The notes below the pieces were generated by a model. It saw only the letters and a program-made list of their open reading frames with translations, was not told the origin of the DNA and searched no databases. Shown here one piece after another: positions 1 to 64,000 of a stretch of 64,000 nucleotides of DNA. A program made the translations under genes and the position numbers. How positions within the stretch are numbered: the first letter of the stretch is position 1; every line of letters begins with the position of its first letter. This stretch comes from an uncultured Gammaproteobacteria bacterium (lineage in GTDB: Bacteria > Patescibacteriota > Patescibacteriia > SG8-24). The DNA lies in assembly GCA_964626205.1 (NCBI GenBank), contig CAZVED010000001.1, forward strand, positions 961 through 64,960, in the 5' to 3' direction.

Positions 1-1
1 C

Positions 2-184
2 ATGACGCATCTACACCGCATGGAAGAGCCGTACCGCGAGGCGCTGATGTTGCGCTATCTCGAAGGTCTCGGTCCGCAGGAGATCGCCGAGGTTTGCGGA
101 GAGAAGGAGAACGCCGTTTCCGTCCGCATCAACCGCGGACTCAAGAAGCTCCGTGCCGCGTTCGATGCGGCGCCGAGCGCGTGA
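2..184 (+). CDS. sigma-70/ECF-family RNA polymerase sigma factor, C-terminal (region 4) fragment; 5' end lies outside the window
   Basis: 60-aa tail YREALMLRYLEGLGPQEIAEVCGEKENAVSVRINRGLKKLR matches the sigma-70 region 4 HTH; stop at 182-184; followed 7 nt later by a DUF5667 gene, as in the second pair at 19.5 kb. Confidence 0.7.
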   Translation: MTHLHRMEEPYREALMLRYLEGLGPQEIAEVCGEKENAVSVRINRGLKKLRAAFDAAPSA

Positions 185-190
185 ACCCCT

Positions 191-1873
191 ATGTCTATGG
201 AAGACTTGCTCGGACAACTCAAGGGTCACACCGACACGGTTCGCATGACTGCCGACGAGAAATCGGCGATGCGTTCGCGTCTTTCGGAGTACATGGCGCT
301 GCGTCCGGTAAGGAGTGTTGCGCCGATGCGTCATGGTACGGCGAAGACCAGAATGATTTCTAACCTTTTTGCCCGACCTATGCCGATTCTTGCAGCTATC
401 CTTTCCTTGATGCTTGCCGGTGGCGGTGTTTCCTACGCTGCCGAAGGAGCGATGCCTGGAGACACGTTGTACCCCGTGAAGGTCCGCGTGAACGAAGAAG
501 TCCGCGCCGCTTTGACGCTCGATGCCGAAGCGAAGGCACAGTGGGAGACTGCTCGCGCCGAGCGGCGTCTCAACGAAACGCGCGCATTGCTCGAGGCGGA
601 TGCCGCCACGCCGGAACTGCTCGACAAGCTGGAGGCGCGTTTCGATGCGCACGAGGAACGCATCGAGTCCGTCATTACGAAGATCGAGGAGAAAAAGGGC
701 CCGGAGGTCGCTGCACGCATCAGCTCGCAGTTGGAGGCCTCGCTTGCGGCGCACAAGGCCATTCTTGAGAAGCTGTCTGCTGGAGTGGATGTCGACGTGA
801 AGGCGGAATTCGACGCAGCATTCGCGGCCGAAGGGATTGTCGCGAAGGTCGGACAAGCTTCTGAGCGCGCCAAGGAGGTACGCGAGCGCACCGAGAAGGA
901 TGTTCATGATGAGCAGGCCGCGCGTCGTGCTGCCGCGCTCGCAAACGTGAAGCTTCGTGTCGCAGCGGACATGGAGGCGAAGTTTTTCGCGCGCCTCGGA
1001 GGAGAAACCGGAGGCATCGGCGAGCGCGTGCTGTTGGGGCTCCAGGAGTCCATCGCAGCGGCAAAGCGCTTCATCGCCGTGGGTGATGGAGCGATGGAGG
1101 ATGGAGCGTTCAATGACGCGTTCCGCGCCTACAATGAGGCGATTCGCGAACTGCGCGGCGCGGAGATCTTTGCGGAAGGTGGCCATGTCGTCGCTGCCGT
1201 GAAGAAGGAAGTCGTCGTAGAGGATGAGCAAGAAGAGAAAGCTCGTATTGAGGTGAAAGTGAAGGACGGTGATGACCAGGCTGCCGTGAAGTTGCCAGTG
1301 AAGCTTCCGGTGAAGGACGTCGTCGTCGATGTTGATGTTGCTGCGCGATACCGTGCTGATGGAAAGCGTGTCGTTGCGGTATCGGAATCGGAGAAACTGC
1401 GTGCTCGCATCGATGGGTACGCCCGCGAGGGGCACACATGGACGGCTGGCAAGGATGCGCATACCGCCGCGCTCGGAATCATTGCTCAAGGGGATGCGCA
1501 GTTCGCGGCCAAGAAGTTCGATGCCGCTTTCGAGTCGTTCTACCAGGCGTATTCCAAGGCGAACGGAGCGCTTGGCATGTACGTTTACGCCCCGAAGGAG
1601 GAATCGGTGAAAGACACGTCGTCTGTTGATGCTGATGCTCGTGCTCGCGCCGAGATGAAGCGTGGATACGCCATGGACGCCATCGCGAACTATGAGAAGA
1701 CCATCGCGTATAAGATCGACGCAGTCGGCGAGAATCATGAGTTCGTTATCGCGCTCCGTGTCAACTTGGCGAGCGCAGAGGACTTTGTCGCGGAAGGGGA
1801 CGCGAAGTTCTCCGCAGGCTCGTATGATGCGGCCTATGAGAGCTATCTCGCGGTCTGGTCCGTGCTCAAATAG
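191..1873 (+). CDS. membrane-anchored DUF5667-type protein, putative anti-sigma factor
   Basis: short cytoplasmic N-terminus, one TM (PMPILAAILSLMLAGGGVSYAA), then the GDTLYPVK...ARAERRLNE motif shared with ORF 20041..21096; long coiled-coil/low-complexity region and C-terminal TPR-like repeats (FDAAFESFYQAY, YDAAYESYLAVW). Confidence 0.6.
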   Translation: MSMEDLLGQLKGHTDTVRMTADEKSAMRSRLSEYMALRPVRSVAPMRHGTAKTRMISNLFARPMPILAAILSLMLAGGGVSYAAEGAMPGDTLYPVKVRVNEEVRAALTLDAEAKAQWETARAERRLNETRALLEADAATPELLDKLEARFDAHEERIESVITKIEEKKGPEVAARISSQLEASLAAHKAILEKLSAGVDVDVKAEFDAAFAAEGIVAKVGQASERAKEVRERTEKDVHDEQAARRAAALANVKLRVAADMEAKFFARLGGETGGIGERVLLGLQESIAAAKRFIAVGDGAMEDGAFNDAFRAYNEAIRELRGAEIFAEGGHVVAAVKKEVVVEDEQEEKARIEVKVKDGDDQAAVKLPVKLPVKDVVVDVDVAARYRADGKRVVAVSESEKLRARIDGYAREGHTWTAGKDAHTAALGIIAQGDAQFAAKKFDAAFESFYQAYSKANGALGMYVYAPKEESVKDTSSVDADARARAEMKRGYAMDAIANYEKTIAYKIDAVGENHEFVIALRVNLASAEDFVAEGDAKFSAGSYDAAYESYLAVWSVLK

Positions 1874-1897
1874 GGATTTTCGTCCATTCTGCATCGT

Positions 1898-1932
1898 GAA
1901 AACCGGACGGGGTATCCCGTCCGGTTTTCGTA
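1898..1932 (+). terminator. rho-independent terminator
   Basis: AAAACCGGACGG-ggtatc-CCGTCCGGTTTTCG hairpin plus T-run just after the stop at 1873. Confidence 0.6.
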
Positions 1933-1956
1933 TCTGGTCCTGATGACGGCAGCGCG

Positions 1957-2442
1957 GTGGCCATGCTATACTGCTCCCATATGCGAACCAAGCGACATGA
2001 TTCCTGGTTGAATGAATTCACGGTTTTCGGCACGTTCATTGCCGTCAGCTTCGTCGGTTTCCTGTACGTCGGCACGATGTTTGTCTTTGGCGGCAAGGGC
2101 GGTTTCGATGCGTCGGGGATGGAAATGGTCACCGCTCCGACCGTCGGCGCGTACCATGAAGATGCGCGAAGCGTCATGGAGCCGTTTTTTGGCGTCGCTG
2201 GTCAGTTGACCGTCGACGATATTGATGGGGTTCGGGAGGAGCTGCTCACTATCGTTGAAACGACACAAGGACGCCTCATCGACCTGCGCGTCCCGTCGGA
2301 GGAGCGCGAAGCGCATCTCGCTCTCGTGCTGCTCATGGAGCAGTGGAAACGCGTCCTTCCGGATGCGGATACTGAGCAGTACGCGGAGGCGTTCGTGCGC
2401 ACCCAGGATTTCGTCGTCGCGCATCCGTGGATCACTCCGTGA
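1957..2442 (+). CDS. hypothetical membrane-associated protein (alternative start at 1981)
   Basis: ORF with one hydrophobic segment (FTVFGTFIAVSFVGFLYVGTMFVF); no recognisable family; TGACGG-17-TATACT promoter-like motif at 1944-1972 suggests the later ATG at 1981. Confidence 0.4.
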   Translation: MAMLYCSHMRTKRHDSWLNEFTVFGTFIAVSFVGFLYVGTMFVFGGKGGFDASGMEMVTAPTVGAYHEDARSVMEPFFGVAGQLTVDDIDGVREELLTIVETTQGRLIDLRVPSEEREAHLALVLLMEQWKRVLPDADTEQYAEAFVRTQDFVVAHPWITP

Positions 2443-2456
2443 GTGCATAGGATTGT

Positions 2457-3173
2457 ATGACGCGCATCGATCCGCAAGGACCGGGCGTCCCGCTCCGGGA
2501 TGGCTCTGCCGGAACCACCTCGCGCGCGAGTGGTGTCCGCGTATGGGGGTGTGGCGGATGCGCGCTCCTGTTCTTGTTCGCGAGCGCGTTCGCCGTGTTC
2601 GCGGCAGTGTATGTCGTGGCGAAGGTCGGCGCCGTTCGCGTGCCGGTGCTGTCACAGGTGGTATATCGTCCGGTGGACCCCGTTCGGGACGTGGCTGAGC
2701 TATCAGGCTATTCCGTGCAGGACGTGCTCGCATCAGTCGGAGCCCGTGCGCGTTTTAACGCCGGAACCGGCGAAATCTCGTCTTTCATCGGCGAGGAAGA
2801 GCTGACGACGCTCGTCGCGAAGGGTCTCCGTGAGACAGGGGACGGGACGTCATCCTTGGACGATGTCCAGGTCGCTATCGGTAGGGACGGTCTTGAGTTC
2901 TCTGGGACGCTTGCCGCATGGGATGGTGGTACCTTGCCGGTCATCATCCGCGCGACGCCTTCCGTGAAGGATGGCGCGCTCGTGATTGATGTCGCGCGCG
3001 TGGCACTCGGGTCGCTCGAATTGCCGCGGTTCGCCGTGTCTGCGCTGTTCGCTGCTGCAGGGGAGTCTTTCGTCCGTGCGATGAATGAGGCGCTGGCGGA
3101 CGTGGGAAGACTGCGCGGGATCGTTTTGGAGGAGGGGAGGATGAATATACGTCTTTCACCGCACGCACAATGA
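2457..3173 (+). CDS. hypothetical protein with N-terminal TM anchor
   Basis: ORF with one TM (ALLFLFASAFAVFAAVYVVAKV); no antisense gene; stop overlaps next start (ATGA at 3170). Confidence 0.4.
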   Translation: MTRIDPQGPGVPLRDGSAGTTSRASGVRVWGCGGCALLFLFASAFAVFAAVYVVAKVGAVRVPVLSQVVYRPVDPVRDVAELSGYSVQDVLASVGARARFNAGTGEISSFIGEEELTTLVAKGLRETGDGTSSLDDVQVAIGRDGLEFSGTLAAWDGGTLPVIIRATPSVKDGALVIDVARVALGSLELPRFAVSALFAAAGESFVRAMNEALADVGRLRGIVLEEGRMNIRLSPHAQ

Positions 3174-3994
3174 CGCCGATTACTGTCGATAAACGAGGAA
3201 AATTTCCGGAATTCGTCCGTTCGGCGATTCCTGGCACGACGGCACTTCTTGTCGTCGCGGGATTCCTGTTCACGGAACGCATTCCCGTGCTGGATGTTGA
3301 TGTGAAGGAAGCGTTACTGCTTCTTCCTGCTGCGTATGTCGTCGCGGTCATTGCTGCCGCAGTCGTCATCTTGCATCGTCGAGGGACGGGACTTCGGGAG
3401 ATTGCGCGGGAATCCGCAACGGCCGTCTTGCTCGGTGTTGGTGCGTACGGTCATTTTCTCATTACGGGAAGTCGTTTTGCGCGGCTCGCCATCCTCGCCG
3501 TCGTCGCCGTGCTCCTCGTCATGTATCTCCGGGAAATCGCCTATGCGGAACGCGTCGGTCATGACGAGGAGGACGTCCGGGCGTTTGCGGCGTTCAGCGC
3601 AGCGCTGCATGCGCTCATCGCGTTCTTCCTTTCCGCGACCGCTTTCGCTTTCGTGAGTCTTTTACAGGCGCCTGCATGGCCGCTCGCGCTTGCCATCGGT
3701 GCCGTCACCGTGTTTCTGACGAAAGAGGTCTTGCGCCGTCATGGCGTTACCGCAGGAACGTTGTCGATCAGTATTGTCTGCGGTGTGCTCGCCACTGAGG
3801 CGTTTTGGGGCATCGCGGCACTCCCGACTCCGTTCGTGGCGAATGCCGCCGTCTTTACGATTCTTGTCGCCGTCGCGCAGCAAGTCGTCCTTCGCTCCAT
3901 GCGCCCGACGGAGCCGCAGTCGGCACTTCGACGTCTCGTCGTCGTATCGGCTATACTGATAGTGATACTCTTGGTAACCGCACGTTGGCGGTAA
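3170..3994 (+). CDS. polytopic integral membrane protein, unknown function
   Basis: about 7 hydrophobic helices across 274 aa; translationally coupled to the upstream ORF. Confidence 0.5.
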   Translation: MTPITVDKRGKFPEFVRSAIPGTTALLVVAGFLFTERIPVLDVDVKEALLLLPAAYVVAVIAAAVVILHRRGTGLREIARESATAVLLGVGAYGHFLITGSRFARLAILAVVAVLLVMYLREIAYAERVGHDEEDVRAFAAFSAALHALIAFFLSATAFAFVSLLQAPAWPLALAIGAVTVFLTKEVLRRHGVTAGTLSISIVCGVLATEAFWGIAALPTPFVANAAVFTILVAVAQQVVLRSMRPTEPQSALRRLVVVSAILIVILLVTARWR

Positions 3995-4003
3995 CAATGC
4001 CCT

Positions 4004-5143
4004 ATGCCGTTTTTCGGGAAGAAGACCGATCATAACGCCCTCATTTCTCCGCTCTTGCTGAGCGTGGTATTCGGGCTTGCTGCCGGCGGTGTCGGGACGT
4101 TGCTTGTTACCGCGTCGTTGCCGAATCCTGAGCCCATGCTCTCCATCGTCCGCCCTGTGTACCGCATTCCGGGAGCATCCGGTGACACGATGGCCCCGGA
4201 GCAGGCCACCGCAGCGAATCCGTCAGCGCTCGTTTTCCGGGCGAAAGACGGCGCGTCGATCGTCGAGCGCGCGTACGTTCCGGCGCAGGCGCTCGGCTCG
4301 GCGATGTTACTCACCTCCGACGGATGGCTAGTGTCCACGGATGCGGTCTTCACTGCCGCCGTCCGTTCGGCACTTCCGTCATATCGCGTCGTTTTCGATC
4401 ACGTCGCGTATGCCGTCACCGATGCTGTGGTCGACCCGTTCACCGGCATCGTTTTTCTCAAGATTGACGGACGGAACCTTCCGGTCACCGCGTTTCGCGG
4501 CGGTCTTGATTTGCAGGCGGGGAGCGCTGTGTTCGGATTTGATGTCGGTGGCAGTCCGCGCAAGTTCGATGTCGTAGGATACGATGCCGTTCCTGCCGCG
4601 TCGTCAGCGGAACTCGTTCGAAGTTCGGAGCGCTTGCAGCGTTTGCTCCGCTTGTCCGGTTCTGGCGGAGCTGTTCCGTCGGGATCCGTCGTCGTGGACG
4701 CGTCCGGTGAGGCGGTGGCAATTTTCTTGCACGATGACGCGTTCGGCTCCGTCGCTGTTCCTTTCGCAGTGTTCAGCGGGCAAATCGGTTCGGTGTTGCG
4801 GGGCCAGAAGACGCATCGTCCGTATCTCGGCGTGAAGTACGTCGATCTTTCCCGTACGCTTGGTGCGGCAACCGTTGGCATGCGGCCGCGTGGTGCGCTC
4901 GTGACGGCTGGCACCGACGGTTCGTTGGCTGTGCAGCGCAGGAGTCCAGCGGACGACGCAGGTATTCTCGCGGGCGACCGTATCCTTGCGGTGAATGGGG
5001 AGGAGCTCGGAGCGCGGACGGCATTGGCCGATCTCATCGCGGAGTATGCGCCCGGAAGCGTCCTGACGCTGACGGTGCGTCGCGGACCTGACGCAACGCC
5101 GACCGATCTCGCCATCCAAGTGACGCTTGGCGTGGCGCCATGA
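4004..5143 (+). CDS. HtrA-like PDZ-domain protein (trypsin-like fold, probably catalytically degenerate), N-terminal TM
   Basis: C-terminal PDZ motif (GMRPRGALVTAG...DAGILAGDRILAVNGEEL); upstream region aligns by eye to the HtrA protease core (LSGSGGAV vs GNSGGPL) but the His and Asp positions read A and G. Confidence 0.55.
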   Translation: MPFFGKKTDHNALISPLLLSVVFGLAAGGVGTLLVTASLPNPEPMLSIVRPVYRIPGASGDTMAPEQATAANPSALVFRAKDGASIVERAYVPAQALGSAMLLTSDGWLVSTDAVFTAAVRSALPSYRVVFDHVAYAVTDAVVDPFTGIVFLKIDGRNLPVTAFRGGLDLQAGSAVFGFDVGGSPRKFDVVGYDAVPAASSAELVRSSERLQRLLRLSGSGGAVPSGSVVVDASGEAVAIFLHDDAFGSVAVPFAVFSGQIGSVLRGQKTHRPYLGVKYVDLSRTLGAATVGMRPRGALVTAGTDGSLAVQRRSPADDAGILAGDRILAVNGEELGARTALADLIAEYAPGSVLTLTVRRGPDATPTDLAIQVTLGVAP

Positions 5144-5206
5144 TTGACAGAGACCGTTTTTCGTGCTATCATCCGCAGTCATCAATGATTTCCTGAACGA
5201 CATCGT

Positions 5207-5851
5207 ATGCAAGAAGCCCAATACGTCGGCATGCTCCTGCTCGGATGGAAGCGCATCCTCGCTTTCGCTATCGTTTCCGCGCTCGTTGGCGGCGCGTTGA
5301 GCTTCCTGTTCCCGCTGCAGTACAGCTCCACGACACGTCTGCTCATCATTCAGCGCCAACTTTCGGGAGCGGATCCGTATACCGCCATCAAGGCGTCGGA
5401 GCGCATTTCGGACAACCTTTCCCAGGCCATCTATACGACCTCGTTCTTCGACAAGGTTCTTGAGACGGACTTCGACATCGACCGCACGGTATTCAAGGCT
5501 GACGAGCATAAGCGCCGCAAGCAGTGGGCGCAGATGATCGGTACGCAGGTCATGCGCGGGTCCGGCATGATCGTGCTCACCGTGTATCATGTCGACAAGG
5601 AGCAGGCCACGCAGATTGCGCGCGCCGTTGCGTATGTGCTCACGACCGAGGGGTGGCAGTATGTCGGCGGGGGAGACCTCGAGGTAAAGATCGTCGATCA
5701 GCCACTCCAGTCCCGCTTCCCGGTGAAGCCGAACATTCCGGCGAACGTGCTCATGGGCTTCGCACTCGGTCTCATTGCCGGTTCCGGGTATGTGCTTATG
5801 ACGAGTCAAAAGAAGGGGTTGTTCGGCATTCCGACACGCGAGACCTTTTAA
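5207..5851 (+). CDS. Wzz/chain-length-determinant-like membrane protein
   Basis: N-terminal LLGWKRILAFAIVSALVGGALSFLF TM with a Wzz-type start; second TM near the C-terminus (GFALGLIAGSGYVLM); soluble domain between. Confidence 0.45.
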   Translation: MQEAQYVGMLLLGWKRILAFAIVSALVGGALSFLFPLQYSSTTRLLIIQRQLSGADPYTAIKASERISDNLSQAIYTTSFFDKVLETDFDIDRTVFKADEHKRRKQWAQMIGTQVMRGSGMIVLTVYHVDKEQATQIARAVAYVLTTEGWQYVGGGDLEVKIVDQPLQSRFPVKPNIPANVLMGFALGLIAGSGYVLMTSQKKGLFGIPTRETF

Positions 5852-5880
5852 GCTCAGTCGAGCTCAAATAAGGAAGAAAT

Positions 5881-5908
5881 AAGCTCAGCCACATCGGCTG
5901 AGCTTATT
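5881..5908 (+). terminator. rho-independent terminator
   Basis: AAGCTCAGCC-acatc-GGCTGAGCTTATTCT hairpin after the stop at 5851. Confidence 0.5.
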
Positions 5909-5922
5909 CTGTACCAGCTTTT

Positions 5923-6020
5923 TGTCATTGCGAGTGGGACTGTACTCAGTCCCCGAAGCAATCTTTATTCATGAGGGGAGGGATTGCTTCGGGGTCGAGT
6001 ACGACCCACTCGCAATGACA
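5923..6020. repeat. family-B palindromic element (two inverted arms GTCATTGCGAG..CCGAAGCAATC around a 17-bp core)
   Basis: TGTCATTGCGAGTGGG...CCCCGAAGCAATC / GGATTGCTTCGGGG...CCCACTCGCAATGACA; same arm sequence at 18662, 19031, 19162, 21097 and 21286. Confidence 0.7.
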
Positions 6021-6032
6021 AGTTGAGTGGGT

Positions 6033-6090
6033 TAAGCTCAGAAGCTTGTCCGGCAGTATTGACAAAACCGTGTGTTCATGCTATAGTCGC
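6033..6090 (+). promoter_or_regulatory. sigma-70-type promoter module (TTGACA-17-TATAGT) with conserved upstream box TAAGCTCAGAAGCTTGTCCGGCAGT
   Basis: TTGACA at 6059-6064, 17-nt spacer, TATAGT at 6082-6087; the whole roughly 55-bp module is duplicated at 7656-7713. Confidence 0.5.
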
Positions 6091-6287
6091 AAGTTCATTG
6101 AAGCACGGAAACCGTCTGGTGAACCGCGATGTCGCCTCCTCCTAGTCGTCGCGGACTCATCAGCCGGTTTCCGGTGCTGCAAGGCATCGGTGGTGTTTTC
6201 ATCGGTTCGAGGATAGTCCTCGGCCGACCATGATGTGATTTGCCCGGACGGGCTTTGTTTGCCCGATGAGGGCGGAGGGTACTGAAC

Positions 6288-7478
6288 ATGAAGACGAACG
6301 TGTTGGTCCTGGTGGTTTCCTGCGTGCTCATGGCGATTGCCGCTCCCGCGATGGCGGACGAGCAAGCGCCTGTCGCGACAAGTCTCGCCGCGGAGTTCAC
6401 TCCCGAGCAGATCCGCAAGATCTGTCGGGACAATGGCTACGCCGTACGTATCGGCAACGCGCATCTCGAAGGTGGCGAAGCGGGATTCCCCGCAGCGCGC
6501 CCCGAGAACATGACGCCGGCTGCGACGGCCACGGCAACTGCGACCGTTTCGACGGGAGCAGAGAACTGCGGCGAGTGCTGCGATCGGCTGCAAAGCCAGA
6601 TCAACGCGCTCAAGGATGGTCTCGCGCGCTTCCGTGGGGAACGCGAGCGTCTCGAACGCCGTGTCATGCTGCTCGAGCGTAATCCGCGCCATGCGGATGC
6701 AGCGGCCTCCGTCCGCGTCGACCTCTCGGAAGTGAATGCTGCGCAAGCCGCATTCGTCGCCGAGGTGAACGCGCGTCTCGAGAGCGAGTTCGGTCGCATC
6801 AACGAGCGGTTCGCACGCGTGAAGCGCGTGAACGCTCGGCAGGATAGCGAGCTGCAGGCCTTGCGGGACGTCAATTCCCGTCAGGAGATCGCAATCGGCG
6901 TCATTGCCGATAACGATCACGTGCAGGACGCGCTCCTCGATGCGCAACACGACGTCGACCAGATGCAGAACGAGGAGATCTCGGATCTGCGCCGCGAACG
7001 AAAGTACGCGGAAGTCGGACTGAACGTCGGTGTCCTGACCCTCGCGGGCTGGGATTACACCAACGTGTCCGGCATGGTCGGCGGTCAGCTCGCGCTTCGT
7101 GTGGGCGGACGGTGGTACCTCATGGGTGCTCCGTCGCTGCTCATCACGGGCGGCAACCGTCCGTTCGGTGCCACGTTCCAACTCGGAGTCGGCTACGACC
7201 TCGTGGAGGACCGCGACAACAACGGCATCGTGGATTCGTCCTATGCCGCGGCGTCCGTCGAGTTCGGTGGCATGCTGACCTCCACGCTGATGAACAATCA
7301 GCTGGAAGGGAAGTACGTGACCGTCGAACCGACAGTCGGACTCGTGGTCCGGTTCGGGAACGGCTTCCGCGCTGGCGGGTACGTGCACGGCGGTCCTCGG
7401 ACCGATGTGAACGGCAACCTCGCTGCGACGATCGGAGGTATCCTGAACCTCGGCTACGACTTCGGCTCTCGTCACTGA
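6288..7478 (+). CDS. secreted coiled-coil protein with C-terminal Gly-rich beta domain
   Basis: signal peptide MKTNVLVLVVSCVLMAIAAPAMA; central heptad-like region (ERLERRVMLLERN..., NARLESEFGRINERFARVKRVNARQDSELQALRD); C-terminal Gly/aromatic-rich beta-like region; strong promoter upstream and terminator downstream. Confidence 0.6.
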   Translation: MKTNVLVLVVSCVLMAIAAPAMADEQAPVATSLAAEFTPEQIRKICRDNGYAVRIGNAHLEGGEAGFPAARPENMTPAATATATATVSTGAENCGECCDRLQSQINALKDGLARFRGERERLERRVMLLERNPRHADAAASVRVDLSEVNAAQAAFVAEVNARLESEFGRINERFARVKRVNARQDSELQALRDVNSRQEIAIGVIADNDHVQDALLDAQHDVDQMQNEEISDLRRERKYAEVGLNVGVLTLAGWDYTNVSGMVGGQLALRVGGRWYLMGAPSLLITGGNRPFGATFQLGVGYDLVEDRDNNGIVDSSYAAASVEFGGMLTSTLMNNQLEGKYVTVEPTVGLVVRFGNGFRAGGYVHGGPRTDVNGNLAATIGGILNLGYDFGSRH

Positions 7479-7520
7479 GAGCCGACGGAGGGGCGGTAAG
7501 CCCCTCCACACACTTCTTCC

Positions 7521-7553
7521 GGCAGCCTCTTCGTGAGGCTGCCGTTTGATTTT
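7521..7553 (+). terminator. rho-independent terminator
   Basis: GGCAGCCTC-ttcg-tGAGGCTGCC followed by GTTTGATTTT. Confidence 0.6.
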
Positions 7554-7633
7554 AAGCTGGATGCGGGTACCAAAATAAGGCGAAAACGAGGAATAAGCGG
7601 GAGGAAATAGGCTGGATGCGGGTACCAGCTTAA
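7552..7633 (-). repeat. family-A REP/BIME-like element (copy 1, reverse orientation)
   Basis: TTAAGCTGGATGCGGGTACC ... GGAAATAGGCTGGATGCGGGTACCAGCTTAA; reverse complement of the copies at 16551, 26753 and 28189. Confidence 0.8.
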
Positions 7634-7655
7634 ATATCTAAGCGAGCTTATCTTT

Positions 7656-7713
7656 TAAGCTCAAAAGTCTGTCTGGCAGTCTTGACAAACACCACGATTT
7701 ATGCTATAGTCAT
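7656..7713 (+). promoter_or_regulatory. sigma-70-type promoter module (TTGACA-17-TATAGT) with conserved upstream box, paralogue of 6033-6090
   Basis: TAAGCTCAAAAGTCTGTCTGGCAGTCTTGACA at 7656-7688, 17-nt spacer, TATAGT at 7705-7710. Confidence 0.5.
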
Positions 7714-7850
7714 CCGTTCAGTGAGAGGCCCTTGTCGGGAGTCTCGCAGAACACGAAGTGTGGTCTTTCCAAGTGAATCTCACGATGTCGGCCACGGTGG
7801 TCGATGTCTCAGGTTTTGATGCCTTCGGGCTTTTGCAACGGGAGATAGCA

Positions 7851-9023
7851 ATGAACAAGCACTGGGTGATTCTGGGTTTCTTGGTTCTCGGTCTCTCCGC
7901 CTGTGTCGAAGACACGGGTGGTAAGGACGGCATGAACGGCATCGACGGCATGAACGGCGACGCCGGCCCGCAAGGCGAGCCTGGCGAAGACGGCACGAAC
8001 GGCCGCGACGGCACCGACGGTGAAGACGGTCAGAACGGCACGGACGGTACCAACGGTACCGACGGTGTCGATGGTCAGGACGGGCGTGACGGCGAAGACG
8101 GCACGGATGGTACCGACGGTACCGACGGTCGCGACGGCACGGACGGTCAGGACGGCCGCGACGGAACGACGACCATCGTCATCTGTGGTGATCACGAATG
8201 TGACACGCAGAACGGCGAGAACGTCAGCAACTGCGCCATCGACTGCGCTTCGACTCCGGCTCCGTTCTGCGGCGACAACAGCTGCAACAACGGTGAGACG
8301 CACGCGACCTGCTCTGCAGATTGCGATGCGCCTCCGGTCGACCCTCAGGCACCCTACTGCGGCGACGCGTCGTGTAACAACGGCGAGACGCCCAGCAGCT
8401 GCCCGGACGACTGCGGCACCTGCGGTGATGGAAGCTGCAACAACGGCGAAGATCACCTCCTGTGCCCGGACGACTGCGAAGCGCCCGTGGTGACCGAGAC
8501 GTACGCTGGCCCGTTCAAGATGTATCGTGAGCGCCTGACGGACGGTTCGTACCTCTGCTCGATCGGGGTCAACCCGAACTACGCGAGCGGCGCAGCCAAC
8601 AACCAGATCGTCGGAGAAGGCGCAAGCTTCCTCTCGAACTGGGAGTCGGGCTCATCGAGCCAGATCCTGGCCTACCAGAACGGCGGCATCGAGTCGGACG
8701 GATACGTTCGCTTCGAGCTTCCGCGCGATAGCCAGCCAATCGGCACGTCCACGATTCGCTTCTCGTACCGTGGCTGGAATCCCCAGTCGCACAAGTACGA
8801 GTACGCGCAGTACGGCGACGCGGACACGCAGCTCGCGCGCATGACGGACGAGAGCCTCTCGATGGTGTACTGCTTCCAGTACGACCCGTCGAAGTCCTCG
8901 TACGGCTGCTCGGGTCGCATGACCTACGAGGTGTTCGCCAACCCGAACACCAACAAGAAGGACTGTCGGCTGACCGCAGCCGGTAACGCCCAAGTTGCCA
9001 ACGACCTCGTCGTCAGCAACTGA
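7851..9023 (+). CDS. collagen-like triple-helix-repeat lipoprotein with three Cys-rich repeats and a C-terminal globular domain
   Basis: lipobox LVLGLSAC; about 29 uninterrupted G-X-Y triplets (GKDGMNGIDGMNGDAGPQGEPGEDG...GRDG); three repeats CGD(N/A/G)SCNNGE(T/D)H..C..DC; start placed at ATG 7851, preferred over the ORF-track start 7758. Confidence 0.7.
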   Translation: MNKHWVILGFLVLGLSACVEDTGGKDGMNGIDGMNGDAGPQGEPGEDGTNGRDGTDGEDGQNGTDGTNGTDGVDGQDGRDGEDGTDGTDGTDGRDGTDGQDGRDGTTTIVICGDHECDTQNGENVSNCAIDCASTPAPFCGDNSCNNGETHATCSADCDAPPVDPQAPYCGDASCNNGETPSSCPDDCGTCGDGSCNNGEDHLLCPDDCEAPVVTETYAGPFKMYRERLTDGSYLCSIGVNPNYASGAANNQIVGEGASFLSNWESGSSSQILAYQNGGIESDGYVRFELPRDSQPIGTSTIRFSYRGWNPQSHKYEYAQYGDADTQLARMTDESLSMVYCFQYDPSKSSYGCSGRMTYEVFANPNTNKKDCRLTAAGNAQVANDLVVSN

Positions 9024-9034
9024 TCCTTCCTCTC

Positions 9035-9080
9035 GGACCGCCTCCCAGCGCTTGCTGGTGATGGCGGTCCTTTTCTTTTC
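9035..9080 (+). terminator. putative rho-independent terminator
   Basis: GGACCGCC...GGCGGTCC stem with a long structured loop, followed by TTTTCTTTTCT. Confidence 0.45.
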
Positions 9081-9162
9081 TCGCGCGCTCGCAAGGGTGC
9101 GCTTTTTGATAGGGGAGACGACCGTGTGCCAGCCACCCTTAAATGAGGTACACTATCCGTAT

Positions 9163-10719
9163 ATGCTGCATATCGTACGGAGAATTGAAGCGCATCTTGG
9201 CATCGCTCCTGTGGAGACCGAGCGGGAGCAACGCCGTCGTTTCTTGAAGATCGTGCTCGGCACGGCGCTGGCCGTCGGTTTGCTCGTCATTGCGCTCTCG
9301 CCCTGGAAGGCGCTGGCGCTCGTCGTGGGCCTCATTTTCGCCGGGTTCGCGGTTGCAAAGCCGGAGCTCGTCATTTTGTTCCTTGTCGCATACACACCGT
9401 TCGAACCATTCCTTCTCAAGTTCGTTCCGGACGACATCTACCTCTTTGCGCGGTACTTCTCCGAGGGGCTCATTTACCTCTTGCTCGTCGTGGTTGGCAT
9501 TCTCGTTGCGCGGCGCAAGCGTAAGATCGTTCCCACGCCGCTCGACCTGCCGTTCGTTTTCCTGCTCATTGTGGCGATGACGTCGCTTGTCGTGAATGTC
9601 GTGCCTCCGTTTATTGGTCTTCTCGGGTTGCGTCAGGTCATTAGGTTCATGCTCTTGTTCTTCCTGACGGTGTATCTCGCTCCAGACAACGATTTCGTAA
9701 AAACGGTCACGAAGGTGATGTTCGCCATCGTGTTGTTCCAAGGCTTGCTCGGCATCACGCAGTCCGCCGTCGGCGGGCGCTTGGACGAGTTCCTTATTCC
9801 GAGCGAGCGTCGGTTCTTCGAGAGCATTCAGCTCACGAGCGGTACGGAGCAGTTCTGGTCGCCGGGCACGCGCGTCTTCGCGACTATGGGGCGCTATGAC
9901 CAGCTTGGCACATTCCTCGCGTTCTTCCTTCTTGTCGCAATCGGTCTTTGGTATCACGAAAAAGACCGTTCGAAGAAGCGAATGCTGCTCTGGCTCGTCC
10001 TGCTCTGCGCGCCAGGGCTCGTCATGACGCTTTCGCGCGCGTCATGGTTCGGGTTCCTTCTCGGGTTCCTGGTTATTGCGGCATGGTTGCGGGAGGACTG
10101 GCGCGTGCGCGCCGGCCTCGCCATCTGCGCGGCTGCGGCGATTCTCTATGTTACGTTCACGGGTCTTACAGTGAAGTACCTCACGGACTATGCCGGACAG
10201 ACGCCGGTCGAACGTTTGTTTGAAGCGTTCTCGTATGAGCGATGGCGCGGGGAATACCTCGGCCTCGGTCGCCTGTACTGGATCGTACAGACGCCGACGG
10301 TCGTCGTCCCGTCCTCACCGCTCTTTGGTGTCGGTCCCGGTCAGTATGGCGGGGGAGCGGCAGCCGCGCTCGGCAATTCTCGTGTGTACGAGAAGCTCGG
10401 TCTTCCATTCGGTGTGTACGGAACTGAGGGATACATCGACAACAACTGGTTCGCGGTTTGGGGCGAGCTCGGCACGCTCGGTCTCGCATTCTACATTTGG
10501 ATGGTCACGGCGCTTGGGCGTGTCGCGTATGACGCATGGCGGAACGGACGCGATACATGGACGAGGGGACTCGCACTCGGGTATCTCGGTGCGCTCGTTG
10601 CAGTGAGCTTCCAGGCTTTCCTCGGGACGTATCTCGAAGTGCGCACACTCGCCATCTACCTTTGGCTGTATGGGGCGTTCGTCCTCGTGCTGGCACGTCG
10701 TGATCGGCGTATCGCTTAA
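9163..10719 (+). CDS. O-antigen ligase/polymerase-family (Wzy_C-like) polytopic membrane protein
   Basis: more than 10 TM helices; LSRASWFGFLLGFLV and the C-terminal TEGYIDNNWFAVWGELGTLGL loop are typical of the O-antigen ligase family; start chosen at MLHIVRR (the ORF-track ORF extends to 8995). Confidence 0.6.
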   Translation: MLHIVRRIEAHLGIAPVETEREQRRRFLKIVLGTALAVGLLVIALSPWKALALVVGLIFAGFAVAKPELVILFLVAYTPFEPFLLKFVPDDIYLFARYFSEGLIYLLLVVVGILVARRKRKIVPTPLDLPFVFLLIVAMTSLVVNVVPPFIGLLGLRQVIRFMLLFFLTVYLAPDNDFVKTVTKVMFAIVLFQGLLGITQSAVGGRLDEFLIPSERRFFESIQLTSGTEQFWSPGTRVFATMGRYDQLGTFLAFFLLVAIGLWYHEKDRSKKRMLLWLVLLCAPGLVMTLSRASWFGFLLGFLVIAAWLREDWRVRAGLAICAAAAILYVTFTGLTVKYLTDYAGQTPVERLFEAFSYERWRGEYLGLGRLYWIVQTPTVVVPSSPLFGVGPGQYGGGAAAALGNSRVYEKLGLPFGVYGTEGYIDNNWFAVWGELGTLGLAFYIWMVTALGRVAYDAWRNGRDTWTRGLALGYLGALVAVSFQAFLGTYLEVRTLAIYLWLYGAFVLVLARRDRRIA

Positions 10720-10730
10720 CCCGTCGTTCT

Positions 10731-12011
10731 ATGCGTGTCATCATGGCGAACAAGTATTGGTACCTGAAGGGTGGCGCCGAACGCTACCTCTTCGACCTGT
10801 CCGCGACGCTCGAGGAACACGGACATCAGGTGTTGCCGTTCGCAATGCGAAGCGCGAAGAATCTCCCGACGCCGTGGGCAAAGCGTTTCGTGAGCGAAGT
10901 CATGACAGAGAAGGTCTCGTTCGGCTGGCGAGGTCTTCGTACTGCCGGGCGCATGCTGTACTCCTTGGAGGCTCGTCGGAAGTTCGCTGCGCTCGCAGAG
11001 GAGACGCATCCGGACGTCCTCCATGTACACAACATCTATCATCAGATTGGGCCGAGCTTCCTACCGTTGGCTCGTGCTGCAGGAATCCCCGTGGTGCTCA
11101 CTGCGCATGACTACGCGCTCGTCTCGCCGGACTACAGCCTGTTCCATCATGGACGCATCGATGAACCGAAAACGCCCGGCGATGTTTCTGGCATGATCAT
11201 GCGTCGCGCGGTGAAGGATTCCGTAGTCGCGACCGCGCTCGCCGTTGCTGCATGGAAGCTGCATGACGCGCTCCGTCTCTATACCGACAACGTGAACCGC
11301 ATCATCGCGCCAAGCGCGTTCATGAAGGCAATGCTTGTCCGCCACGGTATTTCGGAGGACCGTATCGCGCATGTCCCACATCCGATCGATACGCGTGCAT
11401 GGACGCCGTCAGATGCTGCTACAGGCACCTACGCGCTGTACGTCGGGCGCCTCGTGGAAGAGAAGGGTGTCGAGACGCTTATCCGCGCTGCCGCGAAGGT
11501 GCCAGGGATTCCGGTACGCATCGTTGGCACCGGTCCGGATGAAGCGAGGCTCAAAGCGCTTGCAAAGGAGCTCGGTACCACGAACGTGCGTTTCGATGGC
11601 TTCCAAGAAGGTGCTGCGCTCAAGGCGTTGTATGCCGGTGCGCGATTCATCGTTGTGCCGTCGTTGTGGTACGAGGTGTTCGGTCTCATCGTCCTTGAAG
11701 CGTACGCGGCGGGAATCCCCGTGGTCGCTTCGCAGATCGGTGCGCTTGGCGAGTTGGTGCAAGATGGCGAGACGGGCGTGCTCGTCTCAGCGGGAGATAC
11801 GGACGACCTTGCGGAACAGATGTCCGATCTTTGGGCACATCCGGACACGTGCGGAGCCATGGGTCGCGCGGGTCGTGCGTGGGTAGAAAAAGACTTCACG
11901 CCGGCGATGCATTACGACCGCATCGTTGAGGTGTACAACGACGCCGCTCGCGATCGCGCAGAAGAAGGCCGCGTATCGGTTCCCGATGACACAACGACAC
12001 TGACGGAATAA
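10731..12011 (+). CDS. glycosyltransferase family 4 (GT-B fold)
   Basis: N-terminal GT4 donor-domain motifs and the C-terminal EVFGLIVLEAYAAGIPVVASQIGALGELVQDGETGVL (E-x7-E region). Confidence 0.7.
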   Translation: MRVIMANKYWYLKGGAERYLFDLSATLEEHGHQVLPFAMRSAKNLPTPWAKRFVSEVMTEKVSFGWRGLRTAGRMLYSLEARRKFAALAEETHPDVLHVHNIYHQIGPSFLPLARAAGIPVVLTAHDYALVSPDYSLFHHGRIDEPKTPGDVSGMIMRRAVKDSVVATALAVAAWKLHDALRLYTDNVNRIIAPSAFMKAMLVRHGISEDRIAHVPHPIDTRAWTPSDAATGTYALYVGRLVEEKGVETLIRAAAKVPGIPVRIVGTGPDEARLKALAKELGTTNVRFDGFQEGAALKALYAGARFIVVPSLWYEVFGLIVLEAYAAGIPVVASQIGALGELVQDGETGVLVSAGDTDDLAEQMSDLWAHPDTCGAMGRAGRAWVEKDFTPAMHYDRIVEVYNDAARDRAEEGRVSVPDDTTTLTE

Positions 12012-12020
12012 TAGGGAAAC

Positions 12021-12050
12021 AAAAAACGGCACCTCAAGGGGTGTCGTTTT
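12021..12050. terminator. bidirectional rho-independent terminator
   Basis: AAAAAACGGCACC-tcaa-GGGGTGtCGTTTT between convergent genes. Confidence 0.6.
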
Positions 12051-12058
12051 ACGATAAG

Positions 12059-12241
12059 CTACTTTGTACTTCGTCGTTGCGGGGCGTTGAGGAGCGAGCT
12101 GATGCAGAACGTGAGGCTTGCGGCGAGCAGGCCCATGATGAAGCCGGTGATCGGATGCCAGCCGAAGATGATGGTGCCGCCGAAGAAGTTCCCGATGAAT
12201 ATTCCGAGCGCCAGACCAACGTTAGACATTGAGGTCTCCAT
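12059..12241 (-). CDS. small two-TM membrane protein (possibly GlsB/YeaQ/YmgE-like)
   Basis: 60-aa ORF METSMSNVGLALGIFIGNFFGGTIIFGWHPITGFIMGLLAASLTFCI...; Gly-zipper-rich helices; start at the internal Met of the 86-aa ORF. Confidence 0.35.
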   Translation of the reverse strand: METSMSNVGLALGIFIGNFFGGTIIFGWHPITGFIMGLLAASLTFCISSLLNAPQRRSTK

Positions 12242-12433
12242 GGTAGGAATACGAGGAGTTTTGTATAACGGACGCTTATTGTCAAGATATCCGGCATCCG
12301 GTTCGTGGCTGGGATGCATGGATGGTGGTGGTGGGTGGCGGAGTGCCTCGTCACTTACTGCCCACGTATTCCTGGCTCGGCAGAACCAAAAGACCGGCCC
12401 CCGTCAGGGAGTCGGTCTTGTCGCTGGTGCGGG

Positions 12434-13585
12434 TTATGCGTTGGCGGTTGCCGCGGTCGCTTCCTCATTGAGGAGGTGGACGTAGAGCGTTTCGACTTCG
12501 GCGACGATGTCGTTCCAGTGGTAGTCGCGGAGGACGAACTCGCGTGCAGCCGCCCCCTTTTCTGCGGCGAACTCGGGGTTCGCGAGGAGGTGACGGAGTT
12601 TGCGGGCGAGGTCCTTCACGCTACCACTCGTGAACGCGAGGCCGTGCTGGCGGGTGACTTCCATGATTTCCGGGATGTCGGAAGCAAGGACGGCTTTGCC
12701 GTAGCTCATCGCTTCGAGTACTGCGATCGGCAGACCCTCGGATTCCGAAGGGTGCACGATGGCGTACGCGTTGGCGAAGAGCTGGTGCAACCGCTCGCCG
12801 TTCTGGTAGCCAGTGAAGACGATGTCCGGATGATCGCCGGCGAGCTTCTTGCACTCCGCGACGTAGTCGTCCGTGAAGGCGGTGTCGCCGACGATGACGA
12901 GCTTCTTGCCGTGGGTCGCGCTCATGGCGTGGAGCTGCTGGTAGGCGTCAATGAGGTAGTGAGCGCCCTTGTGCCGCACGAGGCGGGACACCATGGCGAT
13001 GTACTTTCCTTTCTCCAGGCCAAAGTCGGCAAGGAGGTCATCGTTCGCTTCTTCCGGTGCGCTGATGCCGTTGGGGATGTAGCGCGCGTTCATGGAGAAG
13101 CTGTTGTTGCAGTAGGACTGCAGCGTGCGCGAGACCGCGATGGTCTCGTGCGCGAAGGTGCATGCGGCGCGCTCGCCGAGGCTGAGCGCGAGGCGCGCGA
13201 CGAAGCCCCACTTCTGGTGGTGGCGGTCGATACAGTGGAAGGTCGTCACAACCTTGATGCGCGGCGCGAAAACGCGCGGAATCCATGAGAGGAGGGAAGG
13301 GCCGACACCGTGGTAATGGATGATGTCGACGCCGTCCATGATGGCGCGGATGGTGGAGGTAAACGTGTGCACAATCGCATCGAGGTGCTTGGTGGCGATG
13401 GTGGGGGTGACGACGACACGCACGCCTGGAGCGAACTCCGTGCGCGCAGGTGCGTACCAGCCGCGAGCGAAGGCGGTGACGGTGTGGCCGGCAGCGCCAA
13501 GACGGACGGCAAGTGCTTCCACGTGTCGTTCGATGCCGCCGAAGCGGGTCGGGATACCTTTTTGGCCAATCATGGCGATATGCAT
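12434..13585 (-). CDS. glycosyltransferase family 4
   Basis: MHIAMIGQKGIPTRFGGIERHVEALAVRL (GT4 N-terminus) and ESEGLPIAVLEAMSYGKAVLASDIPEIMEV. Confidence 0.7.
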   Translation of the reverse strand: MHIAMIGQKGIPTRFGGIERHVEALAVRLGAAGHTVTAFARGWYAPARTEFAPGVRVVVTPTIATKHLDAIVHTFTSTIRAIMDGVDIIHYHGVGPSLLSWIPRVFAPRIKVVTTFHCIDRHHQKWGFVARLALSLGERAACTFAHETIAVSRTLQSYCNNSFSMNARYIPNGISAPEEANDDLLADFGLEKGKYIAMVSRLVRHKGAHYLIDAYQQLHAMSATHGKKLVIVGDTAFTDDYVAECKKLAGDHPDIVFTGYQNGERLHQLFANAYAIVHPSESEGLPIAVLEAMSYGKAVLASDIPEIMEVTRQHGLAFTSGSVKDLARKLRHLLANPEFAAEKGAAAREFVLRDYHWNDIVAEVETLYVHLLNEEATAATANA

Positions 13586-13687
13586 ACAGTCGATGTTTTT
13601 CGCTTATTTCAGCGATGAAACGGTATCTAGGGAACATCGGACTATAGCATAAAAACCACCCTTTGTCAAGGGTGGCGGGGAAACGAT

Positions 13688-13762
13688 TTAAGCTGGACAC
13701 GGGTACCGAAATAGGGCGGAAATGAAGAATGGGCGGGAGGAAATAGGCTGGATGCGGGTACA
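13688..13762 (+). repeat. family-A REP/BIME-like element (copy 2, left flank of RAYT)
   Basis: TTAAGCTGGACACGGGTACC-gaaatagggcggaaatgaagaatgggcgggaggaaata-GGCTGGATGCGGGTAC. Confidence 0.8.
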
Positions 13763-13815
13763 GAGCACGTAAATGCTCTTGCGGATATTTTTGCGCGGTG
13801 CTAACTCGCTGACAT

Positions 13816-14370
13816 ATGGCAAGAAAGCTTCGACAATTACATACGGGAGGGGTGTATCATGTCATTTATCGTGGCAATAACCGCGCGGCGATTTTTGCTG
13901 ATGCGGAAGATTCGGAATATTTTCTTGCGTTATTACGTCGGCTAAAGCGAAGAGATGGTATGCGCGTGTTTCACTATGTGGTCATGACGAATCATGTGCA
14001 TATGGTGGTGATGCCAGAAGCGACGAAAGAATTGTCGCGAATCATGCAGGGATTGGCGCGGGCATACACGGCGTACTACAAACGCAAGTACGGTTTTGTC
14101 GGACAGCTATGGCAGGGGAGATACTTTAGCGCGCTCATCGACACCGATGCGTATCTGTTGACGTGCGGCATCTATATCGAGCTCAATCCGGTCCGTGCGG
14201 GAATGGTCGATGATCCGATGCAGTATCCATGGTCCAGCGCGCATGCGTACGCAACTGAGAAGACAGACGCGATTGTTGACGAGAGTCCGTTGTATGCAGG
14301 ATTAGGCATGACGTATGAAGCGCGGCGGAAGTCATATCGACATTTGTTGAATATGTGGATGAAAAAATAA
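13816..14370 (+). CDS. REP-associated tyrosine transposase (RAYT, IS200/IS605-like Y1 HuH transposase)
   Basis: HuH motif NHVHMVV and catalytic-Tyr motif YIELNPVRAGMV (compare E. coli YafM HMHCIW / YIYINPVKHGWV); 184 aa; flanked by REP copies. Confidence 0.85.
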   Translation: MARKLRQLHTGGVYHVIYRGNNRAAIFADAEDSEYFLALLRRLKRRDGMRVFHYVVMTNHVHMVVMPEATKELSRIMQGLARAYTAYYKRKYGFVGQLWQGRYFSALIDTDAYLLTCGIYIELNPVRAGMVDDPMQYPWSSAHAYATEKTDAIVDESPLYAGLGMTYEARRKSYRHLLNMWMKK

Positions 14371-14452
14371 ATAGGCTGGATGCGGGTACCAGCCTATTTC
14401 CTCCCGCCTATTCTTCATTTCCGCCCTATTTCGGTACCCGTGTCCAGCTTAA
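14371..14452 (-). repeat. family-A REP/BIME-like element (copy 3, right flank of RAYT)
   Basis: GGCTGGATGCGGGTACCAGCC-tatttcctcccgcctattcttcatttccgccctatttc-GGTACCCGTGTCCAGCTTAA; contains the stop codon of the convergent gene 14449..16521. Confidence 0.8.
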
Positions 14453-16521
14453 TTTGGAACCACCACCGACCGAGCGTCATCGTAGTCGAACGGAAGCCGT
14501 GTCGTGACGTCACCGATATGGTGCGTAACTCGGGTTCCCGTCGCGACGTCCGTGCCGGTCACAGAGATGCCGGTAAGCAGCGCGGGGAGGGTGCCGATGT
14601 CGGTGTCGGTCGGGGTGAACGCCAGCTCGAAGCTTGCGCCAGGAGAACTTGCGCGTTCCTGCGTGAACGCGGAAACCGCAGGGATCTTCCAGGTCACGCG
14701 TCGCGTAGACGGGAAGTAGTCGAGCGCCTCGCCTTGCGTGACGCTGAACCGTCCGGTCCACTCCGTACCCGGTGCAAGGAACGCTTCCACGACCGCGTCC
14801 TCGATGACATGTTGCGCGTTGTCGAGTTGGAGGACGATGCGATAGCGCGTCGTTTCGTTAACGGTCGGTGGCAGCGGACCGCGGCCAATCTGGTCGCCGC
14901 TGCGCGTGTAGTAGATGCCCGCGGCTTGCAGGCGGAGCTCTGTCGCGACCGGCACATCGACGGTCGGAGTGTCGATGACGACTTGTTCGCCTCCAGCGGC
15001 TTCTTCGTGTACGGCGGTAAGCAGCGCGGAGAATGCCGCAGATGCTGTTTCTGTGCCGAGCGCGTCCATGACAGACGGCGTAATTTCGCGACGCACGGTG
15101 AGTGTTGTCGTGACTGAGATGGTGTCACCGGGTGCGATGCTGGCGAGCGATGGCGTGTCTTCTGCGGTCCAGGTGAGGATCGGAGTAGCATCGCCATCCA
15201 TGACAAAGAGGCTGTCGGTCACGGAAAGCTGAATAACGCCGTTCGTAAAGGTGCGATCGCCATCGTTGCGCGCGTTGAGGTGCACGGTGACAGTGTCGCC
15301 TGGGCGAAGGAATCGCGTTTCTGCGCTTCCAAGGTCCTGCGTGAGCGTGAGGCCGGAGGAGAGCGAGTTCGCATTCACGCGCGTCGTTGAGGCAGTCACG
15401 GCTGTTCGTGCAGATGCGTTGGCGACGAGGTCGGCAGCGAACGACGTGGACGATGCTTGTCCCGGTGTCGCGCGGAGATAACCGTAGACGACAATCGTCC
15501 CGCGCGCATCCGAAGCAAGGTCGCCTAAGCGCCACAAGCCGGAGCTCGTCGCACGAGGTGCGCTTCCGGTGGTCACGAAGTCCGCTGGGGGCGTGAAGCG
15601 TACTGCCGCGTCGGGGACGGCGCGGTTGGAGGTGTTGGCGTAGGAGAGCGTGACGGCGGTCGTTGCTCCGCGGAGGATGGTTTCCGGAACGGAGATGTCG
15701 ACGCCGACTGCGGAAGAACCGATGGGGAGGCGAATGTGGAACGGAGTAACGACGGGTTCTGTGCTCCCTTCAGTCCAATAGGAGATAGATGCCGGGATCT
15801 CCACGACTGAGCCGATAGGGCCGTAGGGGACGCCAGTCAGGGTTGCGCCACGCTTTGCGCCAGGCATGAGCGGCGGAAGCGGAACGGCGATGGAGGTCGC
15901 AGCGACCGCTGGAGGGACGCAGGAGCGAAGCTCGGTTTCGCTTAGTGCGCCGCCGTGCAGGGAAATGCCTGCATGCGCCATGGACGGCGGGAGATCGACG
16001 GTGAGGATAGTGCAAGGGAGTGCCACGGTAGTAGAGAAGTTCGTGTAATCGATGGTCGCGACCGAGGATTCGCCGCTCACGGATGCCACGGGAGCGTGGA
16101 CCGTGACGGTGAGCACGTTCGGGTTCGCGCTCGGCAGGAAATACGGCGAATAGACGCCGGCGACGATAAGTGCGGCGATGACGACAGCGAGCACGAGGTC
16201 GATAGCGACGAGCTTGTGTGCGTGCTTCGGGTACTTTGCCTTGTACTTCCGTTCCCAGTGCCCCTTGAGCGGCTCGTAGCAGATTTTATGGATGGGATCC
16301 GAGACGAGGACAGCATGCTTATGCGCATGTTTATGCATGCTCGCGAGCGGCGGATAGCAGACACGCTTTACCGGATCCATGAGCTCGCCTGCCTTGTCGC
16401 GCAAAAGGCTCAGTGTCTCAATGGCCGCGCTCATGCCTTTCGCCATAGGCGAAGCTGCCGCGGCGCGGAGCTTTTCCTCGTCGGTCATCACCTTCGGTTG
16501 TTTTGGAGTCTTTGCTTTCAT
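14449..16521 (-). CDS. membrane-anchored surface protein with tandem beta-sandwich (DUF11/Ig-like) repeats; Cys/His-rich cytoplasmic N-terminus
   Basis: cytoplasmic N-terminus with paired motifs RVCYPPLASMHKHAHKH / KICYEPLKGHWERKYKAKYPKHAHK; one TM (LVAIDLVLAVVIAALIVAGV); about 570-aa extracellular Thr/Val/Ser-rich repetitive beta region. Confidence 0.6.
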   Translation of the reverse strand: MKAKTPKQPKVMTDEEKLRAAAASPMAKGMSAAIETLSLLRDKAGELMDPVKRVCYPPLASMHKHAHKHAVLVSDPIHKICYEPLKGHWERKYKAKYPKHAHKLVAIDLVLAVVIAALIVAGVYSPYFLPSANPNVLTVTVHAPVASVSGESSVATIDYTNFSTTVALPCTILTVDLPPSMAHAGISLHGGALSETELRSCVPPAVAATSIAVPLPPLMPGAKRGATLTGVPYGPIGSVVEIPASISYWTEGSTEPVVTPFHIRLPIGSSAVGVDISVPETILRGATTAVTLSYANTSNRAVPDAAVRFTPPADFVTTGSAPRATSSGLWRLGDLASDARGTIVVYGYLRATPGQASSTSFAADLVANASARTAVTASTTRVNANSLSSGLTLTQDLGSAETRFLRPGDTVTVHLNARNDGDRTFTNGVIQLSVTDSLFVMDGDATPILTWTAEDTPSLASIAPGDTISVTTTLTVRREITPSVMDALGTETASAAFSALLTAVHEEAAGGEQVVIDTPTVDVPVATELRLQAAGIYYTRSGDQIGRGPLPPTVNETTRYRIVLQLDNAQHVIEDAVVEAFLAPGTEWTGRFSVTQGEALDYFPSTRRVTWKIPAVSAFTQERASSPGASFELAFTPTDTDIGTLPALLTGISVTGTDVATGTRVTHHIGDVTTRLPFDYDDARSVVVPN

Positions 16522-16550
16522 ATATATGCCGATAGTGTAGCAGAGTGCAT

Positions 16551-16632
16551 TTAAGCTGGTACCCGCATCCAGCCTATTTCCTCCCGCCTATTCTTCATTT
16601 CCGCCTTATTCCGGTACCCGTGTCCAGCTTAA
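16551..16632 (+). repeat. family-A REP/BIME-like element (copy 4)
   Basis: TTAAGCTGGTACCCGCATCCAGCC-tatttcctcccgcctattcttcatttccgccttattcc-GGTACCCGTGTCCAGCTTAA between two minus-strand genes. Confidence 0.8.
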
Positions 16633-16636
16633 ACCG

Positions 16637-18670
16637 TCACTGCCCAACGGACGAGAGCGTGAAGACGTCCGTGGTAAGCGTCACGACTTCGTCTTTTCCG
16701 TCGCCGTCGATGTCTGCCGAGGAGACGCGCACGCCAGTCCGACTTCGTGCGTCTCCGGCAAAGAAGCCGAGGCTGAGTGCGCGTCCGTACTTGTCGAAGA
16801 CGCGCACGTGCGGACCGCCGCCCGGCCCAGCTCCCGTGACGATTTCGTCTTTACCATCGCCGTCCAGGTCGCCGGCTGCCACATGGACGCCGCCGCGGAA
16901 GGCCGGGTCGTAGGCGAAGAAACCAGGATTGAGGAGCCGCCCGTTCTTGTCGAAGATGCGCACGTGCGGACCGCCGCCAACACCAGCACCGGCAATAATC
17001 TCGTGCGCGCCATTGCCGTCGATATCGCCCAGGGCGATGTTGACGCCGCCACGGAAGCGGGGGTCGTAGGCGAAGAAGCCGGGGTTGATGAGCACGCCAT
17101 CCATATTAAAGACGCGGATCTGCGGGCCGGCACCAGAGCCGGTACCGGTGACGATTTCCATCTTACCGTCGCCCTCAAGATCGCCGACCGCGAAGTTGAT
17201 GCCGAGGCGATAGTTTTCGCCGTACGGCTTGAAGGACGTCTTGAGCCGGCCGTCTGCCCAGTAGATGCGAATCTCCGAGTTCGTCGCAACGACCTTCTCG
17301 AGTGTCCCGGAGACGCCGTCGATATCCGTCACGACCACGTTCGTACCACCGTCAAACGGACCTTCATAGGCAAAGAAGCCGTTTCGGACTTGTGCGCCAG
17401 CCCCGGAATAGACGCGCGCAAAGGCGCCGTTCACGAACGTTCCGCCGACAATGCGCTCTACCGGGCGGGTGAGGACGATGCCGTCGAGGCCGGAGAGCGT
17501 CACCGAGGTGACGATGCTGCCGTCGTTGACGCGCGGGTCTTGTGTGCCGCTGAGCTTTTCCATTTCGATGCCGAGGTCGACGGTTTGCGCACGGTCCGTG
17601 GAGTTCACAAGAACGGTCCCGTTCGTGAAGTCGCGTCGGTACACGCCGCGCTGGAGGTTCCGAGCGTTGGGGGAGAGGAGGTTCACCGGGCCCGAGAGCG
17701 GACGTCCGAGATGGACGCTGTACTCATCGTAGTGCCAGAGCTGGCCGTGGTTCTGGTCGCCGAAGTCGTAGCTGAAGAAGCCTTGGCCGAGGAGTGCGGT
17801 CGTGAGCGTGTAGCGGACATTCGCGTAGTCGGCGTTATTGCCGGAGTTGGACGTATTGCCGTTCACGACGAAGACCGGCGTGTAGCCCACACGATCGTGG
17901 AGGTCGAGGTAGTTTTGCGTGACACCCTCCCACGTACCGCCCGCTTCCCACGGGGTAGGGTAGGTTTCGAACATGCGTCCGTTCACGTGTGGCTGGAGCT
18001 CGCCGGTGGAATCGCCGTTCGTCACGATGACGGCGCTCGCACCCAAAAGGTCGCGGGTGTTCTTGAGCAGGTTCACGGTCGCGCGCTTCCATGCCGTGTC
18101 CGCGAGGTGCGCGTCCGTCCGTGCGCCGGAGCGGTGGATGTCGATGTTGCCGCCGTTCACCCAAGAGATGTTCGCGGAGAGCTCATCGTAGAAGACACCG
18201 TCCCAGAGTCCGGTCGCCATGATCTCGTCTTTCACGAACTGCGGGAGGACGGTCTGCCAGCTCCCGACGGTGTTGATGACCGTCGTTCCCGGCCAGACGG
18301 AGACTGCGCGACCGGACGGGTCGCGGAGCCACATGTCGTCGGTGATGTGCGTGCGGAGTTTCTGGTGGAGCGGATCGACCCAGATGCTGTTCCATGACTT
18401 CGATGGGACGTAGGCGAGGATGAGGACGTTCGGATTCAGGCGGCGGAGTTCGTCGAACATCGCACGGTTGTACACCTGCGCTTCAGCCGGGAAGATGAGG
18501 AGGTCGTAGCGCGCGAGCTGCGGGTAGAGCGCCGGGGTGATGTCCGTTCCAGCACGGAGATAGTAGTTCGCCGTCCGCACGAACTTGTCGTCCGGCGTTT
18601 TGATGGCGGCATCTGCCGACTGTGCGCCGAAGAGCCCCATCGCGATGAGGGGGGCCATGAGCAGTGTCAT
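16637..18670 (-). CDS. secreted glycoside-hydrolase-like (TIM-barrel GHL-type) protein with C-terminal FG-GAP/beta-propeller repeats
   Basis: signal peptide MTLLMAPLIAMGLFGAQSADA; N-terminal roughly 400-aa domain resembling glycoside-hydrolase-like families; four C-terminal repeats FRGGV..A.GD.DGDG..EIVTGAG.GGGPHVR.F; the ORF-track start 18730 lies inside a family-B repeat, so start set at M21 (alternative 18658). Confidence 0.6.
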   Translation of the reverse strand: MTLLMAPLIAMGLFGAQSADAAIKTPDDKFVRTANYYLRAGTDITPALYPQLARYDLLIFPAEAQVYNRAMFDELRRLNPNVLILAYVPSKSWNSIWVDPLHQKLRTHITDDMWLRDPSGRAVSVWPGTTVINTVGSWQTVLPQFVKDEIMATGLWDGVFYDELSANISWVNGGNIDIHRSGARTDAHLADTAWKRATVNLLKNTRDLLGASAVIVTNGDSTGELQPHVNGRMFETYPTPWEAGGTWEGVTQNYLDLHDRVGYTPVFVVNGNTSNSGNNADYANVRYTLTTALLGQGFFSYDFGDQNHGQLWHYDEYSVHLGRPLSGPVNLLSPNARNLQRGVYRRDFTNGTVLVNSTDRAQTVDLGIEMEKLSGTQDPRVNDGSIVTSVTLSGLDGIVLTRPVERIVGGTFVNGAFARVYSGAGAQVRNGFFAYEGPFDGGTNVVVTDIDGVSGTLEKVVATNSEIRIYWADGRLKTSFKPYGENYRLGINFAVGDLEGDGKMEIVTGTGSGAGPQIRVFNMDGVLINPGFFAYDPRFRGGVNIALGDIDGNGAHEIIAGAGVGGGPHVRIFDKNGRLLNPGFFAYDPAFRGGVHVAAGDLDGDGKDEIVTGAGPGGGPHVRVFDKYGRALSLGFFAGDARSRTGVRVSSADIDGDGKDEVVTLTTDVFTLSSVGQ

Positions 18671-18716
18671 TGCGAGGGTCGACGTACTCGTCGGCCCGAA
18701 GCAATCCCGTTGTGGC
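18662..18716 (+). repeat. family-B palindromic arm (single arm)
   Basis: GTCATTGCGAGGGTCGACGTACTCGTCGGCCCGAAGCAATCCCGTTGTGG overlapping the 5' end of gene 16637..18670. Confidence 0.65.
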
Positions 18717-18726
18717 ATGGTGCGCG

Positions 18727-19020
18727 TCATACAGCTTCCTTTTCACGCTCTCGCTCCAACGCCTTCGGGTTGGGGGAGTAGAGTCGGTTCTTGATCTTCC
18801 ACTGGCTCACGAACTGACCGATACCATCCTTGGCGACCTTGGTGCGGACCTTGGGGCGTTCTTGTGACCAGCGCACGAGGCTCTCGAAATTGATCTTGTA
18901 CCGACCGCGCACGACGACGTACGTCAAAGCGCCGTCCGCGATGGCGCGGCGGACGGTCTTGGTGGAAACACCGAAGAGCCTCGATGCTTCAGAGACGGAG
19001 ACACGGATGAGTGAGGACAT
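18727..19020 (-). CDS. small helix-turn-helix DNA-binding protein (excisionase/MerR-like)
   Basis: 97 aa; N-terminal VSEASRLFGVSTKTVRRAIADGAL HTH; flanked by family-B arms at 18662 and 19031. Confidence 0.5.
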   Translation of the reverse strand: MSSLIRVSVSEASRLFGVSTKTVRRAIADGALTYVVVRGRYKINFESLVRWSQERPKVRTKVAKDGIGQFVSQWKIKNRLYSPNPKALEREREKEAV

Positions 19021-19030
19021 GTGAGAGGTG

Positions 19031-19200
19031 TGTCATTGCGAGGCCTGAAAGGCCGAAGCAACCCCGTTGAATCAGGAGAAGTATATCACGTTAAACTGAA
19101 TGCTTCATACCACGAAGATCCTTATTTGTCAAGAATAGTGTAGACAAATATCTTGAAATTGGACGGGATTGCTTCGGGCCTAAAGGCCCTCGCAATGACA
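19031..19200. repeat. family-B composite element: two inverted arms flanking a 95-bp AT-rich core
   Basis: TGTCATTGCGAGGCCTGAAAGGCCGAAGCAACCCC (19031-19065) ... GGGATTGCTTCGGGCCTAAAGGCCCTCGCAATGACA (19163-19198); core much lower in GC than its surroundings. Confidence 0.7.
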
Positions 19201-19352
19201 CGGTGGGCACCCGCGTTACCATTTCCACCCCACCAACGTAGAAGCATGGTCGCCGCAAAACCGTCACGGTGACTTCATGTCAGGAGAAGAACTGCAGCGG
19301 AACATCATTGCCGACACCTGCCTTAATCGCGCTCAAAAGCACCCCTGTCCAC

Positions 19353-19381
19353 TTCACAGTTTCATCGCGCGCGCCTATACT
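19353..19381 (+). promoter_or_regulatory. candidate sigma-70-type promoter (TTCACA-17-TATACT) for the ECF sigma gene
   Basis: TTCACA at 19353-19358, 17-nt spacer, TATACT at 19376-19381; about 105 nt upstream of the ATG at 19488. Confidence 0.3.
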
Positions 19382-19487
19382 AGGTTGGATTCACGGGCAT
19401 CTGACTCCGCAAAAGAGTACGGCTGATCCCGCTCCTCTAGGCTAAAGCGAAACTGTAACACTTCACCACGTCCCAACGTCTAAGTGC

Positions 19488-20087
19488 ATGCAGAGTCGTT
19501 TAAAAGAAAAGTTCCTGCTCTTCCGCATCCGCGCGAAGAAAGACCCGGACGCATTCGGGGAGGTGTACGACATGTACGTCACCCGCATCTACCGGTTCAT
19601 CTACTTCAAAGTGGCATCGGCTGAGCAGGCCGAGGATCTCACTTCCGAGACCTTCCTCAAAGCGTGGCAGTACCTCATGGAGCGCCGCGACGTGCAGAGC
19701 CTTCAAGCGCTCTTGTACACGGTCGCGAAGAACGTCGTCATCGACCATTACCGGCACACGGCGCGCGAGCGCGGCGACACCGGATTGGACGGCATCGTGG
19801 AAACGATGGGCGATGCGCACAGTGAGAAGCTGCTCAAGGACATCGAGACTCACTTCGATGCCACGCAAGTGCTGGAGAAACTCCGCGGACTCAAAGACGA
19901 GTACCGCGACGTCATCGTCATGAAATACTTTGACGAGCTCAGCACGGGAGAGATCGCAAGCATCCTCGGAAAATCCGCAGCCAACGTCAGGGTCATCCTT
20001 CATCGGGCGACCAAGATGCTCGGCGATGCGGTCCGAGAACATGACCAACAAGAAGCTCGACACAATCCTGGGTCAGATAAAGAATGA
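19488..20087 (+). CDS. ECF-type RNA polymerase sigma factor (sigma-70 family)
   Basis: region 2 (ETFLKAWQYLMERRDVQSLQALLYTVAKNVVIDHYR) and region 4 (YRDVIVMKYFDELSTGEIASILGKSAANVRVILHRATKML). Confidence 0.8.
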   Translation: MQSRLKEKFLLFRIRAKKDPDAFGEVYDMYVTRIYRFIYFKVASAEQAEDLTSETFLKAWQYLMERRDVQSLQALLYTVAKNVVIDHYRHTARERGDTGLDGIVETMGDAHSEKLLKDIETHFDATQVLEKLRGLKDEYRDVIVMKYFDELSTGEIASILGKSAANVRVILHRATKMLGDAVREHDQQEARHNPGSDKE

Positions 20088-21096
20088 ACGGCGAGGCGGT
20101 GCCCCGCACGCTGATTGGGTTTCGCGCAACAAAGAAGTGTTGATGATGCAGGTCCGCAATACGACGGACGCATCCGCGAAGAATCCGATGGGCGTGGTAG
20201 CGAGGCACCTTTTTGCTACCTTCTTCCCGTCCGAGCAACTTTCCATGGCCGCACGCGCGTTCGGCGTGTTTGTGCTTGCCGGTGGCATCGTGCTCTCCGG
20301 CGGTGTCGCGACTGCGCAGCTTTACGGCGACGCGGTCCCGGGCGACCTCGCCTACGGCATGAAGACCGCCATCGAAAAGACGCAGCTTGTTCTCGCACCG
20401 AACGACTCTTATAAGATGCACCTCCTCACGGACTTCTCCGACCGCCGCATGGACGAGATCGCGCGGCTCGCCGAAGGCTCCGGTTCCCAGCAGGCGCTCA
20501 TCCCGGGTGTACTCACGTCGTTCGAGAAGAACGTCATCGCCATGCAGACGAGCATCGAGGGTATGCGCGCCTCCGACCCGGAGAACGTCATCGAGACGGC
20601 CAAGCTCATGGAGCGCAAGATGGTCGTCTACCACAACGCCCTTCGTAAGGCGTCTGCGTCGGTACCATCGGATATCCGCATCCACCTCGCGCTCACGGGT
20701 AACCTCGTCGACGACGGCATGGTCACGGCGCTTGCGATGATCGTCGAAGCGCACTTGGCGGGGAACGAAAGGGCTCCGGGCTCAGTGCTCACTTCCAAGT
20801 TCGAGTCTCGCATCCGGCAGGCCGAAGAAGCGCTTGCCACGGTCGAAGAAGCCGCCGCAGCGCCGGCAACGGCCGCGAACAAACAGAAAGCGCAGCAAGC
20901 CATCGCCGCTGCCAAGGAGCTGGTGCAAAAGGAGGAATACCAGGCCGCGCTCCTCAAGATTGAAGAAATCGCCCAGCTCACAAAAGAAGAGCCGCCGGTC
21001 GAGGAAGAGGTTGTAACGCCCGAAGAACCGGTAACGGAAGCACCGCCCGAAACGTCTACTATAGAAGAGCCCCCCGAGAGTCCACCAGCGGAGTAG
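20041..21096 (+). CDS. membrane-anchored DUF5667-type protein, putative anti-sigma factor (paralogue of 191..1873)
   Basis: cytoplasmic N-terminus, TM (AFGVFVLAGGIVLSGGVATA), GDAVPGDLAYGMKTAIEKTQ motif as in the 191..1873 protein, C-terminal coiled-coil and Pro/Glu-rich tail; start at ATG 20041 overlapping the sigma gene by 47 nt (ORF-track start 19930 is antisense read-through). Confidence 0.6.
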   Translation: MTNKKLDTILGQIKNERRGGAPHADWVSRNKEVLMMQVRNTTDASAKNPMGVVARHLFATFFPSEQLSMAARAFGVFVLAGGIVLSGGVATAQLYGDAVPGDLAYGMKTAIEKTQLVLAPNDSYKMHLLTDFSDRRMDEIARLAEGSGSQQALIPGVLTSFEKNVIAMQTSIEGMRASDPENVIETAKLMERKMVVYHNALRKASASVPSDIRIHLALTGNLVDDGMVTALAMIVEAHLAGNERAPGSVLTSKFESRIRQAEEALATVEEAAAAPATAANKQKAQQAIAAAKELVQKEEYQAALLKIEEIAQLTKEEPPVEEEVVTPEEPVTEAPPETSTIEEPPESPPAE

Positions 21097-21191
21097 TGTC
21101 ATTGCGAGCGGGCCGTACCCGGCCCCGAAGCAATCCCGAACATGAACGGGATTGCCGCGGGCCGACGAGTACGTCGACCCTCGCAATGACA
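21097..21191. repeat. family-B palindromic element (two inverted arms, 9-bp core)
   Basis: TGTCATTGCGAGCGGGCCGTACCCGGCCCCGAAGCAATCCCG-aacatgaac-GGGATTGCCGCGGGCC...CCCTCGCAATGACA, immediately after the stop at 21096. Confidence 0.7.
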
Positions 21192-21285
21192 AAGTAGGGA
21201 AGCCGTCGCCACGCCCACAGTGCCACAGAGTAGGAAAGGTTCCTTCACAATCGAGTCCAGCCCCCACACCGTTTCCCGAGTGATG

Positions 21286-21323
21286 TGTCATTGCGAGGCC
21301 CGAAGGGCCGAAGCAATCCCGTC
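21286..21323 (+). repeat. family-B palindromic arm (single arm)
   Basis: TGTCATTGCGAGGCCCGAAGGGCCGAAGCAATCCCGTC. Confidence 0.6.
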
Positions 21324-21531
21324 GAAGACTCGGAGAACGATGCGGGGTCTGGCGCCCGTATAAAGGACCGATGATGCTTTCGGTCCTCATATGGTCGCTA
21401 TGGCCTGTATATCCAGACTCTCCGCATGCCCACCGAAAGGTCGAATCCACGCAAGTGGATGTGGCATGTTCACACCAAAGGGTTTCCGCAATTTAAGCGG
21501 ACCTCCTACTACTAGAAAAGGAAAATAAGAT

Positions 21532-24500
21532 ATGACAGACGTAATGAAAATGAGCCGGAAGGCCTTTTCGATCGGTGTCGTCGCTCTGACGGTTGCCTGG
21601 TCGATCGGTCTCTCCGCCCTCCTCGCTCCGCTCGCTTCGAGCGCTGCAGTGTCGGGTTCGCTCATCAAGGCTTCCATGCCGGCCGTGTACTACATGGGCT
21701 CGGATGGCAAGCGCTATGTGTTCCCGAACGAAAAGACCTACTTCTCTTGGTACGCGGATTTCTCCGCTGTCCAGGTCATCACGGATTCGGAGCTCGCCTC
21801 CCTTCCGATCGGTGGCAACGTCACGTACCGCCCGGGTGTTCGCATGGTGAAGATCCAGACTGATCCGAAGGTGTACGCAGTTGACTCTCATGGTGTCCTT
21901 CGCTGGATCACCTCTGAGGCGGCAGCTGTCGCTCTCTACGGTTCCGCTTGGAACACCATGGTTCACGATGTCTCGGATGCGTTCTTCACCAACTACACGG
22001 TTGGCGCAGACGTCTCCGGTCCGTCGGACTTCAACCCGGGTGCCGCAACGGCAGCCGCAACATCCATCAACCAGGACAAGAACCTCTCAACGGGTTCTGC
22101 CGCTGGCCTCAGCGTCTCCAAGGCGTCTGACTCCCCGATGGGTGCCACCCTTCCGCTCGGCGCGATGGGTGTCAACTTCGTCAAGTTCAACGTCATGAAC
22201 GGCGGTTCTTCCGCTGCTATGCTCTCCTCGCTCACGGTCATGCGTTCCGGCCCTGGCTATGCCAGCGACTTCGACGCGGTGTACGTGTACCGCGGCTCCG
22301 AGCGTTTGACGACCGGCCGCTCGATCAACTCCTCGTCCAACGAGGCGACGTTCAGCGGTTTGAACCTCTCGATCCCGGCGGGCGGCTCCGTCTCCCTCTG
22401 GATCGCGGGTGACATCTCCACGTCCGCTTTCGCAGGCAACGTGAACGCGCTCTCCGTGAGCAGCGTCATGGTTGGCAGCAGCTCCGTGTCCGGCACGCCG
22501 GTCATGGGCTCTTCCTTCAGCCTCGCAGGTGCAACGGTCGGTGAAATTGACATCGAGCGCACTGGCGGCTCCACCCTTGCCAACATCAAGGCAGGTGGTC
22601 TCGCGCAGCGCGTCGCATCGTTCCGTCTCACGGCCGGCAATCAGGAGGACCTCGATGTCCACTCTGTCGCGCTCACCTTCGGTGGTAACCTGAACCGTGC
22701 TCACCTCTCCAACTTCGTGCTCAAGCAGAGTGGCTCCACGCTCGCGTCGATCCCGTCCATCTCGGACAAGGACCTCGTGACGTTCGCCTTCTCGAGCCCG
22801 ATGTTCATGGAGAAGGGCGCTCAGCGCACCTTCGATGTGTTCGCGGATGTGAACGCAGGCGCTCGCTCCGGCGATGAGGTTGCGTTCTATGTCGATGTCA
22901 ACGCGGATGTCCGCGCCATGGGCCGCACCTACGGCTTCGGTGTGATGACGACCATTGACGCCACGTTCGACGCGTCCACCGATCAGGTGGCAACGGTCGA
23001 AGCAGGCAAGCTCACCACCACCTTCAATGGCCCGGCCTCCAAGGACGTGCTCGCGAACGGCAAGGATGTCGAGCTCTTCAACTTCACGGTCGCGGCTCAG
23101 GCCAACCTGGAGTTCCGCGAGGTCACGCTCGCACTTGACACCAACGGTGGCGACCCTCTCAACACCGTAGTCAGCGACATCAAGATCGTTGACACGGCCA
23201 ATGGTGCTATCGTTGCTGGTCCGACGGATGGCGGCGCAAGCTGCGTCCTCACGGCCAACACGGGTACGTGCGCCTTCTCGGAGACTTGGAACCTCGCGAG
23301 CGGCCAGTCGCGCACCTTCAAGGTGACGGCTGACATCAACTCCGCTGCGAATGGTGATGAAATTCGCGTGACGCTCGGCTCCGGCCAGTTGTTCGCGAAC
23401 AGCAAGGTCCGCAACTTGGACAACAACACCTACCTCGGCGCGTCCGACATGGTTCCGTCCACGGTGCTTGGAGGTAACATCCACACGGTGACCGACTCCG
23501 GTCTCACGGTTGGTAACGCCTCGACACCGGTTGCTCAGACCTACATCAAGGGCTCCTCGGACATCGCGCTCGCAGGCTGGTCCTTCACGGCAGCTGACGC
23601 TGCCCCGGTTCGCTTGAACTCGATCACGGTAGACTGTACCGCTGACGATGACAGCACGGTGAACGAGAAGGACGAGCTGTGCAACAGCGTTGTGCAGACA
23701 GTGAGGCTCATGAACGGTGCGACCCAGGTCGGCGTCACTGCCAGCCCGGATTCGTCCGACAGCATCCGCTTCGACAACCTCAATCTCACCATCAATGGTG
23801 GACAGAGCATGACGCTTGTGCTCATGGGCACGCTCTCCAGCTCTGCTCCGACCACGACCTACCTCGGGTTCGAGATTGAAGATGTTGATGTCACTGATGC
23901 TGACGGTGGTACGGTAAGCGACTCTGGCGTTCCTACGGCCATGAGCGCACTTATGACCGTCGCCGCGCAGGGCTCCGTCACGCTCGTCAACGCCCCAGTT
24001 GATATTGAGTCTGAGCCGAGCCTCGTTATCGGTGGCTCGTCGAACGTCGTGCTCGGTAAGTACCGCATGACCGCTCAGGACGAAGAGCTTCGCCTGTCGA
24101 AGGTGCAGTTCAGCGTCGCTACCCCGGCTGGTATTTCAACGGTGTCGCTCCACGATGGCGCAACGCTCGTTGGCGGTCCGGTCAGTGTGGTTGGCGGCCT
24201 CGCCACCTTCTCTTCGGTGAACTTCGTTGTTCCGAAGGACACGTCCAAGACCCTCACGGTCAAGGCGAACCTCAACACCGTCTCGCCGACCACTTCCGGT
24301 CCGCAGCCGATGGACCCGGTGACCATCACGATGCTTGATGCCAACCTCGAGATCCGCGGAACGTCCGCTGGTTCGGGCACGACCATCGTCTCCGCTGGTA
24401 CGGGCGACCCACTGGCCGGCAACCTCGCGGCCTACGGTAAGTTCATCGTGAAGTCCAAGCCGACGGTTGAAGTCGTGAGCGGTGACAAGGTGCTGGTCAA

Positions 24501-24945
24501 CAGCGCTGCCGCGAACGTCCTCACCCTTACGGTCTCGGCCGACACGGCTGGTCCGGTGGCGTTCCAGACCCTCGAGTTCACGGTGAACGACGACACGAAC
24601 CTCGGTGTCCTCGCCTGCTCGGGCACTGAGTCCAGCGTCTTCACGGCCAGCAACAACCAGGTTGTTGTCGGTAACTGTGACCTCACTGGCTCGTCTCTCA
24701 CCATCGACTTCACCGACGAACAGGTGGTCAACGCAGGAACCGCGAAGTCCTACTACCTCATGCTCAACATCTCGGGCACGGCAGATGGCGACTCGGTCAG
24801 CGTTGTTCTCGAGAGCACTGGCTTCGGCTGGTCTGATTACTCGGCTGTCGGTCACGACACGACGGGTATGACGGGTGCTGACTGGTTCACGGATGGTGAC
24901 TACGTCAAGTACCTTCCGTCCACGGCTCGCACGCTCTCCCGCTAA
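21532..24945 (+). CDS. large secreted surface protein: conserved ~110-aa N-terminal domain (YYxGxDGKRYxFPN...DPKVYAV...LRWI) plus tandem Ig-like beta-sandwich repeats
   Basis: signal peptide; N-terminal domain shared with 25412, 26892 and 28316 genes; more than 900 aa of Thr/Ser/Gly/Val-rich repeats; good RBS (AAAAGGAAAATAAGATATG). Confidence 0.65.
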   Translation: MTDVMKMSRKAFSIGVVALTVAWSIGLSALLAPLASSAAVSGSLIKASMPAVYYMGSDGKRYVFPNEKTYFSWYADFSAVQVITDSELASLPIGGNVTYRPGVRMVKIQTDPKVYAVDSHGVLRWITSEAAAVALYGSAWNTMVHDVSDAFFTNYTVGADVSGPSDFNPGAATAAATSINQDKNLSTGSAAGLSVSKASDSPMGATLPLGAMGVNFVKFNVMNGGSSAAMLSSLTVMRSGPGYASDFDAVYVYRGSERLTTGRSINSSSNEATFSGLNLSIPAGGSVSLWIAGDISTSAFAGNVNALSVSSVMVGSSSVSGTPVMGSSFSLAGATVGEIDIERTGGSTLANIKAGGLAQRVASFRLTAGNQEDLDVHSVALTFGGNLNRAHLSNFVLKQSGSTLASIPSISDKDLVTFAFSSPMFMEKGAQRTFDVFADVNAGARSGDEVAFYVDVNADVRAMGRTYGFGVMTTIDATFDASTDQVATVEAGKLTTTFNGPASKDVLANGKDVELFNFTVAAQANLEFREVTLALDTNGGDPLNTVVSDIKIVDTANGAIVAGPTDGGASCVLTANTGTCAFSETWNLASGQSRTFKVTADINSAANGDEIRVTLGSGQLFANSKVRNLDNNTYLGASDMVPSTVLGGNIHTVTDSGLTVGNASTPVAQTYIKGSSDIALAGWSFTAADAAPVRLNSITVDCTADDDSTVNEKDELCNSVVQTVRLMNGATQVGVTASPDSSDSIRFDNLNLTINGGQSMTLVLMGTLSSSAPTTTYLGFEIEDVDVTDADGGTVSDSGVPTAMSALMTVAAQGSVTLVNAPVDIESEPSLVIGGSSNVVLGKYRMTAQDEELRLSKVQFSVATPAGISTVSLHDGATLVGGPVSVVGGLATFSSVNFVVPKDTSKTLTVKANLNTVSPTTSGPQPMDPVTITMLDANLEIRGTSAGSGTTIVSAGTGDPLAGNLAAYGKFIVKSKPTVEVVSGDKVLVNSAAANVLTLTVSADTAGPVAFQTLEFTVNDDTNLGVLACSGTESSVFTASNNQVVVGNCDLTGSSLTIDFTDEQVVNAGTAKSYYLMLNISGTADGDSVSVVLESTGFGWSDYSAVGHDTTGMTGADWFTDGDYVKYLPSTARTLSR

Positions 24946-25054
24946 TTCCTTTCTCGCCTTGGAGCTCAGGTTCGCCTGAGCTCCGGGCAGAACGGTTTTC
25001 CGGAACGTGCTCCCGCTCGTGTACGAACCGGACAGCAGGAAAGCAAAACAAACA

Positions 25055-25087
25055 CCCCGCCTTTACTGGCGGGGTTTTGTTTTTTGG
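25055..25087 (+). terminator. rho-independent terminator
   Basis: CCCCGCC-tttact-GGCGGGG followed by TTTTGTTTTTT. Confidence 0.6.
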
Positions 25088-25170
25088 GGTCTTGTAGGTT
25101 TTTCGCGCATCACCTAGGTTCCGCATCGCCTCGACATCCAATCTTATTCTTCTGTACACTAACGTCATCT

Positions 25171-25398
25171 ATGAATGAAGATCTCATCATCCAAAAGCTC
25201 ATTGAGCTCGACCATAAGGTCGGCACGCTTGCCACGCAGGGGAGCGTTGACGCGAGGTTTGACGATGTCATGGCGACTCTCGACTCGCACACCGCCATGT
25301 TACAGCGCCTCGACCACGAGCGCGTGTTCACGTTTGAGCGGGTGAAGCGCATCGAAGACGACGTGCGCGGGCTGAAGACGCATTTGGGGGTGGTATGA
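25171..25398 (+). CDS. small (75 aa) coiled-coil hypothetical protein
   Basis: MNEDLIIQKLIELDHKVGTLATQ... heptad-like; starts 14 nt upstream of gene 25412; no antisense gene. Confidence 0.3.
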   Translation: MNEDLIIQKLIELDHKVGTLATQGSVDARFDDVMATLDSHTAMLQRLDHERVFTFERVKRIEDDVRGLKTHLGVV

Positions 25399-25411
25399 CA
25401 AAACCCCGCAG

Positions 25412-26698
25412 GTGCGCTATGCTGTCTCTATCATGTTTTCTATGTGGAAAACCGACGCCTTTCTCGAGACGAGCCTTTCGGTGCTCCAAACGCTCAAGCA
25501 GCAGCTCATCGAGAAGCTGATCATCCTTGCTATCGTCGGTGTCGCCCTCTTCGCGACGCTGGCCTCGGCTGCCGCTGGCGCCCGTTTCGCGTCCGCGGCC
25601 TCTCCGGCGTACGCAGAAGACGCCTCGTTCATGGTTTTGGATAAGACCGTCACAGTCCTCGCTGGGTCCTCGGTCGCTTCGCTCGAAACGTTTGGCGACC
25701 GTTTTACGGTCACACTCGACGAAGGCGACGTGGTGTCATTCCGTATGCCGTCGAACGGCCATTTCGTCAGTCATGGCGCGGCAATCGACACCTGCGAATA
25801 CCGCGAAGGGTCCAACTACCTCACGCTTTCTGAGCCGGGAACGTACACGCTTTCCGTTGACGGACGCATCTGCAACAGCACATACGGCGACGCCGAGGTC
25901 GTCAGCGTTTCCCGTCCGCAGGCAGGTGCGACAGTCACGGCAGGGGAGGAGGTGCTTGTCGTTTGGAGCGCTGCTGGATCGGTCTTCGGTGCGCGTCTCT
26001 CGTTGTCGTTGGACGGCGGCCTGACGTATCCGACGGTCCTTGTCGCCAACACGTTCAGCGCCGACGTGTTCGTATGGACGGTTCCACAGGTGCTCTCGAC
26101 GGACATGGCACGTATCCGTGTCGAAGCGCTCGGCTCGAGCACGGCCGTCGTCGCGGTCGGTGTCAGCGCACCATTCTCCATCGACGGTATCGCACCGCCA
26201 CCGGAACCGGAGCCGCAGCCGGCAACCTGGTACGACGCCGAAGAAGCCACACGCGCCGCGCTTACCATCGGCCATGACCGCGGTATCGTTCCTGGGCAGC
26301 TTCCGTCCGGAACCGTCACCTGCGCTGCGAATGCCCGCATCAAAGGCACGTCATCGAGCGCGGTGTATTACTGCGGCGCGGACGGCAAGCGGTACGCGTT
26401 CCCGAACCAGCGCGTCCATGACTCGTGGTACCTCGGCTTCGAAGGCGTCATCACGCTCACAGATGCAGAGCTTGCCGCTGCCCCGCTTGGTGGAACGGTC
26501 ACGTATCGCCCGGGTGTGCGTTTGGTGAAGATCACGACCGACCCCAAGGTCTACGCCGTTGCCGCGAACGGGGAACTGCGCTGGGTCACGTCGGAAGCGG
26601 TCGCTGTCGCGCTCTATGGAGCAGACTGGGCGACGAAGGTCGACGACATCCCTGACGCATTCTTCACGGACTACCGCATCGGCATACCGATCGAATAG
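25412..26698 (+). CDS. secreted/membrane-anchored protein with the conserved ~110-aa surface-family domain at its C-terminus
   Basis: N-terminal hydrophobic segment LIILAIVGVALFATLASAAAGA; C-terminal YYCGADGKRYAFPNQRVHDSWYLGF...DPKVYAVAANGELRWVTSEAVAVALYG paralogous to the N-terminal domains of 21532, 26892 and 28316 genes. Confidence 0.55.
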   Translation: MRYAVSIMFSMWKTDAFLETSLSVLQTLKQQLIEKLIILAIVGVALFATLASAAAGARFASAASPAYAEDASFMVLDKTVTVLAGSSVASLETFGDRFTVTLDEGDVVSFRMPSNGHFVSHGAAIDTCEYREGSNYLTLSEPGTYTLSVDGRICNSTYGDAEVVSVSRPQAGATVTAGEEVLVVWSAAGSVFGARLSLSLDGGLTYPTVLVANTFSADVFVWTVPQVLSTDMARIRVEALGSSTAVVAVGVSAPFSIDGIAPPPEPEPQPATWYDAEEATRAALTIGHDRGIVPGQLPSGTVTCAANARIKGTSSSAVYYCGADGKRYAFPNQRVHDSWYLGFEGVITLTDAELAAAPLGGTVTYRPGVRLVKITTDPKVYAVAANGELRWVTSEAVAVALYGADWATKVDDIPDAFFTDYRIGIPIE

Positions 26699-26700
26699 CA

Positions 26701-26730
26701 AGGAGCGGCCCGGCCGCTCCTTTTGCTTTT
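26701..26730 (+). terminator. rho-independent terminator
   Basis: GGAGCGGCC-cg-GCCGCTCC then TTTTGCTTTT directly after the stop at 26698. Confidence 0.6.
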
Positions 26731-26752
26731 GGGAGCGACACACCAGGCGGGT

Positions 26753-26832
26753 TTAAGCTGGTACCCGTGTCCAGCCTATTTCCTCCCGCTTATTTCTCGT
26801 TTCCGCCTTATTTCGGTACCCGCATCCAGCTT
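26753..26832 (+). repeat. family-A REP/BIME-like element (copy 5)
   Basis: TTAAGCTGGTACCCGTGTCCAGCC-tatttcctcccgcttatttctcgtttccgccttatttc-GGTACCCGCATCCAGCTTT. Confidence 0.8.
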
Positions 26833-26891
26833 TAGTGGTTGCCATACTGAGCGTTTTTCGGCATGCTGGAGGTCATATAACCCCACGTCGT

Positions 26892-28136
26892 ATGCACGCG
26901 TTTCGTTTTGTCTCGACAACCGCCATCGCCCCGTTCCTTGCCGCAGTCGCGCTCGTCGTCGCTCCGTCGGTACATGCGTTTCCGGTCCTTGTCGAGCAGA
27001 CGCTCGCGCAACAGCCGTCAGAGACGCATCTTTTTGCTGGTATCTCGATCGGCGACCTCGTGAAGCTGCCCGACGACAACGACCCGACGACGACGCAGGA
27101 TTCCGTCGTGTACTACTTCGATCGTGACTGGAAGCGTCGGCCGTTCCCGAACCGGCACGTGTTCGATTCATGGTACGCGGACTTCTCGTCCGTGCGAGAG
27201 GTCACGCCGGAGCAAATGGCAGGGATGCGCCTCGGTCCACCCATCCTGTACCGCCCGGGAACACGCCTCGTGAAGATTCCGTCCATTCCGAAGGTGTACG
27301 CCGTGGAACCCGGCGGTGTGCTGCGCTGGATCACGACAGAGGACGTTGCCATCGCGCTGTATGGCACAGAGTGGTCGAAGCGCGTGGATGACCTTCCGGA
27401 AGCGTTCTTTACCGCGTACACGGAAGGTCCGGCACTGTACGCCGATGCATATCCGACGAGAACGCTTTTGCGTCTCGGCGGCGGCGCCTCGTTCTATGTG
27501 GTGGACGGCGGGACCATTCGGTTCGTCGCACCGCAGGACATGGCGCGATTCCGTTTCCAGACGCGCCACGCCGTTGACACGACCGCGTTGCCGGAAGGGT
27601 ATCCGCTCCTCGGCACGCTCACGGAAAACGGCGAGAACCTGACAGATACGTCGCAGCTGTCGCGTTCCGAAACGCTGCCGGCGGCACAGATCGATTTTCC
27701 GGTCCGTTCGACATCTGTCGAGGCCGGAGCTAATCGCACACTCGCATCGTTCCGTTTGACCGTCGGTGCTACGGTGACGCTTCGCAGGATGGACGTCACG
27801 CTTGCCGGTGCATGGAGCGATGCGACGCCGCTTGTGCGCGGCGTGAGGCTTGTCGACCGCGCGACAGGGGAGACGCTGTTCGGGACGCGCGAATTAGAGT
27901 CGGTCGGTGCTGAGCGTGAGACGGTTCCGTTCACGGGCGCGTTCGGCATTCCGGACGACATGGTCGTGGAAGTCGATCTGCGCGCGGATATCGCCGACGG
28001 ATACGATGGTCGCACGCTGACCGTGCTCTTTGAGCAATCGTCCGCAGAGGTCGTCGATGGGTTGAACGTCGATCGGAAGATGCCGCTTTTGCCGATGCGA
28101 GCGTATCCGGCGCTTACGGTGACGATTGGGGAGTAG
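26892..28136 (+). CDS. secreted protein with N-terminal conserved surface-family domain and C-terminal beta-rich region
   Basis: signal peptide MHAFRFVSTTAIAPFLAAVALVVAPSVHA; VVYYFDRDWKRRPFPNRHVFDSWYADFSSV...PKVYAVEPGGVLRWITTEDVAIALYG; start at ATG 26892, preferred over the ORF-track start 26835. Confidence 0.55.
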   Translation: MHAFRFVSTTAIAPFLAAVALVVAPSVHAFPVLVEQTLAQQPSETHLFAGISIGDLVKLPDDNDPTTTQDSVVYYFDRDWKRRPFPNRHVFDSWYADFSSVREVTPEQMAGMRLGPPILYRPGTRLVKIPSIPKVYAVEPGGVLRWITTEDVAIALYGTEWSKRVDDLPEAFFTAYTEGPALYADAYPTRTLLRLGGGASFYVVDGGTIRFVAPQDMARFRFQTRHAVDTTALPEGYPLLGTLTENGENLTDTSQLSRSETLPAAQIDFPVRSTSVEAGANRTLASFRLTVGATVTLRRMDVTLAGAWSDATPLVRGVRLVDRATGETLFGTRELESVGAERETVPFTGAFGIPDDMVVEVDLRADIADGYDGRTLTVLFEQSSAEVVDGLNVDRKMPLLPMRAYPALTVTIGE

Positions 28137-28188
28137 GCGAGCAATCACGCACGCGAATCAAAACATCGAATCTTCAGGCGTTTTCGTT

Positions 28189-28270
28189 TTAAGCTGGTAC
28201 CCGTGTCCAGCCTATTTCCTCCCGCCCATTTCTCGCTTCCGCCTTATTTCGGTACCCGCATCCAGCTTAA
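28189..28270 (+). repeat. family-A REP/BIME-like element (copy 6)
   Basis: TTAAGCTGGTACCCGTGTCCAGCC-tatttcctcccgcccatttctcgcttccgccttatttc-GGTACCCGCATCCAGCTTAA. Confidence 0.8.
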
Positions 28271-28315
28271 AACCGTGGTATACTGCATGAACGATTCAGT
28301 GTTTTTGTCGTACCC

Positions 28316-31192
28316 ATGCCTATGCCCTCACGCGGCGTTATCGGCCTTGCTACGGTCTTCCTATGGGCCTTTTTCGCGCTTCCTGCCGTTGCTGCGCCGG
28401 TGCCGGGCGACCTCGTGAAGCTATCGGGTGACACCGCCGTCTATTACGTCGGCACGGACGGCAAACGGTACGTCTTTCCGAACGCGGCCACGTATGCCAC
28501 ATGGTATGCGGATTTCTCCGCCGTGAAGACCGTGAGCGCTTCGGAACTTGCAGCGCTACCCATCGGCGGGACGATTGCGTACCGCGCGGGGACGCGCATG
28601 GTGAAGATCGTGAGCGACCCGACGGTGTACATCGTGGAACCTGGCGGCGCGTTGCGTCCGGTACCATCCGAGTCTGTGGCGCGGTCGTTATATGGTGCGA
28701 ACTGGGCGCGACGCGTGGATGATCTTTCGGATGCGTTCTTTTTCGCGTACGAGGTCCGTGAACCGTTCGAGTCCGGCACTTTTCCGAGCGGTACTATCGC
28801 GCGCCGTTCGTCGGACGGCGTGTTGTTTTTCATCGACGGATTGCAGAAGCGGCGTATTACGTCGGACACGGCGCGTACGACCTTGCGCGTGCAAGACGCT
28901 TTCGTGCTGACGGTCTCCGCGACGTCCCTTGAGAAATACGTCGACGGTCCGAACATCACCGGTATCGAGCCGTCATACATCGACACGGCGCAGCGAACGG
29001 CTCGGCCGGATGCACCGGTGTCGCTTCGTCTCGTGCCACCTGTTGGCAACGCGATTCCGTTCCCGGGCGATGCCACGCTCGCCACGCTCCGTATTTCCTC
29101 CGGGCGCGCGGTAACGGTTCGCCGCCTCACCGTGCGACTTACCGCGCTGAAGAATGATCCGTTGAGCCGCGGTATCGCTGACATCGACGACGATGCTGGC
29201 GGCATCGTCTACGGCGACGCGGAGAGCCTGAATCTTTCGGAGCTCCGTTTCGCCTACGCCGACGGTCGCGATGCTACGACGCGTCGGTCGCCGGTGCTCG
29301 ACACGACGCTCGACCAGGCACAGGAGTTCACGTTCACGGATGCGATCTTCGTGCCAGCCGGCGGGAGCGTCGCAGTGCGGCTCATGGCGCGCATGGGACG
29401 GCTCCTGCCGGTGGGGGAGACGTATACGGTTACTATTGTTGCCGCGCAGACGGAGTTTGCGGATGTCGAAAGTGGCGTCAGCGTTCCGGTATTGCCTACA
29501 ACCGATCTCGTGACGCCGACGCTCACCACGGTGCGCGGTGGGCTTGAGGTAACGGCAGCTCCGGTTCCCGGAGGCACGACCGTGGTTCGCGGGGCGTCGC
29601 AAGCGTCGATTGCCGCGTTCGCGCTTCGGGCACCTGCGGGGTCCGATGCCGTGCTGACGCGTCTTACTGTCGTGGGGTACATCAACGAAGGCGAGGGCGG
29701 GAATCGCGACTTCCGTGCCGGTGAGGATACCGACAATACGACGCCGACGACGGTCAATCAGATGGTCCGCGAAGTGTCGCTGTATGACGGTGCAGGAACG
29801 CGTCTTGCTGGGCCTGTGCCAGTGGCGTTCAACGGACGCGCTGAGTTTTCCGGACTCGCATTTCGTGTTGCAGCCGGTCAGTCGGGAACGGTCGTCGTGC
29901 GCGGGGACATGGATGGCAGTGTCGATTTTGAAGAGCGCCCGAACGGCCTTACATTCGATGTCGCAGACGCGGAAACAGATGCGGCGGCCGTCGATGCCGA
30001 GGGTGCCGCGCTACCGGTCATCGGTAAGCTTCCGAACGGTGGCGAACGCCCACGGTATTCCGTCACTGTGTACGAGCAAGGCCGCCTCACGTTCTCTTGG
30101 GAGGGGGAGGAAGACGGTGTCGTGCTCGTCGGTACGGACGCTGATCTTGGCGAACTGACTGTCGCGGCTGAGTACGATTCCTTCCGCCTCACGTCAATGA
30201 GTTTCCGTCTGCAGGATGGCCTCGCAGCACCGCTTCCTTCCGCGCGTCTGACATATACGACGTCTTCCGGCCAGAGCGCGGAAGCTGTGGCCGCGTTCAC
30301 GGGGTCGGTCGTGTGGTTCACTGGTTTGGATATCGTCGTGATACCTGGGTCACCACGCACGTTCCGTCTCTTCGCGTCGGTACCGCTTCCGGGCGGGGGA
30401 ATCGTGACCGGCGATCGTTTGTCGGTGCTGTTCGAACCGGCGGGACCGATGGCGTTCTCGTCCATCACGACCGGCGATACGTTCGGCCCGACGGACGCGC
30501 CGAGCGGAATCTTCCGTGTCGGGACGAACGAGGTAAGCGATGTCGTCGTTCGTTTCACGACGCTCACGCTTCGTGTCGGCTCCGGGTCCCCGAGCGGTAT
30601 CATTCCGCGCTCGGATGCCGCGGAGGTCTTGCGGTTTACGGCGACGGCGGGGCCAACCGGAAACGCGCGCATTTTACAGATGGCCTTCCTCTTGCGTCCG
30701 GGAGACGCCGGCTACGTCTATGAGTTTGGTTATGAGGAGCAGTATGAAGCTGAAGATAACGATGCGCTCGAGCGGTGGGCTGCAAAGAGCGACGGATTCC
30801 TCGATGATGACGACATCGCGAACCTGTACATGTGGGAGGGGGTGAATCCTACGTTGATAGGGGAAGGGCGCGACGGCCGGACGATATTCACTATCGGTGG
30901 AGATACCGATCTTTCCGCGTATACCGTTTCGCGCCCGAACCAGACCGCGACACTCACGTACGAGTTTCCGCTCTCGCAAGCGCTCGTCATTCCGGCAGGA
31001 GCGACACGGACGTTCTCATTCGAGGTGGACACGACCGGATTTGCGAACTGGAACGAATGGCCATTCGGCGTCGAGCTTTTGGGTGCAGAAGCGTTCGTTT
31101 GGACGGATGTCGCGGATGGCGCACCGTCGTTGCTCGATGGTCGCGACGCGCCAGCGCTGCCGCTTCGTCGATCGGTCCGTGTCGCGCGTTGA
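28316..31192 (+). CDS. large secreted surface protein (958 aa) with N-terminal conserved surface-family domain and long beta-rich repeat region
   Basis: signal peptide MPMPSRGVIGLATVFLWAFFALPAVAAP; AVYYVGTDGKRYVFPNAATYATWYADFSAVKTV...DPTVYIVEPGGALRPVPSESVARSLYG. Confidence 0.65.
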   Translation: MPMPSRGVIGLATVFLWAFFALPAVAAPVPGDLVKLSGDTAVYYVGTDGKRYVFPNAATYATWYADFSAVKTVSASELAALPIGGTIAYRAGTRMVKIVSDPTVYIVEPGGALRPVPSESVARSLYGANWARRVDDLSDAFFFAYEVREPFESGTFPSGTIARRSSDGVLFFIDGLQKRRITSDTARTTLRVQDAFVLTVSATSLEKYVDGPNITGIEPSYIDTAQRTARPDAPVSLRLVPPVGNAIPFPGDATLATLRISSGRAVTVRRLTVRLTALKNDPLSRGIADIDDDAGGIVYGDAESLNLSELRFAYADGRDATTRRSPVLDTTLDQAQEFTFTDAIFVPAGGSVAVRLMARMGRLLPVGETYTVTIVAAQTEFADVESGVSVPVLPTTDLVTPTLTTVRGGLEVTAAPVPGGTTVVRGASQASIAAFALRAPAGSDAVLTRLTVVGYINEGEGGNRDFRAGEDTDNTTPTTVNQMVREVSLYDGAGTRLAGPVPVAFNGRAEFSGLAFRVAAGQSGTVVVRGDMDGSVDFEERPNGLTFDVADAETDAAAVDAEGAALPVIGKLPNGGERPRYSVTVYEQGRLTFSWEGEEDGVVLVGTDADLGELTVAAEYDSFRLTSMSFRLQDGLAAPLPSARLTYTTSSGQSAEAVAAFTGSVVWFTGLDIVVIPGSPRTFRLFASVPLPGGGIVTGDRLSVLFEPAGPMAFSSITTGDTFGPTDAPSGIFRVGTNEVSDVVVRFTTLTLRVGSGSPSGIIPRSDAAEVLRFTATAGPTGNARILQMAFLLRPGDAGYVYEFGYEEQYEAEDNDALERWAAKSDGFLDDDDIANLYMWEGVNPTLIGEGRDGRTIFTIGGDTDLSAYTVSRPNQTATLTYEFPLSQALVIPAGATRTFSFEVDTTGFANWNEWPFGVELLGAEAFVWTDVADGAPSLLDGRDAPALPLRRSVRVAR

Positions 31193-31268
31193 TATTCACG
31201 ATGAACAAAAAAAGTGTTACTCGGGTCTTTTCAAGCTGTCGAAAAAATGGTATGATGACGGTATCGAT

Positions 31269-31454
31269 ATGCAGTTTGGCGACACCAATTCTTTCGACGG
31301 CAACGGCATGACTCCTCCCGGCGGCGATGAAGCGCCATGGGACGGTTTCCTTGAGTACGACGCGTTCATTCCGACGCGAGCCAAGGCGCGGCCGAACAAG
31401 TTCCTCGCCATCGGATTGCACTTCTTCGCGGAAATCCAGGAGTCGCGAAAATGA
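31269..31454 (+). CDS. candidate small protein (61 aa) with own promoter-like motif and terminator
   Basis: MQFGDTNSFDGNGMTPPGGDEAPWDGFLEYDAFIPTRAKARPNKFLAIGLHFFAEIQESRK; upstream TTCAAG...TGGTATGAT (extended -10-like); intrinsic terminator directly downstream. Confidence 0.3.
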   Translation: MQFGDTNSFDGNGMTPPGGDEAPWDGFLEYDAFIPTRAKARPNKFLAIGLHFFAEIQESRK

Positions 31455-31455
31455 C

Positions 31456-31487
31456 GAAAAGACCTTCTTACGAGGGTCTTTTTTCGT
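31456..31487 (+). terminator. rho-independent terminator
   Basis: GAAAAGACCTTC-ttac-GAgGGTCTTTTTTCG. Confidence 0.55.
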
Positions 31488-31526
31488 ATTGATTTCCCGC
31501 GTCAGGAACGGTACGCTTCCTCCATT

Positions 31527-32333
31527 ATGGAAGGCGTTGAATCCAAAGGAAGGATTGCGGTGATGGGCGTCGGCTACGTCGGGGGAGCGCTTGCGCGGTA
31601 CCTCGACGAAGCCGGTCATTCGCCGCTCCGGTACGACCCGGCGAAGGGGCTCGACGACGCTGGCGTGCTTACGCTCGCGGACGTGGTATTCGTCTGCGTT
31701 CCCACGCCGTATCTCGCGGACGGCACAGGCTTCGATTTGTCGTTCGTTCGCGCGGCCGTCGGCGCGCTTCCGGGGGAGAAGACTGTCGTCATCAAGTCGA
31801 CGGTGTTGCCGGGTACGACAGAGATGCTGCAACAGGAGTTTCCGCAGCACCGAATGCTCTTCAATCCGGAGTTCCTCCGGCAGGTGACGGCAGACGAGGA
31901 CATGCGTCACCCGGATCGCCAGCTCATGGGGTATACGGAACGCTCGAAGGACGTTGCGCCGTTCATTCTGCGCTTGTTGCCGAGCGCGCCGTTCATGCGG
32001 ACGCTCACTGCGACGGAAGCCGAGACGGTGAAGTACTTCGGCAACTGCTTCCTCGCCATGAAGGTCGTCTTTGCGAACCAGATGTTCGACCTGTGCAAGG
32101 CTATCGGTGCCGACTACGACGCGGTGAAGGATTGCGCTGCGGCCGACCCACGCATCGGTACAAGCCACCTGCAAGTCTTGCAGGACGGTTTCCGTGGCTA
32201 CGGCGGTTCGTGTTTCCCGAAGGATGTGAAGTCGTTTGTCCAGTTTGCGGAGTCGCTCGGGACAGACATGACCCTGCTTGCGACTGCCGATCGTATTAAC
32301 GATGAGCTCGTAAAAGATCGGCAACCCGCATGA
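31527..32333 (+). CDS. UDP-glucose/GDP-mannose dehydrogenase-family protein, short form lacking the C-terminal UDP-binding domain
   Basis: Rossmann N-terminus IAVMGVGYVGGALA, catalytic-Cys motif GYGGSCFPKDV; only 268 aa against about 430 for canonical UGDH; stop overlaps next start. Confidence 0.6.
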   Translation: MEGVESKGRIAVMGVGYVGGALARYLDEAGHSPLRYDPAKGLDDAGVLTLADVVFVCVPTPYLADGTGFDLSFVRAAVGALPGEKTVVIKSTVLPGTTEMLQQEFPQHRMLFNPEFLRQVTADEDMRHPDRQLMGYTERSKDVAPFILRLLPSAPFMRTLTATEAETVKYFGNCFLAMKVVFANQMFDLCKAIGADYDAVKDCAAADPRIGTSHLQVLQDGFRGYGGSCFPKDVKSFVQFAESLGTDMTLLATADRINDELVKDRQPA

Positions 32334-34345
32334 GTCGCATGAGCTTTCGTATCAGGACGGGTATCGTTCTCGCGGCGCTCGCCATTCCCGGCGGGCAGGC
32401 TTTTGCCGCACCACGTGCCACGAACGACCCGTTTTTCGAGGAGCAGACCTACCTGCACCACATTGGCGCGCCGGAGGCATGGAATCACAGCCTTGGCTTC
32501 GAGGGCGTTATCGTGGCGGTCATCGATTCGGGCGTCGACATCCGCCACCCCGACCTTCGTGACAACATCTGGCGCAACGTCCGTGAGATTCCCGGCGATG
32601 GTATCGACAACGACGGTAACGGCTACATCGACGACGTGCATGGGTGGGACTTCGTGGACAGTGACAACGATCCGCGCCCGACTCCGTCACCGGGGGACCT
32701 TGTCGGCACGAATCACGGCACAGTGAGCGCCGGTATCATTGCGGCACGCGGCGACAACGGCATTGGAATCTCTGGCGTGACGTGGCAGACGACCATCATG
32801 CCGTTGCGTGCGCTCGGCTCCGACGGTTCTGGCGACCCGACGGCGGTGGTACGCGCCATCGAGTATGCCATGAACAACGGCGCAAAGGTCATCAACCTGA
32901 GTTTCACGGGGCCGGTAGAAGGCGAGACGCTGCGCATCGCCGTACGTCGTGCATACGAGCGCGGCGTGTTCGTTGTTGCGGCAGCGGGGAACGCGCCGGA
33001 GGGCGGCGTCGCTCAGGATCTCGATGCGCGGCCGCTTTTCCCGGTCTGTCTTGATGCGGGCGAGTCGGAGAACTTCATCTATGGCGTTGCGGCCGTGGAT
33101 GCGGAAGATCGCAAAGCATCGTTCTCCAACTATGGCGCGGGATGTGTCGACGGCGCTGCGCCAGGAACACGTTTCATTGGCACGCAGTACTATGATGCCT
33201 CTTCGCCCGCCTTCGCGGATCCGTACGGTGGGTACTACAACGGCACGTCCGTCGCCGCGCCGGTCGTTTCTGGCGTTGCTGCGCTTTTGCTTGCGCTCGA
33301 CTCGAAGCTCACGCCAAAACAGATCACGAATATCCTCACGCAATCCGCCGTCGCTATTGATGAGAAGAACCCGGCATATTTCGGCAAGCTTGGTCGTGGG
33401 CGTATCGACGCGGCAAAGGCGGTCGCGCTTCTCAGGGAGGGGATGCGTGTCATTCCTGCAACTCCGACAGTCCCGACTCAGACGCTCGTTTCGCCGGACG
33501 TAGGCGTATCGCTCGTCGCAACAGCTCCCGGCCCCGGACGCGCTCCAGAGGTGCAGCTCTTCACTGAGGATGGTCTCTACGTGCGCGGATTCTCGGCGTA
33601 TCCTGCAGCGTTTCGCGGCGGCGTTTCCTTGGCCGTCGCGCGTTTTGACGGCCCGCTTCGCCAGACTATCGTCACGGGTGCCGGACCGGGCGGTGGTCCG
33701 CACGTCCGTATTTTCAACGTAAACACGCAGGCTATTGGCGGCTTCATGGCATACGATGAAGCATTCCGTGGTGGCGTCACCGTCGCGACAGCGGATGTCA
33801 TGAACGATGCCGGCGACGAAATCGTTACGGGTGCAGGCCCTGGCGGCGGTCCGCACGTCCGCATTTTCGACGACCATGGTACGCCACTTCGAGGATTCTT
33901 CGCGTTCGAAGAGGCCTTCCGCGGTGGTATCCACGTAGCGGCGGGCGACGTGGATGGCGACGGTGTTGGTGAAGTCATCGTGGCGAGCGGTCGGGGACGA
34001 ACGACTGCGGTACGTGTTTTCCGCGCGGACGGTACGCTGGTGCGCGAGATGCTTCCGTTCGGCGAGCGCGACGTATTTGGCGCGACGGTCGAAGTCGCTG
34101 ATCTCGATGGCGATGGCGATAGGGACCTCATTGTGCGTTCGCTTGCGTCTACAGGAACGGTCCGTTTCCTCCGCGGTGATGGTACTACCATCGATACTGC
34201 ATCCGCTCCGTATCTGCTCGGCAGCCAAGCCGGCTCTCAGCCGCTCGTTGCGTCTTTCAGCGCGCGCGGCATCAGGATCGATTTCGCCGCATACGAACTG
34301 CGGTTCATGGGTGGTGTTCGCGCGGCTCGCGTTTGGCTCGAATAA
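32330..34345 (+). CDS. secreted subtilisin-like (S8) serine peptidase with C-terminal FG-GAP/beta-propeller repeats
   Basis: signal peptide; catalytic triad contexts VIDSGVDIRHPDL (Asp), GTNHGTVSAGIIAA (His), GTSVAAPVVSGVAALLL (Ser); C-terminal repeats FRGGV...TGAGPGGGPHVRIF as in 16637..18670. Confidence 0.75.
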   Translation: MSRMSFRIRTGIVLAALAIPGGQAFAAPRATNDPFFEEQTYLHHIGAPEAWNHSLGFEGVIVAVIDSGVDIRHPDLRDNIWRNVREIPGDGIDNDGNGYIDDVHGWDFVDSDNDPRPTPSPGDLVGTNHGTVSAGIIAARGDNGIGISGVTWQTTIMPLRALGSDGSGDPTAVVRAIEYAMNNGAKVINLSFTGPVEGETLRIAVRRAYERGVFVVAAAGNAPEGGVAQDLDARPLFPVCLDAGESENFIYGVAAVDAEDRKASFSNYGAGCVDGAAPGTRFIGTQYYDASSPAFADPYGGYYNGTSVAAPVVSGVAALLLALDSKLTPKQITNILTQSAVAIDEKNPAYFGKLGRGRIDAAKAVALLREGMRVIPATPTVPTQTLVSPDVGVSLVATAPGPGRAPEVQLFTEDGLYVRGFSAYPAAFRGGVSLAVARFDGPLRQTIVTGAGPGGGPHVRIFNVNTQAIGGFMAYDEAFRGGVTVATADVMNDAGDEIVTGAGPGGGPHVRIFDDHGTPLRGFFAFEEAFRGGIHVAAGDVDGDGVGEVIVASGRGRTTAVRVFRADGTLVREMLPFGERDVFGATVEVADLDGDGDRDLIVRSLASTGTVRFLRGDGTTIDTASAPYLLGSQAGSQPLVASFSARGIRIDFAAYELRFMGGVRAARVWLE

Positions 34346-34374
34346 GCTAGGATGAGCCTCTAGCTACTTTCTCC

Positions 34375-35094
34375 ATGGACATAGCGCTCATCGCCTTGCT
34401 GACTGCCGTTGCAACGGCCATCGGAACGACCTCCGGTTTCGGGACGTCGACGGTTATGATTCCCGTGCTCGTCATGGTGCTGCCGCCGGTTGAGGCGATT
34501 TATCTCGTCTCCATCATTCATTGGTTCGGTAATGTTTGGAAGGTCGCGTTGTATCGGAGCGGATTCAGCTGGCGTCTTGTGGGGCTGTTCGGTGTTCCGG
34601 GCGTCGTTGCCGCGCTTGCGGGCGCGTTCTTGACGCTCGCGATCGATCCCGTGCATCTCATGCGCACGCTCGGCGTCATCCTCATCGCCTATGCAACTTT
34701 TACGTTGATGCGTCCGCATCTTCGCGTCCGCGCATCGATAGCGAATGCTGTCGCTGGTGGCGCATTCTCCGGATTCGCGGCAGGCATGTTCGGATTCGGC
34801 GGCATCCTGCGCGGGATGTTCCTTTCCGCGTTCAATCTTCCGGCGCCCGTGTATCTCGCTACCGCGGGAGCCATCGGACTGTTCGTCGATAGTGCGCGCG
34901 TTTTTGCCTACGCGATCGGAGGAGCGCATATTGACGGACGTCTCTGGGCCGGCCTCCTGCTCTTCATTCCGGTTTCCTATGCGAGCGCCGTCGTTGCCAA
35001 GCGGTTCGTCGATCGGTTGTCACAGGCAACGTATCGCATCGTGCTCATGTCCTGCTTTCTACTCATCGGCCTCAAGCTGGCAGTGTTTCCTTAA
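34375..35094 (+). CDS. TauE/SafE-family (DUF81) anion exporter-like membrane protein
   Basis: 239 aa, about 7 TM helices, duplicated Gly-rich helices (TSGFGTSTVMIPVLV..., GGAFSGFAAGMFGFGG) typical of TauE/SafE. Confidence 0.6.
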   Translation: MDIALIALLTAVATAIGTTSGFGTSTVMIPVLVMVLPPVEAIYLVSIIHWFGNVWKVALYRSGFSWRLVGLFGVPGVVAALAGAFLTLAIDPVHLMRTLGVILIAYATFTLMRPHLRVRASIANAVAGGAFSGFAAGMFGFGGILRGMFLSAFNLPAPVYLATAGAIGLFVDSARVFAYAIGGAHIDGRLWAGLLLFIPVSYASAVVAKRFVDRLSQATYRIVLMSCFLLIGLKLAVFP

Positions 35095-35348
35095 AACATC
35101 CTTTTTTCCAACAGGGCGTCCAAAAGTAGGTAGACGATGGGTTTGGGTTATGAGCGGCACGGGCTTGCGGAGGTAGGTGGCGGGCACGACGGGTACACTT
35201 TTTTGCGAGACTGTGGCTCGCAAAAAAGTGGTACCCCGAGATGCCCGCCATCCCGACCTTCGAATGACCCGTTCCGTTTATCTCGAGCCCATTGTATACT
35301 TAGCGCCATCAGCTTCTTTAAGGCTGCATTTTCTGCCCGAGCACCCCT

Positions 35349-36365
35349 ATGGACGCCCAAGACAAGAAGAACGTGGTCGTGACCGGAGGCGCCGGATTCG
35401 TCGGGTCGTTCCTCTGCGAACGTCTCCTGCACGACGGCTATCGTGTCATTTGCATCGACAACCTCGTCACGTCCAGCACGCAGAACATTGACCATCTCCT
35501 TAAGAACTCGGACTTCGAGTTCCTGCGCGCGGACATCACCGAACCTATCGACCTCGAGGTATACCCCGAGCTCGAGCGATTCAAGGTGCGTTTTCAGGGT
35601 ATCCAGTCCATTTACCACCTCGCGTGCCCGACGAGCATCAAGCGGTTCGATGCGCTGCGCAAGCAGACGCTGCTCGCCAACTCGGTCGGCATGCGGAACG
35701 TGCTGGAGCTCGCCGTGAAGTACAAGGCGAAGTTCTTCCACTCGTCTACATCGATCATCTACGGGTTCCGTCCGGACGATGGGCATCTGTTCGAGGAGTC
35801 GGAGTACGGACTCGTTCCGCATCTCACGCCGCGCAGCTGCTACGACACCGGAAAGTTCTGGGCCGAGACCATGGCCATGACGTACGCCGACATCCACGGC
35901 TTGGATGTCCGTATCGCCCGCGTCTTCCGCACGTACGGGCCACGCATGCCGCTCGACGACGGCCACATGATCCCGGATTTCGTCATCGCTGCGCTCGACA
36001 ACAAGGACATGGTCATCTATGGCGATGAGACGCTTCGTACGTCGTTCGTGTATGTCACCGATGTCGTTGACGGCATCGCCCGTCTCATGGACCTTCCGAC
36101 GAATCCGGGCCCGGTGAACCTTGGCAGCGACTACGAGATGAAGGTCGTCGATGTCGCGACGCGCATCAAGGAACTCGTCGGATCGACGTCTGGTATCACG
36201 TACCAGCCGCGACTCCCGTTCTTGCGCGACCTTGGTCTCCCGAACCTCACGAAGGCGAAGGCCGACCTCGGCTGGATTCCGCTCGTGAGCCTGGAGCAGG
36301 GCCTCAAGAAGACCATCGAGTACACGCAGGGACACCGCGGCCTGCTCTCGTCGTTCGGCGGCTAA
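35349..36365 (+). CDS. UDP-glucuronate decarboxylase (UDP-xylose synthase)-like NAD-dependent sugar epimerase/dehydratase
   Basis: VVVTGGAGFVGSFLCERLL Rossmann motif, IYHLACPTS, catalytic YDTGKFWAE (YxxxK) matching the UXS subfamily of SDR enzymes. Confidence 0.75.
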   Translation: MDAQDKKNVVVTGGAGFVGSFLCERLLHDGYRVICIDNLVTSSTQNIDHLLKNSDFEFLRADITEPIDLEVYPELERFKVRFQGIQSIYHLACPTSIKRFDALRKQTLLANSVGMRNVLELAVKYKAKFFHSSTSIIYGFRPDDGHLFEESEYGLVPHLTPRSCYDTGKFWAETMAMTYADIHGLDVRIARVFRTYGPRMPLDDGHMIPDFVIAALDNKDMVIYGDETLRTSFVYVTDVVDGIARLMDLPTNPGPVNLGSDYEMKVVDVATRIKELVGSTSGITYQPRLPFLRDLGLPNLTKAKADLGWIPLVSLEQGLKKTIEYTQGHRGLLSSFGG

Positions 36366-36374
36366 TCATCGGAT

Positions 36375-37043
36375 ATGAAGACCGTCGTCGTCATCCCGGC
36401 ATATAACGAAGAACGGCACGTCGGCGACGTGGTCCGTTCTTTGCGTTCCGTCGCGGATGCGGTCGTGGTGGTGAATGACGGCTCGACTGACCGGACGGGG
36501 GAGGTGGCTGCCGCGGCCGGTGCCACAGTCGTGCGACATGCCGTGAACCGCGGCTACGGCGCAGGTACCGCGACCGGCATCGCCGCCGCGCTTCGCATGG
36601 GCGCGGACGCCATCGTCACTTTCGACGCGGACGGGCAGCATGCGGCTTCCGATGTTCCACGCATCGTGGCTCCGCTCGTCGATGGAGGAGCGGACATCGT
36701 CATCGGCGTGCGCACGGTGGAGCGCGATCGCATTCCGGTGACGCGCCGTGCCGCGCACTGGTGCGCCAACGCGCTCACCTACGCGCTCTTCGGTCTCTGG
36801 GTGACAGACTCCCACTCCGGTCTTCGCGCGTTCTCGCGCCGGATGAGTGAGGGCATGGAGCTGAAGTGCGACCGCATGGAAGTCGCTTCGGAAATCATCA
36901 AGGAAATCAAGCGTGGTGGGTGGAAGCTCGCGGAGGTTCCCATCGTGCCTATTTATACCGAATACTCTCTTTCGAAAGGTCAGAGCTTCACGGTCGGTCT
37001 CAAGACCGCCTGGCGTCTCATCGTGAGCAAGGTCCTTCATTAG
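36375..37043 (+). CDS. glycosyltransferase family 2, polyprenyl-phosphate sugar transferase-like (DPM1/GtrB/ArnC type)
   Basis: VVVIPAYNEERHVGDVV...VVVNDGSTDRTGEVA..., DADGQH motif, C-terminal amphipathic region; 222 aa. Confidence 0.75.
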   Translation: MKTVVVIPAYNEERHVGDVVRSLRSVADAVVVVNDGSTDRTGEVAAAAGATVVRHAVNRGYGAGTATGIAAALRMGADAIVTFDADGQHAASDVPRIVAPLVDGGADIVIGVRTVERDRIPVTRRAAHWCANALTYALFGLWVTDSHSGLRAFSRRMSEGMELKCDRMEVASEIIKEIKRGGWKLAEVPIVPIYTEYSLSKGQSFTVGLKTAWRLIVSKVLH

Positions 37044-37044
37044 T

Positions 37045-37401
37045 ATGCCGCTCATCCAAATCATCATCGTCGCTTTCGCCGCGTATGCGCTTTCCCGCGC
37101 GGTCGTTCGGTTCCGCTCCGGCGAACTGCACCTTGGCCAGATGGCGCTGTGGTCGCTGTTTTGGGTCGTCGTCGCAACCGTTGCGCTGCTCCCGCAGACG
37201 ACATCGTGGGTCGCCGCCGCCGTCGGTGTCGGGCGCGGCGCGGATCTTGTCATCTACTGCTCCATCATCGCGCTTTTCTATGCAGTGTTCCGCCTCTTCG
37301 TGCGTATCGAGCGTATGGAGCGGAACATCACGACGCTCGTGCGCGAGGTCGGGCTTCGTGAAGCCGGACTCGATGAGAAAGAGCCGTCCGACGCCGCATG
37401 A
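37045..37401 (+). CDS. DUF2304-like small membrane protein (GT2 partner)
   Basis: MPLIQIIIVAFAAYALSRAVVRFRSGELHLGQMALWSLFWVVVATVAL; family commonly encoded next to GtrB-type GT2 genes; coupled start/stop on both sides. Confidence 0.5.
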   Translation: MPLIQIIIVAFAAYALSRAVVRFRSGELHLGQMALWSLFWVVVATVALLPQTTSWVAAAVGVGRGADLVIYCSIIALFYAVFRLFVRIERMERNITTLVREVGLREAGLDEKEPSDAA

Positions 37402-38465
37402 GCACGCCAGTCGCCGCAAAGAAGATCACGGTCATTGTGCTCGCCTATAACGGTGAGCGTTTTCTCGAAACGTGTCTCGCGAGCGTCCAGGCGCTCAATT
37501 ATAGTCCGCATGACGTCCGGGTCATCGTTGTCGACAATGCTTCCACCGACCGAAGTGCGGATATTGTTGTGGAGAAGTTCCCGTCCGTGACGCTTATCCG
37601 GAACCCGAAAAACGATGGGTTCGCAGGTGGTAACAACATCGCCATTCGTCGCGCGCTCGAGGATGGCGCAGACTACGTCTATCTGCTCAATCAAGATGCC
37701 TCACTCGCGCCGGACGCGCTCACGGAGGCGGTGCGTGTCGCGGAAGCGGACGAGCGTATCGGGTCCGTGCAGTCCATGCTGCTTTTGGCGAAGGAGCCGG
37801 AACGCATCAACTCCGCCGGAAATGCCATTCATTTCCTCGGGCTTGGGTATGCCACGGGATATCGCGTACCGCTCGCGGAGTGGCCGCACCACGGCATCCC
37901 GGAGATCGCGTACGCCTCGGGCGCATGCGTGCTGTATCGTGCGGACGCTTTGCACGCCGCTGGCCTCTTCGACGAGGAGCTGTTCCTGTATCACGAAGAC
38001 CTCGATCTTGGCTGGCGTATCCGTCTCGCAGGCTTCGGCAACGTGCTCGCGCCGCATTCGTTCGCGTATCACGACTACGAGTTCTCGCGCAGCATCACGA
38101 AGTACTACTTCATGGAGCGCAACCGTTTCATCGTGCTGCTCAAGAACTTCCGCGTCTGGACGCTCGTCCTGCTGTCACCGTTTTTGCTTGCGGCCGAAGT
38201 CGCGCTGTTCCTCGCGGCGTTCGCGGGAGGTTGGTGGAAGGAGAAGCTCCAGGTGTACCGGTATTTCTTCGACGCACGCGTTTGGCGGCATATCGCGCGG
38301 GAACGCGCGAAGGTCATCTTGCTACGCACGGTCGGTGACCGGGAAATCGTCCGTCTGTTCACTCCGATCATCGCGTTCCAGGACGTGACGGGACCCTTTA
38401 CGACGTACGTCGCGAACCCGCTCATGCGTGTCGTGTGGGCCGTCATCCGCATCTTCATCATATGA
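37398..38465 (+). CDS. glycosyltransferase family 2 (rhamnosyl/glucosyl-transferase-like)
   Basis: ITVIVLAYNGERFLETCLASV..., VVDNASTDRS, DxD-type region (YVYLLNQDA), 355 aa. Confidence 0.7.
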   Translation: MSTPVAAKKITVIVLAYNGERFLETCLASVQALNYSPHDVRVIVVDNASTDRSADIVVEKFPSVTLIRNPKNDGFAGGNNIAIRRALEDGADYVYLLNQDASLAPDALTEAVRVAEADERIGSVQSMLLLAKEPERINSAGNAIHFLGLGYATGYRVPLAEWPHHGIPEIAYASGACVLYRADALHAAGLFDEELFLYHEDLDLGWRIRLAGFGNVLAPHSFAYHDYEFSRSITKYYFMERNRFIVLLKNFRVWTLVLLSPFLLAAEVALFLAAFAGGWWKEKLQVYRYFFDARVWRHIARERAKVILLRTVGDREIVRLFTPIIAFQDVTGPFTTYVANPLMRVVWAVIRIFII

Positions 38466-39610
38466 GCTCATCGAAACCTCGCATCGCTATCGTCACTGCG
38501 ACCTTTCCGCCCTATCGCGGCGGCATGGGTCGCGTCGCCCAGCTCGACGCCGAACAGCTCGCGTCGGCCGGATTCGACGTGCATGTCTACGCACCGCACG
38601 TCTACGAGCGTTCTACGGACGGGTATACGACGCACGCGCTGCGCTCATGGTTCCGATACGGGAACGCGTCCTTCGTGCCGGGTGTACGCGCGCTGTTGCG
38701 GCGGTATCCGCTCGTCCTCTTGCACTACCCGTTCTTCGGAGGGGCTGAGCCGCTCGCGCTCTTTCGGAAACCGGGCGAGGGCAAGCTCGCGGTGACGTAC
38801 CACATGGACGTCGTCGGCAAGGGCATGCTTCGGCCGGTGTTCGCGTTCCATACACGCGCGGTGATGCCGCGTATCGTCCGTGCGGCGGATCGCGTCATTG
38901 TCACAAGTCGGGACTACATTGAACACTCCGCGGCTGCGCCGCTTTTCCGCGAACGCCCGGATGCTTTCGCTGTCGTGCCGCCGTCCGTCGACACGGAACG
39001 GTTTGCGCCGGGCGCGCCGAACTCCGCGGTCTGTGAACGGTTCAGTATCGACGCGAAGATGCCTGTCGTCATGTTCACTGGCGGCCTCGACCGCGCACAC
39101 TACTTCAAAGGCCTCTCGCATCTTATCCGCGCGGTGGCATCGAAGCCGCTCCGGGGCGCGCAGCTCATCGTTGCGGGGGACGGGGACCTTCGCAAGCGGT
39201 ATGAGCAGGAAGCGGAAGCGGCCGGTATCGCCGAACGTGCGAATTTTCTTGGTGCGGTCTCGGATGACGATCTGCCGTGCCTTTTGCAGCGTGCCGATGT
39301 TTTTGCGTTTCCATCGGTCGATCGCTCGGAAGCGTTCGGTATCGCCGCGCTTGAGGCGCTCTCGAGTGGTGTCCCTGTGGTCGCGAGCGATCTTCCGGGC
39401 GTGCGCACCGTGGTGCGCGATGGCGTGAACGGTTTCACGGTCCCGCCGGGAGACGTCTCCGCGCTTGCCGCACGATTAGCAGAGGTACTCGGAGACGCCG
39501 CGCTTCGTGCGCGCATGAGCGGGGCTGCCCGCGCAATCGCGGTCGCGGAGTATGCTCCCGCGCCGCGCAAAGAGGCGTTGCTTGCGGCGCTTTCGCCGCT
39601 GCTGCCGTGA
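38462..39610 (+). CDS. glycosyltransferase family 4
   Basis: EAFGIAALEALSSGVPVVASDLPGVRTVVRDGVNGFTVPPGD; ATG overlaps the upstream stop (ATGA). Confidence 0.7.
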   Translation: MSSSKPRIAIVTATFPPYRGGMGRVAQLDAEQLASAGFDVHVYAPHVYERSTDGYTTHALRSWFRYGNASFVPGVRALLRRYPLVLLHYPFFGGAEPLALFRKPGEGKLAVTYHMDVVGKGMLRPVFAFHTRAVMPRIVRAADRVIVTSRDYIEHSAAAPLFRERPDAFAVVPPSVDTERFAPGAPNSAVCERFSIDAKMPVVMFTGGLDRAHYFKGLSHLIRAVASKPLRGAQLIVAGDGDLRKRYEQEAEAAGIAERANFLGAVSDDDLPCLLQRADVFAFPSVDRSEAFGIAALEALSSGVPVVASDLPGVRTVVRDGVNGFTVPPGDVSALAARLAEVLGDAALRARMSGAARAIAVAEYAPAPRKEALLAALSPLLP

Positions 39611-40806
39611 CACGCATGAAGATCTGCATTGTTTCCAACTTGTATGGGGAGCTCGCGCGCGGGGGAGCGGAGCGTATCGCGGAAGCCCAGGCGCGCGCGT
39701 TGGTTGGGGCCGGGCATGTGGTAACCGTCATCACCGCAAAGCCGGTGGATTCGGCGGCGCCGGACACGGAAACCATCGATGGTGTCACCGTGCATCGCAT
39801 CATGCCTCGCAACCTTTTCTTTTACACCGACGCACACCGCCATTCGCTCGTCGCACGGTTCGCTTGGCACCTCATTGATACGTTCAACGGTGGCGCGGCG
39901 GAAGCGGTCGGCGACATTCTTCGTAAAGATCCGCCAGACATCGTGCATACGCACAACCTCATGGGTCTGAGTTTTCTCGTGCCAGCGACGGTGCGCCGCA
40001 TGCGATTCCGTCATGTTCATACGTTGCACGACGTGCAGCTGCTGCACCCGTCGGGACTCATTGGTGTCGGGGAAGAACATCCGCCGTTTTTCGTACGACT
40101 CGCGCGCCGTGCGTATGGTGCGCTCATGCGATGGCTCATGGGGTCACCGGACGTCGTCATTTCGCCATCGCGATTCCTGGCCGATAAGCACGTGCACACC
40201 GGGTTCTTCCGGCGGTCTGATGTGCGTATCGTGCCGAATCCGGTACCGGACGCGCTCGTCGAACCGGTCAAAAAGGAGGGTCGAAACCGCTTCTTGTTCG
40301 TGGGGCAGATGGAGGCGCATAAGGGCGCTGTAGGCCTCTTGGAGGCCTGGGAGAGGCTCCAGGGCCTCGATGGGGGTACGTTGGAGCTGGCAGGGGACGG
40401 GACGCTGGCGGAGGAGGTCGCGCGGCGTTGTGCCGGGCTTTCGGGCTGCCGCATGCTCGGCAAAGTTACAGGAGAGACGCTTTCCGCAGCGTATGACCGC
40501 GCGGCATTCGTGGTGCTGCCGTCCGTCGTCATCGAGAACGCGCCGACCGTCATCGGCGAGGCGTTCGCGCGCGGTGTGCCGGTGATCGCTTCCGCGATCG
40601 GTGGTATTCCGGAGATCGTCCGTAACGACGTGAACGGCTTCCTTGCGATTCCGGGCGACGCGGCATCTTTGGACGGAGCGTTGCTCCGTGCTACGCGTCA
40701 CGGTGATTGGGACGCGCTCTCCGCGAACGCGCTCGTCTCCGCGCGCGGGCGTTCCATGGAACGGCACCTTGCGGGGTTGCTGGAGGCATACGCGGGCGAC
40801 GATTGA
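39607..40806 (+). CDS. glycosyltransferase family 4
   Basis: KICIVSNLYGELARGGAERIAEAQARALVGAGHVVTVI..., ENAPTVIGEAFARGVPVIASAIGGIPEIVRNDVNGFL. Confidence 0.7.
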   Translation: MTRMKICIVSNLYGELARGGAERIAEAQARALVGAGHVVTVITAKPVDSAAPDTETIDGVTVHRIMPRNLFFYTDAHRHSLVARFAWHLIDTFNGGAAEAVGDILRKDPPDIVHTHNLMGLSFLVPATVRRMRFRHVHTLHDVQLLHPSGLIGVGEEHPPFFVRLARRAYGALMRWLMGSPDVVISPSRFLADKHVHTGFFRRSDVRIVPNPVPDALVEPVKKEGRNRFLFVGQMEAHKGAVGLLEAWERLQGLDGGTLELAGDGTLAEEVARRCAGLSGCRMLGKVTGETLSAAYDRAAFVVLPSVVIENAPTVIGEAFARGVPVIASAIGGIPEIVRNDVNGFLAIPGDAASLDGALLRATRHGDWDALSANALVSARGRSMERHLAGLLEAYAGDD

Positions 40807-40856
40807 CGCGGGTCGGGCGAAGCGCTATCCTTTTCCACGCTTCCTAGGAGGTCTGC

Positions 40857-41111
40857 ATGAACACGAGAATCGCGATGGGCTTTTCCCTGCTATTCGTTTT
40901 CATCCCGATCGTTATCGGGGTATTCGCTTCGGCACCGGCCGTCCTCGTCATGGGAGTCGTCTATCTGCTTGCGGGAGCACTTCCCGTCCTTCCGGTCGGC
41001 AGGAACGTCGGCGGGGACCCACTCGCCGCGGAGATCAATCCGCCGATCATCGCGCTCATCATTCTCGGCCTGCTTGGCACAGCTCGCTTCGTCCTGCACG
41101 TGCTTCCGTGA
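40857..41111 (+). CDS. small (84 aa) membrane protein
   Basis: three hydrophobic helices; followed by a strong terminator. Confidence 0.4.
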   Translation: MNTRIAMGFSLLFVFIPIVIGVFASAPAVLVMGVVYLLAGALPVLPVGRNVGGDPLAAEINPPIIALIILGLLGTARFVLHVLP

Positions 41112-41142
41112 AAAAGCTACCGCCTTCCGGGCGGTATTTTTA
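41111..41142 (+). terminator. rho-independent terminator
   Basis: AAAAAGCTACCGCC-ttcc-GGGCGGTATTTTTAAAA. Confidence 0.6.
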
Positions 41143-41208
41143 AAACATCAGCTAAAGGAGAGTACGAATGCAGATGAGGTGCGAGAGAGGTGACTTTGGA
41201 ACAGATGC

Positions 41209-41313
41209 AAGTCTTGGCAAAGCACGGGTGACGCCGGGAGAGGTCTCCACAAGCCGCGCGCTTCAGCGCGCGGAGCAGTGGAGAAACCCGGCGGCAGGAC
41301 CCGTGCCGTCATG
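41209..41313 (+). repeat. family-C conserved ~105-nt structured hairpin element (candidate small RNA or second REP-like family), copy 1
   Basis: AAGTCTTGGCAAAGCACGGGTGACGCCGGGAGAGGTCTCCACAAGCCGCGCGCTTCAGCGCGCGGAGCAGTGGAGAAACCCGGCGGCAGGACCCGTGCCGTCATG folds into a long imperfect hairpin; about 92% identical to the copy at 58709-58813 (minus strand), with compensatory differences. Confidence 0.6.
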
Positions 41314-41351
41314 AATGGAATACATGGTCCAAGACCCTGCTCGTACCATCA

Positions 41352-43505
41352 TCAGCGTTCATACCGGAAGATCCATACGCGATCCTCCACGACCCACGAC
41401 TCCGCCGCGTCACGTCGCGCGCCGACGAGGATGTTCTGCGCGCCGTGCCAGTAGTGGTTCACTACGAAGAACGCCTGGTCTACGCCGGCGAGGTCCATCG
41501 CCGCGAGTGCTTCATCGGCACAGCCTGCACAGTCGTTCATAGCGAGGAAGCGCGCATAGAGCGGTCCGCCGGTTGGGACGGGGTAGAAGAAGATGTCACC
41601 GCGTTCACCGAAGTACGTGCGGAACCCGGATTCCTTGATTGCCGCGGCGGACACCGATTGGTTCGCGAGGACGACGTACGGTTTTCCTTTTGCCGCTTCT
41701 TCGATGCGCTGGACGGCTGTGACGTCGTGCGCGCTCGTAGACCATCCACGGCTGCTTTCGTACGTGTCGCGGCGTGGGTAGGCGAGGTAGAAGGACGCGG
41801 TCACAAGGATCGCGATGAGCGCCGCTGTGCCGACACGGAGACTCGGCATGCCGTTCCGTGCGCGTCGGAGCATTTCGCCGAACGCGACGACGGCGGTTGG
41901 GGCGAGGAGGAACACCGTCAGGTCGAGAAGGCGATCGGCGTAGTTGGATTGTTCGTAGTCGATGAGGAATGGGAAGTCGATGAACGACTTGAGGAGCACG
42001 TAGTTGCCGAGGAAGACGATGGCACCGACGGCGTAGGCATCCGCTGCTTCGCGGCGTTTGCGGAGGAGGACGATGCCAGCGAGGCCTGCAAGGAGCAGGA
42101 GCGGTATGCGCCAGGTCCGCCAAGCGTAGACGAGGTCGAGTCCGGCGCGGAACTGCCGCGTGGCGATGTCTGGCGCGGCGTTGAGCTCACGGACGATGGC
42201 AGCAGGACTCTTGAGCGTGTCCGTGTCGAGGTGGACGGATGCGCCTGAGAGCGCGGCGTTCAGCATGAAGACTGCAGGTAGCGCGAGGGAGCCGAGGATG
42301 GCGACGGCGACGAGTGCACGACGACGTGCGGTCACGGCAAGGCGACCGTAGCCTTCGATAGCGACGACGATAATGACAACGCCGACGAAGAGGAGCGCGG
42401 GGATGCCGGCGAGCGGATGCACGAGCGCGGTCGCGATGCCTAAGAGGACGAGCAGCGGCTTCGGGAACGCTGATGGCAGATGCACGGCCACGAGCGCGAG
42501 GAACGCAGTCATGAGTAGGAGCGCGTTCGCGACTCCTTGCGGCGTGGTCGCCACGAACGATGAGAGCGGGAGGAGGAACAGGCCGGCGCTTGCAGCTGCG
42601 GCTAACGGAGCATCCCACCGAAACGCGCGGCGAAGGCTCCAGAATGCAATCGGAACGGCGAGCGCGGCAAGAGCATGGACGAGGGAGAGGTCGATGGCGC
42701 CGACTGCGGAACCGGTGAGCCGTGCCAGCACGACGACAATCGCGTACTGACCGACGTAGTAGAACGGTTTTGGTGAAATCATTCCGTCGCGGAAGATGGC
42801 TTCTTCCGTGGCGCGGTGAATGAACGGGTCGAAGCCGTAGCCGATCGCGTAGACGAGCGTTGCGACGGAGGTCAATGTGGCCATGAGGAGCATCATGGGG
42901 AGTACGGCGGTGCGTCCTATGACACCGGATGCGGAAAGCATGAAGATGCCGCCTGCCGTGAGGAAGACGAGCGGAAAGACTGCGGAAGGGACTGCGTCCC
43001 ATGGTGTACGGATAGCCGCGTCTGTGGCGGATCCTGCGACGAGCGTTATCACGTACCAGAGGACGGCGACATAGGCCATGAGAAGCACGCTCGCAATGAT
43101 GCGCGCAGGCAGGGGTGGTGTTGATGGAGTACTGTCGGCGTCATCAGTATTCGCGTTGAAGATGCCGTTACTGCTCGCCTGACGTCGTGGGATGGCCGTG
43201 ACAATGAGCGGAGTACTAATGACAACGAACATGGTCGCCATCGTTCCGAGGTTTGCCGCATAGTACATTGCGCTTCCGGCAATCATGAGGATGCAGAGGA
43301 AGAGCGTGCCGCCGAGCGTGATGCGCCAGATACCACGTTCGGCAGGGAGGAGGCGTTCGCCGCAGAGCCAGGATCCGAGGATGAGGTAGATTGCTCCAAG
43401 GAAGGGTTTGAGCGGCACGGTGGCGGGAAGCAGAAGCGCGAGTGCGCCACATGCTGTCAGGATAAGCGGGAAAAGGGTATACTTTTTCAGTGAAATGCTT
43501 CCCAT
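41352..43505 (-). CDS. large polytopic membrane protein with C-terminal extracytoplasmic domain (GT-C/YfhO/PMT-like candidate)
   Basis: about 14 TM helices then a ~200-aa soluble C-terminal domain; start set at MGSISLKK (43505); the first ~288 aa of the ORF-track ORF to 44369 are antisense read-through of 43531..44124. Confidence 0.5.
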   Translation of the reverse strand: MGSISLKKYTLFPLILTACGALALLLPATVPLKPFLGAIYLILGSWLCGERLLPAERGIWRITLGGTLFLCILMIAGSAMYYAANLGTMATMFVVISTPLIVTAIPRRQASSNGIFNANTDDADSTPSTPPLPARIIASVLLMAYVAVLWYVITLVAGSATDAAIRTPWDAVPSAVFPLVFLTAGGIFMLSASGVIGRTAVLPMMLLMATLTSVATLVYAIGYGFDPFIHRATEEAIFRDGMISPKPFYYVGQYAIVVVLARLTGSAVGAIDLSLVHALAALAVPIAFWSLRRAFRWDAPLAAAASAGLFLLPLSSFVATTPQGVANALLLMTAFLALVAVHLPSAFPKPLLVLLGIATALVHPLAGIPALLFVGVVIIVVAIEGYGRLAVTARRRALVAVAILGSLALPAVFMLNAALSGASVHLDTDTLKSPAAIVRELNAAPDIATRQFRAGLDLVYAWRTWRIPLLLLAGLAGIVLLRKRREAADAYAVGAIVFLGNYVLLKSFIDFPFLIDYEQSNYADRLLDLTVFLLAPTAVVAFGEMLRRARNGMPSLRVGTAALIAILVTASFYLAYPRRDTYESSRGWSTSAHDVTAVQRIEEAAKGKPYVVLANQSVSAAAIKESGFRTYFGERGDIFFYPVPTGGPLYARFLAMNDCAGCADEALAAMDLAGVDQAFFVVNHYWHGAQNILVGARRDAAESWVVEDRVWIFRYER

Positions 43506-43530
43506 AGAGTTCTCGTAGTGTACCACAGTC

Positions 43531-44124
43531 TTGCCTATGTTCAGCGCCAAATGGAATGAGAATATCCGCCTGACTCGGATGGACCACGTCCTCGCTGCGA
43601 CTTTTCTCAGGCTCCTCCCGTCACGCGTCACCCCGAACCACCTCACCGTGCTTCGGATGTTGCTTATCGTCCCGACGGTCACCTTGTTAGTGCGGGAACG
43701 GTATGGGTGGGGTATAGCATTGTTTTTATTCGCAGGACTTACTGATGCGCTTGATGGTGCGCTCGCGCGGACGCGGAAACAGATTACGGAATGGGGGATT
43801 CTGTACGATCCGGTTGCGGATAAACTGCTCATCGGCACGGTGCTCGTCGTTATCGTGCTGCGGCACGTGAACGCGGTCATCGGTATCGCGCTGCTGTTCG
43901 TAGAGGCGGTACTCGTGGTCGGCGGATGGCTCCGGAAGCGTCGAGGTGTCGTTGTCCCTGCCGGGCCGTGGGGAAAAGCGAAGATGTTCTTCGAGGTCGC
44001 CGCCGTCCTCTTCTTGCTTATCGCGCTGGCATCCGGCGTCGACCTTTTTGTCGACCTCTCGCAAGGAACGCTTGTTGTCGCTCTCATCACGGCAATCGTC
44101 AGCGTGTTCGCTAAGCTGCACTGA
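43531..44124 (+). CDS. CDP-alcohol phosphatidyltransferase-family protein
   Basis: D-G-x2-A-R...G...D-x3-D signature: LFAGLTDALDGALARTRKQITEWGILYDPVADKLLIG; multiple TM helices. Confidence 0.7.
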   Translation: MPMFSAKWNENIRLTRMDHVLAATFLRLLPSRVTPNHLTVLRMLLIVPTVTLLVRERYGWGIALFLFAGLTDALDGALARTRKQITEWGILYDPVADKLLIGTVLVVIVLRHVNAVIGIALLFVEAVLVVGGWLRKRRGVVVPAGPWGKAKMFFEVAAVLFLLIALASGVDLFVDLSQGTLVVALITAIVSVFAKLH

Positions 44125-45752
44125 TGTCTATGTACGCTGCACTCCGTCGCGCAGTCGTTTTTCTGCCCGCCATCATCGCGCTTGTCATCACCTATGCTTT
44201 CTTGCCGCTTACTGTTCCCGGTATCGATAATTCTCCGGATGAAGCCGCTAACCGTACGTTTGCGACGGAGTTTGCGGAGCATCAGCGACTTTGGCGTCCG
44301 GAACCGCTCGATGTCGTAGCACCCGACCTCGTGCACCCACGCAGCGTCCGCTTCGCGCAGGGCGTACAAGTTCCGGTCGGATTCCTGGGTTTACCGGTTC
44401 TCTACGGAGGCATTGCCATGTTCGCAGGAGTTTGGAGCATTCCATTTTTCACGCCGCTCCTCGCTGCACTCGCCGCACTTGCTTGGGGTGGCATCGTGGC
44501 GCAGGCGTCTGATCGCCGCACGGGTGTCATCGCTGGTACGCTGCTCGCAGCACATCCGGCGTGGTGGTATGTGGCGAGCAGGACGCTCCAACCGAACCTC
44601 CTCTTCATGGCGTTGCTCATCGGCGCGTTATGGTTCTTCACCGCATCACCGCTCAAAGAGGTGCGTCGTGCGATTCCCGCCGGCATGCTGCTTGGTCTCG
44701 CACTTGCCGTCCGTCCGTCCGAAGCGTATTGGATCGCGCTCGTCATCGGTGCGATGCTCGTCATCCTGCGTGATCGTCGTGCGTGGATCGATGCCATGAT
44801 TGCTGCGGCCTGCGCCGGAGTGATGCTGGTACCGTTTGTCATCACGCAGGTTGGCTTGTATGGCGGCATTTTCGCGACCGGGTACGGCAGCGCCATCGGT
44901 TCGGACGTGGTCGGTGCGGCAACAGGCGGCAACGCGGCGAAGCTACTCGGTCCGCTGCAACCGTACCTGTTTCCGCTCGGCTTCGCGCCACGTCTCGCCA
45001 TTGAGACATTCAAAACGTATGGCATCGTGTTTTTCGGATGGTGGTCTGCGCTCGTCGGCGTGGCAGCGCTCGTTGCCGTCGTGCTCGCCGCCCGACGTCG
45101 GCTGACGGTGACGCGCCCTGTCGTCGCCATGCTCGTCGCAGGGATAGTGCTCACGATGTGGCTTGCCGTGTTTTACGGTTCCTGGAGCATTCAGGATAAT
45201 CCCGACCCCAACGCCGTCACTATCGGCGCGTCGTACATCCGATACTGGCTCCCGGTGTTTGCTGCTTCGACGCTTCCGGTTGCCTGGCTCATTTCCCGCA
45301 TCGTGTCCGCTCTTCCGCGCCGACGTATCGGCACGCTCATCGCTGCTATCGCCGTCATCGGTATCGTGGTGACATCCGGGTATCAGATATTCACGTCGCA
45401 TGAAGAGGGGTTGCTCACGGTCCGTGCAAACCTGGAGCGATACATGGAAGAGCGCGATACCGTTCTCACACTCACCGAAGAAGACGCCCTTATCGTCGTG
45501 GACCGTTCCGACAAGGTGCTCTACCCGCATCGTAGCGTCGTCACACCGCTTCGTTCCGATCGCACCTATGCTGCGCTGCCGGCACTCGCCGCGGAAGTGC
45601 CCGTGTACTACTTCGGTATCACGTTGCCAGCGTCGGACCTTGCCTGGCTGAACACGGTGAAGCTTCCTCCACTGGGGTTGTCTATCGAGCCGATCCGACC
45701 GTTCGTAGATCAGACGTTATACCGATTCATCCGTAACGAGGAGTCGCAATGA
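44124..45752 (+). CDS. GT-C glycosyltransferase, family 39/83-like (PMT_2/ArnT-type) membrane protein
   Basis: more than 10 TM helices; N-terminal loop GIDNSPDEAANRTFATEF resembles the PMT_2/ArnT DE-motif loop. Confidence 0.5.
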   Translation: MSMYAALRRAVVFLPAIIALVITYAFLPLTVPGIDNSPDEAANRTFATEFAEHQRLWRPEPLDVVAPDLVHPRSVRFAQGVQVPVGFLGLPVLYGGIAMFAGVWSIPFFTPLLAALAALAWGGIVAQASDRRTGVIAGTLLAAHPAWWYVASRTLQPNLLFMALLIGALWFFTASPLKEVRRAIPAGMLLGLALAVRPSEAYWIALVIGAMLVILRDRRAWIDAMIAAACAGVMLVPFVITQVGLYGGIFATGYGSAIGSDVVGAATGGNAAKLLGPLQPYLFPLGFAPRLAIETFKTYGIVFFGWWSALVGVAALVAVVLAARRRLTVTRPVVAMLVAGIVLTMWLAVFYGSWSIQDNPDPNAVTIGASYIRYWLPVFAASTLPVAWLISRIVSALPRRRIGTLIAAIAVIGIVVTSGYQIFTSHEEGLLTVRANLERYMEERDTVLTLTEEDALIVVDRSDKVLYPHRSVVTPLRSDRTYAALPALAAEVPVYYFGITLPASDLAWLNTVKLPPLGLSIEPIRPFVDQTLYRFIRNEESQ

Positions 45753-47311
45753 TGCCAAGTCGTCACATCAGCAGGTTCGTTCGTTTCGTGGCAACGCTGG
45801 TCGTCATCGGGGTGGCGTGCGCGGTCGTTTTGCGCATCACGGTTCCGTCCGGCGTCTTACACGCAGAGACGGGGTTCCTCCGACCGACGCCGCTTCTCTC
45901 CGCCCCGAAGCCGTCAGAGCGAGTCATGGGACCAACAGGAGCAGGCGCGCGAAATGCCACTGGCGTGACGGCAGTCGCCACGCCGGTCTACGTCGATATG
46001 ACCCCGCCGGATGCCTACGATCGCGCCATCGTCACGTTGCGCTACCGCAGCGAAGGGCAGCCGGTCATCGAAATCGGCGCGCTCACGTCGCCGCTCGATG
46101 AATCGTTCCTTATGCGCCCCGCCGGAAATCGTTTGCTCGACCTGCTTTCTTGGTCTCGGATCACGAGCGGGACGCTGACGCTCTTGCAGCGCGATGCACG
46201 GTATCCGTCCATCGATGCGTTCCTGCAGGACCCGCCATCTCCGGAGGAAATCGCCGTCTACCACGCATCCGTCGATGCGCCGTTCCGCATTCCAGGGTAC
46301 GTCCCATCATCCGATATGACCTCGACGGACGTTTCGTTGCGCGGCGGACATACGATGCTGACGTACGTGGAGGGCGAGGACTTGCAGTTCACGTTTTCCG
46401 TGCAGGATATGAACCGGCAGCTTGGCGGTGATCCGGTGACGGTTTCCGTCTACAAGGCGGGGGACTCCTCGCGCGCACTGGCTCGAGCGGTGCTTGCTGA
46501 CGACGGGAACGTTTCCGACGATCAGCGCTCGGAGGGCCTGCGCTCCGTCTCCGTGACGCTCACGGATCCGCCGACGGGCGCATACCGCATTGTCGTGACC
46601 GTCTCCGACGACGTGTTCATTCGTTCCATTCGCACACCGCAGCGTAAGCTCGTTGTTGACGGGCGCATCTACCTCGGTGATCACGTTGGGTATAGCAATC
46701 GCACCGACCCGATCGCGGTCATCGCGAGCGGCACGCGTCTCGTCGCACGAACGCCGCATGCAGAGGCGCTTCAGACGCTCGATGTCGATGGCCGCCCACT
46801 GGTTATCGATGCCATGCATGCCGCCGTGCACGCCCGGCTCGGAGAGGTTCGCGGACGCCGTACTGTTACGTCCCCGAAACGCTCCGTGACGCTTGAAACG
46901 GACGGCGTCTTTGCGCTCTCGGACGCGCAATTTTTCGATCCGCTTCCGCTCACGATACGGTGGCACACCGATGAAGCGGCGCTTTCCGCTGCAGGTATTC
47001 GGTACGTACTCACGTCATACGTGTCGCCAGTGTACGATGGGGACGTATCCGTCGCGACCGCGGAGTTTCCGACGTCGATGCTTGCGCTGACACCGGACGG
47101 GGCGTACCGTTTTACCATCTCCGCACCAGGACTCGGCGAGAACGGTCATGCCGTGCATGTGGAGTCGTTGGGCGTCACGCTGCGACGGCCGGCGTCGTCC
47201 TTTGCGGAGGCGATGAGCCGTCTCGTGCGCGGTTTGGAGCCACCATCCGCATCGTCCTTCATTCCTTCCGTCGTGGCGGATACCGTCACGTTCGGTGAAC
47301 GTATCCCGTGA
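45749..47311 (+). CDS. membrane-anchored hypothetical protein (520 aa), translationally coupled to the GT-C gene
   Basis: N-terminal TM (FVRFVATLVVIGVACAVVL), large extracytoplasmic beta-rich region; ATGA overlap at 45749-45752. Confidence 0.45.
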   Translation: MMPSRHISRFVRFVATLVVIGVACAVVLRITVPSGVLHAETGFLRPTPLLSAPKPSERVMGPTGAGARNATGVTAVATPVYVDMTPPDAYDRAIVTLRYRSEGQPVIEIGALTSPLDESFLMRPAGNRLLDLLSWSRITSGTLTLLQRDARYPSIDAFLQDPPSPEEIAVYHASVDAPFRIPGYVPSSDMTSTDVSLRGGHTMLTYVEGEDLQFTFSVQDMNRQLGGDPVTVSVYKAGDSSRALARAVLADDGNVSDDQRSEGLRSVSVTLTDPPTGAYRIVVTVSDDVFIRSIRTPQRKLVVDGRIYLGDHVGYSNRTDPIAVIASGTRLVARTPHAEALQTLDVDGRPLVIDAMHAAVHARLGEVRGRRTVTSPKRSVTLETDGVFALSDAQFFDPLPLTIRWHTDEAALSAAGIRYVLTSYVSPVYDGDVSVATAEFPTSMLALTPDGAYRFTISAPGLGENGHAVHVESLGVTLRRPASSFAEAMSRLVRGLEPPSASSFIPSVVADTVTFGERIP

Positions 47312-47320
47312 TCGATACCT

Positions 47321-47713
47321 ATGCGACGAGACGAACTGCGCACTTTTCTTCCCATCATCGCCGATGTCGCATCGGTGACGTTCGTCGCGAGCTGCCTTCT
47401 TGTGCTCATTGCGGCAGCAGGCGAGCTACGAAGCCCTGGTCTTGCCGCGAGTTTCCTTTCCCTGCAGGTGCTTGTCGTTCTTGCCGTGACAGCAGGGTTG
47501 GTGTCGTTGTCTGTGCCGAGGGCATCCCCGATGTCACGTGCTGCGCGCGTCGGGTATGTTGTGACAGGCACCATTGCGACGGCTGCCGTCGCGGCGCTTG
47601 CATGGGAGTACTTCGCGCCGTTTCCTGATATGCGCTTCCCGCTCACCGCACTCACGACGCTCACTGTTGCGACAGCTTTCATTTTTTTCCGCCGGCCGTC
47701 CGTAGCCGCATGA
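47321..47713 (+). CDS. small polytopic membrane protein
   Basis: 130 aa with four hydrophobic helices. Confidence 0.4.
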   Translation: MRRDELRTFLPIIADVASVTFVASCLLVLIAAAGELRSPGLAASFLSLQVLVVLAVTAGLVSLSVPRASPMSRAARVGYVVTGTIATAAVAALAWEYFAPFPDMRFPLTALTTLTVATAFIFFRRPSVAA

Positions 47714-47723
47714 CCATACGCCT

Positions 47724-48134
47724 ATGACCGACTGCATCTTCTGCAAGATCGTCCGCAAGGAAATTCCCGCCAGCATCGTCCATGAAGACGATGTCAGTCT
47801 CGCATTCCTCGACATTCGCCCCACGAGTGAGGGGCACGTGCTCGTCATCCCCAAGGCGCACTTCGACGGATTCGCCACGACGCCGCCAGATGTCCTCTCC
47901 GCACTCATGCCCATCGTGCAGCGCGTTGCCGTTGCGGCGACCGCGGCTGTCGGTGCGCCAGCGTTCAATATCGGCGTGAATACGGGCAAGGAGGCAGGTC
48001 AGGTCGTTTTCCATACGCACATCCACGTCATCCCACGGAAGACGGACGATGGTCTCGAGATGTGGCATGGTAAGGAGCTTCCGAAGGAGCGCATGGAAGA
48101 GATTCTCGCTGCCGTCCAGACACGCATGGTATGA
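47724..48134 (+). CDS. HIT-family (histidine triad) nucleotide hydrolase/transferase
   Basis: CIFCKIV...; histidine triad HTHIHVIPR; stop overlaps the rfbB start. Confidence 0.75.
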   Translation: MTDCIFCKIVRKEIPASIVHEDDVSLAFLDIRPTSEGHVLVIPKAHFDGFATTPPDVLSALMPIVQRVAVAATAAVGAPAFNIGVNTGKEAGQVVFHTHIHVIPRKTDDGLEMWHGKELPKERMEEILAAVQTRMV

Positions 48135-49159
48135 GGACGCTCTTGGTCACTGGCGGCGCCGGATTCATCGGCTCCGCGTTCATCCGTCACCAGCTCACCG
48201 CGCATGACGACGTCCACATCGTCAATTTCGACGCGCTCACGTATGCCGGGAACTTGGAGAATCTCGCGAGCGTGCAGGACGATCCACGGTACCGGTTCGT
48301 GAAAGGTGACATCTTGGACGCTGACGCCGTCGTTGCCGCGCTGCAAGGAGTGGATGCCCTCGTGCATTTCGCCGCTGAGTCGCACAATGACCGCGGAGTG
48401 TTGGACCCGTCCGTTTTCGTACGTACCAACGTCCTCGGCACACAGACGCTGCTCGAGGCATGCCGCCGTAACGGCAATGTCCGCTTCCATCACATTTCCA
48501 CGGACGAGGTGTACGGGCACCTCGGTCTCGACGACGACCGTTCCTGGACGGAAGAGGAACCAAAGAAACCACGGTCACCCTACAGCGCCTCTAAGGCCGC
48601 AAGCGATCATCTCGTGATGGCGTACTTCCACACGTTCGGCCTGCCGGTCACTATCAGCAATTGCGTGAACAACTACGGGCCGTACCAGTTTCCGGAAAAG
48701 CTCATTCCGCTCTTCACGACGAATGCATTGGAGGACAAGCCGCTACCGTTGTTCAAGAGCAGTCTCAACCGTCGCGAGTGGATCGATGCCGCGGACCACA
48801 GCTCCGCGGTGGACCTTATCTTGCGGAATGGCAGGTTGGGGGAGACGTACCATATCGGTACCGGCGAGGAGCGTTCCGTGGAGCAGGTGACGGACATCAT
48901 CCTGCGGACATTGGGCAAGCCGGATTCGCTCAAGACCTACGTCCCGGACCGGCCGGGCCACGACGCACGCTACGCCCTCGACTCCACCAAGCTCCGTACA
49001 GAGCTCGGTTGGAAGCCGTCCAAGACAGTCGACGAAGGCATTGCCGAGACCGTACGCTGGTATCGGGACAATCCAGAATGGTGGAAGCGGGTGAAGTCCG
49101 GCGACTATCAACGCCACTACGACGCGTACTACAAAGGAGCGCTCGGCGCTGACGTCTGA
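48131..49159 (+). CDS. rfbB: dTDP-glucose 4,6-dehydratase
   Basis: LVTGGAGFIGSAFIRH, catalytic YSASKAASDHL; 342 aa; in operon with rfbC/D/A. Confidence 0.9.
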   Translation: MRTLLVTGGAGFIGSAFIRHQLTAHDDVHIVNFDALTYAGNLENLASVQDDPRYRFVKGDILDADAVVAALQGVDALVHFAAESHNDRGVLDPSVFVRTNVLGTQTLLEACRRNGNVRFHHISTDEVYGHLGLDDDRSWTEEEPKKPRSPYSASKAASDHLVMAYFHTFGLPVTISNCVNNYGPYQFPEKLIPLFTTNALEDKPLPLFKSSLNRREWIDAADHSSAVDLILRNGRLGETYHIGTGEERSVEQVTDIILRTLGKPDSLKTYVPDRPGHDARYALDSTKLRTELGWKPSKTVDEGIAETVRWYRDNPEWWKRVKSGDYQRHYDAYYKGALGADV

Positions 49160-49162
49160 CCT

Positions 49163-49714
49163 ATGCGAAAGATCGATACGCATATCCCCGGTCTCTGCGT
49201 CATCGAACCGCAGGTCTTCCAAGATGACCGCGGACATTTCTTCGAGCTGTACAGCGCGGAGAAGCTCGCCGCGTTCGGCATCGATCCGATCGTGAAACAG
49301 ATCAACCAGAGTTCGTCCAAGAAGGGTGTACTCCGCGGCCTGCATTTTCAGGCGCCACCGCATGACCAGACCAAGCTTGTCCGTTGCGCGCGCGGACGGA
49401 TCTTCGATGTCACGGTCGACATTCGTAAGGGCTCGCCAACGTACGGTGCGTGGTTCGGCATCGAACTCTCGGAGGAGAACAAGAAGATGCTCTACGTGCC
49501 GACAGGTTTCGCGCACGGATTCATTGCGCTCACCGATGGTGCGGAGTTGCAGTACATGGTCGGCAACGCGCCGTATGTAAAGGATGCCGAGGGCGGTCTC
49601 CGTTTCGACGATCCTGTGCTCGGCATCGAATGGCCGCTGGAAGGCGCACCGCTCGTGAACGAGCGCGATCGTACGTTCCCGGATTTTGCGACATTTGTAA
49701 CGCCGTTCCCATGA
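49163..49714 (+). CDS. rfbC: dTDP-4-dehydrorhamnose 3,5-epimerase
   Basis: IPGLCVIEPQVFQDDRGHFFE, GLHFQ, cupin fold, 183 aa. Confidence 0.9.
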   Translation: MRKIDTHIPGLCVIEPQVFQDDRGHFFELYSAEKLAAFGIDPIVKQINQSSSKKGVLRGLHFQAPPHDQTKLVRCARGRIFDVTVDIRKGSPTYGAWFGIELSEENKKMLYVPTGFAHGFIALTDGAELQYMVGNAPYVKDAEGGLRFDDPVLGIEWPLEGAPLVNERDRTFPDFATFVTPFP

Positions 49715-50580
49715 AGGTCCTCATTCTTGGCGCAAAAGGAAATCTCGGCAGCGAGCTCGTGCGCGCCTTTACCGCTGCCGAGCATGAGGTCGAGGGTACG
49801 GACCGGGAGGAGCTCGACGTCACGGACGTCGAGGCCTTGCATTCGCGTATCGTGCACGGCGGCTATGGGGCGGTCGTGAACGCGGTCGCGTGGAATGACG
49901 TCGATGGCGCGGAAGATGTGGCGAAGCAGCCGGCGGTGATCGCGCTGAATGCGGTCGCGCCGGGCGTCATGGCGGCGGCCTGCGCGGAGGCAGGTGCGGC
50001 GTTCGTGCACTATTCCACCGACTACGTGTTCGATGGCACCAAGCCGGAAGGCTATGTCGAAGCCGATGAGCCGACGCCGGTTTCTTTCTACGGCGTATCG
50101 AAAGCGGCAGGGGAGCGTGCGGCGCTTGTCGCTGGTGGCAAGGTCTACGTGGTGCGGACGAGTAAGATTTTCGGCCCACAGGGACCGTCGCCGGCAGCGA
50201 AGCCGAGCTTCGTGAGCGTGATGCTCCGCCTCGCCATGGAGAAGTCGGAGCTCTCCATCGTGGACGAGGAGACCGGCATGCCCACCTTCACGTGCGATAT
50301 CGCCGAGGCGACAGTCCGTCTGCTCGTCGAAGGGTTCGCCCCTGGCATTTATCATTTCGTGAACGAGGGCCCGGCAGTGACCTGGTACGGATTCGCCGAA
50401 GAGTTCTTTGGCCTCATGGGTGTCACGACCCCACGCAAGCCGGTTCCGATGTCGGCGTTCCCGCGTCCGGCGAAGCGCCCGCTTTTTGCTCCGCTCCGCA
50501 ACACCACGTTTCCGCCGTTAAGGCCGCGCAGCGAGGCGCTCGCCGCCTTCCTTTTGTCTTTTCTGCCTGCCGTGCGGTAG
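49711..50580 (+). CDS. rfbD: dTDP-4-dehydrorhamnose reductase
   Basis: MKVLILGAKGNLGSEL Rossmann N-terminus, YGVSKAAGE (YxxxK); start ATG 49711 overlaps the rfbC stop (ORF-track start 49450 is read-through). Confidence 0.85.
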   Translation: MKVLILGAKGNLGSELVRAFTAAEHEVEGTDREELDVTDVEALHSRIVHGGYGAVVNAVAWNDVDGAEDVAKQPAVIALNAVAPGVMAAACAEAGAAFVHYSTDYVFDGTKPEGYVEADEPTPVSFYGVSKAAGERAALVAGGKVYVVRTSKIFGPQGPSPAAKPSFVSVMLRLAMEKSELSIVDEETGMPTFTCDIAEATVRLLVEGFAPGIYHFVNEGPAVTWYGFAEEFFGLMGVTTPRKPVPMSAFPRPAKRPLFAPLRNTTFPPLRPRSEALAAFLLSFLPAVR

Positions 50581-50594
50581 GCTTGAACGTACCT

Positions 50595-51674
50595 ATGAAA
50601 GCGCTCATCACCGCCGGAGGACGCGCCACGCGCTTGCGTCCCATCACCACGACCATCAACAAGCACCTCATCCCGTTGGCCAACAAGCCGATGCTCTTCA
50701 ACGCGATCGAGAAGATCACGGAAGCCGGCATCACGGAGATCGGCATCAACGTGAATCCGGGGGAGACGGAGATCCAGGCGGTGCTGGGTGACGGCAGCCG
50801 TTGGGGAGCGCACATCACCTACATCGAGCAGGTCGGCGGACCACTCGGTCTGGCGCACATCGTGAAGAACGCGCGTCCGTTCATCGGGAACGAGCCGTTC
50901 CTGTTCTATCTCGGCGACAACATCATTCTCGGCAGCATCAAGGGCTTCGTGAAGCAGTTTCAAGAAGAGAAGCGCGATGCGCTCCTTGCACTTTCCAAAG
51001 TGCGCGATCCGCAGCGTTTCGGGGTGCCGGTCATCGAGGATGGTCGCATCGTACGCGTGGATGAGAAGCCAATGAACCCCAAGAGCGATTTCGCGGTCAC
51101 GGGCATTTACCTGTACGGTCCGAGCATCTTCGACGCCTGCGACGCCATTCCGCCGTCCGCGCGCGGCGAGTATGAGATCTCTGACGCGCATACCTGGCTC
51201 ATCGAGAATGGCGGGTCGGTCGGCTATCAGGAAATCACTGGATGGTGGAAGGATACCGGTAAGCCGGCGGATCTCCTCGAAGGCAACCAGCTCCTTCTCG
51301 CGGAGATGAAGCCGGAGCACGCCACGCAGGAGGGGGTGGTCAACGAATCCGCCGTCATTCACGGCAAGGTGCAGATCGGAAAGGGGACAGTCATCGGTCC
51401 TGACACGATCATTCGTGGCCCCGTTGCAATCGGGGAGAACTGCACGATCACTCGGAGCTATATCGGTCCGTCCACCTCCATTGGCAACGGCGTCACCATC
51501 TCGGATGCGGAAATCGAGCACTCCGTCATCTTCGAAGGCGTGAGCATCGTCGGTATCAAGCGCCGTCTCGTCGATTGCCTCATCGGTCGCAACGCGCAGA
51601 TCGTTTCCGCGGAGTCTTCACTTCCGCGTGGGCATCAGCTTCTCGTCGGCGATAACTCGCTCGTGCAGGTGTAG
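50595..51674 (+). CDS. rfbA: glucose-1-phosphate thymidylyltransferase, long form with C-terminal left-handed beta-helix (hexapeptide) domain
   Basis: GGRATRLRPIT nucleotidyltransferase motif; C-terminal hexapeptide-like repeats (VIHGKVQIGKGTVIGPDTIIRGPVAIGENCTI...); 359 aa. Confidence 0.75.
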   Translation: MKALITAGGRATRLRPITTTINKHLIPLANKPMLFNAIEKITEAGITEIGINVNPGETEIQAVLGDGSRWGAHITYIEQVGGPLGLAHIVKNARPFIGNEPFLFYLGDNIILGSIKGFVKQFQEEKRDALLALSKVRDPQRFGVPVIEDGRIVRVDEKPMNPKSDFAVTGIYLYGPSIFDACDAIPPSARGEYEISDAHTWLIENGGSVGYQEITGWWKDTGKPADLLEGNQLLLAEMKPEHATQEGVVNESAVIHGKVQIGKGTVIGPDTIIRGPVAIGENCTITRSYIGPSTSIGNGVTISDAEIEHSVIFEGVSIVGIKRRLVDCLIGRNAQIVSAESSLPRGHQLLVGDNSLVQV

Positions 51675-51734
51675 GAATGGTCGGCTGGCGGAACCGGGTG
51701 GCCCCGCGCCAGCCGAGCGTTCCTGATTTTCGCA

Positions 51735-51764
51735 AAAAGCCGCCCAGGAAAGGCGGTTTCTGTT
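51735..51764. terminator. bidirectional rho-independent terminator
   Basis: AAAAAGCCGCC-caggaaa-GGCGGTTTCTGTT between convergent rfbA and the 51775..53154 gene. Confidence 0.55.
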
Positions 51765-51774
51765 CAAGGCGATG

Positions 51775-53154
51775 TCACAGCCCTCGAGCGTAGATGCCGT
51801 GCTGGTTGCCAATCGCGCCGAGGAAGAGGATACGTGTGCCTTGTAGATCGAAGCCGACTCCGCCGACGGTTTCGAATCGGACAAGATCGTAAGTGGCGCG
51901 CCCACCGATGTCATCGCGTTCGATGAGCGTGATACCGGCATCCGTGGCATAGGCGATGAGCGGGAGTCCGGAAAGCGCATGGACGTCGCGAATGGTCGAT
52001 CCGATACGGGTGATGAGCGTTCGGCTTCCCGACACAGCATCGACCGATATGATTTCATAGTCGTTCCAGAGCAACAGGTCGCGCCAGCCGGTTTCCTGCG
52101 CCGGTAGCGTAAGGCGGTCGGCGTCATACGTGCCGATGACCTTTTTCGCAGCGAGGTCCACCAGCAGCATTGTTTCACGCGAGGTTGCGGCGAGGAGCGC
52201 GCGGTCGCCCGCGACGCGCAGGATGCGGTCCGCAGGAATCGGCAGCTCCAGGAGCGTATCATCGGCGAAGCCGAGCTGGCGGATGCCGTCGACGGTGACG
52301 ATGGCCAGTCCAGCGTCTTCATTCGCGTCGAAGATTTCCGTTTCTTCGAACGAGAGACCCAGGCCGACCCCGGGCGGATACCCCTCTCCGGGAGATTGTG
52401 CCAGCGGATCGATGCTCAGGAGCAGACCCGAGTCGAAGCCCGGGAGGTCATTGAAGACGACGATGGCGCGTTCATCGTTCGCCCAATGGAACCACGACGA
52501 TCGCAACCATGGCAGTACGTCGTGAATCGCGATGGCATCATGCGGCGGCGACGTCCGGTACAGGGTCAATGTTGGCGCACCATCGCGCATTGCGGCGACG
52601 GAAACGTAGGAACCGCTCGGTGACCACTGTACGACGATGTCCTTGTAGGCGTCTTTGCCGAAGCGTGCAAGGAGCGAGGTGCCGCCGGTTGCCACGTCCG
52701 CGATGCCGAGCTCTTTCCATTCCCCGGCGTCACGCGTGAACGCGAAGCGAGCGCCGTTCTCGTCGAAGACTGCCGTATCGGCGTTGAACGGCGTTTGCAA
52801 AATCGGAAGCCTGTCGCTCACGAGATGGATGCCTGACGCGAACGTCGTTTCACCGCTCCGCACATCCAAGGCTCTTTCCCATGGGAGGGTTCCCGGTCGT
52901 TCGAGCCGGATGAGATATCGTTCGGGCAGCAACCGGAAGAGCGAGGCCGGGGTGGTTTGGCCTGTTGGAGCGTCGTTCAGGAAAATCATCGCGCCGGACG
53001 GAGAGGTCTCAATGCGAAGGATTCCTGTCTTTTCCAGTTTCGCCTTCTGCCAATCGTACCGATAGCCCTGCGTATACAGGACGATGGCTGGCGCGGTCAT
53101 CGCGAAGGCGATGAAAAAGAGGGTGACGAGGATTGTTCTGGCGCGTTTCGACAT
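51775..53154 (-). CDS. PEGA-domain protein with N-terminal TM and C-terminal beta-propeller-like region
   Basis: TM ILVTLFFIAFAMTAPAIVLY, then PEGA-like GILRIETSPSGAMIFLNDAPTGQTTP...YLIRLERPG; about 350-aa beta-rich C-terminus. Confidence 0.5.
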   Translation of the reverse strand: MSKRARTILVTLFFIAFAMTAPAIVLYTQGYRYDWQKAKLEKTGILRIETSPSGAMIFLNDAPTGQTTPASLFRLLPERYLIRLERPGTLPWERALDVRSGETTFASGIHLVSDRLPILQTPFNADTAVFDENGARFAFTRDAGEWKELGIADVATGGTSLLARFGKDAYKDIVVQWSPSGSYVSVAAMRDGAPTLTLYRTSPPHDAIAIHDVLPWLRSSWFHWANDERAIVVFNDLPGFDSGLLLSIDPLAQSPGEGYPPGVGLGLSFEETEIFDANEDAGLAIVTVDGIRQLGFADDTLLELPIPADRILRVAGDRALLAATSRETMLLVDLAAKKVIGTYDADRLTLPAQETGWRDLLLWNDYEIISVDAVSGSRTLITRIGSTIRDVHALSGLPLIAYATDAGITLIERDDIGGRATYDLVRFETVGGVGFDLQGTRILFLGAIGNQHGIYARGL

Positions 53155-53181
53155 TTCCGTCTATCGTTAGGAGATACGCAT

Positions 53182-54462
53182 ATGGGAAAAGGTACATCCA
53201 CGTTCAGAATCCACGGGGGGAAGCCGCTTGACGGCGTCATTCCGGTCAAGGGTATGAAGAACGCCGCGACACCCATCATCGCGGCGACGTTGCTCGTTCG
53301 GGAGCCGGTGACGCTCACGAACATGCCGCGCTTGTCGGACGTTGAGCGGATGTTCGACATCCTGCGCTCCGTCGGCACGGAGGTGGAATGGATCGGCGAC
53401 GACGAGGTGCGCATCGACGCGTCGAAAGCTGATATCGGCACCATCGACGAGAAGGCGGTGAAGGCAATGCGATCATCCATTCTGGTCCTCGGCGCACTGC
53501 TTTCGCGTTTTCATCATGTCCGTCTTCCGGAGCCGGGAGGGTGCATCATCGGTAACCGGCCAATCGACGCCCATCTTGTCGGCCTCGAGCAGCTCGGCGC
53601 GAAGGTCGTGCGTGAGGACGACATGCTCGATCTCTCGACCGACGGCCTCGTCGGTTCGACGGTCATCTTACCACAATTCTCGGTCACAGCAACGGAGAAT
53701 CTTATCATCGCGGCCGTGCTCGCGAAGGGTGTGACGACGATCCATATGGCGGCTGCGGAGCCACATGTGCAGGACCTCATCGATTTCCTCACTGCTGCCG
53801 GCGCCTCCATTCGCTGGGCCGGTCAGCACATCCTCGAAATCACGGGCGTCGAGAAGCTCCACGGCACCACGCATCGCATCATCGCAGACCAAATCGAGGC
53901 GGGCACGTTCGCCGTGCTCGGCGCGCTCACCAAGGGGACGCTTCACGTCACCGGCGTCGATCATCGCCACATGCATATCATCACGCTGTTGTTGCGCACT
54001 GCGGGCGTGGATTTCGACGTCGAGGACGATGCCTACGTGATGCGTTCAGGCGGCACACTCAAGGCGTTGCCGGCACATTGGCTCAAGGCGTTGCCGTATC
54101 CGGGATTCCCCACAGACCTCCAAGCTCCGTTCGGCGTACTTGCCACGCAATGCCAAGGCACCACGCTCATCCAGGATCCGCTCTATGAAGGCCGTTTGGG
54201 GTACATCAACGAACTCACGAAGATGGGTGCCAACGCGACCATTTGCGACCCGCATCGTGTGCTCGTCTCCGGCCCGACACCCTTGTACGGCCAGGAGATC
54301 CAGAGCCTCGATCTCCGCGCCGGCGCAACGCTCGTTATCGCTGGACTCGTCGCACAGGGTGTGACAACGCTCAAGGATGCACAGGTTCTTGACCGGGGGT
54401 ACGACCGCTTCGACGAGCGTCTCCGTGCGGTCGGTGCAGACATTCAACGTATCGAGGGATAA
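53182..54462 (+). CDS. murA: UDP-N-acetylglucosamine 1-carboxyvinyltransferase
   Basis: FRIHGGKPLDGVIPVKGMKNAATPIIAATLL..., 426 aa, characteristic EPT-family repeats; start at ATG 53182 (the ORF-track start 52957 has no homology). Confidence 0.9.
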   Translation: MGKGTSTFRIHGGKPLDGVIPVKGMKNAATPIIAATLLVREPVTLTNMPRLSDVERMFDILRSVGTEVEWIGDDEVRIDASKADIGTIDEKAVKAMRSSILVLGALLSRFHHVRLPEPGGCIIGNRPIDAHLVGLEQLGAKVVREDDMLDLSTDGLVGSTVILPQFSVTATENLIIAAVLAKGVTTIHMAAAEPHVQDLIDFLTAAGASIRWAGQHILEITGVEKLHGTTHRIIADQIEAGTFAVLGALTKGTLHVTGVDHRHMHIITLLLRTAGVDFDVEDDAYVMRSGGTLKALPAHWLKALPYPGFPTDLQAPFGVLATQCQGTTLIQDPLYEGRLGYINELTKMGANATICDPHRVLVSGPTPLYGQEIQSLDLRAGATLVIAGLVAQGVTTLKDAQVLDRGYDRFDERLRAVGADIQRIEG

Positions 54463-54492
54463 ACGAAAACGCCTTGAAAAGGGCGTTTTTCC
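54463..54492 (+). terminator. rho-independent terminator
   Basis: AAAACGCCtT-gaaaa-GGGCGTTTTTCC after the murA stop. Confidence 0.6.
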
Positions 54493-54586
54493 GTACATTG
54501 ACCAGCCTTGCTCGGACTGGTACACTTGCGTCATATACGGCTCCCACAGGGCGCCGAGCCTCCTCGCGGGGCTTTTCTCAAGGGCT

Positions 54587-55903
54587 ATGGACAATCAAGA
54601 ATCGCGACAGACCACACCGAAGTCCGAGGATTCGGTCATGAAAGGCTATACCTACGGCGTCGTCATGGCGCTGGCAGTGACTTTGAGTTTCATCGCTGGT
54701 GTCTTCATGGGTGATCTCCGCCCGGCATCCGGATCGCCGGGAGCGCAGGCGCGCCTTACCGGTATCGGCTCCATGGCACCGAAGGAGTTCAGCGATGTCG
54801 ATTTCTCCGCATTTTGGGAAGTCTGGTCCATGATCAAGGAGCGTTCCGTCGAGGAAGAGGTCTCCGATCTCGATCTGTTCTATGGCGCAGTATCCGGCAT
54901 GGTCGGAGCGTTAGACGACCCGTATTCGGTGTTCTTCGATCCGGCGCTCGCCACCGAATTCGCCAACGGACTCGAAGGGGAATTCGAGGGTATTGGTGCT
55001 GAGATCGGCATCAAGCGCAATCAGCTCATCGTTATTGCTCCGTTGCCGGAGACTCCTGCTGAGCGTGCGGGTCTGAAGCCGGGTGATGCCATCCTCGCTA
55101 TCGACGACGAGGACACGTTCGGCATGTTCCTCGATGAGGCGGTTCGCCGCATTCGTGGCACAGGAGGCACCGATGTACGCTTGCTCATTTATCGCGACGG
55201 TATGACGGAACCGGAAGAGGTTGTCATCACTCGTGCACGCATCACGGTCGACTCCGTGAAGTTCAGCGTTATTGAGCGCGACGGAAAGAAGGTCGCACAT
55301 CTCGTCATCTCGAGTTTCAACGAAACGACCGCCGCAGGATTCTCGGACGCGGTCCGTAAGTCGCTTTTGGAGGACGTTGACGGTGTTGTGCTCGATATGC
55401 GGAGCAATCCGGGAGGGTACCTCGATACCGCAGTGAAGGTCGCGGGGGAGTGGGTTCCGCGCGATGTCGTTCTCATCGAGCAGTTCACCGAGGGTGACAG
55501 CCGTACGTACTCGTCCGAAGGGAATGCGCGATTAACGCGCATGCCGACGGTCGTGCTGGTGAACGGGGGGTCCGCATCCGCATCGGAGATCGTGGCGGGC
55601 GCGTTGCAGGACCACGATAAGGCGTATGTCATCGGCGAACAGACGTTTGGCAAAGGCTCGGTACAGGACTACGTCGAGTTCGAGGACGGTTCCGCGCTCA
55701 AGCTCACCATCGCGCGCTGGCTCACGCCTGACGGCAGGTCCATCGACAAGGAGGGTATCCGACCCGACGAAATCGTCGCTTTAACAGACGAAGATTACGA
55801 TGCCGACCGCGACCCGCAGCTCGACCGCGCGGTCGAGGCGGTGCTGTACCCGGATCGTCGCACGCCGACACCGCTTCCGGAAGAGGAATCCGTAACGCCA
55901 TGA
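54587..55903 (+). CDS. ctpA: carboxy-terminal processing protease (S41 family) with PDZ domain and N-terminal TM
   Basis: TM GVVMALAVTLSFIAGVFMG; PDZ GLKPGDAILAIDD; S41 core LVNGGSASASEIVAGALQD...GEQTFGKGSVQ (Ser/Lys dyad context). Confidence 0.8.
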   Translation: MDNQESRQTTPKSEDSVMKGYTYGVVMALAVTLSFIAGVFMGDLRPASGSPGAQARLTGIGSMAPKEFSDVDFSAFWEVWSMIKERSVEEEVSDLDLFYGAVSGMVGALDDPYSVFFDPALATEFANGLEGEFEGIGAEIGIKRNQLIVIAPLPETPAERAGLKPGDAILAIDDEDTFGMFLDEAVRRIRGTGGTDVRLLIYRDGMTEPEEVVITRARITVDSVKFSVIERDGKKVAHLVISSFNETTAAGFSDAVRKSLLEDVDGVVLDMRSNPGGYLDTAVKVAGEWVPRDVVLIEQFTEGDSRTYSSEGNARLTRMPTVVLVNGGSASASEIVAGALQDHDKAYVIGEQTFGKGSVQDYVEFEDGSALKLTIARWLTPDGRSIDKEGIRPDEIVALTDEDYDADRDPQLDRAVEAVLYPDRRTPTPLPEEESVTP

Positions 55904-56544
55904 CGACGCCTATGCCTCCACGGGAAACCCAAGACGGGCGGCACCAGCGACGGCAAGCGCCGCGCCGTCGCCGTATTGAACGGAAGGAGGGTGAGCCGGT
56001 GCTCGTCGAGCAGTGCGCCGGCGGCATCGTTTTCAAGCGCACGCCGAAGGGCGTGATGGTCGCGTTGCTCACCGATCCGTACGGATGGTGGTCGTTCGCG
56101 AAGGGTCATGTGGAGAAAGGTGAGACGCTCGAGCAGGCAGCGTTGCGCGAGACACGCGAGGAAATGGGTCTCGGTCGGCTCCGTGTCATCATGAAGCTCG
56201 GCACCATCGATCTCTGGTTCCGCGACCGCTACCGCGAGGCGTCGCGTGGCGCGCTCATCCACAAGTACGTCACGTATTTCCTGATGGAAGCGCCGCCGAG
56301 CGCCAAGGGCATGCCGCAGAAGAAAGAGCGCATCCGCCGGCTTACGTGGGTCCCGCTCCGCCAGGTGAAGTACAAGTCCGGCTACCGCGACATGCAGCCG
56401 TTGCTCGCGAAAATGCGCGCCTATTTCGGCTCGGAATTTGGCGTTCGCCGTGCTCCGCACCAGCATCCGCCGAAGCCACCGCAGTCACCTGCAGCGCCTC
56501 AGCAACGACCACCACAAGCCCCGTCGAAGGACTTCATTATCTGA
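55900..56544 (+). CDS. NUDIX hydrolase
   Basis: Nudix box GHVEKGETLEQAALRETREEMGL (G-x5-E-x7-REUxEExGU); Pro-rich C-terminal tail. Confidence 0.7.
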   Translation: MTTPMPPRETQDGRHQRRQAPRRRRIERKEGEPVLVEQCAGGIVFKRTPKGVMVALLTDPYGWWSFAKGHVEKGETLEQAALRETREEMGLGRLRVIMKLGTIDLWFRDRYREASRGALIHKYVTYFLMEAPPSAKGMPQKKERIRRLTWVPLRQVKYKSGYRDMQPLLAKMRAYFGSEFGVRRAPHQHPPKPPQSPAAPQQRPPQAPSKDFII

Positions 56545-56597
56545 TTGAAGGGCTGTCGGTGGCGTGCTAGACTGCGGGAGGAGTAACCCCCACCCCC

Positions 56598-58232
56598 ATG
56601 GCAAAAGCCAAATACATCTTCATCGTCGGTGGCGTCATGTCCGGAGTGGGCAAGGGCGCGGCATGCGCCTCCATCGGGCGTATTTTGCAAGGTGCGGGAT
56701 ACCGCGTGACGGCCATCAAGATCGACCCGTACATCAACGTCGATGCGGGAACCATGAATCCGGTGGAGCATGGGGAGGTCTTCGTTACTGCCGACGGCGA
56801 CGAGACGGACCAGGACATCGGCAACTACGAGCGCTTCCTCGATCAGGACATCACGTCGGTCAACTACATGACGACCGGGCGCGTGTATCAGGAGGTCATC
56901 CGTAAGGAGCGCAACCTCGAGTACGGCGGCAAGACGGTGGAGGTGGTGCCGCATGTTCCGGAAGAAGTCATCCGCCGCATCAAGGCCGCGCAGCGCAAGG
57001 CGAAGGCCGACTTCGTCATGATCGAGATCGGTGGGACGGTGGGCGAGTACCAGAACGTGCTCTTCTTGGAGGCTGCGCGCATGATGAAGCTCGAGTCGCC
57101 GAAGGACGTCATGACCATTCTCGTGAGCTACCTGCCGATCCCGTCAAAGACGGGGGAGATGAAGACCAAGCCGACACAGTACGCGGTTCGCACGCTCAAC
57201 TCCGCAGGCATCCAGCCGGATTTCATTCTCGCGCGCGCCGAACGCGAAGTGGACGAACCACGGCGGAAGAAGCTTTCGGTGTTCTGCGGCATCGGACCGG
57301 ATGACGTCATCTCCGCTCCAGACGTGGATTCCATCTACGAGATCCCGCTCAATTTCGCCAAACAAGGTCTCGACCGCAACATCCTCCGGAAGTTCGGTAT
57401 GCGTCAACGCAAACAGGACCTCAAGGAGTGGAAGAAGCTTGTGCGCAACATCCATACCGCCGAGAAGCCGGTCCGCATCGGTATCGTCGGGAAATACTTC
57501 ACGACCGGCTCGTTCACGCTTGTTGACTCGTATCTTTCGGTACTGGAGGCGCTGAAGCACGCCGCCTGGAGCCGTCATGCCAAGCCGCAGCTCGAATGGC
57601 TCAACGCCGAGGAATTTGAACAGGGTGGCGCATCGCTGAAGAAGCTCTCGCAGTACGACGGTATCGTCATTCCGGGCGGCTTCGGCGCACGCGGTGTGGA
57701 AGGCAAGATCAACGTCATCAAGTACTGTCGCGAGAAGAAGATTCCGTACTTCGGGCTTTGCTACGGCATGCAGCTCGCGGTCGTTGAGTTCGCGAGACAT
57801 GTCGGGAAACTCAAGGGTGCCAACACCGCCGAGGTGGACCCGAAGTCGCCGCACCAGGTCGTCCACATCATGCCGGAGCAGGAGGCTATCCTGAAAGCGA
57901 AGAACTTCGGCGGATCCATGCGTCTCGGTGAGTACGACTGTGTCCTCGCGGAGGGCACCTCGTCCCGCCGTGCGTACGGAGCAGGGAAGATTGTCGAGCG
58001 CCACCGCCATCGCTACGAGGTCAACAACGCGTACCGCGAACGGCTGCGCGACGCCGGCCTCGTCATCGCCGGCACTTCGCCGGACGGCCTGCTCGTGGAG
58101 ATTATCGAGCATAAAGACCACCCGTTCTTTGTCGGCGTGCAGTTCCATCCGGAACTCCTCTCGCGTCCATTGCGACCACATCCGTTGTTCAGCGCTTTCG
58201 TGAAGGCGTGCATGGGGAAAAAGAAACGCTGA
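56598..58232 (+). CDS. pyrG: CTP synthase
   Basis: MAKAKYIFIVGGVMSGVGKGAACASIGRIL...; C-terminal glutamine-amidotransferase domain with GLCYGMQLAV and HPE; 544 aa. Confidence 0.95.
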   Translation: MAKAKYIFIVGGVMSGVGKGAACASIGRILQGAGYRVTAIKIDPYINVDAGTMNPVEHGEVFVTADGDETDQDIGNYERFLDQDITSVNYMTTGRVYQEVIRKERNLEYGGKTVEVVPHVPEEVIRRIKAAQRKAKADFVMIEIGGTVGEYQNVLFLEAARMMKLESPKDVMTILVSYLPIPSKTGEMKTKPTQYAVRTLNSAGIQPDFILARAEREVDEPRRKKLSVFCGIGPDDVISAPDVDSIYEIPLNFAKQGLDRNILRKFGMRQRKQDLKEWKKLVRNIHTAEKPVRIGIVGKYFTTGSFTLVDSYLSVLEALKHAAWSRHAKPQLEWLNAEEFEQGGASLKKLSQYDGIVIPGGFGARGVEGKINVIKYCREKKIPYFGLCYGMQLAVVEFARHVGKLKGANTAEVDPKSPHQVVHIMPEQEAILKAKNFGGSMRLGEYDCVLAEGTSSRRAYGAGKIVERHRHRYEVNNAYRERLRDAGLVIAGTSPDGLLVEIIEHKDHPFFVGVQFHPELLSRPLRPHPLFSAFVKACMGKKKR

Positions 58233-58239
58233 GAACGAA

Positions 58240-58268
58240 AAAAACGCCCGTGAGGGCGTTTTCGTTTT
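58240..58268. terminator. bidirectional rho-independent terminator
   Basis: AAAAACGCCC-gtga-GGGCGTTTTCGTTTT between convergent pyrG and rpmA. Confidence 0.6.
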
Positions 58269-58279
58269 GCGTCGGAGGC

Positions 58280-58615
58280 TTACGCCTTCTTCGCGATCTT
58301 CTTTGCCTTCTTCACTTCAGCGGCGGCTGGAGCTTCGGCTTCCGGGACGACGGACACGAAGTTGGCGTCTTCCAATTTGCCGTGGAATTTGCGGACCTTG
58401 CGCTTGGCGAAGTGCACGATGCCCGGCATCGTCGCGAACAAGGTGTCATCGCCTCCACGCTCGACATTCTTTCCGGCGCGGAATTTGGAGCCACGCTGGC
58501 GGATAAGAATGGCGCCCTGCTTGGCGTACTGACCCTCATACAGCTTCACGCCGAGGCGCTTGGCGATGGAATCGCGTCCTAATTGTGTTGAGCCGCCGGC
58601 TTTTTTACTTGCCAT
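58280..58615 (-). CDS. rpmA: 50S ribosomal protein L27 with a Lys/Ala-rich C-terminal extension
   Basis: [61 protein letters not shown] matches the L27 core; extra ~25-aa tail [20 protein letters not shown]. Confidence 0.9.
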
Positions 58616-58708
58616 AGGGTCTGGTGGATAAGAGGATTTCGGATAGGGGCAGTATAAGGGAAGGGCTGGGGGCCGTCAAGAGGTGGTAGGCAGGGCAGGA
58701 TTGAGCCT

Positions 58709-58813
58709 ATGACGGCACGGGTCCTGCCGCTGGGTTTCTCCACTTCACCGTGCGCCAGAGGCGCACGGCTTGTGGAGGCCTCTCCCAGCGTCACCCGTGC
58801 TTTGCCAAGACTT
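58709..58813 (-). repeat. family-C conserved ~105-nt structured hairpin element, copy 2 (in the rpmA upstream region)
   Basis: minus-strand sequence AAGTCTTGGCAAAGCACGGGTGACGCTGGGAGAGGCCTCCACAAGCCGTGCGCCTCTGGCGCACGGTGAAGTGGAGAAACCCAGCGGCAGGACCCGTGCCGTCATA; pairs preserved by compensatory C:G to T:A changes relative to copy 1. Confidence 0.6.
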
Positions 58814-58928
58814 TGGCCTATCCCATCCTCCCACCCGTGCTCCATCCCGCTTACTGCCCCTGGGAGGTGGTCTAAGGGCAAGGTCGCCCCTAGACCACCA
58901 AGAATTGGCGTGATAGGCTCGGCACACT

Positions 58929-60113
58929 ATGGAGTCCGCTTCTCGCGCTTATCTGGATCATGCTGCCTCGACCCCGCTGTGCGCGGAGGCGGCTTCGGCG
59001 ATGGCTGCCGTTCCGACCGTCGGCAACCCATCGTCCGTTCATGCCGAGGGGCTGGCGCTTCGTCGGCTCGTTGATGACGCTCGCGCCAAGGTCGCGCGGC
59101 TCCTGGAGGTTCCTGCGGATCGGTGTGTCTTCACGTCTGGCGCCACCGAGGCGAACCTGCTCGGCGTCATGGGGTACATCCGTGCGGTCCGCGAGCTCAT
59201 CCCGGACGGTGTCTTGCATGCGGTCACGACGCCGATCGAGCACGCATCCATGAGTCAGGCGCTCGCATTGGCGGCAGAGGAATACGGCATCGTCGTCGAT
59301 ACGGTTCCGGTCGACGAGCGCGGCGTCGTTCGTGCGGAGGACATCCGTGCGGCCATGACGGACCGGACGATTCTCGTTTCCTGCATGTGGGCGAACAACG
59401 TCTTCGGTTCCGTGCAACCGATGAAAGCCATCGGTGATGTCGTGGCCTCGACACGTGCGGCACGGGAGGCGGCCGCGCTCCCGCTCGCGTTCATGACGGA
59501 TGCAGTGCAAGCGGTACGGACGTTGCCGGTGGCACCGCATGCGGTCGGCGCGGATATCCTGACGGCCTCGTCACATAAAATCTACGGTCCCAAGGGCGTC
59601 GGGCTTCTCATGGTTCGTGCAGGCACCCCATTCCGTCCGCTCGCGGCTGGTGGCGGGCAGGAGCGCGGCCTGCGTGGCGGAACGGAGAACGTCGCAGGCA
59701 TCGTCGGGTTCGGCGCTGCGGCGGAGGTACTACGCGAACGTCGGAAGGAGGATCGCGTACATGCGGAGTCGCTTCGAAGAGCATTTGTCGCCACGCTTCA
59801 AGATCGTCTTGGCGCCAAGGTCGCCGTGCTTGGCGATACGTCCGGCGAGGATGCGCTTCCCGACGTCGTGTTCCTGCAAGCATACGGTGCAGACGCGGAA
59901 ACGCTCATCGTGAAGCTCGATGTCGCGGGGTTCGCGGTCTCGGCAGGTTCGGCATGCGACTCCGGGAAACGCCGCTCCGCTTCCGCCGTGCGCGCGGCGT
60001 ACGGCGATCGTGTGGCCAGGGACGGCGGTATCCGTATCTCTTTCGGACGCGAGACGCGCGTCGAGGATCTTCTCCGATTCACCGACGCATTGGAGCGCGT
60101 CATTCGGAACTGA
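58929..60113 (+). CDS. cysteine desulfurase (class V PLP-dependent aminotransferase, NifS/IscS-like)
   Basis: AYLDHAASTPL, FTSGATEANL, PLP-lysine context SSHKIYGPKGVGLL, active-site Cys loop SAGSACDSG. Confidence 0.8.
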   Translation: MESASRAYLDHAASTPLCAEAASAMAAVPTVGNPSSVHAEGLALRRLVDDARAKVARLLEVPADRCVFTSGATEANLLGVMGYIRAVRELIPDGVLHAVTTPIEHASMSQALALAAEEYGIVVDTVPVDERGVVRAEDIRAAMTDRTILVSCMWANNVFGSVQPMKAIGDVVASTRAAREAAALPLAFMTDAVQAVRTLPVAPHAVGADILTASSHKIYGPKGVGLLMVRAGTPFRPLAAGGGQERGLRGGTENVAGIVGFGAAAEVLRERRKEDRVHAESLRRAFVATLQDRLGAKVAVLGDTSGEDALPDVVFLQAYGADAETLIVKLDVAGFAVSAGSACDSGKRRSASAVRAAYGDRVARDGGIRISFGRETRVEDLLRFTDALERVIRN

Positions 60114-60146
60114 AACACCCACCTCTTGATGAGGTGGGTGTTTTGC
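60114..60146. terminator. bidirectional rho-independent terminator
   Basis: AACACCCACCTC-ttgat-GAGGTGGGTGTTTTG between convergent genes. Confidence 0.6.
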
Positions 60147-60149
60147 ATA

Positions 60150-60557
60150 TCAGCTACCCGTGGCGTCCGCGGAGGGTTCTTCAGGAGGAGGTGGGGGAGG
60201 CGGAGGAACGACGATGGGAGCGAACGGGTTCCGGAGGTCTGATGGAATGGGTTCGACAGATGCGCGCAGGCGCTCTTGTTCCGAACGCAGGCGATCGATG
60301 AGCTCCGGCGCAAGCAATGCATCATCGCGACGCGTCGCACCGACGGCCGCTTCGGGAACGGTGAATGCGTCGTTCAGCACGTTCATGACGAACGCGACGG
60401 CGAAAGCGATGCCAACACCCCCCACGATGATCGCGGCGGCAACAAGGACCTTTGCGAGCGTGCGCCCATCCTTCCAGAAGGCGAGTGAGAAACGTTTTGG
60501 CATGACCGGCATGGCTAGTTTTCCCATACGAATGCAGGTGAAGAGTTCGCCAACCAA
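60150..60557 (-). CDS. small membrane protein with proline-rich C-terminal tail, last gene of the pilMNO operon (PilP-like role possible)
   Basis: TM VLVAAAIIVGGVGIAFAVAFV; coiled-coil segment; PPPPPPPPEEP tail; start overlaps the pilO end. Confidence 0.4.
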   Translation of the reverse strand: MVGELFTCIRMGKLAMPVMPKRFSLAFWKDGRTLAKVLVAAAIIVGGVGIAFAVAFVMNVLNDAFTVPEAAVGATRRDDALLAPELIDRLRSEQERLRASVEPIPSDLRNPFAPIVVPPPPPPPPEEPSADATGS

Positions 60558-61081
60558 TGAATCCGTCCGACCATGCGGACGTCGACCGTTCCTGGAGCGA
60601 CGCTCGAGGTCTGTGCTTCGCTGATACGGATATCGTGGATACTGATGCGATACGGGAGAGCTTCCGTGTTGCGGAGGTATCGCAGGATGTCGGGGAACGG
60701 TCCTCGCAAGGTGACCGTCAACGGGATGCTCTTCTCCCAGTCGGAGACGGTCTGCTGGTTCGCGGTATCCAGATTGATGGTCTGCACGAGGCCGATGTCT
60801 TCCGCGACACTCTCCAGCGCTTGGATGAAACGCAGCTCCTCGCCTTCGCGGATGGCATAGCTGTTAACCTCGCTGGTGATTTCGCGGGTCGCCTGCAGGT
60901 TCGCCGCGAGATCGCGGAGCGCCTGTTGTTGCCGGTACTGTTGGTCCATCGCGATTTGCGCCGCGTCGATGTCTTCGCGGATAGCCTTGATGGAGAGCAG
61001 CGTCGGAAGGATGATGCCGAAACTGACCAGGAGGATGCCTCCGGACAACGAGAGCGTCGCTTTGAGCTTGGAGAGCATCAT
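60515..61081 (-). CDS. pilO: type IV pilus assembly protein PilO-like
   Basis: N-terminal TM then coiled-coil then C-terminal alpha/beta domain; 188 aa; positioned after pilN with overlapping stop/start. Confidence 0.55.
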   Translation of the reverse strand: MMLSKLKATLSLSGGILLVSFGIILPTLLSIKAIREDIDAAQIAMDQQYRQQQALRDLAANLQATREITSEVNSYAIREGEELRFIQALESVAEDIGLVQTINLDTANQQTVSDWEKSIPLTVTLRGPFPDILRYLRNTEALPYRISIHDIRISEAQTSSVAPGTVDVRMVGRIHWLANSSPAFVWEN

Positions 61082-61620
61082 AGACCGAGGTCGACAAGCG
61101 GTTGATAGGTCGCCTCGAACGTGAATTGCACGTCGGTGCGCTGCAGGATGTTGGAGAGCGGTGAAGAGATGGAGGAGAACAAGCCGGATGCTTCCAGTGC
61201 GTCATTGTAGCGCAGGACGTGGTCACGCGTCGGTGCCATGCCGCGGACAGACACCTTTCCTTTCGGTGTCACGTCGATACCGGCAAGCCGGATACCGGAG
61301 GGTGTGGCTTCCGCAAGTCCGACAAAAACGTCCGACCAGGCAATGGCCTGTCGCTGTACGGCATCGACACGCTTGAGGTAGGCATCGATGTTCCGGATCT
61401 CGGCGCGCGTTGAACCGGATTCCGTGGAGATTTCGTCGGCGCGTCCGGCGAGATCGTCGTGGAATCCGCGTAGCACGAAACGGAGGGAGACGAGCGTTAC
61501 GGCGAAGATGCAGGCGAGAATGAGGAAGGAGAGCAGGATGTTCTCTACGTACGTGATGACGAGCCCGGCACGGAGCGCCTGCTGTTTCTCGCTGGGGAGG
61601 AGATTGATGGTGAAGCGCAT
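61078..61620 (-). CDS. pilN: type IV pilus assembly protein PilN
   Basis: hallmark N-terminus MRFTINLLPSE, single TM, periplasmic coiled-coil and alpha/beta domain; 180 aa. Confidence 0.65.
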   Translation of the reverse strand: MRFTINLLPSEKQQALRAGLVITYVENILLSFLILACIFAVTLVSLRFVLRGFHDDLAGRADEISTESGSTRAEIRNIDAYLKRVDAVQRQAIAWSDVFVGLAEATPSGIRLAGIDVTPKGKVSVRGMAPTRDHVLRYNDALEASGLFSSISSPLSNILQRTDVQFTFEATYQPLVDLGL

Positions 61621-61632
61621 AGGGCCTTGGTG

Positions 61633-62853
61633 TCAGTGTGTCGGTTCTCCTGCCTCCTCGATCGCGCGCAGGGCCAGACCGATGGCAGTCGCGTAGGACA
61701 GGCCGTTCGCGGTCGGGAATCGTTTCGGCAGTTTCTCGTTCAGATTCACAAACGCGTTGCCGCGGCGCACCTTGATGCCGAGCTTACGTGAGAGGACGGT
61801 GTCGATCTCCTTGAAGTAGGCGCCGCCGCCGCACAGGTAGACACGGTCGATGCGCTTTCCGGATTCGAAACCGATGCGGTAGAAGCGCAGCGCGTTCCGG
61901 ATGCGCTCACTCATCTCGTCGATGAATGGCAGGAGGATGTTCCACATGCGGTCTTCGCAGAGCTGCACATCGAGGCCGCATTCGATCTTCATGCGTTCGG
62001 CTTCTTCTGATTCCACGCCGAGCTTCTCGGCGACGACCTGGGTGATCTGGTTGCCGGAAATCGGAATGCCGATGGAAATCTGCAGCGTGTTCTCGTCGTA
62101 GATGATGAGGCTAGACCGTGTCGCGCCGATGTCGAGCATGGCGAGACGAACCTTGTCCATCTTCGCGTCAGGCACGATGGCACGCGTGACGGCCATGCCT
62201 TCGATCTCCATGGCCGCAGGGATAAGGCCAGCCCCTTCGATGAGTGCCGCATATTTGTCCACGAGATCGCGCGGAGCAGCGGCAATGAGTACACCGTGAC
62301 GTGTATCCGTCGTGGCATCCGTGGCGATGGTGGCGTCTGCGGCGTCGTCGCCGTATTCCGGGGCCTGCGTCGCGATTGCTGGCGCATGTCCGTCATCGAC
62401 GTCGTCATCATCAGATATCGTGACATCAGCACTGGTCGATGCGGTCGGTGCGAGGATGCGTTGCCAGTCGAAATAGAGTTCTTCGAGGGGGAGTGGAATG
62501 TTTTGCCGTACTTCCTCGGCGACCGCTTTCCGTAGCGCGTCGTCGTCCATATCTGCGGAGACACGGATGACCTTCACGAACGTCTTTGCTTCGGGAAGGC
62601 TCGCGACGACAGTCTTGCCGCGCAGACGGCCTTGGGATTCCTTGAGGAGGCGCTTGAGGAGCGCGATCGCGGCATCCATCTGCAAGATATCGCCGTTGTC
62701 CATGACTTCGGCGGGTACGTCAACAGAGCCCCATGCGGAGAGGAAGAACGGGGAGGTCTTGGATCGCTTCCGCGTGATTTGGATGAGCTTGAACGAACGG
62801 TCGCCGAGGTCAAGCCCGAACGCGTGCGAAAGAGGGTTGAAGAACATGCTCAT
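61633..62853 (-). CDS. pilM: type IV pilus assembly ATPase-like protein PilM (actin/FtsA fold) with an acidic insertion
   Basis: N-terminus FGLDLGDRSFKLIQI; C-terminal actin-like half MLDIGATRSSLIIYDENTL...RVYLCGGGA; about 45-aa Asp-rich insertion (ISDDDDVDDGHAPAIATQAPEYGDDAADATIATDATTD). Confidence 0.8.
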   Translation of the reverse strand: MSMFFNPLSHAFGLDLGDRSFKLIQITRKRSKTSPFFLSAWGSVDVPAEVMDNGDILQMDAAIALLKRLLKESQGRLRGKTVVASLPEAKTFVKVIRVSADMDDDALRKAVAEEVRQNIPLPLEELYFDWQRILAPTASTSADVTISDDDDVDDGHAPAIATQAPEYGDDAADATIATDATTDTRHGVLIAAAPRDLVDKYAALIEGAGLIPAAMEIEGMAVTRAIVPDAKMDKVRLAMLDIGATRSSLIIYDENTLQISIGIPISGNQITQVVAEKLGVESEEAERMKIECGLDVQLCEDRMWNILLPFIDEMSERIRNALRFYRIGFESGKRIDRVYLCGGGAYFKEIDTVLSRKLGIKVRRGNAFVNLNEKLPKRFPTANGLSYATAIGLALRAIEEAGEPTH

Positions 62854-62885
62854 AGGAGAGGTCCGATGAGCCTAAGTATACCGTA

Positions 62886-64000
62886 TTAACGGACGATGCG
62901 CCACGTTCCCGGGCTCACGGCCCAGATGCCGCCCGGGCTGTTCGAGAAGCTCATGTCGGAGAGCTCGGATTCGACGTAGCTGACGATCGCATTCTGGTCG
63001 ATGAAGAGGCGGTAGGCAGCAAGGGATTTCGCGCCGGCATTGTTCTGCAGGCGCAGCGTTCCGTTCAGTGCATAGAACACCGCGCCAGACGCGTTGTTGG
63101 AGACGCTGATGGCCGGATCCGCGTCGTTGACAGAGGAGTTCGTGGCGATGACGACAATGTGGCTCTTGGAGTTTCCGCTGCCGAAGAGGCCGGTGTTCGG
63201 AACCGCGGAGAATTTTCCTTTCGTCGCGAGGTTCGCCTGGTCGTCCGCGAGGAGTGCTGTGCCGTTCGCGCCGAAGGATGGGTGGACGGTGAAGGTGGAG
63301 TTGTTACTCATCGTGATATTCCCTACGACCCAGACCGGACCCATGAGCGTCACGTCGACATTGTTGCCGAGCGTGAGGTCGCCGATGATCTTCACGGGGC
63401 CGAGCGTGCTGTTGTCCGCAGGTGCGTGGTTACCCACGATGAGACCGCCGGATTCCGCGGCATCGCGCCAGAAGTCGAGGTCGACCTCCGGGAGCGGAAT
63501 CGGGACAGGGCGCGTGCTGCCGGAGTACTTCGTGCCTGCAACGGTCGTTCCGCTGACGCCAGACGGGTCGATGGCGTAATAGGCGTCGCCGTCGATTTGA
63601 GAATTGAGGACACTGTCCGCGTGAGCGTGGTAGAAGATGCGGCAGGAGTCGATGAAGCCGTTCGTTTTGGTCACGTAGGCGTCGCCGGTGACGCGGGAGT
63701 TCGTGGACTGGCATTCGATGTCGCCGTCGGCATAGATGGTGCCGGTGATTTCCGCGTTGTTCTCGAGGCGCGCGCCGCCGGCTCCGGCTTGGAGCGCATA
63801 GGAGAACGCCATGGCATCATCGGCGGGAACGGTCGTGACATCCGTGACGATCGTCGTCGTTGCGCCCTGCAGCGTTCCGACAGAGGTGATCGTGCGGGTA
63901 TTGCCTGTCCCAATGACCATGGTCGTGAAGGTGCCGTCGCCGGTGGGTACATCCGTTTCTCCCGCATAGGAACTGCCGTAGGAGCCGCCACAGTTCGTTC
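62886..64000 (-). CDS. C-terminal portion of a large secreted beta-helix-like protein (N-terminus beyond window end), upstream of pilMNO
   Basis: uninterrupted minus-strand reading frame to the window edge; Gly/Asn/Thr/Val-rich sequence with repeated GD.Y..G / N.T..G segments typical of right-handed beta-helix or pseudopilin-associated adhesin proteins. Confidence 0.5.
   Translation of the reverse strand, partial: TNCGGSYGSSYAGETDVPTGDGTFTTMVIGTGNTRTITSVGTLQGATTTIVTDVTTVPADDAMAFSYALQAGAGGARLENNAEITGTIYADGDIECQSTNSRVTGDAYVTKTNGFIDSCRIFYHAHADSVLNSQIDGDAYYAIDPSGVSGTTVAGTKYSGSTRPVPIPLPEVDLDFWRDAAESGGLIVGNHAPADNSTLGPVKIIGDLTLGNNVDVTLMGPVWVVGNITMSNNSTFTVHPSFGANGTALLADDQANLATKGKFSAVPNTGLFGSGNSKSHIVVIATNSSVNDADPAISVSNNASGAVFYALNGTLRLQNNAGAKSLAAYRLFIDQNAIVSYVESELSDMSFSNSPGGIWAVSPGTWRIVR

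What the first reader, a model, noticed from the sequence alone, without database searches (positions are those of the whole stretch)
41209..41313. Duplicated ~105-nt structured hairpin element with compensatory base-pair changes (candidate small RNA or second REP-like family)
A 105-nt sequence at 41209-41313 (+) recurs at 58709-58813 (-) with only about 8 differences. It folds into a long imperfect hairpin. The outer stem is GCACGGGU/ACCCGUGC, the middle stem is CGCCGGG/CCCGGCG and the apical stem is CCGCGCGC-UUCA-GCGCGCGG. Two of the differences are double substitutions that keep pairing. GCCGGG/CCCGGC becomes GCTGGG/CCCAGC. In the apical stem CCGCGCGC/GCGCGCGG becomes CCGTGCGC/GCGCACGG, a C:G pair replaced by T:A. 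That pattern indicates selection on the structure, not just the sequence. Copy 2 lies in the rpmA upstream region on the rpmA strand, about 90 nt before its start. Copy 1 lies between the 3' ends of two convergent genes. The differing contexts argue against a simple leader. It does not match SRP, 6S, tmRNA or RNase P consensus by eye.
Basis: seen in the sequence. Interest (0 to 1): 0.7.

Follow-up and report, generated by a model that had tools for sequence, protein, structure and literature searches.

The report
Duplicated 105-nt palindromic intergenic repeat
A 105-base sequence that folds into a long hairpin occurs twice, in opposite orientations, in gene-free gaps of a Patescibacteria (CPR) genome; it looks like one more family of dispersed palindromic "junk-like" repeats (REPIN/MITE-like) rather than a small-RNA gene or a ribosomal-protein leader, so it is real but fairly ordinary.

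Summary
A 105-nt unit at 41209-41313 (+) recurs at 58709-58813 (-) with 9 substitutions and 1 indel. Both copies fold into the same long imperfect hairpin (RNA dG -63/-62 kcal/mol, z about -6). Three base pairs differ by changes on both sides that keep pairing.

No Rfam family matches. The repeat carries no promoter or terminator of its own, and its flanks are unrelated. Either strand folds about equally well, as RNA or as ssDNA. Copy 2 ends 29 nt upstream of the -35 of a conserved rpmA promoter, so it is not in the rpmA leader. Copy 1 lies between the stop codon of a minus-strand gene and a bidirectional terminator.

All differences fall in the central 57 nt. The 26-nt and 22-nt ends are identical, which is the pattern described for REPINs.

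The element is absent from nine syntenic loci of the nearest available relatives. One shows an "empty" stop-then-terminator site, and another has a different palindrome there. The window holds at least three other palindromic repeat families.

Best reading: a lineage-specific dispersed palindromic repeat, REPIN/MITE-like. Only two copies could be examined, and no transposase, target duplication or further copy was found, so mobility is inferred. Interest is low to moderate.

The parts
41209..41313 (+). Copy 1 of the 105-nt palindromic repeat. Identical left end 41209-41234, variable centre 41235-41290, identical right end 41291-41312.
   Evidence: 127 bits. It lies between the stop of the minus-strand 722-aa membrane-protein gene (41352) and the bidirectional terminator at 41118-41136.
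58709..58813 (-). Copy 2 of the repeat, in inverted orientation relative to copy 1.
   Evidence: 129 bits. Its 3' end (58709) is 29 nt upstream of the rpmA -35 hexamer and 93 nt upstream of the rpmA ATG (58615).
58828..58841 (-). Solo AGCACGGGTG-GGAG motif next to copy 2. It equals the element's left-arm sequence AGCACGGGTG[ACGCCG]GGAG with 6 nt missing, and may be a relic of a partial copy.
   Evidence: GCACGGGTG occurs 4 times in the window, three of them in or next to the element.
41118..41136 (.). Context: bidirectional intrinsic terminator shared by the convergent genes. Copy 1 sits between it and the minus-strand gene's stop codon.
58651..58679 (-). Context: rpmA promoter TTGACG-17-TATACT, downstream of copy 2.
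   Evidence: The same TTGACA-17-TATACT box is conserved at the same distance from the ATG in five relatives.

Best explanation
The element is a member of a lineage-specific family of dispersed, non-coding, imperfect-palindrome DNA repeats. It is comparable to REPINs, ERIC or Correia elements, and hairpin MITEs.

The unit is a roughly 85-nt four-helix hairpin plus short conserved single-stranded tails: a 5' AAGTCT tail in the RNA fold (AAGTCTTGGCAAA in the ssDNA fold) and a 3' CGTCAT tail in the ssDNA fold.

Inferred mechanism:
- Copies were placed into intergenic DNA by a trans-acting enzyme that recognises the conserved ends or the hairpin, probably in single-stranded DNA, or by ectopic recombination.
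- The hairpin has since been kept intact, either because only foldable copies propagate or persist, or because palindrome-templated repair copies one arm onto the other.
- Any RNA-level effect is secondary and depends on context. The reverse complement of copy 1 would form a stable 3'-UTR stem-loop on the mRNA of the 722-aa membrane protein, ahead of its terminator. Copy 2 sits in the untranscribed or divergent-promoter spacer upstream of the rpmA promoter.

Shown: the duplication, the fold, the compensated differences, the intergenic placement, and the absence from relatives' orthologous sites. Inferred: mobility, the enzyme, and any effect on RNA.
For: 1. Two copies, 17.4 kb apart and in opposite orientation, lie in functionally unrelated intergenic contexts. 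Similarity stops abruptly at both ends.
2. All 10 differences lie in the central 57 of 105 positions, and the 26-nt and 22-nt ends are identical. (57/105)^10 = 0.002, or 0.014 if counted as 7 independent events. Three of the differences are compensated pairs. This is the pattern described for REPINs: invariant ends, and a less conserved spacer that must form a hairpin, with common compensatory changes (PMC3116915).
3. The hairpin forms equally on either strand, as RNA or as ssDNA. That is expected for a DNA palindrome, not for a strand-specific RNA gene.
4. The unit has no promoter or terminator. Copy 2 is outside the rpmA transcript, because the conserved promoter is downstream of it.
5. It is absent from nine syntenic loci, about 117 kb in total, of the nearest available relatives. 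At the site orthologous to copy 1, L073 has the stop codon followed directly by a terminator, and L072 has a different palindromic element. Stop-to-terminator spacers therefore take up different palindromes in this lineage.
6. The same 64 kb holds at least three other intergenic palindromic or TIR repeat families, with 6, 8 and 1 copies.
7. No Rfam family matches at gathering or at permissive thresholds.
Against: - Only two copies could be examined. The rest of the source genome was not retrievable.
- Public-collection scans found no further copy. These were genome contigs with a 10+10-nt outer-stem pattern, metagenome contigs with an 18-mer, viral contigs, plasmids, phages, and a six-frame peptide search.
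- There is no consistent target-site duplication: ATG at copy 1 and (AT)AGGC at copy 2.
- Pfam scans of 57 ORF translations, which include all 54 candidate ORFs of at least 240 nt picked, found no transposase or RAYT.
- The arms are not themselves small REP palindromes.
- The relatives are distant (pyrG 81-84% aa identity; membrane protein 68-70%). Absence at orthologous sites therefore shows non-conservation, not a recent insertion.
Confidence: 0.55

Rival explanations
1. It is a structured non-coding RNA present as two paralogous genes, or a cis-acting RNA element such as an mRNA 3'-end stabiliser or processing site. Selection would act on the RNA fold.
For: - The fold is very stable and significantly better than shuffles.
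- Three compensated pairs differ between the copies.
- The annotated strand folds about 4 kcal/mol better than its complement, because of G-U pairs.
- The reverse complement of copy 1 lies in a probable 3' UTR, between the stop codon and the terminator.
Against: - No Rfam hit.
- No shared promoter or terminator, and the flanks are unrelated.
- The two copies would be transcribed, if at all, in opposite senses relative to their neighbours. Copy 1 would be read as the reverse complement, in a 3' UTR. Copy 2 is upstream of a promoter.
- The apical loop is not conserved (UUCA versus CUCUG).
- It is not present in any relative.
- One mismatch in copy 2 (C-A at 36/77) would be a G-U pair only on the opposite strand, so the strand signal is mixed.
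Confidence: 0.17
2. It is a one-off ectopic duplication of a hairpin-forming spacer, not a multi-copy family and not mobile. The compensated changes would come from quasipalindrome template-switch mutation rather than selection.
For: - Only two copies were observed, and no further copies turned up in any searched collection.
- Template switching is documented to create and maintain perfect hairpin stems through apparent compensatory substitutions (PMC8794818).
Against: - The unit has sharp boundaries and perfectly conserved 26-nt and 22-nt ends that include unpaired tails.
- There is a nearby solo left-arm motif.
- A related genome carries an end-to-start 'junction-like' 19-mer.
- The genome is demonstrably rich in other dispersed palindromic families.
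Confidence: 0.18
3. It is a DNA-level functional site, either a protein-binding palindrome or cruciform, or a pair of inverted recombination sites that allow inversion of the 17.4-kb segment between them.
For: - The copies are in inverted orientation (I11/I14).
- The conserved ends suggest sequence-specific recognition.
- The heptamer CACGGGT is shared with repeat family A.
Against: - No recombinase or cognate binding protein is encoded nearby (Pfam).
- The pyrG-rpmA-aminotransferase order across copy 2 is the same as in all relatives, so there is no sign of inversion.
Confidence: 0.05

Closest known systems
REPINs (REP doublets forming hairpins, mobilised by RAYT transposases; Bertels & Rainey 2011, PMC3116915)
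   Same: - A roughly 100-nt extragenic imperfect palindrome.
- Invariant left and right ends, with a less conserved centre that keeps hairpin potential through compensatory changes.
- An unpaired 5' tail.
- Found in either orientation.
- Often lies between a stop codon and a terminator.
   Different: - The arms are not themselves small REP palindromes.
- There is no GTAG tag.
- No RAYT gene was seen in 64 kb.
- Only 2 copies are known, against tens to hundreds.
- The host is a Patescibacteria (CPR) genome rather than a proteobacterium.
ERIC/IRU and Correia/NEMIS-type elements, and hairpin MITEs (from my own knowledge and the review PMC3184786)
   Same: - 100-150-nt imperfect palindromes dispersed in intergenic regions.
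- Found in both orientations.
- Co-transcribed with neighbouring genes, where they can act as RNA stem-loops.
- No coding capacity.
   Different: - There is no sequence similarity.
- There is no TA or other consistent target duplication.
- No parent IS with matching inverted repeats was found.
- It is GC-rich (about 66%) rather than AT-rich.
CGTC-tagged REPs (Di Nocera et al. 2013, PMC3733652)
   Same: The 3' tail contains CGTC (..GTGCCGTCAT). It is palindromic and extragenic, and no dedicated transposase is known for that superfamily either.
   Different: CGTC REPs are 20-40 bp with 8-9-bp stems that begin with A/T pairs, 4-5-nt loops and a CCA tail. None of this geometry is present here.

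Membership tests
REP / REPIN (RAYT-associated) | Conserved ends with a variable, hairpin-forming spacer that shows compensatory changes | tested here: met
   The 26-nt and 22-nt ends are identical. All 10 differences are central, and 3 are compensated pairs. The definition comes from PMC3116915.
REP / REPIN (RAYT-associated) | Built from two inverted REP units, each itself a short palindrome with a GTAG (or CGTC) tag | tested here: not met
   The arms have no self-complementarity beyond 4-5 bp. There is no GTAG. CGTC is present, but the stem and loop geometry of CGTC REPs is absent.
REP / REPIN (RAYT-associated) | High copy number in extragenic space | tested here: inconclusive
   There are 2 copies in 64 kb. 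The rest of the genome was not retrievable.
REP / REPIN (RAYT-associated) | Cognate RAYT (Y1 transposase) gene in the genome, flanked by the repeats | tested here: inconclusive
   No Y1_Tnp or any other transposase domain appears in the Pfam scans of 57 window ORF translations. RAYTs are single-copy, so one could lie elsewhere in the genome.
MITE | Terminal inverted repeats and no coding capacity | tested here: met
   The whole unit is an imperfect inverted repeat. It contains no plausible ORF.
MITE | Target-site duplication of fixed length | tested here: not met
   The flanks give ATG/ATG at copy 1 and (AT)AGGC/(AT)AGGC at copy 2. These differ in length and partly overlap the unit, so they are probably chance.
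MITE | Parent insertion sequence with the same ends, or a presence/absence polymorphism | tested here: inconclusive
   No IS was found in the window. The element is absent from orthologous sites in nine relative loci, but these relatives are distant.
Any Rfam RNA family (including SRP, 6S, tmRNA, RNase P, r-protein leaders) | Covariance-model score at or above the gathering threshold | tested here: not met
   There were 0 hits in the window at gathering thresholds. In E-value mode there were only sub-threshold partial hits to the apical GC hairpin.
Ribosomal-protein (rpmA) 5' leader | Lies within the transcript, between the promoter and the start codon, and is conserved in relatives | tested here: not met
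   The element ends 29 nt upstream of the -35 of the conserved TTGACR-17-TATACT promoter. It is absent upstream of rpmA in relatives.
Independent sRNA gene | Own promoter and terminator conserved with the unit | tested here: not met
   No sigma-70-like site upstream and no hairpin-plus-U-tract downstream of either copy. The flanks are unrelated. This is a weak test, because it relies on consensus scans only.
Intrinsic terminator | GC-rich hairpin followed directly by a U tract | tested here: not met
   The forward strand ends ..GUGCCGUCAU and the reverse strand ends ..GUGCUUUGCCAAG. Neither was reported by the terminator scan, and true terminators lie elsewhere.

The most novel reading that the evidence does not exclude
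The element belongs to an undescribed family of hairpin-shaped, non-autonomous mobile elements in Patescibacteria (CPR) that moves through a single-stranded or circular intermediate. The lead is a 19-mer in a related genome, CCGTGCCGTCA|AAGCACGG, which joins the element's right terminus to its left sub-terminus in junction order. The motif CACGGGT, shared with another repeat family in the window, would then be the recognition site of an unknown transposase in these tiny genomes. Alternatively, it is a CPR-specific structured RNA under selection for its fold.
Probability: 0.12. Interest if true: 0.5.

Novelty: new member of a known kind. Interest (0 to 1): 0.25.

Why it matters
If it is what it appears to be, it adds one more lineage-specific palindromic repeat family to a CPR/Patescibacteria genome. 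The interesting point is less this element than the context. A small, streamlined genome carries at least four different palindromic or TIR repeat families within 64 kb, and stop-to-terminator spacers hold different palindromes in related genomes. That bears on how such repeats persist in reduced genomes and on which enzyme moves them. Practically, it warns annotators not to call this hairpin an sRNA or an rpmA leader.

Tried and rejected
**Rfam.** Gathering thresholds on the whole window, and E-value mode on both copies. Nothing meaningful.

**Collection scans.**
- Genome contigs with the outer-stem pattern returned 52 loci, all chance hits in GC-rich genomes by blastn.
- Metagenome contigs with an 18-mer returned 12 loci, all chance hits.
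- Two viral-contig scans returned 0.
- Plasmid and phage blastn found nothing.
- The source contig itself was not returned by any of these scans, so they say nothing about copy number in the source genome.

**Six-frame peptide trick.** I concatenated translations of the element to catch spurious ORFs called over other copies in 5.8 billion proteins. No hit at E <= 10.

**Exact-protein look-ups to reach the rest of the source contig.** Not on record.

**Covariance model R1 from the two copies, filters off, on the window and seven relative loci.** Besides the two copies, it found only generic long hairpins at 26 bits or less, against 127-129 bits for the copies.

**Ideas considered and rejected.**
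- K-turn in the GA / GCAGGA internal loop: the second tandem pair would be G-G, so it is not canonical.
- SRP or 6S: the apical loop is not conserved and there was no model hit.
- Composite transposon bounded by the two inverted copies: pyrG-rpmA-aminotransferase synteny runs across copy 2 in all relatives.
- attC, dif, and an outward-facing promoter in the element ends (a TTGCCA -35-like hexamer with no usable -10): no support.

**Pfam scans of 57 window ORF translations for a transposase, RAYT or recombinase.** None found.

Full report

Yes. The sequence at 41209-41313 (+) recurs as its reverse complement at 58709-58813. BLASTN gives 90.5% identity over 105 nt, that is 9 substitutions and one 1-nt indel.

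Several searches find exactly these two copies in the 64 kb, where chance predicts none:
- 25-nt and 22-nt probes allowing three mismatches;
- nhmmer run with --max;
- a covariance model built from the two copies and run with filters off.

Each copy folds into one long imperfect hairpin:
- a basal UGGC/GUCA stem;
- GCACGGGU/ACCCGUGC;
- CGCCGGG/CCCGGCG;
- (U)CUCCAC/GUGGAG(A);
- an apical 8-10-bp GC stem.

RNA MFE is -63.4 and -62.3 kcal/mol, with z = -5.8 and -6.3 against dinucleotide shuffles.

There is a third at the loop-closing pair 54/58, U:A to C:G.

I simulated nine random substitutions on the element. At least two Watson-Crick-compensated pairs arise with P = 0.004, and at least three with P = 5.5e-5. 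With only two sequences, the standard column-shuffle control cannot be significant (52/500). The statistical case therefore rests on that simple model.

**2. Where does it come from?**

The window is 60.7% G+C. Its CTP synthase is closest to proteins labelled Patescibacteria, Parcubacteria or Uhrbacteria. The only 100% match is an unnamed NCBI protein on a 143-kb contig. The next best hits are 81-84% identical.

The source contig could not be retrieved. Only 64 kb of the genome could be examined.

**3. Anatomy and context**

*Copy 1.* It lies between convergent genes: an 84-aa membrane protein (40857-41111, +) and a 722-aa membrane protein without Pfam domains (41352-43520, -). A bidirectional intrinsic terminator sits at 41118-41136. 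The minus-strand transcript would therefore read through the reverse complement of copy 1 before terminating.

*Copy 2.* It is in the 313-nt spacer between rpmA (58280-58615, -) and a divergent class-V aminotransferase gene (58929-60113, +). A promoter TTGACG-17-TATACT lies at 58679-58651. The same TTGACA-17-TATACT box sits at the same distance from the rpmA ATG in five relatives. Copy 2 ends 29 nt upstream of the -35 hexamer, so it lies outside the rpmA transcript and is not a leader.

*The unit itself.*
- Neither copy has a sigma-70-like promoter upstream or a U-tract terminator downstream.
- Similarity stops sharply at both ends of the unit.
- The reverse strand folds almost as well: RNA -59.5 and -58.1 kcal/mol; ssDNA -37/-36 against -34/-33 kcal/mol.
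- All ten differences lie within columns 27-83. The first 26 nt and last 22 nt are identical, including the unpaired tails: 5' AAGTCT in the RNA fold, and 5' AAGTCTTGGCAAA and 3' CGTCAT in the ssDNA fold.
- (57/105)^10 = 0.002 for ten differences, or 0.014 if the three double changes are each counted as one event.
- A solo AGCACGGGTG-GGAG motif lies 14 nt beyond the 5' end of copy 2 (58828-58841, -). It matches the left arm with 6 nt missing.

**4. Comparison with relatives**

Seven loci syntenic for pyrG-rpmA-aminotransferase were fetched (L053, L066-L071). Two loci syntenic for the copy-1 neighbourhood were also fetched (L072 and L073; membrane protein 70% and 68% identical).

None of these nine loci, about 117 kb in total, contains the element by nhmmer or blastn, and the covariance model finds none in the seven pyrG loci.

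- Upstream of rpmA, all relatives with sequence there have an extra unannotated ORF of 132-262 aa, followed by its terminator and then the conserved promoter. The window lacks that ORF and has the element instead.
- At the site orthologous to copy 1, L073 has the stop codon followed immediately by a bidirectional terminator.
- At the same site, L072 has a different palindrome of about 75 nt, GGCGGGCATCTCGGGGT...ACCCGTCGTGCCCGCC.
- That second palindrome ("family D") also occurs in the window at 35172-35259, and at the orthologous TauE/epimerase spacer of L072. Its outer arms are conserved and its inner hairpin differs.

In this lineage, then, stop-to-terminator spacers hold different palindromic elements in different genomes.

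**5. The genome is rich in such repeats**

The window also contains:
- *Family A.* Six copies of about 85 nt with 10-nt terminal inverted repeats TTTAAGCTGG/CCAGCTTAAA.
- *Family B.* Eight copies of TGTCATTGCGAG-[GC stem-loop]-GAAGCAATCCC, often as inverted pairs that form hairpins longer than 100 nt.
- *Family D.* One copy, described above.

All lie in intergenic gaps.

The heptamer CACGGGT/ACCCGTG occurs 17 times in the window. Ten of these are in family A or in and beside the present element.

Pfam scans of 57 ORF translations, which include all 54 candidate ORFs of at least 240 nt picked, found no transposase, RAYT or recombinase. The region encodes glycan and cell-envelope enzymes, pilus assembly proteins and housekeeping genes.

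**6. Searches elsewhere**

- Rfam: no hit at gathering thresholds. In E-value mode there were only sub-threshold partial matches to the apical GC hairpin.
- Genome contigs, metagenome contigs and two viral contigs pattern scans gave only chance matches or nothing.
- Plasmid and phage collections: nothing.
- A concatenated six-frame translation of the element found no spurious ORFs over other copies among 5.8 billion proteins.
- The scans did not return the source contig itself, so they say nothing about copy number in the source genome.

**7. Interpretation**

The best-supported reading is a lineage-specific dispersed palindromic DNA repeat. Its most telling property is invariant ends with a variable centre that keeps hairpin potential through compensated changes. 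That matches the published description of REPINs (PMC3116915).

It does not pass the REPIN membership test:
- the arms are not small REP palindromes;
- there is no GTAG tag;
- the CGTC in the 3' tail does not come with the CGTC-REP geometry (PMC3733652);
- no RAYT was seen.

It also lacks a consistent target duplication, so it is not a textbook MITE.

I therefore file it as "works like a REPIN or hairpin MITE, membership unproven". Mobility and the enzyme are inferred, not shown.

The compensated changes show that complementarity was maintained. Template-switch mutation in quasipalindromes can do this without selection (PMC8794818).

The sRNA or cis-RNA rival keeps some probability, because the fold is strong and the annotated strand is about 4 kcal/mol more stable. 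It has no positive evidence: no promoter, terminator, homologue or conserved loop.

**8. An unexplained lead**

L072 carries CCGTGCCGTCAAAGCACGG at 14498-14516. This is the element's right terminus (11 of 11 nt) joined directly to its left sub-terminus, in end-to-start order. It is itself a 6-bp hairpin, it is flanked by a CCGT direct repeat, and it is absent from the same spot in the window.

Among about 180 kb of window plus relatives, the 11-mer is otherwise found only in the two copies. It could be a junction relic, or a REP-like singlet that shares a recognition motif.

**9. Verdict**

It is a new member of a known kind. Interest is about 0.25.

Noticed in passing
window 7550-7635, 13687-13761, 14370-14467, 16550-16647, 26752-26849, 28188-28285: Repeat family A. 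Six intergenic copies of an element of about 85 nt with 10-nt terminal inverted repeats TTTAAGCTGG/CCAGCTTAAA and two small GCTGG-[TACCCGYRT]-CCAGC hairpins. It looks MITE-like. It shares the heptamer CACGGGT/ACCCGTG with the finding's element.
   Followed up: partly
window 5923-6020, 18665-18711, 19031-19200, 21097-21297: Repeat family B. Eight copies of TGTCATTGCGAG-[variable GC stem-loop]-GAAGCAATCCC. They often occur as inverted pairs that form very stable hairpins longer than 100 nt (dG -58 to -67 kcal/mol). A variant, GTCATTCCGGGCTTGACCCGGAATCC, flanks the pyrG/rpmA terminator in relatives L067-L069, and L072 has a pair at 8397/8483.
   Followed up: partly
window 35172-35259; L072 7587-7655 and 14530-14600: Palindrome family D. 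The outer arms GGCGGGCATCTCGGGGT / ACCCGTCGTGCCCGCC are conserved between two genomes, while the inner hairpin differs. In the window the inner hairpin is a bidirectional terminator core. It is present at the orthologous TauE/epimerase spacer in both genomes, and additionally after the 716-aa gene in L072.
   Followed up: partly
L072 14498-14516: The 19-mer CCGTGCCGTCAAAGCACGG equals the right terminus of the finding's element joined to its left sub-terminus, in junction order. It is flanked by a CCGT direct repeat and is missing from the orthologous spot in the window.
   Followed up: partly
window 58864-58900: A perfect 15-bp hairpin, TGGTGGTCTAGGGGC-GACC-TTGCCCTTAGACCACC (dG -34.6 kcal/mol, z = -5.2), lies 28 nt upstream of the aminotransferase start codon, in the same spacer as copy 2. 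It has no U tract and does not repeat elsewhere in the window.
   Followed up: no
window 58616-58928 compared with L053 12147-12584, L066 5524-6003, L067 9087-9875, L069 3346-3744, L070 8207-8788: All relatives with sequence there have a poorly conserved ORF of 132-262 aa with no Pfam domain between rpmA and the aminotransferase gene. The window has lost it or never had it.
   Followed up: no
window 7758-9023: A 421-aa protein with collagen-like GXY triple-helix repeats (Pfam Collagen, E = 1.4e-14) followed by Cys-rich CGDxSCNNGE repeats. This gene is the source of the 9-nt periodic direct repeat D1.
   Followed up: no
window 21532-24945, 25412-26698, 26835-28136, 28316-31192: Four large paralogous ORFs without Pfam domains share 60-76% identical segments of 117-195 nt (repeats D2/D3) and are separated by family A repeats. 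This may be a variable surface-protein gene family.
   Followed up: no
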